Positions 1 to 64,000 of a DNA stretch of 64,000 nt are shown piece after piece. The DNA comes from Desulfobulbus sp. (GTDB lineage: Bacteria; Desulfobacterota; Desulfobulbia; Desulfobulbales; Desulfobulbaceae), in assembly GCF_031280615.1 (NCBI RefSeq), contig NZ_JAITGO010000001.1; one strand, given 5' to 3'. Under the pieces are notes generated by a model, which had not been told where the DNA came from, did no database searches, and worked only from the letters and a program-made list of their open reading frames with translations. A program made the position numbers and the translations under genes. How positions within the stretch are numbered: the first letter of the stretch is position 1; every line of letters begins with the position of its first letter.

Positions 1-1004
1 CAGGCGTAGTTGTTTTCCCATTCCAGCTCGTAGCCGGGGATGTGGAGGTTGGCCACGCAGTAGCCGGCGGTCCCGGCCATGACCAGGCCGCCTCGGCCGG
101 TGCCCTGCACGTCGCGGATGCGGCCGCCGGTGCCGGTCTCGGCGCCGGGAAAGGGGGCGACCCCGGTGGGAAAGTTGTGGGTTTCGGCGGTAAGCAGCGG
201 ATGATAGTAGACCGCGGCCTCGCGCAGCGGCGAGGGCTGGCCGGGCTGCTCGGGCAGGAGCGTGATCAGGGAGGTGCCCTCGATCACGCTGGAATTATCC
301 TTGAAGGCCACCTTGCTGCCCTTGGGATTGGCGGCCAGGGTATCGGTCACCACCTTGAACAGGGGCGTGTCGTAGTTTTGGCCGTCAATCACCTGCTTGC
401 CGCGGAAAAAGCCGTGGCGCGAATGCTCGGAGTTGGCGTTGTTGAGATCCATGATCTCGACAATGGTCGGGTTGCGGCCGCAACGCTTGACAAAATAGTC
501 GTGGTACAGCTCCCGGTCCCATTGGTCCATGGAGATGCCGGGGATGTCGAGCAGGCCGTCCGGCCCCTTGCCCATCAGGTCGACCTCGTAGACCGGCTCG
601 GGTTCGATGCCGGTCTCGAAGGTGGTCAGCGGAGCCGGGTAAACGCATTCGGTCATCCGGTCGTGATGCTTGGCGGCAAAGGCCGCCATCTCTTCGCCTT
701 CGGGCACCAGATAGCGGCGGGAGCGTTCCACCCGGGTGACCATGTCCAGGCCGACAGCCCGGCAGATGGACACCATGTTCGAGGACCAGGCGGTGGCGAA
801 GTTGAGCCGGGGGCCGATTTCGAGGACCCGTTCGCCGGTCAGGGCGGGCTCGAAGGTAACGGTATTGAGGAGAAAGCCGTCGGCCAGGATCAGGCGCAGC
901 CGTTCGGTTTCGCCCGGTTCCAGCACCCGGCTGGATTCGATGTTGAAGCAATAGGCGAAATCGGGCTTGAGCTGACGATGGAGTTGAGTGACAAGAGAGG
1001 GCAT
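1..1004 (-). CDS. purL: phosphoribosylformylglycinamidine synthase (large single-chain FGAM synthase), N-terminal part; runs off the window edge
   Basis: Not in the ORF track because it is open at the window edge. My minus-strand translation from the ATG at 1004 gives MPSLVTQLHRQLKPDFAYCFNIE...NNANSEHSRHGFFRGKQVIDG...TAETHNFPTGVAPFPGAETGTGGRIRDVQGTGRGG, which are typical FGAM synthase motifs. Confidence 0.8.
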   Translation of the reverse strand, partial: MPSLVTQLHRQLKPDFAYCFNIESSRVLEPGETERLRLILADGFLLNTVTFEPALTGERVLEIGPRLNFATAWSSNMVSICRAVGLDMVTRVERSRRYLVPEGEEMAAFAAKHHDRMTECVYPAPLTTFETGIEPEPVYEVDLMGKGPDGLLDIPGISMDQWDRELYHDYFVKRCGRNPTIVEIMDLNNANSEHSRHGFFRGKQVIDGQNYDTPLFKVVTDTLAANPKGSKVAFKDNSSVIEGTSLITLLPEQPGQPSPLREAAVYYHPLLTAETHNFPTGVAPFPGAETGTGGRIRDVQGTGRGGLVMAGTAGYCVANLHIPGYELEWENNYA

Positions 1005-2055
1005 ATTGTTCGTTGTTATGGCTATGAGGATGAAAATTAGTGGTAAGTGGATTGCTTGCGGATGGAGTTATTTTTTCAATGATAAGGTTGAATTTGTGGG
1101 CGTCACCTACAGTCTGGCTGCATGAGAGATTATATCTTCTAACCACCAAATTTTGCTGCTGTAAGATAAGCATCTCCAGTTTGGGATGTGCATGACGTCG
1201 AACACGAGAAATGATATCGCAGAAGGGCAACGTACCCGACAAGAACATGTAAATGTGCGTGGTATCAAATAACAAGAGAGTTGTTTTGCGACCGGATGCT
1301 TGTTGAATGGCGACGCTGGAATACCCCGATATGGAAACCATAACTCCCATAGTGTTGTCAGCTTTGTCGTCGACCTTAGAGCGAAGAGAATCAATTTCGG
1401 TGGCGTCAGCTTGGCTTGCAGTAATTTTCAGCTCAACGAGGTAGGTCGTTCCATCGAGAGTGAGCGAGCCGTCGATTTGCCTTCCTGAGGTAACATAAGG
1501 TCGTCGATTTTGGATCTCGCAGAAATCAAGAAGGTCATAGAACCAGTCTTGAAAGTCGTACCCGCCTTGCTGTGTTCCAACAGTAGAATGCAGAGCTTCT
1601 AAGCGTTGTTGTAATTTGGCTTTGTCAGTCAGACTTCGCTGTATCTTCTGACGATCTTCGCGTGCCCTAGCCTTGGCCTCTTCTCGCTCTTTTTCGATCC
1701 TGATAATTTCGCTTTGCACTTTAAGGTATGCCTTTAATTCGGCAACGGCTTTTGTCGCTTCGTCGATTTTTTGTGCAGAGTCTTCCCAATTACGTAAGTC
1801 TGGAAAAGTTGTTTGCTCTGAAATAAACTGTGCCATCTCAAAAATAACAGATTTTCCACGGATTGATGCTTGGAGTTTTTGAAATGTTCGGTCGAGAAAG
1901 TCTCGTTTGCTTTCATCTGATGCCCAGGTAGCAACGAACGCTTCTGTTACGTGAGAAGCGCGTAAAAATTTGCGCAATGCTTCTTTGCGCCAAAAGGACT
2001 TAAGTGCGGCCTCGTAGGTTAACTCAATGAGCCGAGGAGTGATTTTTGCTGCCAT
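385..2055 (-). CDS. Mrr-like restriction endonuclease (PD-(D/E)xK) domain protein with an N-terminal coiled-coil region. The ORF has no stop until 385, so its C-terminal ~200 aa are out-of-frame read-through of purL (possible pseudogene or lost stop).
   Basis: Residues ~165-285 (GYDFQDWFYDLLDFCEI...QIDGSLTLDGTTYLVELKITASQ...GVMVSISGYSSVAIQQA...LLLFD) follow the Mrr catalytic-domain pattern with a D...ELK motif. A Lys/Glu-rich helical stretch precedes it. The sequence downstream of ~1100 is a Pro/Arg/Gly-rich nonsense-like tail overlapping purL in another frame. Confidence 0.55.
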   Translation of the reverse strand: MAAKITPRLIELTYEAALKSFWRKEALRKFLRASHVTEAFVATWASDESKRDFLDRTFQKLQASIRGKSVIFEMAQFISEQTTFPDLRNWEDSAQKIDEATKAVAELKAYLKVQSEIIRIEKEREEAKARAREDRQKIQRSLTDKAKLQQRLEALHSTVGTQQGGYDFQDWFYDLLDFCEIQNRRPYVTSGRQIDGSLTLDGTTYLVELKITASQADATEIDSLRSKVDDKADNTMGVMVSISGYSSVAIQQASGRKTTLLLFDTTHIYMFLSGTLPFCDIISRVRRHAHPKLEMLILQQQNLVVRRYNLSCSQTVGDAHKFNLIIEKITPSASNPLTTNFHPHSHNNEQYALSCHSTPSSAQARFRLLLQHRIQPGAGTGRNRTAAPDPGRRLSPQYRYLRARPDRRTGPRNRPPAQLRHRLVLEHGVHLPGCRPGHGHPGGTLPPLSGARRRRDGGLCRQASRPDDRMRLPGSADHLRDRHRTRAGLRGRPDGQGAGRPARHPRHLHGPMGPGAVPRLFCQALRPQPDHCRDHGSQQRQLRAFAPRLFPRQAGD

Positions 2056-2300
2056 TAGTTTGGGAAGATCAAAAATTTAGAGGCCTAAATCAAATTTTCT
2101 CTCAATTATTCAAGGAATTTATTGCTCCACTCAAAATGACAAACGAAAACCTCTCCTTTTTTTGACAAGACTGTCAACACCTGTCTGCTTGCACGATTTT
2201 CCGGCTTGTCATGCCGCCATCTTCTTGTTCCGGTTCACGGCGGCGAGTGCAACAAAGGCACACCTTTCGAGCAGACGTGTCCAACTTACCAATGCCCCAC

Positions 2301-3890
2301 CTATTTTTCCGCCTCAAAGTGTGTGTCGGCTTCGCTTTTTTTGCAACTCTCCCTGTCGGGCCAGGGAAAACAGCCGCTGAAAAACGGGGCATGGTTGGAG
2401 GTGAAGAACGGCGGGTCGCGGCGGAGGATGGTGGTGATCTGCGGTTGGCGTTTGAATTCGCGGTCGAGGAAGGTTCGCACCGATCGTCGGTCCCAACCCC
2501 GGGGATGGACGAAATCCAGGTAGAGCGATAGATCGGCCGGGGAAAATTCACTGCCCGGCAACCGCTTGGCCTCTTCGCTGGCAATCGGCATGTTGAAGAT
2601 GGCCAGGTTGAGAAAGGTGATGGCCCGGTGGTGGCGCAGGACGAAATTCATGGTTTGCCGCGCCTCCACCAACGATTCCGAGGGGGTGCCGAAGAGCAGG
2701 TAGACGTAGGTGGCAATGCCGGCCTGTTTCAGGGCCGCGAAGACCCGGGCCGCCAACTCCAGGCGGACGCCCTTGTCCATGGCGTCCAGCACCGCCTGGC
2801 TGCCCGATTCCAGTCCCAGCTTAAGCAGGACGCAGCCGGCGGCACGCAACTGCCGGCAAAAGTCGACATCGGCCAATTGCTCGTGGAAACGAACAAAACC
2901 GAACCAGGGCGCTCCGGGCGGCCGGTCGCGCAGCGCTGTCAGGAGCGCCGGGCTGACGGCATTGTCGAGCAGGTGGATCAGGTTCGGTCGCAGATCGTGG
3001 CAAAGCTGCGCCATCTGGCTGGTCGCGGTCTGGGGTGCAATCGGTTGGTAGCGGTTTTGCTCGGCGGTTTCCGGACAAAAAGTGCAGCGGTTCCAGTAGC
3101 AGCCGCGCGAGGCGGAATAAGGCAGGATCGGGCCGGGGGCGAGGTAGTCGGCCAGCGGCAGGTCCGGGTAGTCGGGGGCCGTGTCCGTTATTGGGCCGTC
3201 GTAGCCCAACAGGCGCAGCAGCGGCACTTCGCCGGGCCCTTGGATGCAGCGGTCCACCAGGCCGACGAAAGGCTCATTCCAGCCGGGGCGGCCCATCCAG
3301 GAACTGAGCAGGCCGCCGCCCAACACCAGTTTGATCGCGGGATATCGGTTCCGGAGGAACCCGAGTAGGGCAAAGGTGCAGACCGCCTGGCTGAGATAAC
3401 ACAGCGATAGGCCGATCCACTCGGGTGCGAGTTCTTCCAGCAAAGCGGGCAGCCGCGCCTCCATCCAAGGGAAAAAGGGACTGCGTTTGAAATGCGCCGC
3501 CGCCTGCAACAGCTGGTCGCTGGCGAGCGGATCGAACTCGTCTTGATAATTGCCCAGGCTTACATGGATTGCCGGATGCTTTTGAGCCAGCAACTCCAGC
3601 GCCCGGTTGAGGTCGCGCACCGCCCGCTGGTAGCGATCGACATTCCGGTAGAGTTCGGGGGAGCGCAGGGCCGCCAGATTGGCGTGCCGATGGCGCAGGG
3701 CCCGTTTGGACCAGGCGTCGTCGGCTGCAGGGGGCTCCTGGCCCAAGAGAAACAGCAGGCCTTCGAGATTGGCATCCAGCTGGGCGCAGACGATGCCGTG
3801 CCGGCGTAGGCAACCGGCCAGGGCGGCGATGCCGGGCGGCGGTTCGCCGGGTTTGGCCACCGGCGGATGGATCAGCAGGATCGAGGTCAT
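2301..3890 (-). CDS. B12-binding-domain-like / radical SAM protein
   Basis: 529-aa ORF. The N-terminus (ILLIHPPVAKPGEPPPGIAALAGCLRRHG) resembles the B12-binding-like domain of class B radical SAM enzymes. The cluster motif is SRGCYWNRCTFCPE. Confidence 0.8.
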   Translation of the reverse strand: MTSILLIHPPVAKPGEPPPGIAALAGCLRRHGIVCAQLDANLEGLLFLLGQEPPAADDAWSKRALRHRHANLAALRSPELYRNVDRYQRAVRDLNRALELLAQKHPAIHVSLGNYQDEFDPLASDQLLQAAAHFKRSPFFPWMEARLPALLEELAPEWIGLSLCYLSQAVCTFALLGFLRNRYPAIKLVLGGGLLSSWMGRPGWNEPFVGLVDRCIQGPGEVPLLRLLGYDGPITDTAPDYPDLPLADYLAPGPILPYSASRGCYWNRCTFCPETAEQNRYQPIAPQTATSQMAQLCHDLRPNLIHLLDNAVSPALLTALRDRPPGAPWFGFVRFHEQLADVDFCRQLRAAGCVLLKLGLESGSQAVLDAMDKGVRLELAARVFAALKQAGIATYVYLLFGTPSESLVEARQTMNFVLRHHRAITFLNLAIFNMPIASEEAKRLPGSEFSPADLSLYLDFVHPRGWDRRSVRTFLDREFKRQPQITTILRRDPPFFTSNHAPFFSGCFPWPDRESCKKSEADTHFEAEK

Positions 3891-3988
3891 GGGGAGATTT
3901 TCGGTTCGGCTTCTTGTTGGCGAGTGTTCTTCGTCAGGCGAAAATGGTCCATGCCTGACCGAACAAGGTCACCCCCTCGCCGGGAGGC

Positions 3989-4020
3989 ATTCTTTTCTTT
4001 GCGTGCCCAAAGAAAAGAAT
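3989..4020. repeat. perfect 12-bp inverted repeat (ATTCTTTTCTTT / AAAGAAAAGAAT) with an 8-nt spacer; function unknown
   Basis: Read directly: attcttttcttt gcgtgccc aaagaaaagaat. It lies in the 335-nt gap between the prfC stop and the radical SAM start. Confidence 0.9.
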
Positions 4021-4225
4021 CAAAAGAAAAGGCAGCCGCGCCGCTGAGGTGACCCCGGCCGCCGAGCCGCGAAACCGGCGGGGCAAGAACTCGCTGCGCT
4101 CGAACAGCTTGCCCCTTGCTCCCGGTTCCGCATCTCGCCGCCCGGCTCAGCGGCAAGGGCGTTCAGCATCCTGCGACAACATGATTTTTTTGTCATGCCG
4201 AAGGTGGTGAGATTTTTCTCGGCGC

Positions 4226-5815
<1,590 letters not shown>

Positions 5816-5920
5816 GTCGGTGCGGTGTTGGGCCTGGGTGTTTTCGGGTATGCCGCGCAGGGTGTCGCGCTATCGATTGCTGGCGCGTGTCTTCCGGCGA
5901 ATTCTGCGGTCTCGGAGCAT

Positions 5921-5948
5921 TCAAAAAAAATGGGCCGGAAACCGGCCC
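5921..5948 (-). terminator. intrinsic terminator on the minus strand (GGGCCGG-TTT-CCGGCCC followed by A + T8), 117 nt upstream of the prfC start
   Basis: The plus strand reads tcaaaaaaaatgggccggaaaccggccc. On the minus strand this is a 7-bp GC stem followed by a U8 tract. Confidence 0.6.
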
Positions 5949-6173
5949 AGGTACGTGCTCGCGGACTGCGCGGCAACCATACAGCATGCGACGCAATTTG
6001 TCCATTCGTCATTCTTTCTGCGCTCCGGAGCTGCGTGCCGTCGAGGGCACCGCGCATGGCGATGACAAGAAAGGGATGACAAGGGGAAAAAAGAAATGGT
6101 CAATTGATCCATATTGCGTATCCTGAAAGTAGCGCGGCCCGCGCCTCCTCTCCACCTCCACAACCCTGTGCCC

Positions 6174-7118
6174 ATGTCTCTGCAGATATTCGATGTCGAT
6201 CAGCTTCTTCCGGATCCGGATCTGGATGGATTCAGGCAAAATGCGCCTGACAAATGTTTGTTCGTCGGGGAAAGCCGTTGCGGCATATGGTTTGCCCGTG
6301 CAGGAAGCAATGGGGAAAACTATGGCGTAATCGGCCATTATGCCGCCCGGGACGGCCGACAGAGCCAAGAGTTGCTGGCAGCGGCCTGCGACCTCCTGCG
6401 GGATGGCGGTTGCACCGCTGTCTATGGGCCGATGGATGGCAACACCTGGAAATCGTACCGGTTCGTCACTTGGTCGAACGGTTCGCCGTCCTTTCTCATG
6501 GAACCGCGGAATCCATCGCAGTGGCCAGAATATTGGCGCCAATCCGGTTTTGTTCCCAGCCACGAATATATTTCCACCCTGGTCACCGATCTCGCCTCGG
6601 TTGATCCAAGACTGGCAAAAGCGCGGACGCGGCTGCAGGAGGCGGGCATTACCTGGAGGCCGGTCGATCTCGGCCGGTTTGAGGACGAGCTGAAGCAGGT
6701 GTACCGGCTGTCCTTGGCGGCCTTCAAAAAAAATGTCCTTTATACCGAAATCGACGAAACAACCTTCCTGCGCCAGTATCTTCCCTTTGCCGGCAAAATC
6801 GACGCCGGATATGTGCTCCTGGCGCACGATGCGGAAGCCCGTTGCTGCGGTTTCGTCTTTGCCATCCCCGACCTGCTGCAACTGCAACAGGGCTCGTCAG
6901 TGGACCGTTTGGTCATCAAGACCCTGGCCGTGCATTCGAACAGAAGCATTGCGGGCCTCGGTGCGGTACTGGTGGACGAAGTCCAACGGACGGCGGGAAA
7001 AAACGGCCTCACGTCGGCAATCCACGCCTTGATGTATGCAGGCAATGTTTCAGCCAATATCGGCAAGGGCGGCACCCTGCTCCGCCGCTACGCCCTCTTT
7101 GGCAAGGCCCTGGCATGA
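6174..7118 (+). CDS. GNAT-fold acyltransferase-like protein (first gene of the seven-gene operon)
   Basis: ORF 6114..7118. I prefer the ATG at 6174 over the TTG at 6114. The C-terminal half (LVIKTLAVHSNRSIAGLGAVLVDEV) resembles the acyl-CoA-binding beta4-alpha3 segment of GNAT enzymes. Its stop overlaps the next gene's start (ATGA at 7115-7118). Confidence 0.6.
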   Translation: MSLQIFDVDQLLPDPDLDGFRQNAPDKCLFVGESRCGIWFARAGSNGENYGVIGHYAARDGRQSQELLAAACDLLRDGGCTAVYGPMDGNTWKSYRFVTWSNGSPSFLMEPRNPSQWPEYWRQSGFVPSHEYISTLVTDLASVDPRLAKARTRLQEAGITWRPVDLGRFEDELKQVYRLSLAAFKKNVLYTEIDETTFLRQYLPFAGKIDAGYVLLAHDAEARCCGFVFAIPDLLQLQQGSSVDRLVIKTLAVHSNRSIAGLGAVLVDEVQRTAGKNGLTSAIHALMYAGNVSANIGKGGTLLRRYALFGKALA

Positions 7119-8665
7119 ACGTGGTTGAACTGTTGGCGGCACAGGCCGAACAGCGTGGCAACCAGCTGGCGCTTTGCCATGGCCGCGACAGCATCACCTT
7201 CCGTAACTTGCACGAGCAATCCTGCCGGGGCAGTGCCATGCTGAGGTCGCTGGGCTTTGAACCGGGGGATGCGGTTCTGGTTTTCGTGCCCATGTCGATC
7301 GATCTCTATTGCATCCTGCTCTCGTTGTGGCGATTGGGGATGACGGCCATGTTCGTCGATCCCTCCGCCGATGCGAAAACCATGCGGGAGTGCTGCGCCA
7401 GAGCGAAACCCAGAGGGTTCATCGGCACGCCGCTTGCCCAGTTGCTGCGGCTGAAAAACCCGGCGCTCCGCAGTCTTGCTCCTGTCCTGACCACCGGGTG
7501 GCTGCCGTTTCACGCTTGCTGGTCCGCTGCTTCCCGCTGGGCGATAGACTCCGGCTCGGTTGCCTGCAAACCGGAGACCCCGGCACTCATCACCTTCACT
7601 TCCGGGACAACCGGCACCCCCAAGGGAACCGTGCGCACCCATGGATTCCTCTTGGCTCAGAAACGTGTTCTTGAAAAAACGCTCAAGCTGCAAGCAGGCA
7701 AGGCAGACTTGGCAACCCTGCCCATCTTTGCCCTGATCAACCTGGCCTGCGGCGTCACCACCATTATTCCGAAAACGAGCCTGAAACATCCGGCCAAGGT
7801 ATCGACCCAGCCTATCCTTGCGGACTGCGCCCGATTCCGGCCGGCTACCGCGGTGGCTTCTCCCGCCTTTTTCGCGTGTCTGCTGGAAGATCCCCGGCAT
7901 GTGCAACTGCGTTGTCTTGAATCCTTGTATACCGGTGGCGCCCCGGTTTTTCCCGGCTTGCTCAGAAAACTGGCAACAGCGCTGCCCGGTACGGCCATAA
8001 TCGCCGTTTACGGCAGCACCGAGGCCGAACCCATTGCCGAACTGCACTCCAGCGATATCAGCGACGACGATTACCGCCGCATGGCAGAGGGTGGTGGCCT
8101 GCTTGCCGGAACAGTGGTGGAAGCAATCGACTGTCGCATCATGGAGGAGCGCTGGGGCAGGGAACTTGGCCGCCTGAGTGCGGCGGAGTTCCGCGGTCTG
8201 GTCCGATCGAGCGGGGAGGTCGGCGAGATCGTCGTCCAGGGCGAACATGTGCTCACCGGCTATCTGGATGGGATCGGCGACGGGGCCAATAAATTTTCGG
8301 TTGAAGGCTCTGTGTGGCATCGCACCGGCGATCTCGGCTATTTCGATGCGAATGGACGCCTCTGGTTGCTGGGACGCTGTGCTGCGGCCATACGGGATGC
8401 CAGGGGAGTCGCCTATCCCTTTGCCCTGGAAACCGCGGCAAGGCAGTTCGAGCAGATAACCAAGGCGGCCTTCTGCCAAGTGGGGGAAGACAGGGTGCTG
8501 GCCATCGAAACCCGTCTTCCGCCCGACGAAGCCGATAGGTTGCTCGGACCTCTCATCAAAAGGTTTTGCCTCGATCGTCTTGTCCTCGGCACCATCCCGA
8601 TGGACAGACGGCATAATGCCAAGGTCAACTATCCGGAACTGCGTAAACGGCTCGCATCATCTTGA
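7115..8665 (+). CDS. AMP-dependent synthetase/ligase (fatty-acid CoA ligase-like adenylating enzyme)
   Basis: Start MNVVELLAAQAEQRG; AMP-binding core ITFTSGTTGTPKG; YGSTEAEP; HRTGDLGYFDANGRLWLLGR; C-terminal IPMDRRHNAKV. Confidence 0.85.
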   Translation: MNVVELLAAQAEQRGNQLALCHGRDSITFRNLHEQSCRGSAMLRSLGFEPGDAVLVFVPMSIDLYCILLSLWRLGMTAMFVDPSADAKTMRECCARAKPRGFIGTPLAQLLRLKNPALRSLAPVLTTGWLPFHACWSAASRWAIDSGSVACKPETPALITFTSGTTGTPKGTVRTHGFLLAQKRVLEKTLKLQAGKADLATLPIFALINLACGVTTIIPKTSLKHPAKVSTQPILADCARFRPATAVASPAFFACLLEDPRHVQLRCLESLYTGGAPVFPGLLRKLATALPGTAIIAVYGSTEAEPIAELHSSDISDDDYRRMAEGGGLLAGTVVEAIDCRIMEERWGRELGRLSAAEFRGLVRSSGEVGEIVVQGEHVLTGYLDGIGDGANKFSVEGSVWHRTGDLGYFDANGRLWLLGRCAAAIRDARGVAYPFALETAARQFEQITKAAFCQVGEDRVLAIETRLPPDEADRLLGPLIKRFCLDRLVLGTIPMDRRHNAKVNYPELRKRLASS

Positions 8666-8711
8666 ATCGTCCTTCCTATGCCGCCCAATCCAACTTCATC
8701 CCGGTGATTTT

Positions 8712-9974
8712 ATGACTCAGAATTCACATAAAATTGAGCAACTCGCTGCAACTCTCCTCGGCGAACGATCGCAGGAGGAGGTCCGAAAACGACTCGAGGC
8801 GGACACCAAAACGCCGTATGCGCGGCTGGCCAACGTGAAAGGAACCGCCCCCGAGGCGTTACGCAGCCGCTGGGAAGATCTGCTCGGCCAAGGTCGGCCG
8901 ATCCCGTCGGCCCTCTACAACGGCGAAGACATGGATGTCTATGGCGCCAACATCGAAAACTGCATCGGCACGGTCAAATTGCCGGTCGGCATTGCCGGGC
9001 CGCTTCGGGTCAACGGCAGTTTTGCCAAGGGCGACTATTACCTGCCCCTGGCCACCACCGAGGCCGCATTGGTGGCAAGCTACCATCGCGGTGCCGTGAT
9101 TCTGTCGAAATCGGGCGGATGTTCGGCGGTGATCCTCGCCGAAGGAGTGACCCGTTCTCCGGGCTTTGCCTTTGCCTCCATCGGCGACATGTTGATTTTC
9201 GCCCACTGGGTGCTGACCCATAAGGACAAGTTGAAAGAGGTGGCGGCAACGACCACCAGGTTCGGTGTCCTCCAGGATATCCGCTTTGCGGCCCAGGGCA
9301 GCCATCTCTATCTCTTGTGCGATTTCTTCACCGGAGACGCTGCGGGGCAGAACATGGTGACCATCGCGACCCAGGTAATCTGCGATTTCATTATCGAACA
9401 GGCGCCGGTCGCCCCACAATACTGGTTTGTCGAGGCCAACGCCTCGGGCGACAAGAAGGCCACCGCCCAGTCCTTCTCCACGGTCCGGGGAAAAAAGGTG
9501 GCGGCCGAAGCGGTTATTCCGGGGAAATATATCGAACGTTTTCTTCACACCACCCCGGAGAAAATGGTGCGGTACTGGCAAATGTCCGCTCTGGGCGGGG
9601 TCATGACCGGTACGATCGGCGTCCAGGGACACTATGCCAACGGTCTTGCCGCCCTCTTCATCGCCTGTGGTCAGGATGCGGCCTGCGTGGCCGAGGCGGC
9701 GGTCGGCATCACCCGGTTTGCCATTCTTGAGGACAATGGACTCTATGTCTCTGCCACGCTGCCCAACATGATTGTGGGCACCGTGGGCGGCGGCACCAAG
9801 CTGCCGAGCCAGCAGGCGGCGCTGCAACTCATGGGACTGGACGGAGCCGGTCATGCCAGGGCCTTTGCCGAGGTCTGCGCCGCCGCCGCCCTGGCCGGGG
9901 AAATTTCCATAATAGGATCCATGGCCGCAGGCGATTTTACCAAGGCCCACGACGATCTCGCCAGGAAACGATAA
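8712..9974 (+). CDS. class I HMG-CoA reductase homolog (soluble, no membrane domain)
   Basis: ENCIGTVKLPVGIAGPL, TTEAALVAS, DAAGQNMV, SGDKKA, RGKKVAAEAVIP, GTVGGGTKLPSQ and C-terminal FTKAH match the class I HMGR catalytic Glu/Asp/Lys/His motifs. Confidence 0.85.
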   Translation: MTQNSHKIEQLAATLLGERSQEEVRKRLEADTKTPYARLANVKGTAPEALRSRWEDLLGQGRPIPSALYNGEDMDVYGANIENCIGTVKLPVGIAGPLRVNGSFAKGDYYLPLATTEAALVASYHRGAVILSKSGGCSAVILAEGVTRSPGFAFASIGDMLIFAHWVLTHKDKLKEVAATTTRFGVLQDIRFAAQGSHLYLLCDFFTGDAAGQNMVTIATQVICDFIIEQAPVAPQYWFVEANASGDKKATAQSFSTVRGKKVAAEAVIPGKYIERFLHTTPEKMVRYWQMSALGGVMTGTIGVQGHYANGLAALFIACGQDAACVAEAAVGITRFAILEDNGLYVSATLPNMIVGTVGGGTKLPSQQAALQLMGLDGAGHARAFAEVCAAAALAGEISIIGSMAAGDFTKAHDDLARKR

Positions 9975-10056
9975 CCTCGAGCGACCACGCACCATCTCCC
10001 CGCGAAAACACCCCTGCGGTACGCGCCGCAAGGTTCATGGATGAGGAATATTGACT

Positions 10057-11013
10057 ATGTCGTCCCCCCTTGTCGAACAAAAGATTGAGGAACGGAATCT
10101 ACCCTTTTACCGTCGATTCTGGATCTATCAGAAGGAACGTTTCCCGCTGGTGGCGCATACCCCGCTGATCCTGGCCTTCAGCTATTGCGCGGTCTCGATT
10201 TCATCGAGGCTTAGGGACGGAGTTTGGCCGCAATGGCCGTCGGCGGCGGTCGCCTTTCTTACCTGCCTCCTCTTTTTTCTGCAGTTGAGAATCGCGGATG
10301 AATTCAAGGATAATGCGGAGGATGCCCGATTCAGGCCGTATCGGCCGGTGCCGCGCGGATTGGTCGCACTCGGCGAGCTCGGCCGGCTTTTTGTCCTGGC
10401 CGGGCTGCTCCAGTTGGCGGCGGCGCTTTGGTGGAATCCGAAGCTGGTCATTCTGTTGCTCGTCACCTGGGGCTATCTTGGGGCCATGAGCTTTGAATTC
10501 GGGATGCGGAACTGGCTCAAGGCCCATCCCATCGTCTACCTCTGGACCCACATGCTGATCATGCCGCTCATCGATCTCTATGCCTCCTCGACGGACTGGA
10601 TGGTCGCGGGCATGGTCTTCCCCCCCCATGGCCTGCTCTTTTTCCTTGCTGCCAGCTTTTTCAACGGCGTTGTCATCGAGATCGGCAGAAAAATCAGGGT
10701 CCCTTCCCAAGAGGAAGAGGGGGTGGAAACCTATTCCTTCCTTTGGGGCTGTTCCAAGGCGGTGTTGGTGTGGTGGCTGATGGTGCTGATGACCGCTGTT
10801 TTCGGTTGCTTAACCGCATGGAAGGCGGACATGTTGGCCGCGATCGGCCCATTGCTGCTTGTGGCCGCCTGCGGCTGCGGCATCGTGGTTGCGCTTTTTC
10901 TCCGTCGACAAACGGAGAGGCTGGCGAAGATGTTCGAGCCTGCATCCGCCCTCTGGACCCTCTGCCTGTATCTATCGCTAGGCATTCTGCCGGGAGTGAT
11001 CGCCCATGGATGA
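10057..11013 (+). CDS. UbiA-superfamily prenyltransferase (integral membrane)
   Basis: Multi-TM protein with an Asp-rich motif (RIADEFKDNAEDARFRPYRPVPRG), similar to the first UbiA motif plus RPxPxG. GAGGA lies 10 nt upstream of the ATG at 10057. A TTG at 10051 is an alternative start. Confidence 0.8.
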   Translation: MSSPLVEQKIEERNLPFYRRFWIYQKERFPLVAHTPLILAFSYCAVSISSRLRDGVWPQWPSAAVAFLTCLLFFLQLRIADEFKDNAEDARFRPYRPVPRGLVALGELGRLFVLAGLLQLAAALWWNPKLVILLLVTWGYLGAMSFEFGMRNWLKAHPIVYLWTHMLIMPLIDLYASSTDWMVAGMVFPPHGLLFFLAASFFNGVVIEIGRKIRVPSQEEEGVETYSFLWGCSKAVLVWWLMVLMTAVFGCLTAWKADMLAAIGPLLLVAACGCGIVVALFLRRQTERLAKMFEPASALWTLCLYLSLGILPGVIAHG

Positions 11014-13606
11014 AATGATACTGTTCTCGCGGCAAAACATGCGCCTGGAGCATGTGGGCGGCAAGGCCGCCGCGCTCCATGCGCTGCAGGGACTGCCCAT
11101 TCCCGAATGGTTTGCCCTTACCCCGGCTGCCTTCATGATCAGCGGCTGTATGGAAAACGACCCATCCCGGTGGCGGGTGAACGAGGCGCTCCGGGTGCAG
11201 CTCAACCAAGCCCTTGCACAACTGTCCGATGAGGATGGCTGTTTTGCGGTGCGGTCATCGGCGATTGATGAGGACGGGCAGGGGTTGAGTTTTGCCGGCC
11301 AGCTCGACTCTTTTCTGGGAGTCGCCAAAACCGAGGTGGCCGACAGGGTCGCCGATGTTTGGCGCTCGGCGTTCTCAGAGCATATCAGGGCCTATCGGGC
11401 CGAGCATGATCTCGGCGGATGCGTGCCGCCCGCCGTGGTGGTGCAGCGCATGATCGACGCCCAATGCGCCGGTGTCTCCTTTGCCGTCGATCCGATAACC
11501 GGCAATTGGGATCATGCCCTGGTCTCATCGGTCTGGGGGCTTGGCAGCAGCCTGGTCGATGGCGAGCTCGATGGCGATACCTACCGCGTGGATCGAAGCG
11601 GCCGCATCGTGGAGAAACAGGCCGGCCCGAAGCCCTTTGGCGTGTATCTTCGGGACAGGGTGCCACAGAAGCAGGAACACGACCAAGAAAGAGCCGAGGC
11701 CTATTCGCTCGACGACCGGATGGCGGCGGAAATTGCGGCCTTGGCCAGATTTTGCAGCCAACGACGCGGATGTCCCCAGGATATTGAGTGGGCCTATGAA
11801 AAAGGGCGTCTCTACCTGCTTCAGTCGCGTCCCATTACCAGTCTCGGCCGGGTGCCCGATCCGGGGGGCAAGCTCAACATTTGGGACAATTCCAATATCG
11901 CCGAATCCTACGGCGGGGTGACCACGCCGTTGACGTACAGCTTTGCCCGTTCGATTTACGAGGAGGTCTACCGACAGTTTTGCAAGATCATGGGGGTTCC
12001 GCGGCATGTCATCGAGGCCAACCGGGAAACCTACCGGGGCTTGCTCGGCTTGATGCATGGTCGGATGTACTACAACCTGACCAACTGGTATCGTTTGCTG
12101 GCTTGCTTCCCGGGATTTTCCATCAACCGCGGTTTCATGGAACAGATGATGGGGGTGCGCAAGGAGCTTGGCGAAGAGTTGCTTCAACTCATCCCCAAGC
12201 CCAGGGCAAACCGTTTGCTCAGCCTCCTGTACCTAGGCAAGGCCCTGGCCGGGATGGGACTGAGCTATCTGCTGCTGCCCCGGAAGATAAAGCGATTCTA
12301 TACCCGGCTGGACAGCGCCCTGGCCAGACCGGAGATTCCGTTGTCCGCACAGCGGGCCGATGAGCTGGTCGCCTTGTACCGGCAACTCGAGGAACGGTTG
12401 CTGCTGCGATGGGATGCGCCCTTGATCAATGATTTTTTTGCCATGATCGCTTTTGGCCTGCTGTCCAAACTCTGTCGGTCCTGGTGCGGCGACGGACACG
12501 GCACCTTGCAAAACGATCTTGTGGGAGGTAGTGGCAGGGTAGTCAGTGCCGAGCCGGCCAAACGGGTTGCCGAACTGGCCGCCTGCATCCGGGGTGACAG
12601 GGAGGCCATGGATTTGTTCCAGATGGGTCCGGCCGCGGATATCCTGGCCTATCTCGACGGCAACGAGACTATGGGCCGCCTTTTTCGCCAATATCTCGAA
12701 AGATTCGGTGACCGCTGCATCGACGAGCTGAAATTGGAGAGTGTGCCCCTGCATGACGATCCCTTGCCGCTGCTGCGGGCCATCGGCCACTTTGCCGGCA
12801 GAGAGGGGCGGCAAGAGGGCAACCAGGCCGCGGATGCCCGGATGGAAGCGGAACTGCGAGCCTTGGAGATGCTGGCTCAAAGCTCTCTGCGCCGGCAAGT
12901 GTTCACATTCATCCTCAAACATGCGCGGGCGCGTGTGGAGGACAGGGAGAACCTCCGTTTTGAGCGGACCAGGCTTTTCGGTCGGGTGCGGGAGATCATG
13001 GCTGAGCTCGGCAAAAGGTTTGCGGCCCTGGGCATCCTCAAGGACCGCAACGATATTTTTTACCTGGAAAAGGATGAAATTCTCGGCTTTGTCGAAGGGT
13101 TTGCCTCCTGCCCCGATCTGGGGGCCATCGCCGAGGTGCGCAAACGCCGTTTTCAGGGCTATGCCACCCTGCCGCCCATTGCCGATCGGTTTCAAACCCG
13201 GGGCATGGTGTTCGTCGGCAACGATTTTTCCATCGCCGATGACGAGCAGCCGTTTTTTGCCGATGAGCAGGGGAAGCGGCAAGGCATAGGGTGCTGCCCG
13301 GGCATTGTGCGTGGCAGGGTTCGTGTGGTCAGGGATCCCAGAGGAGTGGAGTTGCCCGCTGGCGCCATACTTGTGGCGGAACGGACCGATCCGGGATGGA
13401 TCATGCTCTTTCCGGCGGCATCCGGGTTATTGGTGGAACGGGGCAGTCTTCTTTCGCATTCGGCCATTGTCGCCCGGGAATTGGGGCTGCCCGCGGTTGT
13501 GTCGGTGCCGGGGGTGACAAGCTGGCTGCAAAACGACGATCTGGTTGAGCTGGATGGCGGTACCGGTTTAGTGAGACTGTTGCAGGGAGAAGAAGACCAT
13601 GTCTGA
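11006..13606 (+). CDS. PEP-utilising dikinase-like protein: N-terminal PPDK/PEP-synthase ATP-grasp domain plus C-terminal swivel phosphohistidine domain
   Basis: GGKAAALHALQGLPIPEWFALT at the N-terminus. The C-terminus carries GIGCCPGIVRGRVRVV...ILVAERTDPGW...ERGSLLSHSAIVARELGLPAVV (catalytic His motif). The start overlaps the UbiA stop by 8 nt. Confidence 0.85.
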   Translation: MDEMILFSRQNMRLEHVGGKAAALHALQGLPIPEWFALTPAAFMISGCMENDPSRWRVNEALRVQLNQALAQLSDEDGCFAVRSSAIDEDGQGLSFAGQLDSFLGVAKTEVADRVADVWRSAFSEHIRAYRAEHDLGGCVPPAVVVQRMIDAQCAGVSFAVDPITGNWDHALVSSVWGLGSSLVDGELDGDTYRVDRSGRIVEKQAGPKPFGVYLRDRVPQKQEHDQERAEAYSLDDRMAAEIAALARFCSQRRGCPQDIEWAYEKGRLYLLQSRPITSLGRVPDPGGKLNIWDNSNIAESYGGVTTPLTYSFARSIYEEVYRQFCKIMGVPRHVIEANRETYRGLLGLMHGRMYYNLTNWYRLLACFPGFSINRGFMEQMMGVRKELGEELLQLIPKPRANRLLSLLYLGKALAGMGLSYLLLPRKIKRFYTRLDSALARPEIPLSAQRADELVALYRQLEERLLLRWDAPLINDFFAMIAFGLLSKLCRSWCGDGHGTLQNDLVGGSGRVVSAEPAKRVAELAACIRGDREAMDLFQMGPAADILAYLDGNETMGRLFRQYLERFGDRCIDELKLESVPLHDDPLPLLRAIGHFAGREGRQEGNQAADARMEAELRALEMLAQSSLRRQVFTFILKHARARVEDRENLRFERTRLFGRVREIMAELGKRFAALGILKDRNDIFYLEKDEILGFVEGFASCPDLGAIAEVRKRRFQGYATLPPIADRFQTRGMVFVGNDFSIADDEQPFFADEQGKRQGIGCCPGIVRGRVRVVRDPRGVELPAGAILVAERTDPGWIMLFPAASGLLVERGSLLSHSAIVARELGLPAVVSVPGVTSWLQNDDLVELDGGTGLVRLLQGEEDHV

Positions 13607-14699
13607 TACGGAAATTGCCGCCAAGGCCTCCTTCGATGCGATCCGCTACGCCCAATGCTGGGAAGATGCCGACATCCTCCTGCAAGGCCTGGATGTTCAG
13701 GAGGGCGACGTCTGTCTGGGCATAGGCTCTGCCGGCGACAACTGCCTCTCGCTGTTGACCCGCCATCCCAAAAGGGTGATCGCCGTCGATATGAATCCGG
13801 CCCAACTGGCCTGCATAGCCTTGCGGGTCGCCGCTTTCAAGTGCCTTGAGCACCATCAGCTTCTCGAACTCGTTGGCTCGCGGCCAAGCGAGAGAAGGGT
13901 GGCGCTTTTTGAACGATGCACAATCCATCTTGCCGATGAATACCGTGAGTTTTGGCAAAACAACCTTGGCGCCATTGCCGGAGGGATCGGAGATGCGGGT
14001 AAATTTGAACGGTATTTCGCCATGTTCAGGAAATATGTGATTCCCCTTGTCCATCGATCCGCCACGGTCAAGCACTTGTTGGAGGGAGGTGATCGAGAAC
14101 GCTGCGCCTTGTTTTACGACACAACCTGGAACAACCTGCGCTGGCGCATGCTTTTCCGCCTGTTTTTTTCCCGCTGGCTGATGGGCAAGCTGGGCAGGGA
14201 CCCTTCGTTTTTCGCCTATGTCGAGGGATCGGTTGCCGACCGGATACTTGCCCGGACCCGACATGCCCTGCGCGAACTCGATCCCGGCAAGAATCCCTAT
14301 CTTCATTGGATCCTGACCGGAGGGCATGGCGATGCCTTGCCGCACGCCCTGCGGGAAGAGAACTTTGCGACCATCAGGGACAACATCGACCGGCTGGAAA
14401 TCCGCCGGGGAACCGTGGAGTCCGTGCTGGCCGCGGAGGGATCCAGGAGTGTGGATCGATGCAATCTCAGCGATATTTTTGAATATATGTCCGAAGAGAC
14501 GGCCACCTCGGTACTCGCCCAGGTGGTTGCCGCCACCAGAAGCGGCGGACGGCTCGCCTACTGGAACATGCTCGCCCCGCGCTGCTGCCCGAGCGAGTGG
14601 AACGACAGGGTGCGGCGCAGGCACGATCTGGGCCAGCGGCTGCTGTTGGAAGACAAGGCGTTTTTTTATTCGGCCTTCATAGTTGAAGAGGTGCTGTGA
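13599..14699 (+). CDS. BtaA/DUF3419-like SAM-dependent 3-amino-3-carboxypropyl transferase homolog
   Basis: IRYAQCWEDADILLQGL...VCLGIGSAGDNCLSLL...VIAVDMNPAQ...LSDIFEYM is the pattern I associate with the DUF3419/BtaA family. The start overlaps the previous stop by 8 nt. Confidence 0.75.
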   Translation: MSDTEIAAKASFDAIRYAQCWEDADILLQGLDVQEGDVCLGIGSAGDNCLSLLTRHPKRVIAVDMNPAQLACIALRVAAFKCLEHHQLLELVGSRPSERRVALFERCTIHLADEYREFWQNNLGAIAGGIGDAGKFERYFAMFRKYVIPLVHRSATVKHLLEGGDRERCALFYDTTWNNLRWRMLFRLFFSRWLMGKLGRDPSFFAYVEGSVADRILARTRHALRELDPGKNPYLHWILTGGHGDALPHALREENFATIRDNIDRLEIRRGTVESVLAAEGSRSVDRCNLSDIFEYMSEETATSVLAQVVAATRSGGRLAYWNMLAPRCCPSEWNDRVRRRHDLGQRLLLEDKAFFYSAFIVEEVL

Positions 14700-16024
14700 A
14701 TCCCTGGTGGGGTATTGTCCTGGTTCTCGGCAGCTTGACCCTTCTGCTTGCCGGTTGTCGGTACGGTGGCCAGAGGTTCTCTCTGTCGGCGGAACTGACG
14801 CGCAAGATGGTGCATATGGGAATGGGGCTGATCTGTACGCTCTTCCCCCTCGTGTTCCGGACAACCTGGCCGGTTTTTTTGCTGGCTGGAACCGCTGTTG
14901 CCGCTCTTCTTGTCGTCCGGTCTTCGACAGTTCTCCGCACAACGATCGGTTCTTCCTTGCATGGCGTGGAACGTTCGTCCCTGGGGGAAATCTTTTTCCC
15001 GGTTGCCGTGGCCGCAGTCTGGTATTTTTCCCTTGAAAAACCGCTCTATTTCAGCCTCTCCGTCCTCGTGCTGACACTCGCCGATGCCTTTGCCGCTCTG
15101 GTCGGCACGAAATACGGGCAACAGCAGTACACCACCATGGAGGGCTATAAAACATGGGAAGGGAGTTTCATTTTTTTTGCCGCGACCTTCCTCTGTATCC
15201 ATATCCCCCTGCTGTTGCTGACAACCACCGGCAGGGCCGAGAGCCTGCTTATCGCCTTGCTCATCGGCATTTTGGTCATGATTGTTGAAGCCGTTGCCTG
15301 GCGCGGTCTCGACAATCTGTTTATTCCCCTCTGCGTCTGCATTCTGCTCAATGTCTACGACAGTTTCAGCGCATCGCAGATTCTGGTCCGAATTGCCTTT
15401 ATCCTGCTCATCATCGTCATCCTCTTTTTCCTTCGTCCCCGCACCAAACTCGATGACGCCTCGATCCTTGGTGCCAGCCTTGTCACCTATCTGGCAGTCA
15501 CTGCTGGCAACTGGCAATGGGCCGTTGCCCCTGTTCTGGTCTTTGTTAACTATTTGCTCCTGGGAAAAGCGAAGGACGCGGTTGCGGAACGGATTCACAA
15601 TATCCATGCGCTCCTGGCAGTTACCCTTCCCGGTCTGTTGTGGTTGTTGCTTTACTACCGCCAGCAGCAGCAGATATTCTTTTTCAGCTACAATCTGGCC
15701 TACATGGCCGAGCTGGTCTGCATATTCATTGCCCAGTGGGCCTTCGAGTTCAAGGAGAGAAGCCTTGTCCGTATTACTCTGAAAAGCAGCTTGTTGAGTT
15801 TTGTCATGATTATGGGGCCCTGCTTCGTTTTCATCTACAGGGAGGTGGGCTCTGCCGGCATTGCCCTTGCCTTTGTCTGTGCCATGATCAGCGGTCAGCT
15901 GTTTCGTCTCATGCAACCGCAGATACGAGACTGTCCGTTGGACAGCCAACGGTTTTTCCGGCAGGGCTTCATTGGTTTTGGTATCTCGGTGGTCCCATGG
16001 GTTGCCATGGTTTTTTTCAACTAA
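14696..16024 (+). CDS. polytopic membrane protein; the N-terminal half is dolichol/phytol kinase (CTP-transferase-1 superfamily)-like
   Basis: TRKMVHMGMG, LADAFAALVGTKYG and KTWEGSFIFFAATF resemble the SRKxxH / GDxxAxxxGxxxG / KxxEGS motifs of polyprenol kinases. About 200 further aa of TM helices follow. GTGA start/stop overlap with the upstream gene. Confidence 0.6.
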   Translation: MNPWWGIVLVLGSLTLLLAGCRYGGQRFSLSAELTRKMVHMGMGLICTLFPLVFRTTWPVFLLAGTAVAALLVVRSSTVLRTTIGSSLHGVERSSLGEIFFPVAVAAVWYFSLEKPLYFSLSVLVLTLADAFAALVGTKYGQQQYTTMEGYKTWEGSFIFFAATFLCIHIPLLLLTTTGRAESLLIALLIGILVMIVEAVAWRGLDNLFIPLCVCILLNVYDSFSASQILVRIAFILLIIVILFFLRPRTKLDDASILGASLVTYLAVTAGNWQWAVAPVLVFVNYLLLGKAKDAVAERIHNIHALLAVTLPGLLWLLLYYRQQQQIFFFSYNLAYMAELVCIFIAQWAFEFKERSLVRITLKSSLLSFVMIMGPCFVFIYREVGSAGIALAFVCAMISGQLFRLMQPQIRDCPLDSQRFFRQGFIGFGISVVPWVAMVFFN

Positions 16025-16154
16025 AGGGTTTTCCTGCCGCAGAAGGAATATGCACCCGGAAAGGCTTGGCTGCTCAAGTGAGTTCCCTGAAGAGAGCGGG
16101 TGAAAAGCGGGGGTTGGGAGGGCAAGCTGTCATTTTGCGGGAAAAGAACGAAAA

Positions 16155-16203
16155 AACCGCCGCAACTCCCTGGTTGACGAGGAGTTGCGGCGGTTTCGTT
16201 TTC
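16155..16203 (+). terminator. hairpin terminator after the seven-gene operon
   Basis: aaccgccgcaactcc...ggagttgcggcggtt (15-bp stem) followed by tcgtttt. Confidence 0.55.
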
Positions 16204-16217
16204 CTGCTGCTGTAAAC

Positions 16218-16243
16218 AAAAAAAAGGCCGCATTGCTGCGGCC
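16218..16243 (-). terminator. intrinsic terminator downstream of tRNA-Asn
   Basis: The minus strand reads GGCCGCAGCAATGCGGCC followed by T8. Confidence 0.7.
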
Positions 16244-16250
16244 TGATATC

Positions 16251-16326
16251 TGGCTCCCCGGGAGGGACTCGAACCCCCGACAAGGCGGTTAACAGCCGCC
16301 TGCTCTACCAACTGAGCTACCGAGGA
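16251..16326 (-). tRNA. tRNA-Asn (anticodon GUU)
   Basis: The reverse complement folds as a cloverleaf: TCCTCGG-TA-GCTCAGTTGGTAGAGC-A-GGCGG CTGTTAA CCGCC-TTGTC-GGGGGTTCGAGTCCCTC-CCGGGGA-GCCA. Confidence 0.9.
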
Positions 16327-16483
16327 ATGGTGCTCGTGAAAGAAATCGTGCAGTCCACACGACCATTTCAAGATTGGCTAAATAGCACAGAGTCTCTGGG
16401 CCGTCAAGAGAAAGTTGTGCGTCGACTACCCCTGCCCGAACCCGTCCGCAGGGGGGAATGTCGTACATGGTGCAGGTTCCGGT

Positions 16484-17173
16484 TCAGGTGCTGCTGAACA
16501 TGTAGCCGACGCTGCGCACGGTTTTGATCCGCTCGAGGCCGTTGGCATTACGGCCCAGTTTCCTGCGTAGGCTGCTGATGTGGACATCGATGCTGCGATC
16601 GAACCGTTCCAGCTTTCGGCCGAGCGCCTCCCGGGCCAGTATTTCCCGGCCGACCACCTGGTCGATGCGCTTGACCAAGGCGTGCAGCAGGGCGCATTCG
16701 ATGGCGGTCAGCGAAACGGTGCTGTTGTCCTTGGATACGGTTCGGCTGTCGATGTCGATGAGCAGATCGTCGGCGACGAGCGTGCCGGTGGTTGGGGGTT
16801 GAGTACCGAATTCGTTTTCTCCGTGTCGCTGGATGGCACGAATTCGCGCCACCAGTTCACCGGGATCAAAGGGCTTGTCCAGGTAATCGTCGGCCCCGAT
16901 TTCCAGACCGACAATCCGGTCGGCGGCATTGCCCCGGGCGGTCAACATCAGGATCGGGATCGTCGACAGGCAACGCAGTTGCCGCAGCAGGTCGACCGCG
17001 TTGTAACTTGGTAACATGATGTCCATAATGACAAAATCGCAATCGTCGGCCAGGGCCGAGGCCAGCCCCTGTCTGCCGTCGTGGCAGGGCAAAACCACGT
17101 AGCCTTCCCGGGTCAGGTATTCGGTTAGCAGGTCGCAGAGCTCGATATCGTCGTCAATGATCAGGATTCGCAT
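16484..17173 (-). CDS. OmpR/PhoB-family response regulator (receiver plus winged-helix); no adjacent kinase
   Basis: Start MRILIIDDDIELCDLL; acceptor region DFVIMDIMLP; C-terminal winged helix LRRKLG...IKTVRSVGY. Confidence 0.85.
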   Translation of the reverse strand: MRILIIDDDIELCDLLTEYLTREGYVVLPCHDGRQGLASALADDCDFVIMDIMLPSYNAVDLLRQLRCLSTIPILMLTARGNAADRIVGLEIGADDYLDKPFDPGELVARIRAIQRHGENEFGTQPPTTGTLVADDLLIDIDSRTVSKDNSTVSLTAIECALLHALVKRIDQVVGREILAREALGRKLERFDRSIDVHISSLRRKLGRNANGLERIKTVRSVGYMFSST

Positions 17174-17605
17174 GGCACGGCAATGGAACAGGGGGCAAGG
17201 GTGCGATTCGCTCATGGCCCGACATAAAATCCCGAAGGACCACGCTGTGGGTAACATGCAAAAAAAATAACAATTTTTTCGCGAAGTGAACAGGATAAAG
17301 ATTCCGATCGTCGATGTGCGGGCGTGTTGCCGCTTGTTGCTCTTCTGTGGCCGAGCTGTCGAGAAGAGAAGTAACAATCCCGCGTCCCTGCGCAGGGTCG
17401 GTGCTCTTGCTCGTTCAGGAGGAGTGTTTGTCGATCAGCGGTATCGGTCTCGGCAGGTATGCGATGCGGGGCCTGTTCGTTGTGCGGACAGGGAGCGGAA
17501 AGGTTGGCTCGGCTCAGGCCTTGACCCGTTTTCGGTCTCGTGCGGGATTGCGCCGTGTCCATGTGGATGTGCAACCCCGCACGGCACGGCCGTCGGCACC
17601 GGGCT

Positions 17606-18520
17606 TCACTCCCGGCGCAGGAGCAGGGCCGCCCATTCCTCCTGGTGCAGCCGGGTAAGCGACTGCAGGCCGAATTGGCGGTATACGCGGATGATATTGG
17701 CTTCCTGGTCGCCGCTGAGGATGCCGGCCAGCACCAGGTGGCCTCCCGGCGCGGTCAGGCGCGCCAGGGTTGGCGCCATGTCCACCAGCACGTCGTGGAC
17801 GATGTTGGCGCAGATCAGGGGAAAGGTGCCTTGGATGTGGTCCACCGGCGTGGTGCCGATCTCGATTTTTCCGGCCAGACCGTTATTGGCGATATTGCCG
17901 CGTGCCACTGCCACCGCGTCGGGATCGTTGTCGATGGCCACTACCCGTTCGACGCCGGACAGGGCGGCGGCCATGGCCAGGATGCCGGTACCGGTGCCGA
18001 CATCCAGGGCCTCCCGGCAAGGGCCGGTTTCCAGGCATTGCCGGATCAGCGCCAGGGCCATGCGGGTCGAGGCGTGCTGGCCGGTGCCGAAGGCCATGCC
18101 CGGATCCATTTCGATGACTGCCTGGCCCGGCTCCGGCCAGTAATTCTCCCAGGAGGGCTTGATCACCAGGCCGGGAACGATCTCGTCCGGCTTGAAATAC
18201 TGCTGCCAGCAGGTGGCCCAATCCTGGTCGGCAAGCAACTGGGCCGTGGCCTTGGCCGGCCCGCAGTCGTACAGGGCGAACAGCTCGGTCATCTCGCGCT
18301 CGACCCGGGCCAGGAGTTCGCTGGCCTCATCGGCGGCAAGGGCGTTTTCAGTCATGCCCAGTTGGAAGAAGCCGCTGATCAGGGCGCCGTCCTCGTTTTC
18401 CGGGCTTTGCTCCACCCCGGTACCACTGAGTACCCCCATGAGGTCGGAGGCGGGTTCCAGCAGGGGGCGGGGGCAGAACAGGGTGATCTTCAGCCATTGG
18501 TGTCCAGTTGCAGATGTCAT
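17606..18520 (-). CDS. prmA: ribosomal protein L11 methyltransferase
   Basis: IEMDPGMAFGTGQHASTRMAL...VLDVGTGTGILAMAAA...VAIDNDPDAV; typical PrmA. Confidence 0.85.
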   Translation of the reverse strand: MTSATGHQWLKITLFCPRPLLEPASDLMGVLSGTGVEQSPENEDGALISGFFQLGMTENALAADEASELLARVEREMTELFALYDCGPAKATAQLLADQDWATCWQQYFKPDEIVPGLVIKPSWENYWPEPGQAVIEMDPGMAFGTGQHASTRMALALIRQCLETGPCREALDVGTGTGILAMAAALSGVERVVAIDNDPDAVAVARGNIANNGLAGKIEIGTTPVDHIQGTFPLICANIVHDVLVDMAPTLARLTAPGGHLVLAGILSGDQEANIIRVYRQFGLQSLTRLHQEEWAALLLRRE

Positions 18521-18882
18521 CGGTTTTTCATTCGGGAAAAGAAAAGGGAATTGCCGCGTCTCCGGCCGGTCCGGGCAAGCATACCCTGGTTTCGGGTACG
18601 CAACCACTTTTTCCTGCCACCCGGCCGGGTGGCAAGGCGTATCCGGCCGCATGGCAGTGGGTAAATAAGCTGCGTAAGTAGGCAAAATTGACGATTGACA
18701 AAACCTCTGCGCCGCGATTAACTAATAATTTATCACTTATTTCCAGCTGACCGAAGGTTTGTGCTGCGGCGGAAAGAGAGAGGAGCAGAACGCCGAAACA
18801 GCCTTGGCCGCAGTTTCCAGACGTATCGTTGTTTTCCTTCCGTTTTTTGCCCCTCTTCTCTCCGTGCTCCAGGATTGTCCCC

Positions 18883-19452
18883 ATGATTGACACGTCGGGC
18901 CATCATATCGTCTACGGCGAATTGCGGGATTACCTCACCGGCGAGGTGCTGGCCGATACCGACGATGAACGCATCCGCCAGGATCTGGCCCGGTTGCTGG
19001 TGGAACGGCTTGGCTATGGCAAACACGAACTCGAGCCCCGGTTGACCATCGACACCTGCTACAACGGCATTCGGACGCGAAGCCTGATCGAACTCGCCGT
19101 TCGCCTCGACGGCCGGCGGCTGTTCATCGTCCGCTACGGTCCCGGTTCCCTGATCACCAGGGAAAAAGCGGCGATTGCCGCCGCACGCCTGCTCGAGTCC
19201 GATTACCGCATCCCTTTGGCGGTGGTCACCAACGGCCGGGACGCGGAGCTGCTGGAAACGGCGCGGGGCAAGGTGCTGGCCACCGGCATGGACTGCATTC
19301 CCGACCGGGGCCGGGCAACGACGCTGGCCGGCGAATACGCGCTCGAGCCTTTTGCCGACCCTGAAAAACGGGATCAGGCCTTGCGCATCCTCAATGTGTT
19401 TGACCAAGAGGTCTGCTGTTTCGGCAATAGCTGCCTCAACGATGCCCGTTGA
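18883..19452 (+). CDS. type I restriction enzyme HsdR N-terminal-like (PD-(D/E)xK fold) domain protein, standalone
   Basis: HHIVYGELRDYLTGEVLADTDDERIRQDLARLLVE...LFIVRYGPGSL...IPLAVVTNG resembles the small HsdR_N-domain proteins common in deltaproteobacteria. Start taken at the ATG at 18883. Confidence 0.55.
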   Translation: MIDTSGHHIVYGELRDYLTGEVLADTDDERIRQDLARLLVERLGYGKHELEPRLTIDTCYNGIRTRSLIELAVRLDGRRLFIVRYGPGSLITREKAAIAAARLLESDYRIPLAVVTNGRDAELLETARGKVLATGMDCIPDRGRATTLAGEYALEPFADPEKRDQALRILNVFDQEVCCFGNSCLNDAR

Positions 19453-19528
19453 AAACAACAAGAAGCCGACACGGTGGCCGATAGCCGCCGCAACCGGCAC
19501 CCGATCAACCCTCACCCACACGACACTC

Positions 19529-20878
19529 ATGGAGAAAAAGCGTACCTGGAACAAGACAAGCTGGCAGAACCATCCCGCCCTGCAACAGCCGAACTGGCCG
19601 GACAAGGAGCGATTCGACGAGATCGTCGAAACCCTGTCCTTGCTACCTCCGCTGGTTTTTGCCGGAGAAATCAGGGACCTGAAGGCGTTGCTCGCCAGGG
19701 CGGTCAAGGGGGAGGCCTTCCTGCTCCAGGGCGGCGATTGTTCCGAGGAGTTTTCCCGCTGCACCGCGCCCAATATCCGCGAGACCCTCAAGGTGCTGCT
19801 GCAGATGGCGGTCATCCTCACCTATGCCGGCAACAAGCCGGTGGTCAAGGTCGGCCGCATTGCCGGCCAGTATGCCAAGCCGCGTTCCAGCGATACCGAG
19901 AAGATCAACGGCATTGAGATCCCCAGCTATCGGGGCGACATGGCCAACTCCGCCGAGCCGGTGCTGGAGGCGCGCATTCCCGACCCGGAACGGATGCTCA
20001 AGGGCTATCACCTGTCGGCGGCGACGATGAACCTGCTGCGGGCCTTCACCCGCGGCGGTTTCAGTTCGCTGCACCGGGTCCAGGCCTGGAACCAGGAGTT
20101 CGTCAAGCAGTCGCCCATGGGACGGTCGTACGAGCGCATGGCCAAGCAGATCAGCAATGCCCTCAAGTTCATGGAAACCATCGGCATCTCCACCGATATC
20201 CCCCAGATGAAGGAGGCCCAGTTCTTCACCTCGCACGAGGCCCTGTTCCTCGGCTACGAACAGGCCCTGACCCGGCAGGACTCGGTGGCCGGCGGCTGGT
20301 ACGACTGTTCCGCCCACATGCTGTGGATCGGCGACCGCACCCGCCAGATCGACGGCGCCCACGTCGAATTTCTCAAGGGAGTGCGCAATCCGCTCGGCAT
20401 GAAGGTCGGCCCCAATTACGATGCCGACGACATCCTGGCGATCATCGAGCGGTTGAACCCGGAAAACGAGCCCGGCCGCATCACCCTGATCACCAGGTTC
20501 GGCTACAAGGCGATCGACAAGTATCTACCGCCCCTGCTGCGGGCGGTTAAAAAATCGGGTTTCAACGTGCTCTGGACCTGCGACCCGATGCACGCCAACA
20601 CCTTCAAGGCCGAATCCGGGCTCAAAACCCGCGATTTCGAGAATATCCTTTCCGAGTTGCGGTGTTTTTTCGAGTTGAACTGGGTGGAGGGCACTGTGCC
20701 CGGCGGCGTTCATTTCGAGCTGACCGGCGACGACGTCACCGAATGCATCGGCGGGGCCCGCCAGCTTTCCGACGCCCAGCTCAGCCAGCGGTATCTCACC
20801 ACCTGCGACCCGCGGCTCAACGCGGAGCAGGCCCTGGAAATGGCCTTCCAGATCGCGGAGATGATCCGCAGCAGTTGA
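19529..20878 (+). CDS. aroF: 3-deoxy-7-phosphoheptulonate (DAHP) synthase, class II
   Basis: 449 aa; WQNHPALQQPNWPD...FLLQGGDCSEEF...VKVGRIAGQYAKPRS...IPSYRGD...WIGDRTRQ are class II DAHPS hallmarks. Confidence 0.9.
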   Translation: MEKKRTWNKTSWQNHPALQQPNWPDKERFDEIVETLSLLPPLVFAGEIRDLKALLARAVKGEAFLLQGGDCSEEFSRCTAPNIRETLKVLLQMAVILTYAGNKPVVKVGRIAGQYAKPRSSDTEKINGIEIPSYRGDMANSAEPVLEARIPDPERMLKGYHLSAATMNLLRAFTRGGFSSLHRVQAWNQEFVKQSPMGRSYERMAKQISNALKFMETIGISTDIPQMKEAQFFTSHEALFLGYEQALTRQDSVAGGWYDCSAHMLWIGDRTRQIDGAHVEFLKGVRNPLGMKVGPNYDADDILAIIERLNPENEPGRITLITRFGYKAIDKYLPPLLRAVKKSGFNVLWTCDPMHANTFKAESGLKTRDFENILSELRCFFELNWVEGTVPGGVHFELTGDDVTECIGGARQLSDAQLSQRYLTTCDPRLNAEQALEMAFQIAEMIRSS

Positions 20879-20940
20879 GGAGAAAGGCCTCTGAGGCTCG
20901 GTCGGGAAGAAGGAGGTAAAAGCGGCTCGGCGATGCCCGG

Positions 20941-21378
20941 TCAGGTGGCGAAGATGGCGGCGATTTCGTCGCGGGAGGTGCTGTCGAGCAGCCGTTGCCG
21001 GTTGCCCGGCTGCTTGAGGATCTTGCTGACCATGGCCAGGGTTTTCAGGTATTCTCCGGCCTTGCTGGCCGGAGAAAGCAGCATGACGAACAGGTGGGCG
21101 GGCCGGTTGTCGATGGCGTCGAAATCGATCCCGGTCTTGCTGCGCCCGAAGCAGAGCAGGATTTCGTCCAGTCCTTCGAGCTTGCCGTGGGGGATGGCCA
21201 CGCCATTGCCGAGCCCGGTCGAGCCCACGGCCTCGCGCTCCATCAGGGCGTGCAACAGCGTTGCTTCGGTAAAGCGGCCGCAGACCGTGGCGGCAACGCC
21301 CGCCAACTCGCGCAGGGCGGCTTCTTTGGTGGCTGCCTTCATATTGAGCAGCATGGCGTCGTGGAGCAGCCGGGGCAT
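20941..21378 (-). CDS. ptsN: PTS IIA-like nitrogen regulatory protein (EIIA-Ntr)
   Basis: 145 aa; GLGNGVAIPHGKL active-site His motif; immediately downstream of rpoN. Confidence 0.85.
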   Translation of the reverse strand: MPRLLHDAMLLNMKAATKEAALRELAGVAATVCGRFTEATLLHALMEREAVGSTGLGNGVAIPHGKLEGLDEILLCFGRSKTGIDFDAIDNRPAHLFVMLLSPASKAGEYLKTLAMVSKILKQPGNRQRLLDSTSRDEIAAIFAT

Positions 21379-21384
21379 GGCGGA

Positions 21385-22836
21385 TCAGTGGGTCTGTCTC
21401 CGGTGCTTGACCGGAAGAATTTTTAGTTGTTCCCGATACTTGGCAACGGTGCGCCGGGCAACGGAGATGTTTTCCTTGGCCAGCAGCTCGGAGATCTTGC
21501 TGTCGCTCAGCGGCTTGATCGGGTTCTCGCCGTTCACCAGTTGGCGGATCCTGGTCTTGATCGCCTCGGCCGCCACCGAATCGCCGTCCGGGGTGGCCAC
21601 CGCCGTGCTGAAAAAGTATTTCAGCTCATAGATGCCTTGGGGGCAGTGCACGTATTTGTTGGATGTCACCCGGCTGACGGTCGACTCGTGCATGCCGATA
21701 TCCTCAGCCACATCCCGCAGGATCAGCGGTTTCATCGCCGCCGATCCGTACTCGAAAAAATCCCGTTGAAACTTGAGCAGGCTTTCCATGACCCGGTAAA
21801 TGGTCCGCTGCCGCTGCTCGATCGACTTGATGAACCACTCGGCATTACGTTTGTTTTCGCGTAGATAGCCGCGCGACTCCGGCGAGAGGCCATTTTTCTG
21901 CTTGAGCAGTTGCTGATATTCGCTGGAAAGCTGTAGCTGCGGCATTCCCTCGTCGTTGAGTTGGATGACGAATTCGCCGTCGACCTTGTAGACGAACACA
22001 TCCGGCACCACGTAGTTGGTCTGCTCGTTGCTGAATTCGTTGCCGGGGTAGGGGGTCAGCTCCTGGATGACGGACACCGCCTCGTGCACTTTCTTGAGCG
22101 GGGCGCCGGTTTCCTTGGAGATTTGGGCATAGTTGCGCGATTCGAGCAGGCCCATGTGCTCCTCGACGATGCGCCAAGCCAGGGGATGGTCCTGGTCGAG
22201 GCGGTCGAGCTGCAACAGGAGCGATTCGCGGATGTCGCGGGCAGCGACCCCGGCCGGATCGAGGCTTTGCACCAGAAGCAGCGCCCCTTCGGCTTCTTCG
22301 TTGCTGCAGTTGCCGAAGGTGCAGATATCCTCGATGCTGGCTTCCAGGAATCCGTGTTCGTCGAGGTTGCAGACGATGAAGGTGGTCAGCTCGACATCCA
22401 ACTCGGTCATGTCGAGATGGGTCAGCTGCCACTGTAGGTAGGACGCCAGGCCGGGCGTGGCGGAGATGAAATCGAACTGGGATGGGGCGTCGGCCGGCGG
22501 GGCTTCATGGGAAAAGGAGAGGTCCGAGTCGAAGGCGTTGGAATAATCGTCCCAATTGACCTCGGTCACACTGGCCGGGTCGTCTCCCTTGATCCGGTCG
22601 GTGACCACCGCTTCCGCCTGATAGGTGTTTTCTTCCGCGCTGAGCGCCTCGGGATTGGCGGTCGGCTCAAGAACGCTCGGCACCTCTTCCAGCATGGGAT
22701 TCTGCTCGATCTCCGCCTGCAGGGCCTCGGTGAGTTCCAGGCGGCCCAGCTGCAACAGCTTGATGGCTTGACGCAGCTGCGGCGTCATCACCAGTTTTTG
22801 TGCCAGCTTGAGGCTTTGCCTGAGTTCGAGGGCCAT
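21385..22836 (-). CDS. rpoN: RNA polymerase sigma-54 factor
   Basis: MALELRQSLKLAQKLVMTPQLRQAIKLLQL at the N-terminus; C-terminal RpoN box ARRTVAKYR. Confidence 0.95.
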   Translation of the reverse strand: MALELRQSLKLAQKLVMTPQLRQAIKLLQLGRLELTEALQAEIEQNPMLEEVPSVLEPTANPEALSAEENTYQAEAVVTDRIKGDDPASVTEVNWDDYSNAFDSDLSFSHEAPPADAPSQFDFISATPGLASYLQWQLTHLDMTELDVELTTFIVCNLDEHGFLEASIEDICTFGNCSNEEAEGALLLVQSLDPAGVAARDIRESLLLQLDRLDQDHPLAWRIVEEHMGLLESRNYAQISKETGAPLKKVHEAVSVIQELTPYPGNEFSNEQTNYVVPDVFVYKVDGEFVIQLNDEGMPQLQLSSEYQQLLKQKNGLSPESRGYLRENKRNAEWFIKSIEQRQRTIYRVMESLLKFQRDFFEYGSAAMKPLILRDVAEDIGMHESTVSRVTSNKYVHCPQGIYELKYFFSTAVATPDGDSVAAEAIKTRIRQLVNGENPIKPLSDSKISELLAKENISVARRTVAKYREQLKILPVKHRRQTH

Positions 22837-22880
22837 GGGAAATCGGATTTTTTATTTGCGGTTTTACTGTCGGCGACGGG

Positions 22881-23612
22881 TCACATGGTGAAATGGTCGC
22901 CCAGGTACATTTTTCTCGCCACCGTGCTCTGAATGATGTCGTCGGCGCCGCCGCTGGTGAGAATCTGACCGTTATTCATAATATAGGCAAAGTCGCAGAC
23001 CTGCAAGGTTTCTCGGACATTGTGATCGGAGATCAGGATGCCCAGCCCCTTCTGTTTCAAGTCGCGGATAATATCCTGGAGATCGGCCACCGACAGGGGG
23101 TCGACGCCGGCAAAGGGCTCGTCGAGCAGGATGAAACGCGGCTTGGTGGCCAGGGCCCGCATGATTTCCACCCGTCGCCGCTCGCCGCCGGACAGGGCGT
23201 GCCCCTTGTTGCCGGCCAGATATTCCAGCTTCAGTTCCGCCATCAGCTCGCCGATCCGGTTGTTGATCTCGTTGCGCGACAGTCCCAGGGGCTCCAGTAC
23301 GATCCGGATGTTCTCCTCGACCGTCAGTTTCTTGAAGACCGACGGCTCTTGCGCCAGATAGGTGATGCCGCGCGAGGCCCGTTTGTGAATGGGCAGGGCG
23401 GTGATGTCTTCCTCGTCCAGGAGGATGGCGCCGCTGGTCGGGCGGATGAAACCGACGATCGAATAAAAAGTGGTGGTTTTGCCGGCGCCGTTCGGCCCGA
23501 GCAGGCCGACCACCGAGGAACTGTAGACCTGCACGTCGACCCGGTCGACCACCCGCCGGTCGCGGTACTCCTTGACCAGCCCCCGGGTTTCGAGGACAGA
23601 GGTTTCGGTCAT
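22881..23612 (-). CDS. lptB: LPS export ABC transporter ATP-binding protein
   Basis: GLLGPNGAGKTTTF, LSGGERRRVEI, ILLDEPFAGVDP; position between lptA and rpoN. Confidence 0.95.
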   Translation of the reverse strand: MTETSVLETRGLVKEYRDRRVVDRVDVQVYSSSVVGLLGPNGAGKTTTFYSIVGFIRPTSGAILLDEEDITALPIHKRASRGITYLAQEPSVFKKLTVEENIRIVLEPLGLSRNEINNRIGELMAELKLEYLAGNKGHALSGGERRRVEIMRALATKPRFILLDEPFAGVDPLSVADLQDIIRDLKQKGLGILISDHNVRETLQVCDFAYIMNNGQILTSGGADDIIQSTVARKMYLGDHFTM

Positions 23613-24160
23613 GGTTTTTTCTTGGATTCCGGGTGGATAATCGCCCGGACCCGGTTGTTGCCGCCGGTGTCCGGCTCGACGACCGACCGTTTCTCGTCAA
23701 GATAATAGACGATGCTCTTGCCGGACACCATGTTCTGGCCTTGCCAGGCCCTGGCATTGCCGCTGAGCACCGCCTTGCGTTCCTTGGCGAAATAATCCAT
23801 CCGCTCGCCGGCGCCCAGCCAGTCGCCCTGGCTGATCTTGACATTGCCGGTGCAAATCAGCTTCTCCACCTGGTTGGTGGGCTGGCCGCTTTGCTGCTGG
23901 CCCTGCGGCGTCTCGCCTTTTTTTTCGGTATAGAACACGGTCATCTCGTCGGACTTGATGGTGAGAGTGCCTTGGCGGGCGTCGACCTTGCCGATGAATA
24001 CCACCGAATTCTTGTTTTCTTGGGAAACCATGCGGTTGGCTTCGATGCTGATCGGCTGGTCCGACTCCTCGGCGGCGGCCTGGCCGTTGGCCGGGTCCGG
24101 CGGCAGGAGAAAAGCGGTCAGAAGCAGGGTGGTGCAAACGGCGGTATGAAAACGGCCCAT
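23609..24160 (-). CDS. lptA: LPS transport periplasmic protein LptA (OstA-like)
   Basis: Signal peptide plus OstA_N-like beta-jellyroll repeats (IEANRM...VFIGKVDARQGTLTIKSDEMTV...GNVKISQGD...LSGNARAWQGQN). 4-nt overlap with lptB. Confidence 0.75.
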   Translation of the reverse strand: MGRFHTAVCTTLLLTAFLLPPDPANGQAAAEESDQPISIEANRMVSQENKNSVVFIGKVDARQGTLTIKSDEMTVFYTEKKGETPQGQQQSGQPTNQVEKLICTGNVKISQGDWLGAGERMDYFAKERKAVLSGNARAWQGQNMVSGKSIVYYLDEKRSVVEPDTGGNNRVRAIIHPESKKKP

Positions 24161-24405
24161 GGCTGGCCCCTTGGTCGAAATAAAAAAGGTGGCAATGTTT
24201 TTTTCGGTTTGCTTTTTGCAAGAATCTCTCCATAATACTGGGTTCTCCGCGGAATGTAAAGGCCCGGAATGGAGACGAGGTCCTTTTCTTTGGCAAGGAA
24301 ATAGAATGGTTTACACCGGGGGGAAGCAGCGGTACAATGGGCGTCCGCATTTCAGCCGGACAGGGGTAAACGGATTTTAGAGTCGCAATCGGACAGGGAA
24401 AACAC

Positions 24406-25293
24406 ATGATACGCGAGGAAATCGCCAAGGCCAAGGTGCTGGTGGAGTCGCTTCCCTATATTCGTGAATTCAGGGAAAAAACCGTAGTGATCAAGTATGG
24501 CGGCCATGCCATGGTCGACGAGGCCTTGAAGCGCAACTTCGCCCTCGATGTCATCTTGATGAAATACATCGGCCTCAACCCGGTGATCGTGCACGGCGGC
24601 GGTCCGCAAATCAACCGCTTCCTGGAAAAGATGCAGGTCACCCCCAGCTATGTCCAGGGGATGCGGGTCACCGACGGCGAAACCATGGACGTGGTCGAGA
24701 TGGTGCTGGTCGGCAAGGTCAACAAGGAGATCGTCGGCCTGATCAATCATTGCGGCGGCAAGGCGGTCGGGCTTTCCGGCCGGGACGGCGATTTGGTGCA
24801 GGCCCGCAAGCTGACCATCCAGGGCAAGCCCGCAGCCGAGGACCAACCGCCGGAATTGATCGACATCGGCCGGGTCGGCGAGGTGACTCGGATCAATCCC
24901 GAAATCCTCACCGCTCTCGACCGGCAGGACTTCATCCCGGTCATTGCCCCGGTGGGGGTCGGCGAGGACGGCCGGGCCTTCAACATCAACGCCGACCTGG
25001 TAGCCGGGGCGATCGCCGCCGAGCTGAACGCGGTCAAGCTGATGCTGCTCACCGATGTCGAGGGCGTGAAAAACCAGAACGGCGAGCTGATTTCCACCAT
25101 TTATCGCGACCAGATCGACGACTTGATCGCGGCCGGGGTGATCAAGGGGGGGATGATTCCCAAGGTCAACTGCTGCAAGGCGGCTCTGGACGGCGGCGTA
25201 GCCAAGGCGCACATCATCGACGGCCGCCAGGAGCATGCTGTTTTATTGGAAATTTTTACCCGGAAAGGAATCGGGACGGAGTTGGTGGCATGA
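24406..25293 (+). CDS. argB: acetylglutamate kinase
   Basis: VIKYGGHAM...[11 protein letters not shown]...[14 protein letters not shown]. Confidence 0.95.
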
Positions 25294-26486
25294 CAAACGC
25301 AGAATGGGCGACGAGAGGTAACAAGGTGTTCATCGGAACCTACAGCCGGTTTCCGGCGGCCATGGTCAAGGGCAGCGGTTGCCGTCTCTGGGATGCGGAC
25401 GGCAAGGAATATCTCGATTTCCTGGCCGGGATCGCGGTCTGTTCGCTGGGGCACTGCCACCCGGCGGTCACCGAGGCCATTTGCCGTCAGGCCGGCGAAC
25501 TGGTCCACGTCTCGAATCTGTTCCACACCCCGCCGCAGATCCGGCTGGCCGAGTTGCTCGTCAACAACAGCTTTGCCGACCGGGTGTTCATGTGCAATTC
25601 CGGGGCCGAGGCCAACGAGGCGGCGATCAAGCTGGCCCGGATTCACAGCGGCGAAGGCCGCTACGAGATCATCTCGCTGGCCGGCTCGTTCCACGGCCGG
25701 ACGCTCGCCACCGTGGCTGCCACCGGCCAGCCCCGATTCCACCAGGGGTTCGAGCCCCTGCCCCAGGGATTCGTCCACGCCGAGTTCGGCGATCCGCGCA
25801 CCATCGAGGCCCTGGTCTCGTCCAAAACCTGTGCCATCCTGTGCGAACCCCTTCAGGGCGAAAGCGGGGTCCGGCCCCTGGAGCCCGAGTATATTCGGGC
25901 GATCCGCGACATCTGCGACCGGCACGGTCTGTTGCTGATTTTCGACGAAGTCCAGACCGGGCTTGGCCGGACCGGCACCCTGTTCGCCCATGAGCAGCTG
26001 GGCGTGACGCCGGACATCATGACCCTGGCCAAGGCCTTGGGCAACGGCCTGCCGCTTGGCGCCATGCTGACCACCGAGAGCATCGCCGCCTCGCTGACCG
26101 TGGGCACCCATGCCTCCACCTTCGGCGGCAATCCGGTGGCGACGGCCGCCGCAGTCGAGGTGCTCACCCTCATGCTGGCAGACGGCTTCATGGCGTCGAT
26201 CCGCGAGAAAAGCGCCTATTTCGTCGACAAACTCCAGGGGGTGGCCGTCCGCTATCCCCAGTGGGCCACCGGCGTGCGCGGACGGGGGCTGCTGCTTGGC
26301 CTGATGTTGACCGACAAGGGTATCGAGCGCGGCGCGGAGATCGTCCAGCGGATGTTCGAGGAAGGGGCCTTGATCAACTTTGCCGGCAACAGGGTCCTGC
26401 GTTTCGTGCCGCCCCTGATCGTCGGCACGGCCGAGATCGACACGCTGGTCGACAAGCTCTGTTTGGTGCTCGACCGACTGGCCTAG
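25290..26486 (+). CDS. argD: acetylornithine aminotransferase
   Basis: ATGA overlap with argB; [18 protein letters not shown]...[17 protein letters not shown]...[13 protein letters not shown]...[10 protein letters not shown]. Confidence 0.9.
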
Positions 26487-26504
26487 GCCACCGGTCTGCC
26501 CTCC

Positions 26505-27092
26505 ATGGATGCCGTTTCCTTGGTGGCCGTGGCCGTGGCCCTGGCCATGGATGCCTTTGCCGTTGCCCTGGCCGCCGGCGCCGTCCTCCATCCCCTGACC
26601 TTCCGGCCCTGTTTCCGCCTGGCCTTTCATTTCGGCCTGTTCCAGGCGATCATGCCGGTGATCGGCTGGTTGGCCGGGCTTACGGTGCACGCCTTTGTCG
26701 CCACCTGGAGCCATTGGATCGCCTTTGCCCTTTTGGCCTACATCGGCGGGCGGATGGTGTGCGAGGCCCTGAAGGGCGAGGAAGAGGGCGCGCAACCCGC
26801 CGACCCGAGCCGGGGACTGACCATGGTGGCCCTGTCGGTGGCCACCAGTATCGACGCCTTGGCGGTTGGCCTGACCCTGGCCATGCTCGACGTGGTCATC
26901 TGGATTCCCTCGTTGGTGATCGGTCTGGTCGCCTCGGCCTTTACGATCGTGGGGCTTTTTCTCGGTACCCAGGCCGGCCGCCGCTGGGGACGGTGGGTCG
27001 AGGTGGCGGGGGGCGCCATTTTGATCGGCATCGGCCTGAAGATACTCCTCACCGCCCTGTTCTTCGAACAAGCGACTGCAAGCATGGGCTGA
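26505..27092 (+). CDS. mntP: manganese efflux pump MntP-family membrane protein
   Basis: 195 aa, 6 TM; duplicated AMDAFAV / SIDALAVG motifs. Confidence 0.8.
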   Translation: MDAVSLVAVAVALAMDAFAVALAAGAVLHPLTFRPCFRLAFHFGLFQAIMPVIGWLAGLTVHAFVATWSHWIAFALLAYIGGRMVCEALKGEEEGAQPADPSRGLTMVALSVATSIDALAVGLTLAMLDVVIWIPSLVIGLVASAFTIVGLFLGTQAGRRWGRWVEVAGGAILIGIGLKILLTALFFEQATASMG

Positions 27093-27275
27093 CTCCTTTT
27101 CCACCGTCTTTCCCGCCCTGTCGAATGGGGGGCTTGTCCGCGAAATCCCTTTGCAACGATCCCGTTTTCTTGTATGAATTGTTTTTTCTCAGGAGCGGTG
27201 CGATGCCCCGAAAGGCCCGATGCACCGGCATGCGTTGGTGTGTCGCCGCTCCCGGATTATCTTGGGAAGAACGCT

Positions 27276-28202
27276 ATGAACAACCATCTCTTGGCGTTGG
27301 GCGATTTTTCGCGGGAAACATTGCGTTCCTTGATCGATCGAGCCCTCGCGTTGAAAGCCGACCGCAAGCGGGGCCTCCGCAACCAGACCCTTGCCGGCCG
27401 CACCATCTGTCTCCTGTTCGAAAAACCATCGACCCGCACCCGGGTGTCCTTCGAGTCCGGCATGTACGGCCTGGGCGGCCAGGTAATCTTCATGTCCGCC
27501 AAGGAGTCCCAATTGGGGCGCGGCGAGCCGCTCAAGGACACGGCCCGGGTGCTCTCCCGCTATGTCGATGCCATCGTGGTCCGTACCTTCGGCCAGAATG
27601 TGGTCGAAGAGCTGGCCCGGTATGCCACGGTCCCGGTGATCAACGCCCTGACCGATCTCTACCATCCTTGCCAAGTCCTCAGCGACCTGATGACCGTGCT
27701 CGAAGTGAAGGGCACGCTGGACGGCGTCAAGACCGTCTGGATCGGCGATGGCAACAACATGGCCAACTCTTGGATCGAGGCCGCCTCGGTGTTCGGTTTT
27801 CCGCTGACCCTGGCCTGTCCGGCCGGTTTTGATCCCAACGAGGCCATTCTGGCCAAGGCGCGGGCGCGCGGCACCCTGCCGATCAGCATCGTACGCGACC
27901 CGGCCGAGGCTATCCGCGGCGCCGAGGTGGTCAATGTCGATGTCTGGGCCTCCATGGGCCAGGAAGCGGAACAGGAACAACGGATCGGCCTGTTTCGGCA
28001 ATACCAGCTCGACGCGGCCTTGCTGGCCAAGGCGGACCGCAATGCCGTGGTCATGCATTGCCTGCCCGCCCATCGCGGGGAAGAGGTCACCGAGGAGGTC
28101 CTGGAGGGGCCGCAGAGCGTGATTTTCGATCAGGCGGAAAACAAGATGCACATCCATGCGGCCATCCTGGAGCATTTCATCCTCAAGGGCAGGGCCGCAT
28201 AA
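27276..28202 (+). CDS. argF: ornithine carbamoyltransferase
   Basis: FEKPSTRTRVSFE, HPCQ, DVWASMG, HCLPAHRGEEV. Confidence 0.9.
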   Translation: MNNHLLALGDFSRETLRSLIDRALALKADRKRGLRNQTLAGRTICLLFEKPSTRTRVSFESGMYGLGGQVIFMSAKESQLGRGEPLKDTARVLSRYVDAIVVRTFGQNVVEELARYATVPVINALTDLYHPCQVLSDLMTVLEVKGTLDGVKTVWIGDGNNMANSWIEAASVFGFPLTLACPAGFDPNEAILAKARARGTLPISIVRDPAEAIRGAEVVNVDVWASMGQEAEQEQRIGLFRQYQLDAALLAKADRNAVVMHCLPAHRGEEVTEEVLEGPQSVIFDQAENKMHIHAAILEHFILKGRAA

Positions 28203-28248
28203 CTCTTTAACCATCGTTGGGCCGCGCGGCCTGTGACAGAGCAAGTTT

Positions 28249-29448
28249 ATGAGCGTGAAAAAAATCGTTCTCGCCTACTCCGGCGGATTGGATACCTCGG
28301 TCATCCTCAAGTGGCTGGCCAATGAATACGGCTGCCCGGTCATTGCCTATTCCGCCGACATCGGCCAGAAGGAGGACTGGGATGCGGTCCGGGCCAAGGG
28401 TTTGGCCACCGGCGCGGAGCAGGTGATCGTCTCCGACCTGCGCGAGGAATTTGTCCGCGACTATATTTTCCCGGCCTTTCGCGCCAACGCCATTTACGAG
28501 GGTTCCTACCTGCTGGGCACCTCGCTGGCCCGGCCGCTGATCGCCAAGGAACAGGTGCGGATCGCCGTCCAGGAAGGGGCGGATGCGGTCAGCCACGGCG
28601 CCACCGGCAAGGGGAACGACCAGGTCCGCTTCGAATTGAGCTACATGGCGCTCAACCCGAAGCTGGGCATAATCGCCCCCTGGCGGATCTGGGACCTCAA
28701 CTCCCGGCAGAAGCTGGTCGCCTTTGCCAAGGAGCACGACATCCCGGTGCCGGTGACCAAGAAGAATCCCTACAGTTCGGACGAGAACCTGCTCCACATC
28801 AGCTTCGAAGGCGGCATTCTGGAAGACCCCTGGAACGAACCCGACGAGGAGATGTTCAAGCTGACGGTCTCCCCGGAAAAGGCGCCGGACAAGGCCACCT
28901 ATGTCGAGATCGAATTCGAGCGGGGCACGCCCGTTGCCATCGATGGCGAGCGGCTCTCGCCGGTGGCGCTGATGACCAGGCTCAACACCCTGGGCGGGGC
29001 CAACGGCATCGGCCGCCTCGACATGGTCGAAAACCGCTTTGTCGGCATGAAGTCGCGCGGCGTCTACGAAACCCCCGGCGGCACCGTCCTGCGGGCCGCG
29101 CACCGGGACCTGGAAACCATTACCTTGGACCGGGAAGTGCTCAATATCCGCGATTCCTTGGTGCCCCGCTATTCGCAGCTCATCTACAATGGCTTCTGGT
29201 TCTCGCCGGAGATGCAACTGCTCCAACGCACCATGGACGATGCCCAGGCCACGGTCAACGGCACCGTCCGGCTCAAGCTTTACAAGGGCAACTGTATCGC
29301 CGTGGGGCGCAAGTCGGCGAATTCTCTTTATTCCGAGTCGTTTGCCACCTTCGAGGAAGACGAGGTCTACAACCAGGCCGACGCCACCGGCTTTATCCGG
29401 CTCAATGCCCTGCGCCTGCGTATCCAGGCCCACCAGCGGATGAAATGA
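28249..29448 (+). CDS. argG: argininosuccinate synthase
   Basis: [11 protein letters not shown]...[14 protein letters not shown]. Confidence 0.95.
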
Positions 29449-30851
29449 TGGCCGAGTCGAGCAGACCATCCGACAAGATGTGGGGCGGCCGTTTTGCCGA
29501 GGCCACCGCCGCCTCGGTGGAGACCTTCTCCGCCTCGATCCAGTACGATGCCCGGCTCTACCGCCACGACATCATGGGCTCCAAGGCGCACGCCCGGATG
29601 TTGGCCCGACAGGGACTTATCACCGAGGAGGAGCGGGATGCCATCCTCCAGGGCCTGGATGAAATCGAGGCCGAAATCGACCGGGGCGAGTTCGTCTTCA
29701 AACCCGAACTGGAAGATGTTCACATGAACATCGAAAAGGCCCTGACCGACCGGATCGGGCCGGCCGGCGCTAAGCTGCACACCGCCCGCAGCCGCAACGA
29801 CCAGGTCAACCTCGATTTCCGCCTCTACCTCCGCGACGAGGCCGACGCCCTGGATGGGCTGCTTGCCGGGGCACAGCGGGCCTTTGCTCGACTGGCCCGG
29901 AAATACCTGGGGGCGGTCATGCCCGGCTATACCCACCTCCAGCGGGCGCAGCCGGTCCTGCTTTCGCATCACCTGCTCGCCTATGTCGAGATGTTCCAAC
30001 GCGACCGCGACCGGCTGGCCGGCTGCCGGCAGCGGATCGACATCATGCCGCTGGGCGCGGCGGCCATGGCCGGTACCGGCCTGCCCATCGACCGCCAGGC
30101 GGTGGCCGAGGAACTGGGATTCGCCGCGATCACCGCCAACTCGATGGACACCACCGGCGACCGCGATTTCGCCTTGGAGATGCTCTTTTGTCTCAGCCTG
30201 ATCCAGGTGCACCTCAGCCGGCTTTCCGAAGAGCTGGTACTCTGGTCCACCAAGGAGTTCGACTTTGTGCGCATCGGCGACCGCTATTGCACCGGCTCGT
30301 CGATCATGCCGCAGAAGAAGAACCCCGATATCCCGGAATTGATCCGCGGCAAGACCGGCCGGGTCGCCGGTGCCCTGATGGCCCTGCTCATGACCGTCAA
30401 GGGCCTGCCCCTGACCTATAACCGCGACTTGCAGGAAGACAAGGAGCAAGTTTTCGATGCCTTGGACACGGTCAAGGCCAGCCTGGCGATCACCGCCGAA
30501 CTGCTTGACCATACCGAGTTCAAGACCGAACGGTTGCGGGTGGCCACCGCCGGAGGCTTCATGACCGCCACCGACCTGGCCGACTATCTGGTCCGGCGCA
30601 ACATGCCCTTCCGTCAGGCCCATGGCGTGGTGGGCCGGATCGTGGCATTCTGCCAGGAACGCGACTGTGAGCTGGTCGATCTCACCTTGGCGGACTTGCA
30701 ACAATTTTCCGAATTGATCGGGGCGGATGTATTTGCCGTCCTGTCGGTGGACGGCTCGGTGAACAGTCGGCTGTCCGCCGGGGGAACCGGCCGGGCGCGG
30801 GTCGAGGAGGCCTTGACGCACGTGGAACGCCTGCTGGGGATAACATCATGA
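29445..30851 (+). CDS. argH: argininosuccinate lyase
   Basis: MWGGRF...[10 protein letters not shown]...[12 protein letters not shown]; 4-nt overlap with argG. Confidence 0.95.
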
Positions 30852-31903
30852 ACGGATGCGGCAGTAGTCACCCATCGATTTTTCCGGTTTTCGTCCTCCT
30901 TGCCCTGCTGGTCCTCGGCGGTTGCGGATACAAGAATGCGCCTGTTCCGCCCCGGAACGTGCTGCCGGTGGCGGTCCACGATCTCCGGGCCGATCTCGAC
31001 GAAAAGGGGGCGACGCTTTCCTGGACCTTTCCCAAGAAAACGATGATCGGCGATTCCGTCGAGGAAATCAGCGAGTTCCAGCTATATCGGGCCGAGGAAC
31101 CGGTCGACGGCTACTGCCCGACCTGTCCGGTTCCCTATGCCGCATGGATGACCGTGCCCGGCGGCCTGCTGGCCTCGGACGAGGATCGCACCGCAACCTG
31201 CGAGGTCAGGGGATTGCGGCCGGGCTATCTCTACTTCTTCAAGGTGCGCAGTAAAGCCGGCCTGTGGATCGAGTCCCAGGATTCCAACGAGGTGAGTTTT
31301 TTTTGGCAGACGCCGCCCGCGGCTCCGGCCGGGGTCAGCGTCGCCAGCGGCGATGGCCGCAATACGGTGCAATGGCAGCCGGTCGGCACCGGCGCCACGG
31401 GTGCAGAAGCCGGGGTGCTGCGGTATCAGGTATATCGCGCCGTCGGCGCCGCTGCCGCGGCCAAGGTCGGAGAGCCGGTGGCCGCTCCTCCGTACACGGA
31501 CACCGCCGTCGAGAACGGCCAGGTCTATACCTACCAAGTCCAGGCCATCGCCACCTATCCGCGTGGATCGGTCTACAGCGGTTTGAGCGCCACTGTCGAG
31601 GCTCGGCCGCTGGATCAAACCGCGCCGACGGCGCCGGTTCGGGTCGAGGGACTCAGGACCGATGTCGGGGTGAAGGTTTTCTGGGATCATGCCGCCGGAA
31701 AGGATCTGGCGGGCTACCGGGTCTACCGCCGGACCGCGGGCGAGGGCAAGGCGACATTGGTCGGCGAAGTCGAGCTGCCCTACAACATGTTCATTGATGC
31801 CAAGGCACCCGGTACGACGCTTTTTTACTCGGTTTCCAGCATCGATACCCGTACCCCGCCCAACGAAAGCAACCGCTCGGCGGAAATCCGGATCGACAAC
31901 TGA
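30848..31903 (+). CDS. lipoprotein with an LptM/YifL-like N-terminus and three fibronectin type III-like repeats
   Basis: Lipobox LLVLGGC followed by GYKNAPVPP. Three ~95-aa repeats carry FN3-like W/Y/F patterns (ATLSWTF...YFFKVRS; NTVQWQP...YTYQVQA; VKVFWDH...LFYSVSS). Confidence 0.7.
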   Translation: MNGCGSSHPSIFPVFVLLALLVLGGCGYKNAPVPPRNVLPVAVHDLRADLDEKGATLSWTFPKKTMIGDSVEEISEFQLYRAEEPVDGYCPTCPVPYAAWMTVPGGLLASDEDRTATCEVRGLRPGYLYFFKVRSKAGLWIESQDSNEVSFFWQTPPAAPAGVSVASGDGRNTVQWQPVGTGATGAEAGVLRYQVYRAVGAAAAAKVGEPVAAPPYTDTAVENGQVYTYQVQAIATYPRGSVYSGLSATVEARPLDQTAPTAPVRVEGLRTDVGVKVFWDHAAGKDLAGYRVYRRTAGEGKATLVGEVELPYNMFIDAKAPGTTLFYSVSSIDTRTPPNESNRSAEIRIDN

Positions 31904-31931
31904 GGCCTGGCTTCGGGAGCAACTGCGCGCG

Positions 31932-32792
31932 ATGAAAAATATTCCTTGGCCGATTTCTTTTTGGAAAATGAGCGGGGCGGGCAACGATTTCATCGTCATC
32001 GACCACCGCAAGCCCGTCATCCGGCCGGAGCAGATGGCCGAATTTGCCCGTTTAGCCTGCCGGAGAAAATTTTCGGTGGGCGCGGACGGCTTGTTTCTGC
32101 TCGAACGTTCGGACCGGGCGGATTTCAAATGGCGCTTTTTCAACGCCGACGGCTCCGAGGCGGAGATGTGCGGCAACGGGGCGCGGTGCGTGGCCCGCTT
32201 TGCCTACATGCAGGGGATCGCGGCGGCGCGGATGCGGTTTGAAACCCTGGCCGGCATCGTCGATGCCACCGTGGCCGACACCCAGGTGACCGTCCGCATG
32301 ACCCCGCCCCATTCGTTCCGCTTCGACCGGCAGCTTGAGGTGGCCGGGCAAATGTTCATGGTGCACAGCGTGGATACCGGTGTGCCCCATGCGGTGATTT
32401 TCGTCGACGACATCGATGCGGTCGACGTGGTCGATCTGGGCCGCCAAATCAGATTCCATCCCGCGTTTGCACCGGCGGGCACCAATGTCGACTTTGTCGG
32501 TCGGACGGCGAACGGCTGTCGGATCAGGACCTACGAGCGCGGCGTCGAGGACGAGACCATGGCCTGCGGCACCGGCGTGGCCGCCGCGGCATTGATTGCC
32601 GCAGCCAAGGGATACGCCGGTTCGCCGGTGGAAATCGTCACCTCGGGCGGCGTTGCCCTGACGGTACATTTCACCGGCAAGCAGGGGGAGGGGGCGGAGC
32701 AGGTACTGCTCAAGGGACCGGCCCATCTTATTTACAAGGGTGAACTCACGGCCGAAGCGCTTTTCGAACAGCGAGCCGGCTCGGGTGAGTGA
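31932..32792 (+). CDS. dapF: diaminopimelate epimerase
   Basis: FWKMSGAGNDFIVID...NADGSEAEMCGNGARC...ERGVEDETMACGTG (both catalytic Cys motifs). Confidence 0.9.
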   Translation: MKNIPWPISFWKMSGAGNDFIVIDHRKPVIRPEQMAEFARLACRRKFSVGADGLFLLERSDRADFKWRFFNADGSEAEMCGNGARCVARFAYMQGIAAARMRFETLAGIVDATVADTQVTVRMTPPHSFRFDRQLEVAGQMFMVHSVDTGVPHAVIFVDDIDAVDVVDLGRQIRFHPAFAPAGTNVDFVGRTANGCRIRTYERGVEDETMACGTGVAAAALIAAAKGYAGSPVEIVTSGGVALTVHFTGKQGEGAEQVLLKGPAHLIYKGELTAEALFEQRAGSGE

Positions 32793-32864
32793 ACGACGCC
32801 TCGCCGGCCGCCGCGATGCCATGCCGCGATGGACGTCGGGAACCAGTTACGGAAGGAGGACAGG

Positions 32865-33746
32865 ATGAGACGATTTGAAGGCGCCATTACCGCAATGGTC
32901 ACACCCATGCGTGACGGTGCGATCGACGAGCAAGGGTTGATTGATTTGATCGAATTTCAGATCGCCGGCGGCATCCACGGGATCGTGCCCTGCGGGACCA
33001 CCGGGGAATCCGCCACCTTGAGTTTCGACGAGCACAAACGGGTGATCGAGTTGACCGTCAAGACCGTCAAGGGACGGGTGCCGGTCATTGCCGGAACCGG
33101 GGCCAACAACACGCTGGAGGCCATCGAGCTGACCGAGTCGGCCAAGGCCAGCGGTGCCGATGCGGTGCTGTCGGTGGTGCCCTACTACAACAAGCCGAGC
33201 CAGGAGGGCCTGTTTCAGCACTTCAAGGCGATTCTTGCGGCTGTCGACATCCCGATGATCCTGTATAACGTGCCTGGTCGCACGGTGACCAACATGCTGC
33301 CCGCGACCGTGGCCAGGCTGGCGGTCCTGCCCAATGTGATCGGCATCAAGGAGGCCAGCGGCAACCTCAGCCAGATCAGCGAGATCATCCAGCTCTGCCC
33401 CGAGGATTTCATCGTCTTGTCCGGCGACGACTTTACCGCCATGCCGACGGCGATGATCGGCGGCAAGGGCGTGATTTCGGTGGTGTCCAACCTGGAGCCG
33501 GGCAAGACCGCCGCCATGATCGAGGCTGCGCTTCGGCACGATGTGGGCAAGGCCAAGGCGCTCCACTACGAACTGTTTTCCCTGATGGGCGCCATGTTCT
33601 GCTATCCGAGTCCCGCGCCGGCCAAAAAGGGGCTGGCCCTGATGGGGCGGATCGCCTCGGAAGAGGTCCGGCTGCCCATGACCCGGATGGATGCGGCCAG
33701 CCTGGAACGGCTGAAGAAGGATATGGCGGGCGTGGGGTTGCTGTAA
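32865..33746 (+). CDS. dapA: 4-hydroxy-tetrahydrodipicolinate synthase
   Basis: GAITAMVTPM...VPCGTTGESATLS...YYNKP...IGIKEASG. Confidence 0.9.
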   Translation: MRRFEGAITAMVTPMRDGAIDEQGLIDLIEFQIAGGIHGIVPCGTTGESATLSFDEHKRVIELTVKTVKGRVPVIAGTGANNTLEAIELTESAKASGADAVLSVVPYYNKPSQEGLFQHFKAILAAVDIPMILYNVPGRTVTNMLPATVARLAVLPNVIGIKEASGNLSQISEIIQLCPEDFIVLSGDDFTAMPTAMIGGKGVISVVSNLEPGKTAAMIEAALRHDVGKAKALHYELFSLMGAMFCYPSPAPAKKGLALMGRIASEEVRLPMTRMDAASLERLKKDMAGVGLL

Positions 33747-33768
33747 TCGATATCCGAGGGGAAAAGAG

Positions 33769-34581
33769 ATGGCCAGAGTGATAGTTGCCGGCGCGGCCGG
33801 CCGCATGGGACAGCGGATCATCCACATGGTGCACGCCCAGCCGGGGCTGCAGTTGAGCGGCGCATTCGAGCGGCCGGGCAGTCCAGCCATCGGCAAGGAT
33901 GCGGGCCTGGTCAGTGGGCTGGGGGAAACCGGGGTGACGATCACGGAGGGACTGGCCTCGGTGATCGACCGGGCCGACGTGCTCATCGATTTCACCTTTC
34001 ACGAAGCCTCCATCGATTTCGCCCGGCAAGCCGCCGCCCGCAAGGTCGCCATGGTCATCGGCACAACCGGCCTGTCCGCCGACGAACTGGCGACCCTCAA
34101 GGCGTTGGCCGAGGCGAATTTTCCTTGCGTCCAGTCGCCTAACATGGCGGTCGGGGTCAACGTCCTTTTCAAGTTGGTGGAAAAGGCGGCGGGCATTTTG
34201 GGCGACGCCTACGATGTCGAGATCGTCGAGGCGCACCACCGCATGAAAAAAGACGCCCCTTCGGGCACGGCCCTCAAGCTCGGCCAACTGGCCGCCGCCG
34301 CCCTCGGCCGCGATTTGGCGGAGGTCGGCGTGATGGAGCGCAACGGTATCATCGGCGAGCGGACCGAGCGGGAAATCGGTATCCAAACCATCCGGGGCGG
34401 AGATATCGTTGGCGAGCATACCGTGTATTTCGCCGGCGCGGGCGAACGGCTGGAAATCACCCACCGGGCGAGCAGCCGCGACAACTTCGCCCGAGGTGCG
34501 GCCCTTGCCGCCGCTTGGGTGGCCGGCAAGCAGAACGGGCTCTACTCCATGTTCGATGTGTTGGAGTTGAATACTTTTTAG
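33769..34581 (+). CDS. dapB: 4-hydroxy-tetrahydrodipicolinate reductase
   Basis: VIVAGAAGRMG...EAHHRMKKDAPSGTA... Confidence 0.9.
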   Translation: MARVIVAGAAGRMGQRIIHMVHAQPGLQLSGAFERPGSPAIGKDAGLVSGLGETGVTITEGLASVIDRADVLIDFTFHEASIDFARQAAARKVAMVIGTTGLSADELATLKALAEANFPCVQSPNMAVGVNVLFKLVEKAAGILGDAYDVEIVEAHHRMKKDAPSGTALKLGQLAAAALGRDLAEVGVMERNGIIGERTEREIGIQTIRGGDIVGEHTVYFAGAGERLEITHRASSRDNFARGAALAAAWVAGKQNGLYSMFDVLELNTF

Positions 34582-34606
34582 GACCTTTCCGCATCGTTTT
34601 GCCGAG

Positions 34607-35149
34607 GTGAAATTCTACACCGCCGACGCCGGAACGGACGAGCAGGTCGCCGCCATTGGTTTCGGATCCAACCTGGGGCAATCCCGCGCCATTCTCACGG
34701 CAGCCTGGCGCGAGTTGGGGCATTGCCCCGGGATCGCCCCCATCGCCTTGTCTTCCCCCTATCGCAGCCAGCCGCTCGAGATGATCAGCGACAATTGGTT
34801 TGTCAACGCTGCGGCGCTGGTGCGGACGACGCTGTCCCCAGAGGCCCTGTTGCGCGTGTTGCAGGCGGTGGAGACCAGGCACGGACGACGGCGCGATGCC
34901 GCCGCTTCCGCCATCCATCGGGACCGCACCCTCGATCTCGATCTGCTGCTGTACGACGACTTGCTCCTGGCGACCGGGCGACTGATCGTCCCCCATCCGC
35001 GCCTGGCGCACCGCCTGTTCGTGCTCGCTCCCCTGGCGGAAATTGCCGCAGACCTCCTGCATCCCGGTTGCGATAAGATGATCGGCGTCCTGCTGACCGA
35101 GTTGCGGCAGACCGACCATAATCAACTCATTGAACGGATTGCCTGGTAA
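34607..35149 (+). CDS. folK: 2-amino-4-hydroxy-6-hydroxymethyldihydropteridine diphosphokinase
   Basis: GFGSNLG...SSPYRSQP...RTLDLDLLLY...VPHPRLAHRLFVLAPLAEI; GTG start. Confidence 0.8.
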   Translation: MKFYTADAGTDEQVAAIGFGSNLGQSRAILTAAWRELGHCPGIAPIALSSPYRSQPLEMISDNWFVNAAALVRTTLSPEALLRVLQAVETRHGRRRDAAASAIHRDRTLDLDLLLYDDLLLATGRLIVPHPRLAHRLFVLAPLAEIAADLLHPGCDKMIGVLLTELRQTDHNQLIERIAW

Positions 35150-35211
35150 AGACGGCCGCAAGATGCGGTCCGGACCGCCCCGCCAAAAAGGTCCGGCCAA
35201 GACAAATCAGT

Positions 35212-35239
35212 TCGACATTTGATTCGCCCCAGCTATAAT
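35212..35239 (+). promoter_or_regulatory. candidate sigma-70 promoter for the YHS-tal pair (TCGACA, 16-nt spacer, TATAAT)
   Basis: tcgaca at 35212-35217 and tataat at 35234-35239, about 57 nt upstream of the ATG at 35296. Confidence 0.45.
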
Positions 35240-35295
35240 GGCATCATGCTGAACAGGAAACACCACCCGCCCGCCACAACGCCACCCCGGTCCGC

Positions 35296-35565
35296 ATGAT
35301 TCCGATACGACTGGTGATTTTGGCGCTGCTGCTGTATGTAGGCTGGCGTGTCCTGCGCGGACGTTTGCCGAAAAAGCGAGCAGGCGCCACCTCGAAGGGC
35401 GAGACTACCCCGCAGGATGTGCTGGTCGAGGATCCGGTCTGCCATGTCCTGATTCCGAAACACCAGGCCCTGCGTTTGCGCCAGGGCGAAAAAACCTATT
35501 ATTTTTGCAGCGAACGATGCTGTGACCAATTTGCCGGCAAGCCGGAACAACAAGGAGAGGTATGA
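35296..35565 (+). CDS. small membrane-anchored YHS/TRASH-domain protein
   Basis: N-terminal TM helix, then [18 protein letters not shown]...YYFCSERC (YHS/TRASH-type metal-binding motif). ATGA overlap with tal. Confidence 0.6.
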
Positions 35566-36206
35566 AATTCTTTATCGACACCGCCAATATTGAGGAAATC
35601 AAAAAAGGCCTGGAACTCGGCATGGTTGACGGCGTGACCACCAATCCGTCGCTGGTCGCCAAGGAACCCCGTCCTTTTGTCGAGATTCTGAAGGAGATTT
35701 GTTCACTGGTCGAGGGTCCGGTCAGCGCCGAGGTCGTCAGCCTCGATGCGGACGGAATGGTGGCCGAGGCGAAGGAATTGGTCAAAATAGCCGATAATAT
35801 CGTCATCAAGATCCCGATGATCGAGGAGGGGCTGAAAGCGGTCAAGCGCTTGAGCGCCGAAGGGATCAAGACCAACGTGACGCTGATTTTTTCCGCCGCC
35901 CAGGTTTTGCTGGCGGCAAAGGCCGGTGCGACCTATGTCAGCCCTTTTGTTGGCCGCCTTGATGATATTTCGGTTAACGGTCTTGAGTTAATTGCCGATA
36001 TAATGACAATACTGCGGAATTACGGCTTCGCCACCGAAGTGATCGTCGCCTCGGTCCGCCACCCGATGCATGTGGTCGAGTCGGCCCTGCTCGGCGCCGA
36101 TATCGCCACCATTCCGTACAAGGTGATCGCCCAACTCGCCAAGCACCCGCTGACCGATATCGGCATGCGGCAATTTCTTGCCGATTGGGAAAAACGCAAA
36201 AAATAA
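35562..36206 (+). CDS. tal: transaldolase / fructose-6-phosphate aldolase (short TalC/Fsa type)
   Basis: [15 protein letters not shown]...GVTTNPSL...IKIP... Confidence 0.9.
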
Positions 36207-36219
36207 CCACAGGGTCTCT

Positions 36220-36945
36220 ATGCCTTTCCGCCTCTTGTCAGGACTTCTTTTTGTCGCGTTCATGCTGCCTGTGACGGCCAGCGCGGCAATGTATGCCTAT
36301 GTCGATGCCCGGGGAGTCTGCCATTACACCAATACCCCCGGTGACGGGCGGTACAAGCTGAGCGACCGGACACCGCGGCGGATTGATTCTCCCGAAGACC
36401 GCCTGATCAAGACCATTGCCCGACGTTCGAGCAGCGGGCTCGCCCGCATGGGAATGGATGGAGTCGGCAGCGATGACGGCTATTTCAGGTCGTTCCGGAC
36501 CGTGCCGCAGGCTCTGGACAGGTACATCAAGTTGGCAGCCTCGAATCATCAGGTTGATCCGTTGTTGATCAAGGCGGTCATCAAGGCCGAATCCAATTTC
36601 GACCCCAGCGCGATTTCGCCCAAAGGCGCCCAAGGGCTGATGCAGCTGATGCCGGGAACCGCCAAGGACCTGGCGGTCAGCAATCCCTTCGATCCTCTCC
36701 AGAATATCAACGGCGGCACCAAGTATCTCCGTTATCTCCTTGACAATTTCAATGGAAATGTGGAATTAAGCTTGGCTGCGTACAATGCGGGCCCCGGCAA
36801 TGTCGCACCCTACGGTGCCATTCCCAATTTCCCGGAAACCAAGAATTACGTGGCCAAGGTGATGGAGAATTACCGCACCTACCGGAACAATAGGCCGTCG
36901 CTTTCCTCGAACATCAAAGTCAGGCAATTGGTAACCGTCAATTGA
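36220..36945 (+). CDS. lytic transglycosylase (SLT domain) with a DUF4124-like N-terminus
   Basis: Signal peptide; [14 protein letters not shown]; SLT catalytic region [30 protein letters not shown]...AYNAGPGNV. Confidence 0.8.
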
Positions 36946-37517
36946 GCCGCAGTTCGAAAATTTTCAATCTGCCCAATCTCATCACAGGCAGCCGGTTTCT
37001 TCTCTCCGGCTGCCTGATGTTGCTTTTGCTCCAGGAACAAACCGAGCGGGTGGGCTTGGTCGCGTGGTTCGTTTTTTCTGTCGCCGCCGGATCGGACTGG
37101 ATTGATGGCTATTTCGCTCGAAAATACAAAGAAATAACAGTTCTGGGTAAGCTGATGGATCCCCTGGCCGATAAGGTGCTGGTGGCCACGGCGTTGATCA
37201 TGCTGATCCCCGTCGGCGAATTGCCGGCCTGGGTGAGTCTCATCATCCTTTGCCGGGAAATCGTGGTCACCGGATTACGAGGAGTCGCCTCTTCATCGGG
37301 AATCGTCGTTGAGGCCAGCAGCCTGGGAAAATGGAAATCGACCATCCAGTACATCGGTTTGGGCACCCTGATCTTTCCCGAGGGCGTGCTGCCGATTCCC
37401 CACCTCCATCAGATCGGCCTGGGTATTGTTTATGTGGCCCTGATACTGACGGTCTGGTCCGGCATCGACTACTTCTATAAGCTGCGCCGAATTTTTCTCG
37501 AAGACGAGCATGCGTGA
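36942..37517 (+). CDS. pgsA: CDP-diacylglycerol--glycerol-3-phosphate 3-phosphatidyltransferase
   Basis: NLPNLIT..R; CDP-alcohol phosphotransferase motif [11 protein letters not shown]...[13 protein letters not shown] start overlaps the previous stop. Confidence 0.85.
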
Positions 37518-37960
37518 TCGAATCGCGCCTGCGGCAACACGTCTCCTGAGTCAGGGAAACCGATTCCGTACTCCTGCCTTGGCCTGTTTTGCCGCCTCGG
37601 TTTTCAGGCCTTTCTGCCCTTTCCTGCCGGTCGTCTTCCGGCGCTTCCTGCTTGCCGTCAAGGCATTTGCATTCGATCAACGCGGTTCCGTTTTTTGCGC
37701 AAACCGATCTCCCTCTTTCATCTCTTGCGCATGCCGATCAAGGGCAATGACAGCCCGTTTTTTATGCGCCTGTGGCGGAAAGGCTCGGGAGAGATATGGG
37801 CCTTCTTGGGTCGTTGCCTTTCCGGCAACGCGCGGATCTGCATGGGGTCCAATGCTAACCACCTCCTGCCGCCGATAAAACCTGCTTGAATTTTGCCGTG
37901 CCATCGGGTAGCCTTGGCTCAATTTTTTTTGACCTATGCCCTTTACTTGCAGGCACGTAC

Positions 37961-38611
37961 GTGACAGAGACTTCCCCGAAGCCCCCTAAATCCGCCATCC
38001 GGGAGAATATCGAGGCGATTATCATCGCCCTCCTCCTGGCTTTGTTCATCCGCACCTTCATCATCCAGGCATTCAAAATACCTTCCGGATCGATGTTGCC
38101 CACCCTGCAGATCGGTGACCACCTCCTGGTCAACAAGTTCATCTACGGCGTCAAGATGCCTTTCACCGGCGCGACTTTGATCCCGATTTCCGATCCGAAG
38201 CCTAATGACATCGTCGTCTTCGAATTTCCCAAAAATCCGGAACTCGACTATATCAAGCGGGTGATCGCGGTGGCCGGCGATATCGTCGAAATCCGAGACA
38301 AGCATGTTTTGATCAATGGCAAGCCGTTTGACGACCTCCACGGGGTTTTCAAGGATCCGACCATCCACCCGGCCGCGCTGGATCCGCGCGACAATTTCGG
38401 CCCGGTGACCGTGCCGGCCGACAAGATTTTCACCATGGGCGACAACCGCGACAATTCCTTTGACGGCCGATTCTGGGGTTTTGTCGATCTCAAGGCAATC
38501 CGGGGCAAGGCCTGGATCATTTATTGGTCCTGGGACGTTCAGGCCCCCCTGTTCTCGCTGGAGCGGCTTCGGTCGATCCGTTGGAGCCGGATCGGCGATA
38601 CCGTTCATTGA
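37961..38611 (+). CDS. lepB: signal peptidase I
   Basis: IPSGSMLPTL (catalytic Ser), YIKRVIAV (catalytic Lys region), GDNRDNSFDGRFWGFV. GTG start at 37961 preferred; the ORF is open from 37886. Confidence 0.85.
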   Translation: MTETSPKPPKSAIRENIEAIIIALLLALFIRTFIIQAFKIPSGSMLPTLQIGDHLLVNKFIYGVKMPFTGATLIPISDPKPNDIVVFEFPKNPELDYIKRVIAVAGDIVEIRDKHVLINGKPFDDLHGVFKDPTIHPAALDPRDNFGPVTVPADKIFTMGDNRDNSFDGRFWGFVDLKAIRGKAWIIYWSWDVQAPLFSLERLRSIRWSRIGDTVH

Positions 38612-38625
38612 CCTTCGGAGGCAGT

Positions 38626-39558
38626 ATGGCATCGGGCAGTACCTTTGCACACCGCCACATCCTGGGCCTGGAACAACTTTCGCGCGAGGATATTTCCCAC
38701 ATCCTCGCCACGGCCGACTCGTTTAAGGAAATTTCGACCCGATCGATCAAAAAGGTGCCGACCCTGCGGGGACACACCATTATCAACCTCTTTTTTGAAC
38801 CGTCCACCCGCACCCGCCTTTCCTTCGAAGTGGCAGCCAAGCGGATGAGCGCCGACACCTTCAACATCAGCCCTTCGACCAGCAGCACCACCAAGGGCGA
38901 AACCCTGGCCGACACCGCTCGCAATATCTCGGCCATGCATCCGGACATCATCATCATCCGGCATGCCTGCTCCGGGGCACCCCTGTTGCTGAGCCGCTGT
39001 GTCAAGGCGGCGGTGATCAACGCCGGCGACGGCGCGCATGAACACCCCTCCCAGGGATTGCTCGATCTGATGACGGTCAAGGAGCGGCGAACGACGCTAA
39101 GCGGGCTCAAGATCGCCCTTATCGGCGACATTGCCCACAGCCGGGTGGCGCGTTCCGACATCATCGGCTTCACCCGCATGGGTTCGGCGGTCCACGTCTA
39201 TGGCCCGTCGACCCTGATCCCCAAGGGCATCGACCAACTGGGCGCCACTTTGTGCACTTCGCTGGAAGAGGCGGTGCGCGACGCGGACGTGGTCATGACC
39301 CTGCGCATCCAGCATGAGCGCCAGAACGATCCCTTGTTGCCCTCCTTGCGCGAGTATGCGCGCCAATTCGGCATTTCCGGCCGCATTTTGTCCCTGGCCA
39401 AACCGGATGCCCTCGTCATGCATCCCGGCCCGGTCAACCGGGGGGTCGAGCTGCCTCCCGAGGTGGCCGACGGTCCTCAATCGGTGATTCTCGACCAGGT
39501 GACCAACGGGGTGGCGGTGCGGATGGCCCTGCTGTACCTGGTGATGGGGACCTCCTGA
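38626..39558 (+). CDS. pyrB: aspartate carbamoyltransferase catalytic subunit
   Basis: FFEPSTRTRLSFE...HPSQGLLD...HPGPVNRG. Confidence 0.9.
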   Translation: MASGSTFAHRHILGLEQLSREDISHILATADSFKEISTRSIKKVPTLRGHTIINLFFEPSTRTRLSFEVAAKRMSADTFNISPSTSSTTKGETLADTARNISAMHPDIIIIRHACSGAPLLLSRCVKAAVINAGDGAHEHPSQGLLDLMTVKERRTTLSGLKIALIGDIAHSRVARSDIIGFTRMGSAVHVYGPSTLIPKGIDQLGATLCTSLEEAVRDADVVMTLRIQHERQNDPLLPSLREYARQFGISGRILSLAKPDALVMHPGPVNRGVELPPEVADGPQSVILDQVTNGVAVRMALLYLVMGTS

Positions 39559-39617
39559 CCAGTGTCTAGGGCGGCTTTTTCGCCGAACGTGTTTTTTCCC
39601 TCCGAGGTGTGTTGCCG

Positions 39618-40892
39618 ATGAGCGCTTCCTGGTACATCAAGAACGGCCGGATTATCGACCCGGCCAACGATATCGACCGAATCGCCGACCTGCTGGTGAT
39701 CGACGGCCGGATTGTCGGGACGGACCAGCCCGCCCCGGCCGATGTGCCGGAAATCGACGCCCATGGATTGTGGGTGGTGCCGGGCCTGATCGACATGCAT
39801 GTGCACCTGCGCGAGCCGGGCGAGGAGTACAAGGAGGATATTGTCTCGGGTGCGCGGGCGGCAGCGGCGGGTGGGTTCACCGGCGTGGCCTGCATGCCTA
39901 ACACCCGCCCGGTCAACGATTGCGCCGCAGTGACGGCCATGATCGTGGCCAGGGCGGCCGAAGCGGCGGTCCGGGTTTACCCGGTGGGAGCGATCAGCCT
40001 GGGCTGCGAGGGCAAGCGGTTGGCGGAGTTCGGCGAGATGCGACATGCCGGGATTGTGGCGGTGAGCGATGACGGCCGGCCGGTGCGTGACAGCCAGCTG
40101 ATGCGCCGCGCCTTGGAGTATGCCTCGGATTTCGGGCTGCCGGTGATTTCCCACAGCGAGGAGGCCGCACTCAGCACCGGAGTGATGCACGAAGGGCCGG
40201 TGTCGACCCGGCTCGGCCTCAAGGGCATTCCCGCCGCGGCCGAAGCGATCATGGTATACCGGGAGATCGCCCTGGCCGAACTCACCGGTGCGCGGGTGCA
40301 TATCGCCCATGTCAGCACGGCCATGGCCATTGAACTCATCCGGGCGGCCAAGGGCCGAGGGGTGCGTGTGAGTGCCGAAACCGCACCGCACTACTTCACC
40401 CTGACCGACGAGGCGGTGCTGGGCTACGACACCAACACCAAGATGAACCCTCCGCTGCGTTCCGCCTCGGACCGAGAGGCGATCCGTCAAGCCCTGGCCG
40501 ATGGCACCCTCGATGCCATCGCCACCGACCACGCTCCCCATTCCATCCTGGAAAAAGAGGTGGAATTCGATTGGGCCGCCAACGGCATCATCGGCCTGGA
40601 AACCGCCCTGCCGCTCACCCTGGCTCTGGTGCGCGACCGGGTCATCGCCGAACGGCGACTGGTGGAGTTGCTTGCAACCGCACCGGCGTCCATCCTGGGC
40701 CTGGCAAGCGGCACGCTCAGCCCCGGCGCGGCGGCGGATATCACCGTGATCGATCCGCAGCGGCAATTCGTCTACGCAGCCGACCAGGTCGTCTCCAAGA
40801 GCCGCAACTCCCCATTTCTCGACCAGTCTCTCCAGGGCAGGGCCGTCCTCACCATGGTCGACGGCACCATCCGCCACAGTCTTTTGGTCTGA
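39618..40892 (+). CDS. pyrC: dihydroorotase (multifunctional-complex type)
   Basis: [13 protein letters not shown]...ATDHAPH. Confidence 0.9.
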
Positions 40893-40921
40893 ACGGCCCG
40901 CTCCTTAAAGTATTTTTACCA

Positions 40922-41611
40922 TCACCGGGCGGCGTACGGAACCGGATCGGCCAGTCCGGCCTCGCGGAACCCCTGCAGCCGCAACCGACAGGCGTCGCAC
41001 CGGCCGCAGGCCCGGTCGCCGACCGGATCGTAGCAGCTGTGGGTCAGGCTGTAATCCACGCCCAGTTCCGTTCCTTTGAGAATGATCTCCTTCTTGCTCA
41101 GCCGGATGAGCGGCGCGTGAAAGCGGAATGGGGTGCCGGCGGCTCCGGCCTTGGTGCCCAGGGCGGCCATTTGGGCGAAGGCATCGAGAAATTCGGGCCG
41201 GCAATCCGGATAGCCGCTGTAGTCGATGGCGTTGATCCCCAGGAAGATATCGGGCGCGCCCAGGACCTCGGCCCAGGAAAGGGCATGGGCCAGGAAGATG
41301 ATATTGCGTCCGGGCACGTAGGTGACCGGGACGCTCTGCTCTATGTCGGCCAGGGGGCGGTCCTTGGGTACTTCGATGGCAGCGGTCAGGGCTGAGCCGC
41401 CGATGGCGTCGAGATCGACTCGCAGCACAAGGTGCCGGACCGCATCGAAATGACGGGCAACGGTCCGGGCCCGTTCCAGTTCGACTGCCTGGCGCTGGCC
41501 GTAGTCGAAGCTGAGGCAGTTGCAGGCAAATCCCTGGGAGCGGGCAATGGCCAGAACCGTGGTCGAGTCGAGCCCTCCACTGAGCAGTACCACCGCTTGC
41601 TGTGCGTTCAT
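40922..41611 (-). CDS. queC: 7-cyano-7-deazaguanine synthase
   Basis: [13 protein letters not shown]...YVPGRN...[10 protein letters not shown] (zinc motif). Start taken at MNAQQ. Confidence 0.9.
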
Positions 41612-42327
41612 AGGCAATCCGTTGAATATCCCGCAGGATAAAAGGGTATTTTTTCGCGAATCGTGACCGCCTGCGGGCAGACCTCCGCCCGGTAGGCGAG
41701 AAAACTGACTCCCCGGTCGGCGGCCCAGGCCACGGTATCGGCATACACCGGGTCGATGGCGGATGCCGGCGCGCAGCGGGCGGCATCGCTTCTCTGGATG
41801 CAGAATAGCACCGCCGCGCCGTAGCCGTCGGCCGCCAGCTGGACCAGCTCGCGTAGGTGCTTGGTGCCGCGCTCCGTGACCGCATCGGGAAACAGGGCCA
41901 CCCCGTTTTCCGCCAGGGAACAATTCTTGACTTCCAGATAGACCGTGCCGGACGCGGTTTCAAGACGGAAATCCAATCGGCTGCCGGCTGAGACCTTCAC
42001 CTCCGGGGTGATTGAGCGCAGGGCGCCGAAATCGTCGATCACCCCGTTTTCCAACGCTTCACGGACCAGATGGTTGGTCCGCCCGGTATGGACCCCGATC
42101 CAGATGCCGCTCTCCTGAATCATCTCCAGGGTCCAGGGATATTTTCTTTGCAAGTTGTCGGAACGGCTGATCAGTACCGGGCTTCCCGGGGTCGCGCAGC
42201 CGCGCATGGAACCCGAATTGGGACAGTGGACGGTCAGGGTTTGTCCGTCGGCCAAAAGGACGTCGGCAAGAAACCGTTTGTACCGTCGCAACAGGGTGCC
42301 TGTCCGGCAGTCGGTCGGCAGGAGCAT
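41608..42327 (-). CDS. sfsA: sugar fermentation stimulation protein A family nuclease-like protein
   Basis: [14 protein letters not shown]...VHCPNSGSM... Confidence 0.85.
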
Positions 42328-42611
42328 GGTGGCGTCAGTGTCGGAAAAACGAGGCCGACCGGGGGGCCGCGCTGGAATTTCTTACGCAAATCATGTATTT
42401 TTCGACGAGGATATGGTATCGAGTAACAATCGGCGCAGGCGCGGTGTCCCCGGACAGCAACCGCCGGACACGCCTCTGGTTTTCTGCTTTCGATGTATGG
42501 GCAACGGCGGCGGGCATGTCCGCCTGCCTGCCCATTCAAACGTGCAAGATCTTATCTTTCCGGCATATAACAATTTCTTTCTCATAATCCAACCGCAAAG
42601 GAGCATCCTCT

Positions 42612-43832
42612 ATGAAACTCGGGCTCAATGGTCTTGGACGAATCGGCAAGCTGACCTTATGGAACCAGCTCTCCCGGCAATATTTTTCGGAGATCGTCGT
42701 CAACCTCGGCCGGAATGTCGGCGGCGGGCTTGAGGACATCGCCGCGGCCATCGAAAAAGATTCCACCTACGGGCGGCTCAGCATGTACCTCCACGGGTTC
42801 AAGGGCGGCCGGGTGATCGAGAATCTCGACGAGCAAAAAGGCACGATGACCATCAACGGCATACCGGTGACCTTCCTGCGCAAGGCGCGTAATCCCAAGG
42901 ATATCGAGTGGAAGGCCAACCAGGTGCGGCTGGTGGTCGATTCGACCGGCGTCTTCAAGGATCCCACCGCCGATCCCAACGAGGGCAGGGGCTCGGCGCG
43001 CGGCCATCTCCTGGCCGGGGCGGAAAAGGTCATGGTTTCCGCGCCATTCAAGATCCAGGCCAAAGGGCTCGACATGCCCGAGGACGCGGTGACGACGGTG
43101 ATGGGCATCAACGACGACGATTACGATCCGTCCCGGCACAACATTATTTCCGCCGCATCGTGCACCACCACCTGTCTGTCCTACATGATCAAGCCGTTGC
43201 TCGACCACTTCGGCGCCAGCCGGATGCTGTCGGCTTCCATGGTCACGGTGCACGCGGCCACCGGCTCCCAGGAGGTGCTGGATCGCCTGCCCGCCGCAGG
43301 GGCCTCGGACCTGCGCAAAAACAGATCGATCCTCAATAATATCATCCTGACCACCACCGGCGCCGCCAAGGCCCTGGGGCTGGTCATTCCCGAGATGAAG
43401 GGCATCGGCTTCATCGCCGAATCGGTGCGCATCCCGACCTCTTCCGGATCGCTGATCGTTTTGGTGCTCAACCTCCAGGACGAACTTGAAAATCCGATCA
43501 AGCGCGGCCTGTTGAACTCGATCTACGAGGAGTACTCCAAGACCAGCCCCTTTCTGGTTTTTTCCAAGGAACAAAACGTGTCGTCCGATATCATCGGCAT
43601 GCCTAGGGCGGCGGTGGTGATCGAGTCCACCGAGATCCACACCCGGACGGCCGCCATCAAGGTCAATCTGCAGAACCTGAAGAATTTCAAATGCGAGACC
43701 GGCGGCACCCCGCCCATTCTGGAGGTGCCGCTGACCCAGGCCGTCATCTACGGCTGGTATGACAACGAATTGGGCAGCTACACCAACATGCTCGCCGAAT
43801 TGACCGTTTCGGTGGCCGAACGGATGGTGTGA
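42612..43832 (+). CDS. gap: glyceraldehyde-3-phosphate dehydrogenase, divergent long form (406 aa)
   Basis: LNGLGRIGK, SAASCTTTCL (catalytic Cys), VTVHAATGSQ, TTTGAAKA. Several insertions relative to the ~335-aa canonical enzyme. Confidence 0.8.
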   Translation: MKLGLNGLGRIGKLTLWNQLSRQYFSEIVVNLGRNVGGGLEDIAAAIEKDSTYGRLSMYLHGFKGGRVIENLDEQKGTMTINGIPVTFLRKARNPKDIEWKANQVRLVVDSTGVFKDPTADPNEGRGSARGHLLAGAEKVMVSAPFKIQAKGLDMPEDAVTTVMGINDDDYDPSRHNIISAASCTTTCLSYMIKPLLDHFGASRMLSASMVTVHAATGSQEVLDRLPAAGASDLRKNRSILNNIILTTTGAAKALGLVIPEMKGIGFIAESVRIPTSSGSLIVLVLNLQDELENPIKRGLLNSIYEEYSKTSPFLVFSKEQNVSSDIIGMPRAAVVIESTEIHTRTAAIKVNLQNLKNFKCETGGTPPILEVPLTQAVIYGWYDNELGSYTNMLAELTVSVAERMV

Positions 43833-44305
43833 TCGTCCGGCCGTTGGCCCCCGAGGATCTGGCCCGGATCGAGCGGATCGAGCAAGGGGCCATGCCGTCG
43901 CCCTGGAGTGAGGCGGCGCTGCGGGAGGAAATCGGGGCGGCTAACGGTTTTGCCCTGGTGGCGGCATGCGGGGAGACGGTGTGCGGCTACGCCTTTTTCC
44001 GAACCGTCCTGCCGGAGAGCGAACTCCTGCACCTGGTGGTTGCCCCGGAATGGCGACGACGACAGGTGGCCACAACGCTGCTGAGGCGGGCCATGGCCGG
44101 GTTGGCAGCCCAGGGCTGCACCGTCTGTTTCCTTGAGGTGCGGGCGTCGAATGCCGCGGCCCTGCGGCTCTACGCCAGCACCGGTTTCATCCGGATAGGG
44201 ACGCGCAAACATTATTACAGCCAGCCGGTCGAGGATGCCCTGTTGTTGACCAGGGACATTATGCCGGCAGGGGAGGAGCGAAATGAAGACATTGCGGGAT
44301 GTTGA
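43829..44305 (+). CDS. rimI: ribosomal-protein-alanine N-acetyltransferase-like GNAT
   Basis: 158 aa; LHLVVAPEWRRRQVATTLL...FLEVRASNAAALRLYASTGF...YY. GTG start overlaps the gap stop. Confidence 0.7.
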   Translation: MIVRPLAPEDLARIERIEQGAMPSPWSEAALREEIGAANGFALVAACGETVCGYAFFRTVLPESELLHLVVAPEWRRRQVATTLLRRAMAGLAAQGCTVCFLEVRASNAAALRLYASTGFIRIGTRKHYYSQPVEDALLLTRDIMPAGEERNEDIAGC

Positions 44306-45458
44306 ACTGGCGGGCAAGAAGGTGCTGGTGCGGGTCGATTTCAATGTGCCCATGAACGATGCCGGCGAGATTACCGACGATCTGCGCATCCGCACCGTGT
44401 TGCCGACCCTTCGGTATTTATTGGAGCACAAGGCCCGGGTGATTGTCTGCACCCACATGGGGCGGCCAAAGGGACAACGGGTGGAGAAATACTCCCTGGC
44501 ACCGGTGGCGGCACACCTGGCACGGCTGTTGGAATGCCCGGTGCCGTTGGCCGGCGACTGCATCGGGGCGATGGCGGGGGAAGCGGTCGCACGGCTCAAG
44601 GACGGCGACATCCTCATGCTGGAAAACCTGCGCTTCTATGCCCAGGAAGAGAAAAACGATCCCGATTTTTCCCGTCAGCTGGCCGCGCTCGCCGATGTAT
44701 ACGTCAACGACGCCTTTGCCGTGTCGCACCGCGCCCATGCCTCCGTGGTCGGGGTCACCGAGTATGTCAAGGAAAAGGCGGCCGGTTTTCTCCTCCAGCA
44801 GGAAATGGAATATTTCCACCGTTCGATCGACAATCCCCAGCGGCCGCTGGTGGCCATTGTCGGCGGCGCCAAGGTGTCCGGCAAGCTCGAGGCCCTGCGC
44901 AACATGCTGGAACGGGTCGACAAGATGATCATAGGCGGGGCCATGGCCAACACCTTCCTCAAGAGTCAGGGGCATGGCGTGGGCGCTTCCAAGGTCGAGG
45001 ACGACCTGCTCGATACCGCCACCGAATTACTGCGCCGCGCCAAGGAGCGGGGCGTTAAGATATACCTGCCGGTGGATGTGATTGCGGCCGACCGTTTTGC
45101 CCCGGATGCGATTTGCAAACAGGTGACGATTCAGGATATTCCGGAGAGCTGGATGGCGCTGGATATCGGTCCGGCCTCGGTCATCTGTTTCAACGAGGTG
45201 CTGGCCGACGCCAAGACCATCGTCTGGAACGGTCCCATGGGCGCTTTCGAAATGGCCGCCTTTGCCCGTGGCACCATGGCTCTGGCGCACACGGTCGCGG
45301 CCTCGCACGCCTTGAGCGTCACCGGCGGCGGCGATTCCAATGCCGCCATCAATCAATCCGGCGAAGCGGCCAATATTTCCTACATGTCAACGGGCGGCGG
45401 CGCCTTTCTCGAACTGATGGAAGGCAAGGAGCTGCCGGGCATCAAGGCTCTGGCGTAA
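44283..45458 (+). CDS. pgk: phosphoglycerate kinase
   Basis: KKVLVRVDFNVP...HMGRPKG...GGGAF... Confidence 0.95.
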   Translation: MKTLRDVELAGKKVLVRVDFNVPMNDAGEITDDLRIRTVLPTLRYLLEHKARVIVCTHMGRPKGQRVEKYSLAPVAAHLARLLECPVPLAGDCIGAMAGEAVARLKDGDILMLENLRFYAQEEKNDPDFSRQLAALADVYVNDAFAVSHRAHASVVGVTEYVKEKAAGFLLQQEMEYFHRSIDNPQRPLVAIVGGAKVSGKLEALRNMLERVDKMIIGGAMANTFLKSQGHGVGASKVEDDLLDTATELLRRAKERGVKIYLPVDVIAADRFAPDAICKQVTIQDIPESWMALDIGPASVICFNEVLADAKTIVWNGPMGAFEMAAFARGTMALAHTVAASHALSVTGGGDSNAAINQSGEAANISYMSTGGGAFLELMEGKELPGIKALA

Positions 45459-45535
45459 AGGCCGGAGTGCCCGAGCGTTTGTCTGCGCCCCACATCGATC
45501 CTCTCTTCGATTATCTTTTGCTGCAGGAGCTTGCC

Positions 45536-46291
45536 ATGAACAGACGTCCGTTGATTGCCGGCAATTGGAAAATGCATCTGACCGTCGCCGAGGCCGTGCG
45601 GCTTGCCCAGGCAGCCGCCGCAGCCAGTAGCGCCTGCCCGGATCGCGATGTCATGGTGGCTCCCGCCTTTACCGCCCTAGCCAAGGTTTGCGAAGCGGTC
45701 GGAGATACGCCGCTGCAGGTTGCCGCCCAAAACGTTGCCTGGGACAAAGAGGGCGCCTATACCGGTGAAATTTCGGCGCTCATGCTAGCCGACCTCGGCG
45801 TTCGCCTGGCCATTGTCGGGCATTCCGAACGCCGGCAGATTTTCGGCGAGAACGATGCAATGATCAATCGTCGCCTGCTCGGGGCGCTGATCGGCGGCCT
45901 TCAACCGGTGTTCTGCGTCGGCGAAACCCTGGAAGAGCGGGAGGCGAACCGCACCTTTTCCGTGCTGGAGCAACAGATGCGGCAGGGCTTGCAAGGGGTG
46001 GCAAAAGAAGAGATGCGCCGGCTCGTTCTTGCCTACGAACCGGTCTGGGCCATCGGCACCGGCAAGACGGCCACCAAAGAGCAGGCTCAGGAGGTTCATG
46101 CCTTCCTGCGGCAATTCCTGGCGGGAGCATACGAGAAAAATATTGCCGATGCCGTACGGATACTGTATGGTGGCTCGGTTAAACCAGAGAATATTGACAG
46201 TCTGATGGCGCAACCGGATATCGACGGGGCGCTGGTCGGCGGCGCGGCCCTGAACGCCGAATCTTTTGACAGGATCATCCGTTTTCAATGA
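45536..46291 (+). CDS. tpiA: triose-phosphate isomerase
   Basis: IAGNWKMH...VGHSERR...AYEPVWAIGTG...YGGSV. Confidence 0.9.
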   Translation: MNRRPLIAGNWKMHLTVAEAVRLAQAAAAASSACPDRDVMVAPAFTALAKVCEAVGDTPLQVAAQNVAWDKEGAYTGEISALMLADLGVRLAIVGHSERRQIFGENDAMINRRLLGALIGGLQPVFCVGETLEEREANRTFSVLEQQMRQGLQGVAKEEMRRLVLAYEPVWAIGTGKTATKEQAQEVHAFLRQFLAGAYEKNIADAVRILYGGSVKPENIDSLMAQPDIDGALVGGAALNAESFDRIIRFQ

Positions 46292-46665
46292 CAACTCTAC
46301 TGATCGTTGTTCATACCATTGTCTGCCTGTTTCTGATCTGCATCGTTTTGTTGCAGCACGGCAAGGGTGCGGATATCGGTGCAACGTTCGGCGGATCGAG
46401 CCAATCGCTGTTCGGCACCGAAGGCCCCCTCCCCTTGTTGAATAAAATCACGACGTTTGCCGCGATTGTCTTCATGGGGACATCGATTAGCTTGGCCTAC
46501 CTTTCCGCCCATAAGAGTTCGGGGACGATCATGAAAGACCTGAAGGTGCAGGAAGAGCAGGCCCCGGCCCAGCAGCAGGCGCCGATCACCGTGCCGATGC
46601 CCGCTGCTCCGCAGACAACGAATGAGGTTCCGAAGGGGACCGGAGAGCAGCCTGCGAAACAATAA
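46288..46665 (+). CDS. secG: preprotein translocase subunit SecG
   Basis: LLQHGKGADIGATFGGSSQSLFG plus a second TM helix; ATGA overlap with tpiA. Confidence 0.85.
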   Translation: MTTLLIVVHTIVCLFLICIVLLQHGKGADIGATFGGSSQSLFGTEGPLPLLNKITTFAAIVFMGTSISLAYLSAHKSSGTIMKDLKVQEEQAPAQQQAPITVPMPAAPQTTNEVPKGTGEQPAKQ

Positions 46666-46675
46666 GGAATATGTT

Positions 46676-46761
46676 GCCGAAGTGGTGGAATTGGTAGACA
46701 CACTATCTTGAGGGGGTAGCGGCCCACGGCCATGCGAGTTCGAGTCTCGCCTTCGGCACCA
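46676..46761 (+). tRNA. tRNA-Leu (anticodon GAG), long variable arm
   Basis: GCCGAAGTGGTGGAATTGGTAGACAC-ACTATC TTGAGGG GGTAG-variable arm-GCGAGTTCGAGTCTCGC-CTTCGGCACCA. Confidence 0.9.
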
Positions 46762-46773
46762 TGTGCTTTCTAG

Positions 46774-46818
46774 ACGGGCCGGAACACTGAGAATAATCAG
46801 TGTTCCGGCCCGTTTTTG
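46774..46818 (+). terminator. intrinsic terminator after secG/tRNA-Leu
   Basis: gggccggaacactga-gaataa-tcagtgttccggccc followed by gttttt. Confidence 0.65.
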
Positions 46819-46829
46819 TTTCTTGGTTC

Positions 46830-47423
46830 ATGGACGGACCCTCTTGTTTTGCCGCGGGCAGGGTAACCTGCGGACGGCTTTATGCCGCCGGCGAGAAGGT
46901 CGTGATCTTCTCCAACATGGACACCAACGACCAGGATGAATGGGGCCCGATCGTCGAGGCCTTGAGCTCCAGAGGCTACATGGCGCTGACTTACGCCTAT
47001 CCCTGTCAGGCGGACGACCAATCGGGTGTTCTCCATGATGCCGTGGCCTTCGTCCGCTCTGTCGGTGCTGAAAAGATTGTCCTTGTCGGTGCAAGCAGGG
47101 GTGGAGTGGCAACGGTGAAAGTCGCCACCGATAACCGGCCAGGGGACTGGCTTGCCGGCCTGGCCGCCATCTCGGCGCCCATCTCCTCTTATGGCGCCAC
47201 GTTCTACAGCGATGACGAACTCCGCCGGATACGGGTTCCCATGCTCCTCATCAATTCCGAGCGCGATATGTGCGTGGAAGGAACCTGTCGGATGCCCGAA
47301 ACCGTCGTCGCTCCCAAGGAATTGGTGCTCTATCCCGGAGAAAGCCACGGCACAGAAATCTTCAACGACAGCTGCGAGTCCCTGGTCGAAAAACTGGCGA
47401 TATTTGTCGAGCGCGTGCTGTAA
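46830..47423 (+). CDS. small alpha/beta hydrolase (dienelactone-hydrolase-like), possibly N-terminally shortened
   Basis: GASRGG nucleophile elbow, ...SERD..., ...GESHG. The ORF opens inside the preceding terminator, so I took the ATG at 46830. Confidence 0.5.
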   Translation: MDGPSCFAAGRVTCGRLYAAGEKVVIFSNMDTNDQDEWGPIVEALSSRGYMALTYAYPCQADDQSGVLHDAVAFVRSVGAEKIVLVGASRGGVATVKVATDNRPGDWLAGLAAISAPISSYGATFYSDDELRRIRVPMLLINSERDMCVEGTCRMPETVVAPKELVLYPGESHGTEIFNDSCESLVEKLAIFVERVL

Positions 47424-47782
47424 GTCCAAGAGAAAGGTTACTCTGCTTCCCGGCCGTGTCCGGCGCAAGATCCTGGCGGCCGTGCTCGAGCAGGACACCT
47501 CACCTCGATCCGTTGGACCCTTCACGCACCTGAAAGAGGAAAACACCGGCATCCTCTTTATCCCATCTCCGTGGCTGATCATGGCGAAATGTGTGCCGAC
47601 GGTCCTTATTCGCCTGCGCCCGTCAAATTGATTTGCCGAGATGCAAAAAAAGAGTTCCCTGGTCAACTCCCTTATAATATAGAAATTCCATCGACAGCAG
47701 TGCACACCTGCACTGCGAGTTGAGATCCCCTGCCACGACGACCCTGTTGTTTTCATCATCCTAACTCAGTAAGGAGCGAAAC

Positions 47783-49660
47783 ATGCGCCAGGCCGTTTGT
47801 ACCCTTGCTCTCATCCTGTCCCTTGCTCTTGCGGGTTGCGGAACCGCACCCCGGCCGAGCGTCGTCGATGCGGCTGGCGGCTCGCAGTCCTTCGAACTGA
47901 CCGTGCTGCACATCAACGACCACCATTCCCACCTCGATCCGGAGCAGGCCACCTTGCTGCTGGATACCGGACACGGCAAGCGCGAGCCGGTGAACGTCGA
48001 ACGAGGCGGCTTTGCCAGGGTGGCCGGCGCGATCAAGGCCTTGGAAAAGGAGCCCGCCCAGGTGCTCAAAATCCACAGCGGCGATGCTAGCACCGGCGAT
48101 CTCTACTTCACTCTCGCCGAGGGCAAGGCCGATGCCGACCTGATGGAGACGGTCTGCTTCGATACCTTCACCCTGGGCAATCACGAATTCGACAACGCCG
48201 ACGCCGGCATCAAGAAAATGATCGGCTTCCTGCGTGCGGGCAAGTGCGCAACCCCGATTCTCAGCGCCAATGTTCGCTTCGGTCCCTCTTCGCCGATGCG
48301 TAACGCCGGCCCCGGCGAAGCGGTGGTCCCCTCGGTGGTGCTCGAGCGTGGCGGCCAGAAGATCGGCATCGTCGGGTTGACTGTGGCCGGCAAGACCAAG
48401 AATTCGTCCCGGCCTGATCCCGATACCGTATTGCTCGACGAGGCGACCGTGGCCCAGGCGGAGATCGACCGCCTCCGCAATCAAGGCATCAACAAGATCA
48501 TCCTGGCGACCCACATCGGCTACCAGGCCGACCAGGCCTTGGTCAAGAAGCTGAGCGGCGTCGATGTGGTGATCGGCGGCGATTCGCATTCGCTGCTCGG
48601 GCCGGAACAGCTCAAACGCTACGGTTTGACCCCCGAGGGCCCCTATCCGACCAGGAGTTCGGACCGGGACGGCAAGCCGGTATGCATCGCGCAGGCGTGG
48701 CAGTACGGCTACGTGGTCGGCGAGATGCGGGTGCGCTTCGACGCCAACGGCGAGGTCAGCGACTGTGCCGGCACCCCCTGGTTGCTGGTCGGCGACCAAT
48801 TCAGCCGTGGCGGCCAACCCTTGAACCCGGAGGAAGACGCTGCCGCACGCAAGGACATTGCCGCCAGTGGCGTGTTGCGAATCACCCCGCCGGATCCCCA
48901 GGCAGAGGCCTTGCTTGCCCCCTACGCCCAGCAAAAGGAAGCGATGGGTGCCACCAGGATCGCCACCGCTACCGACAACCTGTGCCTGCGGCGGGTGCCG
49001 GGCAGCAAGCGCGATCCCTCGCGTTCTTCCCTGGGCGATGCCTGCAATGCCAACGAACGGGTCAATGCCCATGGCGGCGATATGCAGCAATTGGTTGCCG
49101 AGGCGTTTTTGCAGCAAGGGCGGACTTTTTTCAATGCGGATCTGTCGCTGCTGAATGGCGGCGGAGTGCGAATCGACCTGCGCAAGGGGCCGGTCACGGT
49201 CAAGGATGTGTACACGGTCCTGCCGTTCAAGAACACCCTGGTGCAGCTCAACGCTACCGGCGCCGAGATCAAAGCGGCCCTGGAGGACGCGGTGGAAGGA
49301 GTGGCCGGGCCGGCGGGCAACACCGGCTGCTATCCCTATGCCGGCGGCCTGCGCTGGCAGGTCGATCTGACCAAGCCCATGGGAGCGCGATTCTCCCATC
49401 TGGAAATCCGGGCCGCCGACGGCAGCTATCGGCCCCTTGACCCCAAGGCGACCTACAAGGTGATCACCATTTCCTTTCTTGCCGACGGCAACGATTCCTT
49501 CACCACCCTGAAAAGCATCGTCGGCGAGCGGCGGGTCGAGGTGGGGCTCGATTACGCCGAGGCGTTCCTCCGCTACATCGAAAAGCTGCCGGGCGGGCAA
49601 AAAGAGCTGCGGCCCCTGCCGGTGAAGGAGTACAGCACCCAGCGGTTCATCGATCGATGA
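47783..49660 (+). CDS. bifunctional metallophosphatase / 5'-nucleotidase lipoprotein (UshA-like)
   Basis: Lipobox LALAGCG; HINDHHSHL, SGDASTGD, GNHEFD; C-terminal 5'-nucleotidase domain. Confidence 0.85.
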   Translation: MRQAVCTLALILSLALAGCGTAPRPSVVDAAGGSQSFELTVLHINDHHSHLDPEQATLLLDTGHGKREPVNVERGGFARVAGAIKALEKEPAQVLKIHSGDASTGDLYFTLAEGKADADLMETVCFDTFTLGNHEFDNADAGIKKMIGFLRAGKCATPILSANVRFGPSSPMRNAGPGEAVVPSVVLERGGQKIGIVGLTVAGKTKNSSRPDPDTVLLDEATVAQAEIDRLRNQGINKIILATHIGYQADQALVKKLSGVDVVIGGDSHSLLGPEQLKRYGLTPEGPYPTRSSDRDGKPVCIAQAWQYGYVVGEMRVRFDANGEVSDCAGTPWLLVGDQFSRGGQPLNPEEDAAARKDIAASGVLRITPPDPQAEALLAPYAQQKEAMGATRIATATDNLCLRRVPGSKRDPSRSSLGDACNANERVNAHGGDMQQLVAEAFLQQGRTFFNADLSLLNGGGVRIDLRKGPVTVKDVYTVLPFKNTLVQLNATGAEIKAALEDAVEGVAGPAGNTGCYPYAGGLRWQVDLTKPMGARFSHLEIRAADGSYRPLDPKATYKVITISFLADGNDSFTTLKSIVGERRVEVGLDYAEAFLRYIEKLPGGQKELRPLPVKEYSTQRFIDR

Positions 49661-49786
49661 CGGCTGCCGCCGCCAGGTGGCGGTGTGGTTGATGGGGCGC
49701 GGCCCGGAGTGCGTCCGGGCGTTCGGGTCGCGGAGCTGTCGAAGCCGGAAACGGCGGGAGGGATGGCCTGCTACGGCAAGTTGAAA

Positions 49787-51010
49787 TCAGACAAAATTGT
49801 CTTCGAACTTATCCGCCCAGTTCAGGGCCCGGAAATAGGCGTCGATCATGGTCTCGGGCGAGATGCCGAGCTGTTGGAGATGGTTGGCGCATTCGTGGAA
49901 TTCGCCTCTTTCGTAGGTGGAGATCGCCAGGAGATAGGGCGCCAGCGGCCCGGTCCGCGTGTTGAGGGCGTTTTTCAACTCGTCAGTGAGCGGCAGCTTG
50001 GCGGTGAGTTCGGCCATGGGCATGTCGAGCATGGCATCGAGCAGGGAGAAAAGCCCGAGGAGGAAAAGCTGGGATTCGTCGATCTGTTCCTTGCGGAGTG
50101 CGCCTAAAAGCTGGCAGAGCCGCGCCCTGACCATCGACAGCCGCATCAGTTCCGAAGGCTTGCCGGCCGAGATTTCCGAGGTGGCGGCCAGGGAAACAAA
50201 CTGGCGGACCCCGCTTTCTCCCAAATAGGCCAAGGCGTAGCGGACTGAGGTGACCTTGCTGACCAGCGAATAATAGGCGGAATTGAGGTATCGGAAGAGC
50301 TTGTAGGAAAGCGAGACGTCCGGTGCGACCAACCGCTCGATCTTGCGCAGATCGACCTCCGGCAGGCAGACCTCGGCCAGCAGATTGAGCAGGACGATCT
50401 TCGAGGTGTCGATGGTCTTGTTCTTGAGCACCTCCGGCTTGTCGAGGAAATATCCCTGGAAATAATCGAAGCCGAGCGAGAGCGCGAGTTGGAATTCCTG
50501 GTAATTCTCGATTTTTTCTGCCAGCCAGGCAACGTCCGGATAGCATTTCATCCGGGCCATGTCCTCTGCCAGGCGTTCCCGGTCGACCGCCTGCAGGTCG
50601 ACCTTGACGATATTGACCAGGGGAACGAGCTGTTCGGACTGGGCGTTGAAGTCGAAATCGTCCAAGGCCAGGGTATATCCCTGTTCCTTCAACTCCGTGC
50701 AGGCCGCAAAGACCTTGGGCGAAGGGAGGATGGATTCGAGAATCTCGACGATGCAGCGTTTCTGGGGCAGCTGGAGCGGGGTTTTTTTTAGGAGGTGGTT
50801 TTCGGTAAAGTTGATCAGGGCCCGGTGGGGGCCGGTGATCGTGTCAAGACCGATATTGAACAGGACATGGGCCAGAACGGTATGGGTGGCCTCGTCGCTG
50901 TCGACCTCTTCGGGGAAGATGTTGACCATGCTCGATCGAAAGAGCACCTCGTAGGCGAACAGGCGCTTCTGGCGGTCGAAAACAGGCTGTCGTGCAATAT
51001 AAACATACAT
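49787..51010 (-). CDS. EAL plus HDOD domain protein (c-di-GMP phosphodiesterase-like)
   Basis: ARQPVFD...YEVLFR, EILE, ALDDFD, KVD, AEKIE, FQGYF; then HDOD-like SVRYALAYLGESGVRQF. Confidence 0.85.
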   Translation of the reverse strand: MYVYIARQPVFDRQKRLFAYEVLFRSSMVNIFPEEVDSDEATHTVLAHVLFNIGLDTITGPHRALINFTENHLLKKTPLQLPQKRCIVEILESILPSPKVFAACTELKEQGYTLALDDFDFNAQSEQLVPLVNIVKVDLQAVDRERLAEDMARMKCYPDVAWLAEKIENYQEFQLALSLGFDYFQGYFLDKPEVLKNKTIDTSKIVLLNLLAEVCLPEVDLRKIERLVAPDVSLSYKLFRYLNSAYYSLVSKVTSVRYALAYLGESGVRQFVSLAATSEISAGKPSELMRLSMVRARLCQLLGALRKEQIDESQLFLLGLFSLLDAMLDMPMAELTAKLPLTDELKNALNTRTGPLAPYLLAISTYERGEFHECANHLQQLGISPETMIDAYFRALNWADKFEDNFV

Positions 51011-51246
51011 CGTCTGTTCATGCCCTGGGGGTGAAAAGGCAGCCGAAGAACGGTGCTGCGCATCGGCTCAAAACTCCATTTTTCCAAGCCGATGTTTTTA
51101 ACGATATCGTAATGTTATCAAAGGAGAAAGCATTTTTCTCCAAAACGGGAAAATTCTTCGTCCGCCGTGGAAAGAGGCGACTTGCCGACCTGCTCTCGAG
51201 ACGGATGCAGGCCAGTGGAGGAAGCATTCGGGCCGTTTTTGCGCCG

Positions 51247-51990
51247 TTATTTGAAAAAGGCTAGCAGCGCGTGCAAGGTAGTCAGGGGATGGGGAGGACA
51301 ACCGGGGATATAGAGATCCACGGGGATGAGCGTGTTCAGGTCGCCGATGATCTCGTCCGATCCGTAAAAAGGGCCGCCCGAAATGGCGCAGCAGCCGCTG
51401 GCGATGACCACCTTGGGGGCAGGCACGGCGGCATAGGTATCGAGCAGAGCGGTGCGCATGTTACGGGTGATCGGCCCGGTGACATGGATGCCGTCGGCAT
51501 GCCGGGGCGAGGCGACGAAATCGATGCCGAAGCGGGAAAGATCGAAAAACGGGGTGTTCAGCACATTGGTGTCGGCCTCGCAGGCGTTGCAGCCGCCGGC
51601 CGAGACCTGGCGGAGCTGGAGCGAGCGGCCAAACAGCTTCTTGAAATGGGCCTTGGCCTGGCTGGCCAGATCGGGTAGGGCGCCCTTGACGACCAGATCC
51701 TGACGGCGGGCGGCGCCCATTTCGAAGTTGTTGCTGAAACGGACAAAGGCCCCGTCGGCCACCTGGCCGCAGGCGCCGCAGAAGGTGCAGCGGCCCAAAT
51801 CGATGGTTTGCTCGTCGGCCGAGATCGCCTCCTGCGGGCAGAGGTCCGCGCATTGGCGGACAATGGCCGGGTCGCAGGCGGCATTGATCTCGGGCAGACC
51901 GCGAAACCGGGACGAAAGCCGCGCCGGTCGCTTGGGATACGGGCTGGTGCGGTAGCCCTGGTCCATCCTGGTGGCGATTACCTTTAACAT
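51247..51990 (-). CDS. NuoB/HycG-like small subunit with a fused N-terminal degenerate ferredoxin-like segment
   Basis: CADLCPQEAI and CTFCGACGQ in the N-terminal ~100 aa. Then the NuoB cluster motifs GGCNACE, ASGCCAISGG and IPGCPP. Confidence 0.85.
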   Translation of the reverse strand: MLKVIATRMDQGYRTSPYPKRPARLSSRFRGLPEINAACDPAIVRQCADLCPQEAISADEQTIDLGRCTFCGACGQVADGAFVRFSNNFEMGAARRQDLVVKGALPDLASQAKAHFKKLFGRSLQLRQVSAGGCNACEADTNVLNTPFFDLSRFGIDFVASPRHADGIHVTGPITRNMRTALLDTYAAVPAPKVVIASGCCAISGGPFYGSDEIIGDLNTLIPVDLYIPGCPPHPLTTLHALLAFFK

Positions 51991-52050
51991 GCCGCACCTC
52001 TGTCGATGTGGCCGGCCTCGGCCGGTTGCCGTTTGTCCATCTTGGTCCCC

Positions 52051-53562
52051 TTACAGGTCGAAGCCGCAGTAGCTGAGATTGAAACTCTTGTTGCAGAGCG
52101 GAAAATCGGAGATGGCTTGATTGCGCAGGGCCATGGCCAGTCCCGTCCAGTTGTGGAAGGAGGGATCCTTGACCTTGTACCGCAGGGGCGCTCCGTTGTG
52201 GTCGGTGAGCAGGCAGTGGGAAACCTCGCCCCGCCACCCCTCGTTGAGGGTGACCACGAAACTCGCCGGCGCAAGCTTGTGCTCGGCCGGGAGCACCGGC
52301 CGGTAGGCCTCCTCCGGCATGGCCAGCAGTCGTTCGACCAGGTCGAGCGAATGCATGATCTCATCGCGCCGGACCATGGCCCGGCTGTAGACGTCGCCGT
52401 TGGTCGCCCAGTTGGTGTTGGCCGGCAATTCCCCATACCGCTCGGTGGGGAAGAATTCGCGCACGTCGTATTCCAGCCCGGAGGCCCGGCCGCAGGGGCC
52501 CACCAGGCCCAACCGGTCGGCCGTGCTTCGCTTGACCGTGCCGGTGTATTCGAAACGGGCCAGAACGGTGTGGGCCGAGAAGAGCAAATCGCAGACCTGG
52601 GCGAGTTCTTTCCGCAGTTCGTCGATCTTCGAGCGGATGGCCCGGCGCTGCTCCGCCCCGGCCACCTGGGTGACGCCGCCCGGGCGCACCAGGCTCTTGC
52701 CGAAACGATTGCCGCTCAATTCCAGCAGCAGGTTGAGGAACTCGCCGCGGATGCGGCCGAAATAGGCTGCGGGCGGATTGAAGGCCACATCGCCGCTCAG
52801 GGCGCCGAGATCGCCGATGTGGTTGGCCAATCGCTCCAATTCCAGGGCCATGGTGCGCACCGTGCGGGCGCCCGGCTCCACCTCCAGCCCGGCCAATGCC
52901 TCGATCGCCTGGCAACAGCAGAGGTTGTGGCCGATGGCGGTGTCGCCGGCAATGGATTCGCAGAGCACGGGCCAGCGCCGTTGCGGCACCGAGGTCAGCA
53001 GCCGTTCCACTCCCCGGTGCTGGTAGCCCAGCTGGATCTCCAGGTGGAGCACTTCCTCGCCGGCGCATTGAAAACGGAAGTGGCCGGGTTCGATGATGCC
53101 GGCATGCACCGGCCCGACCCCCACCTCGTGGACGGCCTCGCCTTCGACTCGGTAATAGTCGTAGTTGCCGGGGATATCGACCCGGTAGTCGTTGCCGAAG
53201 ACATCGGGCAGGCCGGTCGCGTTGGCGTGGTAGCGCACCATTTTCAGCCAGGGATGCCCGTTGGGACGCAGGCCGTATTGCTCGGCGATTTCCCGCTCGA
53301 ACAGGTGAAACTTGGTGCCGCCCATCAGGGTCAGCGAGGGGAAGTCGCGCTCCACCTCCGTTTCCACCACATGGAGATCGCTGTTGCGGAGCACGGCCAA
53401 AAGCCGCATCCGCTCTCCTTCGGCATAGGCGAAGAACTGGACGATGTAGCCGTTGCAGTGGACAAAGTCGGTCAACATCCGCAGGAAGCGGGGAAAATCG
53501 ATCCGGGGAATCCGGCTGCGGGGCACCGCTTCGCCGTTCCCGATCCGGAGAGGGCTATCCAT
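52051..53562 (-). CDS. NuoC-NuoD fused, HycE/HyfG-like large subunit lacking the [NiFe] cysteine ligands
   Basis: GVGPVHAGIIEPGHFRF...LGYQHRGVE resembles HycE. Where HycE has RVCGICGFAH this protein has SIAGDTAIGH. Where HycE has SLDPCYSCTDR it has SFNLSYCGFDL. Confidence 0.85.
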   Translation of the reverse strand: MDSPLRIGNGEAVPRSRIPRIDFPRFLRMLTDFVHCNGYIVQFFAYAEGERMRLLAVLRNSDLHVVETEVERDFPSLTLMGGTKFHLFEREIAEQYGLRPNGHPWLKMVRYHANATGLPDVFGNDYRVDIPGNYDYYRVEGEAVHEVGVGPVHAGIIEPGHFRFQCAGEEVLHLEIQLGYQHRGVERLLTSVPQRRWPVLCESIAGDTAIGHNLCCCQAIEALAGLEVEPGARTVRTMALELERLANHIGDLGALSGDVAFNPPAAYFGRIRGEFLNLLLELSGNRFGKSLVRPGGVTQVAGAEQRRAIRSKIDELRKELAQVCDLLFSAHTVLARFEYTGTVKRSTADRLGLVGPCGRASGLEYDVREFFPTERYGELPANTNWATNGDVYSRAMVRRDEIMHSLDLVERLLAMPEEAYRPVLPAEHKLAPASFVVTLNEGWRGEVSHCLLTDHNGAPLRYKVKDPSFHNWTGLAMALRNQAISDFPLCNKSFNLSYCGFDL

Positions 53563-54988
53563 GGACGGTGCCTCCGATCATGGCAATGGTGTTGACGATG
53601 GTCCGGTACAGCGGCTCGGGCATCCAGACGCAGAGCAGCACCGAGGCGAGCAGCAGGGCCAGCGGCGGTATGGTCCGCGCCGGCTGCTCTTGCACCAACA
53701 CCTCGTTCCGGACCGGGCCGAAGGCCATGGCGGTGGCAATCCGGGCGAAGCCGGCCACCACCAGCAGCAGCGCGGCAACGAACAGGCCGGCGGCCACCGG
53801 GTGCCCGGTTTGGAGGGCCCCAATCAGGATCATCAGTTCGCTGACAAAGATGCCGAACGGCGGCAAACCGGAGATACCGATGAAGCCGGCGAAGAAACCG
53901 ATAAAGGTCCGGGGCAGCAGGCGGGCCATGCCGCCGCATTGGGCGGCCAGCTTGGTGCCGAAACCGAGCACCAGGTTGCCGGCCGAAAGAAAGAGCGAGG
54001 ACTTGAGCAGCGAGTGGTGGATCAGATGGAGCATGGCGCCGTACAGGCCCAGGCCGCCGACCCCGATGCCGACGGCGATCACCCCCATGTTCTCGATGCT
54101 CGAGTAGGCGAGCATCCGCTTGTAATCGGGCTGGTTGAGGATGAAGACCCCGGCCACCACGATGGACAACAGGCCGAAGCCGATGAGCAGGTTTCCGGAG
54201 AAATCGCCGAGTCCGGCCAGGACCAGCAGGCAGTGCACCTTGTAGATACCGAGGAAGGCGCAGTTGAGCAGCGCCCCCGAGAGCAGGGCCGAGGCCGGGC
54301 TGGGGGCCTCGCTGTGGGCATCCGGCAGCCAGGTGTGCATCGGCGCCAGGCCCATCTTGGTGCCGAAGCCGATGAGCACGAAGATGAAGCCGGTCCGCAG
54401 CCAGAGCGGATCCAGCTGGTGGGCGGCATCGTTTAGGGCCGAGAAGGTCAGCGGCACGTCGATGCCGGGCCGGTCCATGGACAGGGTGACGAAAAAGAAA
54501 CCGAGCAGGGCCAGGGCGATCCCCACCGAGCAGATCAGCACGTACTTCCACGTGGCTTCCAGGGCTTTTTTCGAGCGGTTGATGAAAATCAGCGGGGCAC
54601 TGGTCAAGGTGGTGGCCTCGATGGCGATCCACAGGACAACGGGATGGTCGGCCAGGGCGGCCATGCTCATGGTGCCGAGGAACAGCTGCATGCAGCCGAG
54701 GAAGATCGGCTCGCTGTGCATCTCCTGCTCCCGCATGTAGAAAATGCCGTAGGGCGCGATCCAGCAGAAGATGAACGAGGTCACCAGCAACACCAGGATC
54801 CCGGCCGGGCTGTTGCCGAAATAGTGGGGCAGGTACGGGGCCGGGACCAGCAGCCAGCAGAAGACGGTCAGCAGCAAATGGATCAGGGCTACCGCCACCA
54901 GCATGGCGCGGCCCAGCCTGACCGGCAGGAACAGGGTCAGCAATCCGGTGCACAACGGCAGGGAGAAAATGGCTTCCAGCATGGTCAA
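53555..54988 (-). CDS. NuoM/N / HyfF-like antiporter-type membrane subunit
   Basis: 477 aa, polytopic. WLPDAHSEAPSPASALLSG and MLAYSSIENMG are Mrp/NuoLMN-family motifs. 8-nt overlap with the large subunit gene. Confidence 0.85.
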   Translation of the reverse strand: MTMLEAIFSLPLCTGLLTLFLPVRLGRAMLVAVALIHLLLTVFCWLLVPAPYLPHYFGNSPAGILVLLVTSFIFCWIAPYGIFYMREQEMHSEPIFLGCMQLFLGTMSMAALADHPVVLWIAIEATTLTSAPLIFINRSKKALEATWKYVLICSVGIALALLGFFFVTLSMDRPGIDVPLTFSALNDAAHQLDPLWLRTGFIFVLIGFGTKMGLAPMHTWLPDAHSEAPSPASALLSGALLNCAFLGIYKVHCLLVLAGLGDFSGNLLIGFGLLSIVVAGVFILNQPDYKRMLAYSSIENMGVIAVGIGVGGLGLYGAMLHLIHHSLLKSSLFLSAGNLVLGFGTKLAAQCGGMARLLPRTFIGFFAGFIGISGLPPFGIFVSELMILIGALQTGHPVAAGLFVAALLLVVAGFARIATAMAFGPVRNEVLVQEQPARTIPPLALLLASVLLCVWMPEPLYRTIVNTIAMIGGTVHG

Positions 54989-55638
54989 TCCTTGAGTTCC
55001 TCGAGATAGGCGGTGTCGACGTCGTCAAAGGTGCGGTTGATGTTGTGCAGGATGATCCCCATGATCATCACCCCGACCAACAGATCGAGCAGGACGCCGA
55101 ACTCGACGAGATAGATGCTGTGCGACTGGCTGGTAAGCGCCGTTCCCACCAGGTAGATTCCGTTCTCCAGCATCAGGTAGCCGATGACCTGGGTGATGGC
55201 CTTGGTGCGGCTCATCATCAGAAACAGGCCGCCGCCCAGGGTGGTGATGGCCGTGACCAGAAGCAGGGTGGCTTTGCCGGTCGAAGGAATGGCCAGGTGG
55301 CGGGTGATGTAGGCCGACAGCAGGATCAGGCCGAGCCCGGCAACCAGCGAGGCGTGGTAGCCGACCAGCGGTTCGACTTCCCGCTTGATCGCCACCCTGG
55401 TCACCGCCGTGAACAGCAGGACCGGGATGAGGACCGCCTTGACCAGGAACATCAGCTGAAAAAAGAAAATGCCTTCGTGGCTGAGCGAACTGTGCTTGTC
55501 GAGCAGCAGGGGGGCAACGGACACCATCGCGCCCTGCAGGGCCATGATTTTGACCAGGGCCATCATCCGGCTGGACGCCAGCGACAACAAAACCGACAGC
55601 AGGGTGATGACCAGGACGACATCGATGCTGGTGACCAT
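54985..55638 (-). CDS. HyfE-like small membrane subunit
   Basis: 217 aa, ~7 TM, with GYLMLENGIYL as in HyfE/NuoK-like subunits. 4-nt overlap downstream and 1-nt overlap upstream. Confidence 0.7.
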   Translation of the reverse strand: MVTSIDVVLVITLLSVLLSLASSRMMALVKIMALQGAMVSVAPLLLDKHSSLSHEGIFFFQLMFLVKAVLIPVLLFTAVTRVAIKREVEPLVGYHASLVAGLGLILLSAYITRHLAIPSTGKATLLLVTAITTLGGGLFLMMSRTKAITQVIGYLMLENGIYLVGTALTSQSHSIYLVEFGVLLDLLVGVMIMGIILHNINRTFDDVDTAYLEELKD

Positions 55639-56552
55639 CAGGCAATCTCCAGGGTGAGGATAATGGCGAAAAAGACCAGAGCGAACGAGGTGAGAATGTA
55701 TTTGGGCACCATGTCCATCCTCAGGCGGGCGGTGACCGACTCGATGACGCCGATGGCCAGGTAGACCACGGCCATCATGCCGTAGAAAAACAGGATATTG
55801 GCCAACGGGCCGGCAAGGCCGGCGGGTTTGAGCAGATCGGCGATCAGGGCGGCGTACAGGAAGAGCTTGTAGAAGGCGCCCAGTTCGATCAGGGCCAGGT
55901 CCGGGCCGCTGTGATCGAGGATCATCACCTCGTGGATCATGGTCAGCTCCAGATGGGTGGCCGGATCGTCCACCGGTACCCGGGAGTTTTCGGCGAGCAG
56001 AAGCATGAACAGGGCGACCACCGCCAGAATCAGCAGGGCCCCTTGAGAGCCGGTGATCGAGATCGGCTGGCTGCCGGTAAAGTAGCCGCCCAGGCTGAGC
56101 GAGCCGTTGAGGCGGAAGAAGAGGATCAGCACTGCGAAGACCGCCGCTTCGGCCAGGGTGCCGAAGAAGGCCTCCCGGGCCGCACCCATGCCCTCGAAGG
56201 GCGAGCCGGTATCCAAGGCCGCGGCGATGGTGAAGAAGCGGCCGAGCCCCAGCAGGTAGAACAGGACGATGACGTCGCCGTGGAAAGAAACCACCGGCGC
56301 CATGCCGGCGAAGGGAAAGAACAGCAAAACCGCGATCGCGGCTGCGCAGCCGACCAGGGGCGCCAGGCGGAAGACGAAGGTGGTGCTGGTGCTGTAGACC
56401 GAGCCCTTGCGCAGCAGCTTGATCAGGGTCCAGTATTTGATCAAAAGCGGCGGTCCCTTCTTGCCGGCGAACAGCGCCTTTACCTTCAGGATGAGGCCGG
56501 GAAAGAGCGGGGCCAGCAGCAGGGCCAGGCCGAGGGAGAGAACGGATTCCAT
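55638..56552 (-). CDS. NuoH / HycD / HyfC-like membrane subunit
   Basis: Start MESVLSLGLALLLAPLF...KALFAGKKGPPLLIKYW...; TMIHEVMILDHSG. ATG at 56552, 17 nt after the upstream stop. Confidence 0.8.
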   Translation of the reverse strand: MESVLSLGLALLLAPLFPGLILKVKALFAGKKGPPLLIKYWTLIKLLRKGSVYSTSTTFVFRLAPLVGCAAAIAVLLFFPFAGMAPVVSFHGDVIVLFYLLGLGRFFTIAAALDTGSPFEGMGAAREAFFGTLAEAAVFAVLILFFRLNGSLSLGGYFTGSQPISITGSQGALLILAVVALFMLLLAENSRVPVDDPATHLELTMIHEVMILDHSGPDLALIELGAFYKLFLYAALIADLLKPAGLAGPLANILFFYGMMAVVYLAIGVIESVTARLRMDMVPKYILTSFALVFFAIILTLEIA

Positions 56553-56569
56553 AACGTACCTTCTCGGGG

Positions 56570-58525
56570 CTAGACCGTCAGCAGCAGGACGGCGATGGTC
56601 AGGACGATGTAGCCGATATACAGCTGGATGTGGCCGTGCTGAATCCAGCGCAGTTTGTCCGCGATCAGCAGGATGGGCGCGACCAGCAGGCGGCGGAGCC
56701 CGATTTCGGCCCAATCGTCCACCTTGCTGGCATAACGGACCGGCCGGGGAAAGATTTGGCTGATCGGGCCGCACGTGGTGTGGATTTTGACGAAGGGGCG
56801 ATGGAACTCCACCATTTCCCGGGCATAAGATGTGCCGGTGTACTGAATTCGGGCCGTCGGTCGGGTAAAGCCGCAGCCCCAGGTGGTGGCCTGGGCTATC
56901 GGCTTGGCGCGGTAGATGAAATGGCGGCAGAGGGCGAGCAACAGCAGCACCGCCAGGAAAATCCTGGTGGCCAGGGCCAGGTTGCCCGGCAGGGAGCCGA
57001 GCAGGGCCGGTTGGCTGGCCGCCGGCAGGGCCAGGTCGCTTAGGCCGTTGAGGGCCAGACGGATGAACGGCTCGGGCCAGAGGCCGATCGACAGGCAGGC
57101 CAGCACCAGGACGATCATGGCCGCGCGCATGGACAGTCCCGCCTCGGTGACCGTGGCGGGCAGAGGTCGGCGCGGCTCGCCGAGGAAGACAAGGCCCGCC
57201 ACCCTGGTGAAACAGGCCGAGGCCAGCCCGCCGATGAGCGCCAGGGCAATGATGGCGGCCATGGCGAGCAGCCCATCCGGCCCGTTAAGGCGCACGCCCT
57301 GGAAGGCGGCGAAATAGATGAGGAATTCGCTGACAAAGCCGTTTAGGGGCGGCAGGCCGGCAATGGCCACCGAACCGGTGAGAAAGGTTCGGGCGGTGAC
57401 GGGCATCCGCCGCATCAGCCCGCCCAGCTGGTCGAGGTGGCGGCAGCCGGTTTGCTGGATCACCGCCCCGGCCCCCATGAACAGCAGCGATTTGAACAGG
57501 GCGTGGTTGAACATGTGCAGCAGGCCGCCGGCAAAACCGAAGGCGGTCATCGTCTGGTTGCCCGAGGCGATGCCCACCATGCCCAGGCCGCAGCCGATGA
57601 GCACGATGCCGATGTTCTCGATGCTCGAGTAGGCCAGCAGCCGTTTGATGTCGTTCTTGCCGAGGGCATAGACCACTCCGAGCACACCGGAGACCATGCC
57701 CAGCCCGAGCACGGTCCGGCCCAGGATCGGCGCCGGGTCGTCGATGAGGAAATAAAAGCGGAGCAGCCCGTACACCCCCATCTTGATCATCACTCCCGAC
57801 ATCAGGGCCGAGACATGACTGGGCGCGGCCGGATGGGCATGGGGCAGCCAGATGTGCAGCGGCAGGATGCCGGCCTTGGAGCCGAAACCGGCCAGGGCCA
57901 GGAAAAAGGCGGCGAGCTTGATGGCGTGCGGGGCCTGCGACCATTGAGCAAAGGCAAAGGTGCCGGTGGCCTGGAAGAGCAGGCCGAAGGCAATGAAGAG
58001 CAGCAGGGCGCCGGTCTGGGTGAAGAGCAGGTAAAGGGTGGCCGCCTTCCGACTCTCTTCGTGCTCGTGGTCGTACAGCACCAAGAGGTAGGAAGAGAGC
58101 GACATCAGTTCCCAAGCCATGGCAAAGGCCGGCAGGTTGTCGGCCAGGGTGACCAGGACCATGGCCGCGGTCAGCAGGCTGAAGCAGAACAGGTGCGCGC
58201 CGGCCTGCCAGACGGGGGCCTTACGGTCGAGATAGTGGTAGCCGTAGAGTGCAATCACCGGGGCCAGAAGGAAGACCGGCACGAGAAAAACCGCGCTCAA
58301 GGAGTCGAGGGCAAGCGACAGGGGCAGGGTGTGCAGCCAGGTGCATGAAAAAACGGGGGCAATGCCCTGGCCCCAGGTCCGAATGAGCGCGGCCAGCCCG
58401 GCCAGGCAGCCGGCGGTCAGGAGGACGAGGTGCACGATTCTGGCGCAGGCGGGCCGGCGCAGCAGCGGCAAGGGCGCCAGGCCGCCGGCCAGAATGAGGC
58501 CCAGGGCTGTCAATAAAAGTTCCAT
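56570..58525 (-). CDS. NuoL / HycC / HyfB-like antiporter-type membrane subunit
   Basis: 651 aa; WELMSLSSYLLV, WLPHAHPAAPSHVSALMSG, LLAYSSIENIG. Confidence 0.85.
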   Translation of the reverse strand: MELLLTALGLILAGGLAPLPLLRRPACARIVHLVLLTAGCLAGLAALIRTWGQGIAPVFSCTWLHTLPLSLALDSLSAVFLVPVFLLAPVIALYGYHYLDRKAPVWQAGAHLFCFSLLTAAMVLVTLADNLPAFAMAWELMSLSSYLLVLYDHEHEESRKAATLYLLFTQTGALLLFIAFGLLFQATGTFAFAQWSQAPHAIKLAAFFLALAGFGSKAGILPLHIWLPHAHPAAPSHVSALMSGVMIKMGVYGLLRFYFLIDDPAPILGRTVLGLGMVSGVLGVVYALGKNDIKRLLAYSSIENIGIVLIGCGLGMVGIASGNQTMTAFGFAGGLLHMFNHALFKSLLFMGAGAVIQQTGCRHLDQLGGLMRRMPVTARTFLTGSVAIAGLPPLNGFVSEFLIYFAAFQGVRLNGPDGLLAMAAIIALALIGGLASACFTRVAGLVFLGEPRRPLPATVTEAGLSMRAAMIVLVLACLSIGLWPEPFIRLALNGLSDLALPAASQPALLGSLPGNLALATRIFLAVLLLLALCRHFIYRAKPIAQATTWGCGFTRPTARIQYTGTSYAREMVEFHRPFVKIHTTCGPISQIFPRPVRYASKVDDWAEIGLRRLLVAPILLIADKLRWIQHGHIQLYIGYIVLTIAVLLLTV

Positions 58526-58851
58526 GGCAAGGTACCGGTCATGCCGGCGAGGGGTCGAAGGAGGACCATATTCCGGTCGGGGTGCTTCGCCGGTCCGAGC
58601 GCACGGCAGGGCAGCGGGACGCGGCCGGTGTCGATGGGAGCAACCGGGAAATGGAAGGGAGTGGAGAAGGCGTGCACGGGACGATTGAGTGGCGGCAACA
58701 TATCCGAGACCGGCAAGTCGGGGACGGCCGGCCGGGGAGGGAATTTATTGAGGCGCGGAAAAAAGGGACATGAAATCCACCGGGAAACAACGGGGCTTGG
58801 TTCAAAAGCGGGGGAAGCCTCGTCACCGAAGCCCCGTGTCCTTACAGCAGG

Positions 58852-59082
58852 TCATCGTTCAAAGAAAAAGCCGTACCAGGGGCTGTCCGGGTTGTCGGCG
58901 GCCCCCATGTCGACGATCTGGCAGTCGTCGGTCTTCTTCTGCATGCTTCGTTGCCAGGCCAGGGCTTCGTCTTTGGAGGAGAACGGGCCGACAGCGGTCA
59001 GCGGGGCGGCGCGCAACCCCAGGTTCTCGTATAATTTATCCACCTTGTCCTGTTGCTGATGGATACCGATCATCATGGTCAT
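58852..59082 (-). CDS. hypothetical 76-aa protein downstream of a sigma-54 promoter
   Basis: GC3-rich codon usage like neighbouring genes; MTMMIGIHQQQDKVDKLYENLGL...SPWYGFFFER. I recognise no family. Confidence 0.45.
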   Translation of the reverse strand: MTMMIGIHQQQDKVDKLYENLGLRAAPLTAVGPFSSKDEALAWQRSMQKKTDDCQIVDMGAADNPDSPWYGFFFER

Positions 59083-59146
59083 GGAACACCTGTGTCTGTG
59101 GTCGTTGATGGCGTTTGGGGATTTTTGTCCTCAAACTAAATAGAGA

Positions 59147-59162
59147 TGCACGATTCGTGCCC
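59147..59162 (-). promoter_or_regulatory. candidate sigma-54 (-24/-12) promoter
   Basis: The minus strand reads GGGCACG-AATC-GTGCA, against the consensus TGGCACG-N4-TTGCW, with correct GG/GC spacing. It lies ~65 nt upstream of the ATG at 59082 and just downstream of a sigma-54 activator gene. Confidence 0.5.
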
Positions 59163-59417
59163 AAGTGCCGTTTGTGGTCGTAGGGTCGCCCGCAACAAAG
59201 TGTCGGACGCATAAAAAAACCATTTATTGGTAAGATGTGCGACGCGGTCGGCGGCGTGATTGACCAGGGGCAAAGCCTTCGCCGGCCGATGGCCCCAAAT
59301 CGGCGCCTGGCCGCAAGAAAGGCAGGCGGCAAGGAAGATGGCGAAACAGCGTCGGTCTTGCGGGTCAGCGGAAGTTGGCAGGTCTGAGCCGTGGCTGGGT
59401 ATTCCGTTCATTTTTCC

Positions 59418-59450
59418 GGGGCAAATTGTCCCTGTGGGGCAAAATGCCCC
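59418..59450. repeat. two tandem near-palindromic 15-mers (GGGGCAAATTGTCCC, GGGGCAAAATGCCCC)
   Basis: Read directly; separated by 3 nt. They lie 8 nt beyond the activator stop codon and ~270 nt upstream of the sigma-54 promoter. Confidence 0.85.
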
Positions 59451-59458
59451 GCTTCGAG

Positions 59459-60865
59459 CTAGGCGCGGAAGAGGCTGGGAAACACCACCGAGGGCGAGGA
59501 TTCCGGTTCGTGCTGGTGATGCAGCTTCCGGTAAAGGGTTTTGCGGTCGATCTGGAGAATCTGGGCCGCCAGGGTCCGATTGCCGCCGACCATGGCGAGG
59601 ACATGGTGCATGTATCGGTGCATCATCTCTGCCATCGGCACCAGCTCGCCCGGACTCGGCAGCCCCGGCGCGGAAGAGGCCGGTTCGTGCCGGAAGGAAA
59701 GAATGCGTTCGGGGAGGTCGTCGGGGATGATTTTCCGGTGATTGGTCAGGGTGACCGCATGTTCCATGGCGTTGCGCAATTCCCGGACATTGCCCGGCCA
59801 GCGGTAGGCTAGCAGCTTGTGGGCGGTGCCGTTGGCCATGCCGGTAATGTTTTTGCCCTGGCGGGAGGCGTAAAGCTCGATGTATTTCTCGGCAAGCAGC
59901 AGGATATCCGTGCCCCTGGTGCGCAGCGGCGGCACCTGGACGGTAATCACGTTCAGCCGGTACAGCAGGTCTTCGCGGAAGGTTCCCTCGGCCACCGCGG
60001 CTTCGAGGTCCCGGTTGGTGATGGCGATCACCCGCACGTCCAGGGGCTTTTCGGTGGTGCTGCCCAGCGGCCGGACACAGCGGTCCTCGAGCACGCGCAG
60101 CAGTTTGGGCTGCAGCGACAGCGGCAACTCACCGATTTCGTCCAGAAGCAGCGTGCCGCCGTTTGCGGCCAGAAACAAGCCCTTGTAATCGGAGTGGGCG
60201 CTGGTGAAGGCCCCCTTGACATGGCCGAACAGCTCGCTTTCCAGCAGGGATTCGGGCATGGCCGAGCAGTTGATGGCCACCAGGGGCTGTTGGGCGCGCC
60301 GGCTGTACTTGTGGATGGCCCGGGCAGCGAGCTCCTTGCCCGAGCCGCTTTCGCCGGCGAGCAAAACCGATGCCTCGGAATCGGCGATCCGGAGCAGCTT
60401 GGAGAACAGGGCCTGCATGACCTGGCTCTCGCCGATCAGTTCATCGAACGAACGGGTCCGTTCCAGGGCCTGGCTGAGTTGCTTGACGCTTTCCTGCAGC
60501 CGGCGGTGATTGATCGCCCGGGCCAGGACCAATTCGAGCAGGTTGATGTCAAAGGGTTTGGTAATGAAATCGTAGGCCCCGGCCCGGATGGCGGCGATGG
60601 CCGCCTCCATGCTGCCGAAGGCGGTCATGATCACCACCGGGATCTCCGGCCAGCGGGCGGAAAGTTCCCGGCACAGTTCAAAGCCGTTGAGGTCGGGTAG
60701 GTTGATCGCGGTCAGGATGACGTCGATCGAGTCGCTGGTCACGGCGGCTAGGCCCTGGTGGCCGCTGGTGTGGAGGGCGACGGTGCATCCCAGCAGCGAC
60801 AGGCGCATGCACAGCATCTGCGCCAGCTCCCGGTCGTCTTCGATGATGAGGATTTTTCCGTCCAT
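59459..60865 (-). CDS. sigma-54-dependent transcriptional activator (NtrC family) with an atypical receiver domain
   Basis: Receiver plus AAA+ domain ([20 protein letters not shown] variant of [20 protein letters not shown]) plus a Fis-type HTH. The acceptor position reads [10 protein letters not shown] where NtrC has DVLLSDIRMP. Confidence 0.9.
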
Positions 60866-60900
60866 AGCGTCGATCTGCCCCCCGGCACGGGTCCGGTCGC

Positions 60901-62559
60901 TCAGGCCCGTTCCAGGTTGACGGTGCGCCTGCCGATCCGGTAGGCACCGTTTTTGGACAGCAGACGGCCGACCAGGGACTCGGGCACATCGACCAAGGTG
61001 TGGTTGCTTTCAAGCCGGATCTTGCCCAGCTGGCCGGAATTGACGCCGGAGTAGTGGGCCAGCGAGGCCACCACGTGATTGACGCTGATGCCGTCCGCGC
61101 GGCCGATGTCGAGTTTGAGCGGCACCATGTCCTTGTCGCGCTCCGGCCGCTTGCGGGCCGCCGAGGACGGTCCGGCGTGGGTGTCGCGGCGGAAGGTCCG
61201 CTCGCCGCCTTTCCGCTCGCGTGGGCGGAGCTGTTCCTCCTTGATCGGAGTGATGGGTTCGATCGGCCGTTTTTTCTCGTCGCTCCGGGCCAGTTTCAGG
61301 GCGGCGGCGGCAATGTCTTCCGGCTGGTGGCCGGTTTGGACCAGCATGTCCACCACTTCCCGCTCCCGGCGGCAACGGCCGCGCCGGATCCACACCTCCA
61401 ACTGTTCCATCAGCAGGGCCTGGCGGTGATTCTCGATCTGCTGGATGCTGGGCAGCTCCGCCTTGTCCAACCTGAAGTGAGTGTACTCCTCGATCCGCCG
61501 CAACTGCCAGCGGTCCCTGGGGGTGAGCAGGGAGATGGCGATGCCGTCCCGCCCGGCCCTTCCGGTGCGGCCGACGCGATGGACATAGACTTCCGGGTCG
61601 TCGGGGAGATCGAAGTTGAAGACATGGGAAATGTCGTCGATATCCAGGCCGCGGGCAGCGACATCGGTGGCCACCAGCACCTTGACCTGGCCGTTGCGGT
61701 AACGGGTCAGGACCTGGATACGGGCTTCCTGGCTGAGATCGCCGTTAAGGGCCTCGGCGGCAAAGCCGCGCGCGGTCAGCTGGTTGGCCAATTCGCCGGT
61801 GCCCAGCCGGGTACGGACGAAGATCAAGGCGCTGTCGATGGTCTCCATCTCGAACAGCCGGGCCAGGGCCGCTATCTTATCCTGCTGGTTGACCAAGTAG
61901 TAGCGCTGGACAATGGTGGCGCCGGTCAGCTGTTTGGGGGTGATGGAGACCAACTCCGGCTCGCGCAGATAGCGGGCGGCAAGTTCCTGGACCCGCTTGG
62001 AAATGGTGGCGGAAAAGAGCATGGTCTGGCGTGCGGCCGGGGTGCGTTCGAGGATGCGCTCGATATCTTCGATGAATCCCATGCTGAGCATTTCGTCGGC
62101 CTCGTCGAGGACCACGGTGTGGACCGTGGAAAGGTCGAGCGCGTCCTGGTCGGCCAGGTCGAGCAGGCGGCCGGGGGTGCCGACCACCACCGCCACCCCC
62201 TGGCGGAGGCTGCGGAATTGCTGCTGGTAGGATTGGCCGCCGTACAGGGCGAGCACCGCGACGCCCCTCTGCCGGCCATAGCGGTCGAGGGAATCGGCCA
62301 CCTGGATGGCCAGCTCGCGGGTCGGGGCCAGCACCAGGGCCTGGATCTGGCGGCGAGCGGGATCGATCCGGTGCAGCAGGGGCAGCCCGAAGGCCGCGGT
62401 CTTGCCGGTGCCGGTCTGGGCCTGGCCGATCAGGTCCCGGCCGTCGAGCAGCAGGGGGATGGCGGTCTGTTGAATGGGGGTGGGGTCGGTAAATCCGAGC
62501 TCGGCAACGGCGTGCATCAAGTCGGGGTGCAGGCCGAAATCGGCGAATGTGGCGGTCAT
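60901..62559 (-). CDS. deaD: DEAD-box ATP-dependent RNA helicase (DeaD/CsdA-like with a C-terminal RNA-binding domain)
   Basis: FADFGL...PTPIQ, AQTGTGKT, DEAD, SAT, HRVGRTGRAG. GGAGGA RBS before the ATG at 62559. Confidence 0.9.
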   Translation of the reverse strand: MTATFADFGLHPDLMHAVAELGFTDPTPIQQTAIPLLLDGRDLIGQAQTGTGKTAAFGLPLLHRIDPARRQIQALVLAPTRELAIQVADSLDRYGRQRGVAVLALYGGQSYQQQFRSLRQGVAVVVGTPGRLLDLADQDALDLSTVHTVVLDEADEMLSMGFIEDIERILERTPAARQTMLFSATISKRVQELAARYLREPELVSITPKQLTGATIVQRYYLVNQQDKIAALARLFEMETIDSALIFVRTRLGTGELANQLTARGFAAEALNGDLSQEARIQVLTRYRNGQVKVLVATDVAARGLDIDDISHVFNFDLPDDPEVYVHRVGRTGRAGRDGIAISLLTPRDRWQLRRIEEYTHFRLDKAELPSIQQIENHRQALLMEQLEVWIRRGRCRREREVVDMLVQTGHQPEDIAAAALKLARSDEKKRPIEPITPIKEEQLRPRERKGGERTFRRDTHAGPSSAARKRPERDKDMVPLKLDIGRADGISVNHVVASLAHYSGVNSGQLGKIRLESNHTLVDVPESLVGRLLSKNGAYRIGRRTVNLERA

Positions 62560-62740
62560 CGGGGGTCCTCCTCTGGACGATGTGGTGACGATAATCCTGG
62601 GGTTGGGTAATGCCTTGCGGCGGTTGTCCCTGTTGTCCGTTAACAGATGACCCCCATCCAAGAAGAGAAGAGCCCGACTGTCAAACCCGGCCGCGTCCGA
62701 CTTTGCCAGGCAAAGGTCGAGGATTTCGCGGACGTCTACA

Positions 62741-62769
62741 ACAAAAAAGGCCTGACCGAAAGGGTCAGG
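62741..62769 (-). terminator. intrinsic terminator on the minus strand between the Sir2 gene and deaD
   Basis: The minus strand reads GCCTGACC-CTTTC-GGTCAGGC followed by CTTTTTTGT, an 8-bp stem and a tetraloop-sized loop. Confidence 0.7.
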
Positions 62770-63099
62770 CAACCATCCTGTGTCCGGCTGGGCCGCCACA
62801 GGATCAAAACGCAGGTCAGATAGCACGGAACATACAGCATATGGCCTGCAAACGCAAGCAATCGTCGCTGCTTCCGGGGCAAGTCGACCGTGCGGCGTCC
62901 CAGCGGTGCATGGTGGGCAAAAGGTGGCAGGGGGCAAGAGAACGATGCGAACGGGAAAACCGAGGCAATCCGGTTCGCACTGCAAGTGACCGCCTCCTCC
63001 CCGGGCGCGCCGGTAAGGAGAGGATGCGGTCAGGCTAGAGTATTGCGCTTTGGCGGGAAAGGCAAGAGGTGGGTGAAAAAGGCGGTAAAACGGGCGGGT

Positions 63100-63882
63100 T
63101 CAGCCAAGGCCGCAGGCGTCGGCCAAGACTGGCAGGGTGTGGAGGACATCGCCCTGAAACAGGAAATCGCCCCGGCCGGCGACCTCGCCCAGGGAGGGTT
63201 CCCGGTTGAATTCCAAGATCCGGCCGCCGCGTTGCCGGACCAGGGCGGGCAGGGCTGCGGCCGGATAGACCTGGGCCGAGGTGCCGATCACCAACAGGAG
63301 GTCGCAATCGGCCAGGCAGTCGTGAATGGCATCGAGGTCGCGGACCGCTTCGCCAAAGAGTACCACGTTCGGCTTCAGTGGAAAGCCGCAAATGGCGCAG
63401 CATGGGATATCGGTTGCGTCCAGATGGTCGGGGAGCAGCGGCACGATCGCATCGCATTGCAGGCAGTGGAGATGCTGGTGGTCGCCGTGAATTTCAAAGA
63501 CCCGGCTGCTGCCGGCCTGTTGGTGGAGATTGTCGATGTTCTGGGTCACCACGGCCTGCAGCCATCCGTGGCGTTCGAGTTCGGCCAGGGCCCGGTGGGC
63601 GGCGTTGGCCCGCTTGCCGACCAGCACTTTTCCCAGCGCCCGAAACAGCTCCCAGGCCTTGGCGGGGTGGCGGCGGAACACCTCGATGGTGGCGTATTCC
63701 TCCGGGGAAAAAACACTCCACAGTCCGCCCGGACTGCGGAAGTCGGGGATGCCGCTTCCCACCGAGATGCCAGCTCCGGTCAGGGCCATCGCCTTGCGCG
63801 CGGATCGCAGCAGACCGGCGGCCTCGCGGTAGGCCTGGCCGCCGGTCTCGGTGACGATCGTTTGCTTGGGGAATGCCGGCAT
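63100..63882 (-). CDS. cobB: NAD-dependent protein deacylase (Sir2 family)
   Basis: LTGAGISVGSGIPDFR, VTQNIDNLH, HG...C..C, CCAICG (zinc ribbon), VLFGE. Confidence 0.85.
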   Translation of the reverse strand: MPAFPKQTIVTETGGQAYREAAGLLRSARKAMALTGAGISVGSGIPDFRSPGGLWSVFSPEEYATIEVFRRHPAKAWELFRALGKVLVGKRANAAHRALAELERHGWLQAVVTQNIDNLHQQAGSSRVFEIHGDHQHLHCLQCDAIVPLLPDHLDATDIPCCAICGFPLKPNVVLFGEAVRDLDAIHDCLADCDLLLVIGTSAQVYPAAALPALVRQRGGRILEFNREPSLGEVAGRGDFLFQGDVLHTLPVLADACGLG

Positions 63883-63885
63883 GAT

Positions 63886-64000
63886 TCAGTGCGGGAGCGC
63901 GTTGCTTCGAGACGAAGGGGCGGGGCGCCCGGCACCGGTATCGACGAAGGTGCCGCCGACCAGGGCACCGGGTTGATAATGGCAGACCCTGATCAGCCGC
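63886..64000 (-). CDS. C-terminal end of an unidentified protein; the gene continues beyond the window
   Basis: My minus-strand translation reads ...RLIRVCHYQPGALVGGTFVDTGAGRPAPSSRSNALPH and stops at TGA (63886-63888), 4 nt before the cobB ATG. No family assignment is possible. Confidence 0.3.
   Translation of the reverse strand, partial: RLIRVCHYQPGALVGGTFVDTGAGRPAPSSRSNALPH

Follow-up and report, generated by a model that had tools for sequence, protein, structure and literature searches.

A seven-gene block in the window (the whole 64,000-nucleotide stretch of DNA that was analysed) has, in our judgement, about an even chance of being a self-contained, horizontally mobile operon that encodes the complete pathway to an undescribed lipid. 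The likeliest product is prenyl- or alkyl-linked and carries an N-acylated, SAM-derived amino-acid head of the homoserine type. The genes, g1 to g7, and their flanks are as follows.

4226-5815, minus strand: prfC, the divergent flank (863 bits against a cut-off of 473)
5816-6173, no strand assigned: divergent prfC-g1 intergenic region, the presumed operon promoter region
6174-7118, plus strand: g1, putative tandem-GNAT N-acyltransferase, 314 aa (Pfam NMT, 26 bits against a cut-off of 25)
7115-8665, plus strand: g2, AMP-forming acyl ligase, 516 aa (Pfam AMP-binding, 170.6 bits)
8712-9974, plus strand: g3, class I HMG-CoA-reductase paralogue, 420 aa (Pfam HMG-CoA_red, 357.6 bits)
10057-11013, plus strand: g4, divergent UbiA-superfamily membrane transferase, 318 aa (Pfam UbiA, 40.3 bits against a cut-off of 34.2)
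11006-13606, plus strand: g5, rifampin-phosphotransferase/PigC-type ATP-grasp and swivel-His phosphotransferase, 866 aa (PPDK_N, 177.5 bits; PEP-utilizers, 79.2 bits)
13599-14699, plus strand: g6, DUF3419 protein, a distant BtaA paralogue, 366 aa (Pfam DUF3419, 229.8 bits)
14696-16024, plus strand: g7, polytopic membrane protein, 442 aa, N-terminal half polyprenol-kinase/CdsA-like (homologue names and a motif)
about 16146-16202, plus strand: intrinsic-terminator-like hairpin, operon end (-36.5 kcal/mol, z = -7.35)
16251-16326, minus strand: tRNA-Asn, beyond the terminator hairpin

The seven reading frames are co-directional (6174-16024), and direct reading of the sequence bears out the layout given in a first-pass annotation, including the overlaps, the gaps and the bounds set by prfC on one side and the hairpin and tRNA-Asn on the other. 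The junctions are an ATGA overlap for g1/g2 (7115-7118), ATGGATGA for g4/g5 (11006-11013), ATGTCTGA for g5/g6 (13599-13606) and a GTGA overlap for g6/g7 (14696-14699); 46 nt separate g2 from g3 (8666-8711) and 76-82 nt separate g3 from g4 (9975-10050/10056). That annotation started g1 at a TTG at 6114; the public gene call on L001 makes the ATG at 6174 likelier and corrects the starts of g3 and g4 to 8712 and 10057. Its family calls were right and are refined here, with Pfam finding every named family but that of g7. Its count of three membrane or lipid products falls to two integral membrane proteins, g4 and g7, as judged by hydropathy. The presumed promoter region holds no ORF with a family match and no Rfam match, a sigma-70 scan of it finds nothing exceeding shuffles, and its minus strand has a terminator-like hairpin at 5931-5949. 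At the downstream end, none of 200 shuffles folds as well as the hairpin, in which A/U pairs lengthen a G+C-rich stem of about 14 base pairs and UUUCGUUUU comes next.

Stronger evidence for a functional unit comes from other genomes. Starting from g6, 80 independent loci were retrieved. The full set of seven genes occurs, on a single strand and in no more than 13 kb, at 45 of them; contig ends truncate 23 of the other 35. It is this synteny, not the overlaps, that argues for more-than-chance grouping. A lack of synteny in related genomes would have counted against the first-pass annotation; instead, complete copies are syntenic across about 15 phyla, and others occur in Brevibacillus laterosporus and on a Roseinatronobacter plasmid of 136 kb. 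Estimated median intergenic gaps are about 0 nt across loci, and comparison of the neighbourhoods reveals no conserved neighbour outside the seven genes. The spread is patchy and includes plasmids, as would be expected no less of an accessory metabolite than of a membrane lipid.

Gene order divides the block into two modules, [g1 g2] and [g3 g4 g5 g6 g7], which appear mainly as 3456712 (23 loci) or 1234567 (16 loci). The ligase gene g2 always adjoins g1, at the front or back of the block, with an estimated median gap of -4 nt (57 loci). In some loci g2 is present although g3 is missing, and the reverse holds at one locus. This order disfavours the first link of the route originally proposed, from the ligase to the HMG-CoA-reductase homologue, because g2 travels with g1 and not with g3. 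Furthermore, g3 is absent from four internal loci (L021, L024, L041 and L075), so the reductase is not indispensable in cis.

The core module opens with a reductase that keeps the catalytic machinery of class I HMG-CoA reductase, as evidenced by the common fold family and by invariant E559, K691, N755, D767 and H866. Also invariant are R590, D690, K692 and R568, the last of which we take to be a CoA contact. On the other hand, both HMG-carboxylate ligands of HMG-CoA reductase are changed in all 54 orthologues: the S684 position is Glu, and the residue at the K735 position is never Lys and is usually hydrophobic (Met in 38 orthologues, Val in 9). The substrate pocket is remodelled around conserved catalytic residues. 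Unlike a mevalonate-pathway enzyme, g3 scores 309.6 bits against the equivalog model TIGR00533, under its cut-off of 441.8, and has no mevalonate genes nearby.

The g4 protein has about eight hydrophobic segments and conserved acidic motifs, of which the first is invariant (DEFKDxx[ED]DxxxRPYRxVPRGL) and the second reads ExGRKxR....EExGVxTY. Profile comparison places it nearest, among solved structures, to chlorophyll a synthase (9sau) and DGGGP synthase (6m31), both at E ~3e-4; these relatives O-prenylate pigments or lipids. UbiA-type chemistry normally requires an allylic or oxocarbenium-forming diphosphate, and this need reduces the number of g3-derived alcohols usable as donors.

Two candidate phosphotransferases follow. 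The g5 protein resembles Rph, PigC and RedH in its ATP-grasp domain, middle substrate-binding domain and C-terminal swivel-His domain and in lacking a PEP/pyruvate TIM barrel. It additionally carries an Rph_4th domain, its top PDB match is the Listeria rifampin phosphotransferase (5fbs/5hv1, E 3e-55), and all 62 orthologues compared keep the swivel histidine, H818, which lies within LLSHSAIVARE. It reaches no NCBIfam equivalog cut-off and differs from these enzymes in scoring far under the Rph, PigC and RedH ones (269 bits against 999 for the Rph model) and in residing in a conserved operon with membrane enzymes. The g7 protein matches no Pfam or NCBIfam model, and its earlier description as polyprenol-kinase-like is weakened, given that it draws on source names (“phytol kinase” at JGI, “diacylglycerol/polyprenol kinase family” at NCBI), a motif and sub-threshold DUF92 matches in 13 of 30 homologues. 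The motif, LADAxAALVG..YG...K[ST]WEG, aligns to Escherichia coli CdsA in hhalign at a probability of 1.6%. The AF2 model of g7 is all-helical (pLDDT 88.9), the sequence has at least 12 hydrophobic segments, and no structural match was found in the PDB. Alternatively, g7 could be a CTP-dependent cytidylyltransferase of the CarS or CdsA kind.

The nature of g4 and g7 raises the unlikely alternative that the cassette salvages isoprenoids, converting a prenoic acid or prenol through the acyl-CoA, alcohol, monophosphate and diphosphate for re-attachment by UbiA, as a bacterial equivalent of the plant route in which VTE5 and VTE6 salvage phytol for chlorophyll synthase or HPT, with g6 and g1 modifying the acceptor. 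The phytol-kinase names, the weak matches to DUF92 (the VTE6 family) and the proximity of g4 to chlorophyll synthase are in its favour, and g2, g3, two phosphotransferases and g4 supply exactly the number of steps needed. However, gene order ties g2 to g1 rather than to g3, most hosts are non-phototrophs without an obvious phytol source, and salvage gives no necessary role to g6 and g1, which are among the best-conserved genes.

The g6 protein is 55-62% identical across phyla. Its membership of DUF3419 stands, and it has the motifs YxQxWED, GSxGxN and VDxNP in common with a BtaA from a btaA-btaB operon, the operon type of betaine-lipid (DGTS) synthesis. Calling it BtaA-like is nevertheless too strong, since its identity to the DUF3419 member of such an operon from Rhizobium leguminosarum is only 25%. 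Also unlike DGTS synthesis, the block contains no BtaB-type methyltransferase, and g6 is always accompanied by an acyl ligase and by the tandem GNAT. These companions suggest N-acylation over N-trimethylation, possibly on a non-diacylglycerol acceptor.

The accessory pair consists of g1 and g2. The Pfam match of g1, to the myristoyl-CoA-binding domain of NMT, is marginal. Its AF2 model (pLDDT 91.5) has a predicted fold that resembles amine N-acyltransferases, with Foldseek returning the tandem GNATs 5kga (glucosamine N-acetyltransferase), 1ozp (MshD) and 2wpw (clavulanate) at E 1e-9 to 1e-12. The C-terminal GNAT half contains an AGLG stretch in which G261, L262 and G263 are invariant. By its scores, g2 is an orphan AMP-ligase: among NCBIfam models it comes closest to PRK09274, with 325 bits where 478 are required, ahead of OleC-type models (205 bits), and its top PDB matches reach only about 65-70 bits.

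It is very improbable that the block is a variant of a known pathway, be it mevalonate synthesis with g3 as a true HMG-CoA reductase, DGTS synthesis with g6 as BtaA or rifamycin resistance with g5 as Rph. The Pfam families fit, and homologues of g6 are labelled the DGTS enzyme by JGI. Against this stand the loss of S684 and K735 and the sub-threshold score of g3, the absence of further mevalonate genes and of BtaB in or near all loci, and the distance of g6 and g5 from BtaA and Rph. The first-pass annotation could not map the block to a characterised pathway, and this view is upheld: no block protein meets an NCBIfam equivalog cut-off, the PGAP names are generic, and the curated models, PGAP names and searchable full-text literature hold no description of the seven-gene cassette.

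For the favoured lipid pathway, we infer the substrates, the step order and the product. In the core module, g3 would form a primary alcohol by reducing a CoA thioester that is not HMG-CoA, plausibly an acyl-CoA of the cell's own pool that is of the 3-hydroxyacyl type or bears an amine. The membrane protein g7, if a kinase, and soluble g5, converting ATP to AMP and Pi via phospho-His818, may phosphorylate lipid hydroxyls, so that either the donor becomes a lipid diphosphate or the acceptor is phosphorylated. Next, g4 would make an O-prenyl or O-alkyl bond, much as chlorophyll synthase uses phytyl-PP and DGGGP synthase uses GGPP, and g6 may transfer a SAM-derived 3-amino-3-carboxypropyl group to a free lipid hydroxyl. 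In the accessory module, g2 would activate a fatty acid, and g1 would attach it to the amino group just introduced. An embedded transporter may export the product in some proteobacteria. A linear scheme is awkward in having two phosphotransferases and no phosphatase.

That the product is a lipid, as was first proposed, gains indirect support from the MMPL/sterol-sensing-domain transporters embedded in the block at three loci (L028, L031 and L049) and from the O-prenylating relatives of g4, although its class is part of our reading. A possible but clearly less probable reading makes it a low-abundance specialised metabolite (a prenylated signal, pigment, antibiotic or siderophore-like conjugate) and not a bulk membrane lipid. 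On this view an acid would be activated and reduced, the PigC/RPH-type enzyme would phosphorylate or activate it, UbiA would prenylate it, and decoration would follow. The HGT-like spread fits this, as do a cytochrome P450 adjoining the block in five loci, a carbamoyltransferase inserted at one, and the action of PigC, RedH and Rph relatives on small hydrophobic natural products. However, PKS, NRPS, terpene cyclase and regulator genes are all absent, and an invariant gene set with high, uniform conservation is atypical of diversifying secondary metabolism. Moreover, the transporter type is typical for lipid export, and the solved relatives of g4 and the source names of g7 point to long-chain prenyl lipids.

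Taken as an undescribed lipid pathway, the cassette shares parts with several known systems. Like the archaeal ether-lipid core, it would have a reductase-made alcohol backbone, a UbiA enzyme related to DGGGP synthase for the O-prenyl bond and a membrane protein resembling the CdsA/CarS superfamily, but it lacks G1P dehydrogenase, GGGP synthase and a CDP-alcohol phosphatidyltransferase; its reductase is an HMG-CoA-reductase paralogue that would act on a thioester, and its head group would be SAM-derived. With phytol salvage (VTE5, VTE6 and ChlG or homogentisate phytyltransferase) it has in common a membrane polyprenol-kinase-like protein, a UbiA enzyme near chlorophyll synthase and two phosphoryl-transfer steps ahead of prenyl transfer. 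Its second phosphotransferase, however, is a soluble RPH/PigC-type enzyme and not a DUF92 protein, g7 lies under all family thresholds, its hosts differ as noted above, and phytol salvage has no counterpart of the HMG-CoA-reductase paralogue, DUF3419 protein, GNAT or ligase. The ebo cluster (eboA-F) is likewise a compact UbiA operon transferred across many phyla with an unassigned product, but by Pfam only the UbiA member is common to both, the cassette being without TatD, sugar-phosphate cyclase and xylose-isomerase-like genes. Finally, N-acyl aminolipid synthesis (OlsB/OlsF and N-acyl amino acid synthases) likewise combines an acyl-CoA-dependent GNAT-type N-acyltransferase with an amino-acid head group; g1 differs from these enzymes in being a tandem GNAT with an MshD/glucosamine N-acetyltransferase-like fold and its own paired ligase.

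The decisive result for the seven-gene cassette is its synteny across phyla. The seven ORFs on the plus strand of this region of the window, their junctions and their boundaries are as follows.

4226-5815, minus strand: prfC, the divergent upstream boundary (863 bits against a cut-off of 473)
6174-7118, plus strand: g1, tandem GNAT
7115-7118, plus strand: g1/g2 junction, shared ATGA
7115-8665, plus strand: g2, AMP-ligase
g2 to g3, plus strand: gap of 46 nt
8712-9974, plus strand: g3, HMG-CoA reductase paralogue
g3 to g4, plus strand: gap of about 80 nt
10057-11013, plus strand: g4, UbiA-superfamily protein
11006-11013, plus strand: g4/g5 junction, 8-nt overlap
11006-13606, plus strand: g5, Rph-type phosphotransferase
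13599-13606, plus strand: g5/g6 junction, 8-nt overlap
13599-14699, plus strand: g6, DUF3419 protein
14696-14699, plus strand: g6/g7 junction, shared GTGA
14696-16024, plus strand: g7, polytopic membrane protein
about 16146-16202: downstream hairpin (-36.5 kcal/mol, z = -7.35)

Relatives of g6 were collected by a degenerate-pattern scan with one genome per species, which gave at least 587, and the best 80 loci were kept and searched with all seven window proteins. All seven genes lie on one strand within 13 kb in 45 of these best 80 of at least 587 loci, and contig ends truncate 23 of the remaining 35. The gene-neighbourhood comparison proposed in the first-pass annotation therefore finds the block recurring complete in other genomes. 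By record title, the hosts belong to Planctomycetota, Verrucomicrobiota, Gemmatimonadota, Rhodothermales/Bacteroidota, Pseudomonadota (including Legionellales), Desulfobacterota, Chloroflexota, Acidobacteriota, Armatimonadota, Cyanobacteria, Deinococcota, Vulcanimicrobiota, Eisenbacteria and Actinomycetota. The tight packing is shared as well, with an estimated median intergenic distance of about 0 nt for g1-g2, g4-g5, g5-g6 and g6-g7. In the window, the junctions reported by the first-pass annotation (ATGA, two 8-nt overlaps, GTGA, and gaps of 46 and about 80 nt) match the sequence, with gene starts in the public annotation at ATG 6174 for g1, 8712 for g3 and 10057 for g4.

Two further hosts carry the full set in settings consistent with horizontal transfer. 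One copy lies on a 136-kb plasmid of the alkaliphilic alphaproteobacterium Roseinatronobacter sp. S2 (L083, NZ_CP121116.1), where g3 spans the record origin and is hence absent from the PLSDB gene table, and where PGAP names are generic. The other is in the low-G+C Firmicute Brevibacillus laterosporus B9 (Bacillota; L084:5166-15023, NZ_CP011076.1), in which G+C content rises from 35-41% in the flanking DNA to 44-47% within the block (about 5-10% richer). The operon in the window has a G+C content unremarkable against the remaining sequence, and its host is related to Desulfobulbus, whose proteins share 76-78% identity with g6. On L051, a contig assigned by binning to a Halobacteriales archaeon, g3-g7 and g1 are present as far as the contig end, which reflects either mis-binning or transfer into Archaea.

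Regulatory signals around the operon are sparse. The upstream sequences of the window operon and of seven other loci gave no riboswitch or other known RNA, and a promoter scan of the window performed no better than shuffles. Between the starts of g1 and prfC, upstream of prfC, the minus strand has a G+C-rich hairpin with a run of eight T after it (5931-5949). No gene is apparent that this hairpin would terminate, and it may be a leader/attenuator or mark the end of a small transcript. At the other end, a tRNA-Asn gene lies on the minus strand beyond the operon hairpin and is directly followed by a second terminator-like hairpin and T-run (16225-16244, minus strand). Back-to-back terminators thus separate the converging operon and tRNA gene.

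No further conserved neighbour gene was found in 66 loci. Most of the extra ORFs inside clusters were set aside as frameshift artefacts of MAGs. A cytochrome P450 gene adjoins the cassette in five of the 66 loci (e.g., L055:15045-16424), and a NodU-type carbamoyltransferase is encoded between g1 and g2 at L077:2026-3513; both may be lineage-specific tailoring steps. Such occasional neighbours, together with a patchy, plasmid-borne distribution and relatives of g5 in natural-product pathways, would fit a low-abundance prenylated specialised metabolite, a product that we consider rather unlikely. In three proteobacterial loci, an MMPL/RND transporter gene lies in or abuts the cassette (L031:7633-10005, L049:7854-10001 and L028:3723-5990). 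The L031 and L028 transporters also match a sterol-sensing domain, and that of L049 matches MMPL alone. Transporters of the MMPL/sterol-sensing-domain type move lipids. Because an MMPL transporter is embedded in three loci, the genomic context hints that the cassette product is an exported lipid.

Gene order divides the cassette into two modules. The commonest orders among the best 80 of at least 587 loci are 3-4-5-6-7-1-2 (23 loci) and 1-2-3-4-5-6-7 (16 loci); g1 and g2 thus change place together with respect to g3-g7. In four internal loci (L021, L024, L041 and L075; Anaerolineales, Acidimicrobiia-like and Holophagaceae), g3 is missing and g2 is kept. These loci have g1, g2, g4, g5, g6 and usually g7, and g3 was not found within 10 kb; its function may be encoded elsewhere or replaced there. 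Conversely, a Microcoleus locus has g3-g7 with g1-g2 not nearby. The pairing, the g3-less loci that keep g2 and the Microcoleus locus together argue that the ligase g2 serves the GNAT g1, not the reductase g3. The first-pass annotation had proposed that g2 activates the same acyl unit that g3 reduces, a link that runs against all three observations. The g1-g2 linkage is also at odds with a prenol or prenoic-acid salvage route, which would account for five genes and leave g6 and g1 unexplained; we regard salvage as improbable.

Structural comparison likens g1 to N-acylating enzymes. Its AF2 model is confident (pLDDT 91.5) and matches tandem GNATs in Foldseek with probability 1.00, including glucosamine N-acetyltransferase, the mycothiol synthase MshD and the clavulanate tandem GNAT. 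These tandem GNATs act on amines. G261-L262-G263 is invariant in the C-terminal half of g1, in keeping with an acyl-CoA-binding loop in one of the two GNAT folds, and the match to Pfam NMT is marginal (26 bits, cut-off 25). Its partner g2 has an AMP-binding domain (170.6 bits, Pfam) and misses all equivalog cut-offs. In the PDB its closest matches are to oxalate-, 4-coumarate- and fatty-acyl-CoA ligases, at only about 65-70 bits, and by these matches g2 is a predicted AMP-forming ligase without a close characterised relative.

The reductase paralogue g3 appears to retain the chemistry of HMG-CoA reductase with a changed substrate. It matches Pfam HMG-CoA_red at 357.6 bits (gathering score 27) and is closer to class I (TIGR00533, 309.6 bits) than to class II (TIGR00532, 55 bits). 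The TIGR00533 equivalog cut-off of 441.8 is missed both by the window protein and by that of L070, a related locus (343.2 bits). The window protein was aligned with 53 orthologues from related loci (54 cluster orthologues in all) and with the human and Methanothermococcus enzymes, and residues are given in human HMGR numbering anchored at the C-terminal KSH motif. The catalytic residues E559, K691, N755, D767 and H866 are invariant in all 54 cluster orthologues, as are R568, R590, D690 and K692. At the position of S684, by comparison, every one of the 54 has Glu, and the K735 position is occupied by Met (38), Val (9) or, in the other 7, different and mostly hydrophobic residues. The human and Methanothermococcus enzymes retain Ser and Lys at these positions, which we take, from human HMGR crystal structures, to bind the terminal carboxylate of HMG. 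Because the catalytic residues are invariant and S684 and K735 are replaced, g3 should still reduce a CoA thioester to an alcohol, with a substrate other than HMG-CoA. Loss of thioester chemistry was considered and ruled out: the "AAGH" histidine of g3 falls in the variable H861 column, and the H866 column is His in 54 of 54. No other mevalonate-pathway gene is a conserved neighbour outside the seven in the 66 loci.

The UbiA-superfamily protein g4 has about eight hydrophobic segments and matches Pfam UbiA at 40.3 bits (gathering score 34.2). Its first Asp-rich motif is invariant (D81-E82-x-x-D85-x-x-x-D89 ... R93-P-Y-R96-x-V-P-R-G101) and aligns with NDFYDRDID...YRPIPSG of chlorophyll synthase (superfamily pattern NDxxDxxxD plus RPxxxG). 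In place of DxxxD, the second motif reads E208-x-G-R211-K212-x-R ... E219-E220-x-G-V-x-T-Y; its acidic residues are Glu, and RK stands where the chlorophyll synthase motif has its first ND. No characterised subfamily model (UbiA, MenA, ChlG/BchG, DGGGPS, PRK13592) is reached: the best, PRK13592, gives 74-86 bits against a cut-off of 443, and BchG gives 19.5 against 212. With a profile of 20 g4 orthologues, the sole solved relatives are chlorophyll a synthase and DGGGP synthase (E about 3e-4). Both of these enzymes form O-prenyl bonds with C20 diphosphates.

The phosphotransferase g5 is built like rifampin phosphotransferase: it consists of PPDK_N (ATP-grasp), Rph_4th (middle) and PEP-utilizers (swivel-His) domains alone, and the PEP/pyruvate TIM barrel is absent. 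The top PDB match is Listeria rifampin phosphotransferase (5fbs/5hv1), and all of 62 orthologues share the swivel histidine H818. The equivalog cut-offs are missed for Rph (269 against 999), PigC (281 against 1300), RedH (310 against 1350) and PEP synthase, and the best model, PRK06241.2-2, gives 713 against a cut-off of 883.

The DUF3419 protein g6 (229.8 bits, Pfam cut-off 28.2) has low similarity to BtaA of btaA-btaB operons. It was calibrated against a btaA-btaB type operon found by a plasmid search on pSK03 of Rhizobium leguminosarum, in which the DUF3419 gene overlaps that of a 224-aa class I methyltransferase. The two DUF3419 proteins are 25% identical over 333 residues; g6 belongs to a separate clade of the family, with conserved short motifs. 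No BtaB N-methyltransferase gene is present in the window operon or is a conserved neighbour in the 66 loci, and a DUF3419 profile search of the PDB gave nothing significant. Two cyanobacterial loci (L016:3652-4800 and L064:9408-10568) have cluster-type DUF3419 genes 54-57% identical to g6; the other six genes and a BtaB-like neighbour are absent from the retrieved flanks of 4-10 kb. Because this neighbour is absent, these loci are of no use for calibration against true BtaA. Membership of the cassette in a mevalonate, DGTS or rifamycin-resistance system is contradicted by the tests on g3, g6 and g5, respectively, and is scarcely credible.

In the window, the membrane protein g7 has no Pfam or NCBIfam match, and its homologues are named "phytol kinase" (JGI) or "diacylglycerol/polyprenol kinase family" (NCBI). 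DUF92 (the VTE6 family) is matched below the gathering score in 13 of 30 homologues, with a best E-value of 2.6e-4. The family has 613 representatives at 50% clustering (E <= 1e-30). A motif, D-x2-A-x3-G-x3-G ... K-[ST]-x-E-G, is invariant (D130, A133/A134, G137, G141, K152, E155, G156, S157) and is paired by hhalign with the equivalent region of E. coli CdsA, but with a probability of 1.6% and E of 0.032. The AF2 model is all-helical (pLDDT 88.9), with at least 12 hydrophobic segments; Foldseek found no relative in the PDB (best E 0.046, TM <0.26), and a profile search of the PDB gave nothing significant. The protein seems to be bipartite. Residues 1-220 contain every invariant residue as well as the CdsA/kinase-like motif, and the weak DUF92 matches of the homologues P0160, P0167, P0170 and P0475 lie in the C-terminal half and cover the first 119 positions of the profile; the architecture may be permuted or composite. 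In another database protein (P0420, 596 aa), the C-terminal part of a DUF3419 domain is joined to a g7-like domain, either as a real g6-g7 fusion or through a frameshift across the 4-nt overlap.

The most economical reading of the cassette is a lipid pathway, with substrates that we infer from the protein families. The reductase g3 would convert a non-HMG acyl-CoA to a primary alcohol, and g7 and g5 would phosphorylate lipid hydroxyls, the latter through phospho-His818 with conversion of ATP to AMP and Pi by analogy with Rph. Alternatively, g7 may act as a CarS/CdsA-like cytidylyltransferase. The prenyltransferase g4 would use a lipid diphosphate as donor to form an O-prenyl or O-alkyl bond, g6 would transfer a SAM-derived group, probably 3-amino-3-carboxypropyl, to a lipid hydroxyl, and g2 and g1 would N-acylate the resulting amine. 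An explicit route that uses all the genes could start with reduction of a 3-hydroxyacyl-CoA to a 1,3-diol, which would then receive a phosphate at position 1 and a prenyl group at the 3-O position; dephosphorylation, addition of an O-homoserine head group and N-acylation would follow.

A more specific form of the lipid reading is that the cassette makes a new class of bacterial membrane lipid by an "archaeal-style" logic, with a non-glycerol backbone, O-prenylation and an N-acylated homoserine head; we hold this only tentatively. Here g3, as an acyl-CoA-to-alcohol reductase, would supply the backbone, e.g., a long-chain 1,3-diol or amino-alcohol. The backbone would be phosphorylated and then O-prenylated by the DGGGP-synthase/chlorophyll-synthase-like g4, and the SAM-derived homoserine head group would be added and N-acylated. 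If this is true, the cassette could be a source of orphan aminolipids or ether lipids in environmental lipidomes, because it occurs in about 15 phyla.

If the product is a lipid, the cassette would represent a new and widespread way in which bacteria make membrane or envelope lipids. It would give a first role to a large clade of "HMG-CoA reductases" that automatic annotation mislabels as mevalonate-pathway enzymes, and a role to a major DUF3419 clade mislabelled as DGTS synthase. It would also place an Rph-type enzyme in primary or lipid metabolism, which bears on the origin of that resistance enzyme family, and offer a genetic marker with which to interpret orphan lipids from sediments, soils and saline settings. 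Cultured hosts include Brevibacillus laterosporus B9, Desulfosarcina variabilis, Roseinatronobacter sp. S2 (plasmid) and Aquisalimonas asiatica. At 10 kb the cassette is small and self-contained, and since cultured organisms carry it, the question of its product is directly testable.

Several lines of evidence set the cassette apart from described systems. None of the seven proteins falls under an NCBIfam equivalog (June 2026 release). The nearest models, PRK13592, PRK09274 and PRK06241.2-2, were rejected as assignments; the orthologues of Legionellales, Gammaproteobacteria and Desulfosarcina all score below their cut-offs. A full-text search of the literature outside subscription-only sources found no paper that describes this gene set, and the apparent matches were a flanking gene in the cly cluster and DOI strings. 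Moreover, phytol salvage with ChlG, BtaA/BtaB, the archaeal DGGGPS-CarS core, mevalonate and Rph/PigC each have at most two to three of the seven components in common with the cassette. On these grounds, and in agreement with the first-pass annotation, which could map the gene combination onto no characterised pathway, we rate the cassette as lying outside every known pathway.

Follow-up and report, generated by a model that had tools for sequence, protein, structure and literature searches.

Gene content and layout of the locus

Does a gene cluster that resembles a membrane-bound hydrogenase still encode one when its large subunit seems to have lost the cysteines of the metal site? The question is raised by six co-oriented ORFs called at positions 51247-58525 on the minus strand of a 64,000-nt stretch of Desulfobulbus sp. 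DNA (the window). In order of transcription these are ehrA (56570..58525, 651 aa), encoding a HyfB/NuoL-type antiporter-like subunit (Pfam Proton_antipo_M, 1e-58), ehrB (55638..56552, ~304 aa; NuoH/HycD-like, Pfam NADHdh, 1e-29), ehrC (54985..55638, 217 aa; HyfE-like with a NuoK-like C-terminal half, from NCBIfam and Pfam Oxidored_q2), ehrD (53555..54988, 477 aa; HyfF/NuoM-type antiporter-like, Proton_antipo_M, 5e-49), ehrL (52051..53562, 503 aa; a NuoC-NuoD-fused large subunit without NiFe ligands, from Pfam and PDB matches) and ehrS (51247..51990, 247 aa; a fusion of NuoI/HycF-like and NuoB/HycG-like parts, from Oxidored_q6 and Cys motifs), all on the minus strand. The Pfam and NCBIfam matches agree with the order given in the original prediction (HyfB/NuoL, NuoH, HyfE, HyfF/NuoM, NuoCD-fused large subunit, NuoB-like small subunit), and the GC3 of 0.78-0.90 for the six ORFs represents a strong coding signature.

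The mechanically called ehrB ORF extends to 56774, but homology begins only at the Met at 56552, and we infer that this ATG, 17 nt past the ehrA stop, is the start codon. Overlaps are seen between ehrB and ehrC (1 nt) and between ehrD and ehrL (8 nt), while ehrC and ehrD overlap by 4 nt only if a TTG start is used (an alternative ATG start of ehrD lies at 54982). The remaining junctions are gaps of 17 nt (ehrA/ehrB) and 60 nt (ehrL/ehrS), and the earlier statement that most junctions overlap by 1-8 nt thus has to be reduced to two or three out of five. In the remaining called genes of the window, Pfam detected no hyp, formate dehydrogenase or maturation protease genes, as had been predicted.

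The large subunit lacks all four Ni-Fe ligands

EhrL contains a Complex1_49kDa domain (3e-38) and a weak Complex1_30kDa match, consistent with a NuoC-D fusion, and carries the strings SIAGDTAIGH and NLSYCGFDL. Phmmer searches matched it to the solved MbhL (6cfw_L, E=3e-41, 145 bits) and HycE (7z0s_E, E=1e-36, 130 bits), with CGIC of these proteins aligned to AGDT and DPCYSC to NLSYCG in EhrL; therefore all four ligand positions are occupied by residues other than Cys, which are A205, T208, S497 and G500 in the profile alignments. This bears out the by-eye alignment of the original prediction, which had allowed that CxxC pairs might be present in a shifted register; no such pairs were found. 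The only neighbouring cysteine, C499, lies one residue off the ligand register and is a Cys in only 42/108 family members, no EhrL cysteine is kept in more than 65% of the 108-member alignment, and relatives with four cysteines first appear at ~35% identity. Neither the L1 (RxCGxCxxxH) nor the L2 (DPCxxCxxR/H) motif of the group 4 [NiFe] hydrogenases is found in EhrL.

The residues that replace the lost ligands are themselves conserved. The replacement motifs [AS]-G-D-[ST] and S-Y-[CSA]-G-x-D-L are common to 108 of the 114 full-length EhrL relatives, and the Cys pairs are absent and the replacement motifs shared in all 80 genome loci compared. The resulting Ehr signature consists of G206-D207-[ST]208, D466 and S497-Y498-x-G500-x-D502, with D207 kept in 100/108, S497 in 96/108 and G500 in 101/108 members, and 99/108 retain the proton-relay Glu of hydrogenases within the EPGHFR motif. 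The AlphaFold model of EhrL (pLDDT 89, pTM 0.91) has HycE (7z0s_E) as its best fold match, with a TM-score of 0.88. EhrL is thus predicted to keep the hydrogenase/NuoD fold, and because the Ni-Fe ligands are missing from its sequence it cannot be a [NiFe] hydrogenase.

Conservation of the Fe-S sites and membrane subunits

Residues 1-105 of EhrS match HycF/HyfH/NuoI, and residues ~110-247 are NuoB/HycG-like (Oxidored_q6). The motifs GGCNAC, GCCA and GCPP, described as intact in the original prediction, are indeed present, and the corresponding NuoB-type cysteines (C134, C137, C201 and C231) are kept in 63-66 of 67 relatives. A fused ferredoxin segment and the absence of a separate NuoI/HycF had also been proposed, and the fusion is correct, but the segment is a NuoI/HycF homologue with one complete four-Cys set, the proximal one (C51, C68, C71 and C74), rather than simply degenerate. 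In the distal set the second Cys is replaced by V44 and the fourth by A78; ligands of this distal set are lost in the Desulfobulbales/Desulfobacterales clade, while all eight cysteines are still present in most Geobacteraceae and other phyla. Other NuoI-domain cysteines are lost in the Gemmatimonadota, and two Omnitrophota loci have no NuoI-like domain at all.

The Proton_antipo_M subunits EhrA and EhrD have the hydrogenase-4 subunits B and F as their best NCBIfam matches, the latter at 3e-100, and EhrC matches the hydrogenase-4 membrane subunit model at 7.5e-21 (Pfam Oxidored_q2, 5e-4). All three stay below the equivalog cut-offs for HyfB, HyfE and HyfF (576 vs 667, 75 vs 136 and 337 vs 610 bits, respectively). 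EhrA residues E139, K217, K248, H337, H341, K345 and E400 are kept in 52-53 of 53 relatives, the EhrB residues E189, R192, D196, D197, E203 and E209 in the TM5-6 loop are kept in at least 93% of 67 relatives, and E158 and E179 of EhrC are conserved. Aligned with E. coli NuoM and with MbhH, EhrD keeps the TM5 Glu (E124), TM7 Lys (K211) and TM12 Glu (E384), with N242 in place of the TM8 Lys. This pattern of conservation indicates that the NuoB-type site, one NuoI-type [4Fe-4S] site, the NuoH loop and the antiporter Glu/Lys residues are under family-wide purifying selection.

Upstream genes and predicted sigma-54 control

Upstream of ehrA lies a gene for an NtrC-family sigma-54-dependent response regulator with REC, AAA+ and HTH_8 domains (59459..60865, minus strand; Sigma54_activat 9e-67, Response_reg 5e-26), which is also found at this position in the related loci L001-L003 (56-62% identity). 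Between the two is a small ORF of 76 aa (58852..59082, minus strand) with only a weak Pfam match (DUF4170). By tblastn, L001, L002 and L003 have one or two copies of it at this position (E 1e-9 to 2e-4), which share the motif IGITQ...VGPF.S...A..W. A sigma-54-type -24/-12 element, GGGCACGAATCGTGCA, is located ~65 nt upstream of the small-ORF start codon (59147..59162, minus strand); by itself this match is not above chance at the scale of the window, but L001 (TGGCACATATGTTGCT), L002 (TGGCACAGCTCATGCA) and L003 (TGGCGCAGATATTGCT) have equivalent elements, which precede the small ORF by roughly 50-70 nt. The sigma-54 control elements noted beside the module in the original prediction are therefore recurrent, with the unit of NtrC-type regulator, -24/-12 element and small protein preceding the ehr operon in four Desulfobulbales-type loci. 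In most other phyla this unit is replaced by an upstream HTH-EIIA(Ntr) gene, and an HTH-EIIA(Ntr)/PtsN-like gene directly precedes ehr in 27/80 loci. The neighbourhoods of the compared loci have no conserved gene for an oxidoreductase partner beside the operon. Expression of ehr in the Desulfobulbales clade is most likely sigma-54-dependent, via the adjacent NtrC-type regulator.

Comparison with known systems

The order ehrA-B-C-D-L-S is found in every complete locus among the 80, with all six ORFs intact, in more than ten phyla including the Geobacteraceae (L031, L033, L052 and L053, 45-49% EhrL identity), the family from which Ehr got its name. The replacement motifs in 108/114 relatives, the recurrent gene order and the kept channel and NuoB-type residues therefore support the prediction that this locus, from a Desulfobulbaceae-like bacterium, is an ehrABCDLS operon and encodes an energy-converting-hydrogenase-related or Ech-hydrogenase-related (Ehr) complex and not a hydrogenase. 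PMC7894505, PMC13194489, PMC6349859 and PMC10284858, which cite Coppi 2005 and Marreiros 2013, describe the ehr cluster of Geobacter sulfurreducens as an Ech/group 4 homologue without NiFe ligands, and PMC10284858 places Ehr beside group 4f, outside the hydrogenases. The G. sulfurreducens subunits are made as protein, with levels that shift with the electron donor (PMC7894505, PMC8691401). Public names of EhrL relatives are 'hydrogenase' or 'Ni,Fe-hydrogenase III large subunit'.

The G. sulfurreducens genes are given as GSU0739-0745 (ehrA-1/A-2/B/C/D/L/S; Coppi 2005 and Marreiros et al. 2013, as cited in PMC7894505 and PMC6349859), and orthology to these was inferred via other Geobacteraceae genomes and the gene names in PMC7894505. 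The two systems share the subunit set and order, the large subunit without NiFe ligands and the NuoB-type cluster in the small subunit, as the original prediction of an Ehr-like module implied. They differ in that the window has one ehrA, whereas the Geobacterales and several other lineages have two, in the loss of distal NuoI-type ligands from an EhrS which keeps eight Cys in most Geobacteraceae, and in the NtrC-type activator and small protein that take the place of HTH-EIIA(Ntr). The Ehr reading is correct but it is not new, because the family has already been described and is widespread; the rarity implied originally was overrated for a family of hundreds of species, first described ~20 years ago.

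Among hydrogenases, E. coli formate hydrogenlyase and hydrogenases 3-4 (HycE/HyfG, PDB 7Z0S; group 4a) share with Ehr the NuoC-NuoD-fused fold, the HyfB/C/E/F-like membrane subunits, the EPGHFR loop and the C-terminal ...Y..D[LR] end. There is also a parallel in regulation, as hyf and hyc are sigma-54-dependent via HyfR and FhlA. In contrast, Ehr lacks the four Ni-Fe cysteines, its locus has no HycB/HyfA, HyfD, formate dehydrogenase, hyp or HycI genes, and the HycF and HycG homologues form a single protein. The Pyrococcus furiosus MBH (PDB 6CFW) provides the top catalytic-core sequence match among solved structures (MbhL), and MbhJ and MbhH match EhrS (2e-30) and EhrD (2e-29), but MBH has a NiFe site, 14 subunits and an Mrp module, whereas Ehr has six subunits and no NiFe site. 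Ehr has homologues of seven complex I core subunits (NuoB, C, D, H, I, K and L/M), as well as the N2-type cluster, NuoH loop and antiporter-like channel residues, and NuoD and EhrL both lack NiFe ligands. Unlike complex I, with its 11-14 nuo genes, there are only six genes, without NuoA, a separate NuoJ/N or the NuoEFG module; EhrL scores 185 bits with the NuoD model (cut-off 360) and its beta1-beta2 loop is hydrogenase-like. Nqo4 H38 and Y87, which bind the quinone head group in complex I, align to I157 and G206, and EhrL therefore has no complex-I-type quinone site.

Possible function and alternative explanations

The explanation that we favour, at somewhat better than even probability, is that Ehr is a redox-coupled, ion-translocating machine, which is under sigma-54 control in this organism. 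Electrons from a low-potential donor in the cytoplasm, either ferredoxin or a partner Fe-S protein, would enter at the NuoI-type cluster of EhrS, move on to the N2-type cluster and from there reach an acceptor in a remodelled pocket at the EhrL/EhrS/EhrB interface, possibly lined by E158, D207, T208, D466, S497 and Y498. As acceptor we would most readily guess a membrane quinone or some other small oxidant rather than protons. Four observations count against this explanation: the lack of a conserved partner oxidoreductase, the missing quinone residues, the Riflemargulisbacteria, which were reported with Ehr and have no quinone biosynthesis (PMC6349859), and the variable Fe-S content of the NuoI-like domain, which is odd for what would be an obligatory electron wire.

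Three things speak for a true group 4 [NiFe] hydrogenase of the Hyf/Ech type with ligands misaligned by eye: the membrane subunits match hydrogenase-4 B, E and F best, the EhrL model has HycE as its best fold match, and the relatives carry hydrogenase names in public sources. As the MbhL/HycE profile alignments put A, T, S and G where the four Cys would be, this reading is refuted at the sequence level, and it has next to no probability left given that no Cys is kept in more than 65% of the family, that four-Cys relatives occur only at ~35% identity, that every NCBIfam score is under its equivalog cut-off and that neither hyp nor protease genes occur in the window. For Geobacter KN400, PMC13194489 suggested that the operon is the relic of a hydrogenase which has lost its function and is decaying; missense changes found there in ehrA-2 and ehrB after prolonged growth on an electrode were read as relaxed selection, and the catalytic metal site is gone. 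Such a relic is very improbable in view of the intact ORFs and constant order across phyla, the kept replacement residues, the invariant channel Lys/Glu, the coding signature and the detection of Ehr subunits by proteomics (PMC7894505). Judged on the protein sequences, the loss of ligands in EhrL is not decay.

A complex of the MBS/Mbx type that reduces sulfur or polysulfide would suit the sulfur metabolism of the Desulfobulbales, as the hosts of this clade are bacteria of the sulfur cycle, and to our knowledge MBS is the only complex derived from a hydrogenase and with a degraded NiFe site that has been characterised. MbsL (6u8y_L) is a detectable relative of EhrL (E=9e-24), but at 87 bits it falls behind MbhL (145), HycE (130) and Nqo4 (107), the six-gene operon has none of the Mrp-type extra subunits of MBS, and Ehr loci occur just as often in Planctomycetota, Verrucomicrobiota, Gemmatimonadota and Acidobacteriota, which makes this function unlikely. 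We consider it a little less unlikely that Ehr is an Mrp-like cation transporter or antiporter under nitrogen-PTS/sigma-54 control of ion homeostasis, with Fe-S clusters serving structure or redox sensing and no second substrate. This would be in line with the missing partner oxidoreductase, the labile Fe-S content of the NuoI-like domain and the frequent upstream HTH-EIIA(Ntr)/PtsN-like gene, whose place is taken by the sigma-54 regulator in Desulfobulbales loci; EIIA(Ntr) proteins regulate K+ transport, as known from E. coli PtsN. However, we know of no Mrp system that needs NuoB, NuoD or NuoI homologues, and the near invariance of the N2-type ligands, the proton-relay Glu by the pocket and the NuoH coupling loop fits better with a redox-coupled machine than with a plain antiporter.

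The Ehr complex descends from energy-converting hydrogenases. As a redox-coupled machine, it would use redox- and protonation-linked changes in the EhrL pocket to push H+ or Na+ through EhrB, EhrC, EhrD and EhrA, and it may also run in reverse, spending an ion gradient to make low-potential reductant.

The ehr operon and its surroundings

Pfam and NCBIfam assignments confirmed the six-gene Hyf/complex-I-like module of the original prediction in the order put forward, with all genes in one orientation on the minus strand (51247-58525). These are ehrA (651 aa, HyfB/NuoL-type antiporter-like subunit), ehrB (~304 aa from the Met at 56552, NuoH/HycD-type), ehrC (217 aa, HyfE-type), ehrD (477 aa, HyfF/NuoM-type antiporter-like subunit), ehrL (503 aa, NuoC-NuoD fusion) and ehrS (247 aa), the product of which resembles HycF/HyfH/NuoI in residues 1-105 and NuoB/HycG in residues ~110-247. 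No gene of the operon reached an NCBIfam equivalog cut-off of the Hyf or Nuo families, and the genes are therefore relatives of these families, not members. The description of most junctions as overlapping by 1-8 nt holds for B/C (1 nt), D/L (8 nt) and, only with a TTG start, C/D (4 nt), but not for A/B and L/S, which have gaps of 17 nt and 60 nt, respectively.

As had been predicted, the window lacks hyp genes as well as genes for a formate dehydrogenase or a hydrogenase protease, and its remaining genes are housekeeping genes (rpoN-ptsN-lptB-lptA, arginine and lysine biosynthesis, gap, pgk). The rpoN (sigma-54) gene (21385-22836) and ptsN/EIIA(Ntr) (20941-21378) lie with lptB and lptA in a minus-strand block (20941-24160) ~30 kb from the Ehr operon. 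A co-oriented plus-strand run (6842-16024) encoding an AMP-binding enzyme, HMG-CoA reductase, a UbiA-family prenyltransferase, a PPDK_N/PEP-utiliser-domain protein, a DUF3419 protein and a 442-aa protein without assignment is possibly a cluster for the biosynthesis of isoprenoids or lipids. Two long ORFs lacked family matches: one of 529 aa (52006-53595, plus strand) is a high-GC shadow ORF antisense to ehrL, while the other, of 667 aa (25101-27104, minus strand), has atypical codon-position GC and was probably miscalled, leaving ~25300-27100 unannotated. A tRNA gene (16254-16326, minus strand) was the sole Rfam match at the gathering threshold in the whole window, with no match in the 330-nt leader or in the spacer between the regulator and the operon.

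The large subunit has lost the Ni-Fe ligands

A phmmer search of EhrL against all PDB chains matched MbhL (6cfw_L, 3e-41), HycE (7z0s_E, 1e-36) and Nqo4 (1e-29), and in these alignments the hydrogenase CGIC motif lies opposite AGDT of EhrL, and DPCYSC of HycE opposite NLSYCG. The four Ni-Fe ligand positions are thus occupied by A205, T208, S497 and G500. This was extended to a family alignment of 114 full-length EhrL representatives, drawn from the 150 top-ranking among 5,912 clusters in a 1.8-billion-protein library. The ligands are missing in 108 of these, which share the motifs [AS]-G-D-[ST] and S-F-N-L-S-Y-[CSA]-G-x-D-L, and only six have Cys at the ligand positions (five with all four, one with three of four), at 34-37% identity to the EhrL of the window. 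The proper alignment of the 503-aa protein that the original prediction had called for gave no shifted Cys pairs, either with phmmer or over the 108 Ehr-type representatives, where each Cys was checked as an alternative ligand and none was conserved above 65%. Relative to the true hydrogenases closest to them, the Ehr-type sequences have gained two acidic residues, D207 (100/108) and D466 (87/108), and 99/108 keep the hydrogenase-type E158 in the EPGHFR loop.

The AlphaFold model of EhrL (pLDDT 89, pTM 0.91) had HycE as its best fold match (TM 0.88), followed by the E. coli and Aquifex NuoCD fusions (TM 0.82-0.84); confidence was low only in two loops, both lining the former active site. Whereas complex I has a quinone-binding His and Tyr (Nqo4 H38 and Y87), EhrL has I157 and G206 at the aligned positions, and by this alignment it lacks a quinone site of the complex I type.

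Membrane arm and Fe-S subunit

The canonical channel residues, judged by alignment to MbhH and E. coli NuoM and by family-wide counts, are essentially invariant across the family. Conserved are E139, K217, K248, H337, H341, K345 and E400 in EhrA, E124, K211, K329 and E384 in EhrD (with N242 in place of the TM8 Lys), the acidic TM5-6 loop in EhrB, and E158 and E179 in EhrC.

In EhrS the NuoB-type cluster motifs were found intact as predicted, with C134, C137, C201 and C231 conserved in 63-66 of 67 relatives. The "fused degenerate ferredoxin segment" proved correct as to its fusion to the NuoB part and the loss of Cys at V44 and A78, but the N-terminal domain can be aligned to HycF and NuoI and retains one intact set (C51/C68/C71/C74). 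In most phyla this domain carries eight Cys, arranged in two CxxCxxCxxxCP-type motifs; the second Cys of motif 1 and the last Cys of motif 2 are gone in the window (V44, A78) and in a clade with EhrL identity of at least 58% (L001-L017 of the related loci fetched for comparison: Desulfobulbales, Desulfobacterales and one Pseudodesulfovibrio MAG), the Desulfobacterales members having lost the first Cys as well. Ligands are swapped between the two motifs in 2x[4Fe-4S] ferredoxins as a standard pattern. Because of this pattern and the Nqo9 assignments, reportedly those of Sazanov and Hinchliffe 2006, the intact set would correspond to the cluster adjoining N2 (N6b-type) and the damaged set to the distal, donor-facing cluster (N6a-type). 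Elsewhere, motif-2 cysteines are missing in Gemmatimonadota, and EhrS lacks the NuoI-like domain in two Omnitrophota loci.

Distribution and gene neighbourhood

Metagenome bins of Desulfobulbus and Desulfobulbaceae contain the nearest proteins (identity up to 88%), which carry public names such as 'hydrogenase', 'Ni,Fe-hydrogenase III large subunit' and 'NADH-quinone oxidoreductase subunit C'. When one genome per species was scanned, at least 596 confirmed relatives were found, a pool in which there may be some true hydrogenases. Of these loci the best 80 were inspected, and all were Ehr-type, with the C-terminal S-Y-[CAS]-G motif in 80/80. They belong to Desulfobulbales including Candidatus Electrothrix, Desulfobacterales, Geobacterales and Desulfuromonadales, Planctomycetota, Verrucomicrobiota, Omnitrophota, Spirochaetota, Gemmatimonadota, Acidobacteriota, Bacteroidota, Zixibacteria and Riflebacteria. 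Every complete locus among the 80 has the order A-B-C-D-L-S, with the A gene duplicated in Geobacterales and several other lineages, which fits the naming of G. sulfurreducens GSU0739-45 as ehrA-1/A-2/B/C/D/L/S (PMC7894505, PMC13194489). Two loci contain adjoining paralogous Ehr clusters, both without Ni-Fe cysteines (second clusters at L053:13242-20560 and L079:224-9980); the large subunit of the second cluster has 34-40% identity and the SGD[ST] and SYSG motifs.

The proximity to sigma-54 elements that had been noted was borne out, as an NtrC-type sigma-54 response regulator (59459-60865) and a -24/-12-like element (59147-59162) are located upstream of ehrA, with an ORF of 76 aa (58852-59082, minus strand) behind the element. 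Taken alone, the element is no more than chance would give in the window. L001-L003 likewise have the regulator, a -24/-12 element at the equivalent position and the small protein in one or two copies (L001:4231-4479 and 4561-4830; L002:3411-3641; L003:4082-4324 and 4438-4686). The small protein (76-89 aa, motif IGITQ...VGPF.S...A..W) occurs in one or two tandem copies, downstream of the sigma-54-type element, in Desulfobulbales Ehr loci and has only a weak Pfam match to DUF4170. The positionally conserved element is confined to Desulfobulbales-type loci, and family-wide there was no enrichment of sigma-54 promoters upstream of ehrA (0.129 vs a background of 0.129 hits per kb).

A gene of ~275 aa encoding an HTH_17 and a PTS-EIIA(Ntr)/PtsN-like domain (PTS_EIIA_2) directly precedes ehrA, in the same orientation, in 27/80 loci from many phyla (L015, L016, L019, L021, L023, L028-L032, L035, L037, L039-L041, L044, L045, L047, L051-L054, L056, L060, L062, L067 and L077; e.g. 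L060:2211-3038, plus strand). Its product is a conserved candidate regulator, which would tie Ehr to the nitrogen-PTS. Clustering of the ORFs flanking the 80 loci returned only regulators as recurrent neighbours; a partner oxidoreductase such as formate dehydrogenase or NuoEF was not among them. An LCIB/beta-carbonic-anhydrase-like gene (~390 aa, weak Pfam LCIB_C_CA match with E=3.8e-5, no NCBIfam match) lies upstream of ehrA, separating it from the small ORF, in three loci of Desulfobulbales and cable bacteria, namely those of a Desulfobulbaceae MAG (L002:3706-4878), Ca. Electrothrix gigas (L006:3518-4699) and Ca. Tharpella (L004:15-899), and is absent from the window. The EAL (partial match) plus HDOD gene that follows ehrS in the same orientation after 236 nt (49787-51010, minus strand) is conserved beside Ehr in no related locus.

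Nature of the complex

Judged by the ligand loss and the shared ehr gene order, the module is an Ehr (energy-converting-hydrogenase-related) complex, as originally proposed, and a [NiFe] hydrogenase is ruled out. The Ehr identity is established knowledge: the family was reportedly described by Coppi 2005 and Marreiros et al. 2013, and the locus adds a member to it, not a new class. The family is also discussed in PMC6349859 and PMC10284858, the latter stating that its function is still unknown, and the literature library searched contained neither a report of Ehr in Desulfobulbaceae nor any biochemical characterisation of Ehr.

The view that Ehr loci are non-functional relics (PMC13194489) is argued against by the near-invariance of the channel residues, by the intact ORFs and by the detection of Ehr proteins by proteomics in Geobacter (PMC7894505, PMC8691401). 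The mechanism proposed as most likely is that of a redox-coupled ion pump; besides a true hydrogenase and a relic, the rival explanations are a redox-gated cation transporter and an MBS-like sulfur reductase. In such a pump, the NuoI-type cluster of EhrS would take up electrons, which would travel via the N2-type cluster to an acceptor in the remodelled polar pocket, with coupling through EhrB and EhrC to the two antiporter-like subunits EhrA and EhrD, and the machine may be reversible. We consider it unlikely that the Ni-Fe pocket has been rebuilt as a new, strongly conserved carboxylate/hydroxyl site (G206-D207-[ST]208, D466, S497-Y498), beside the retained proton-relay Glu and the N2-type cluster, for an unrecognised substrate or cofactor, with Ehr forming a class of its own among ion-translocating oxidoreductases. 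On this reading, with the Fe-S wire predicted to be cut to two clusters and the operon probably under sigma-54 control in Desulfobulbales and Desulfobacterales, the electron entry point or partner would also be new there.

The lineage-specific twists, i.e. ligand loss in the distal Fe-S cluster and the unit of sigma-54 regulator and small protein, are modest. Ehr complexes take an evolutionary place between hydrogenases and complex I, and the comparative data predict two vs three [4Fe-4S] clusters depending on the clade, while the conserved regulators (sigma-54 NtrC-type or HTH-EIIA(Ntr)) hint at the relevant conditions. As these complexes are widespread and routinely annotated as 'hydrogenase', predicted H2 metabolism is inflated in Desulfobulbales, Geobacterales, Planctomycetota and other groups, and the comparative data give a family signature which can be used for correct annotation.
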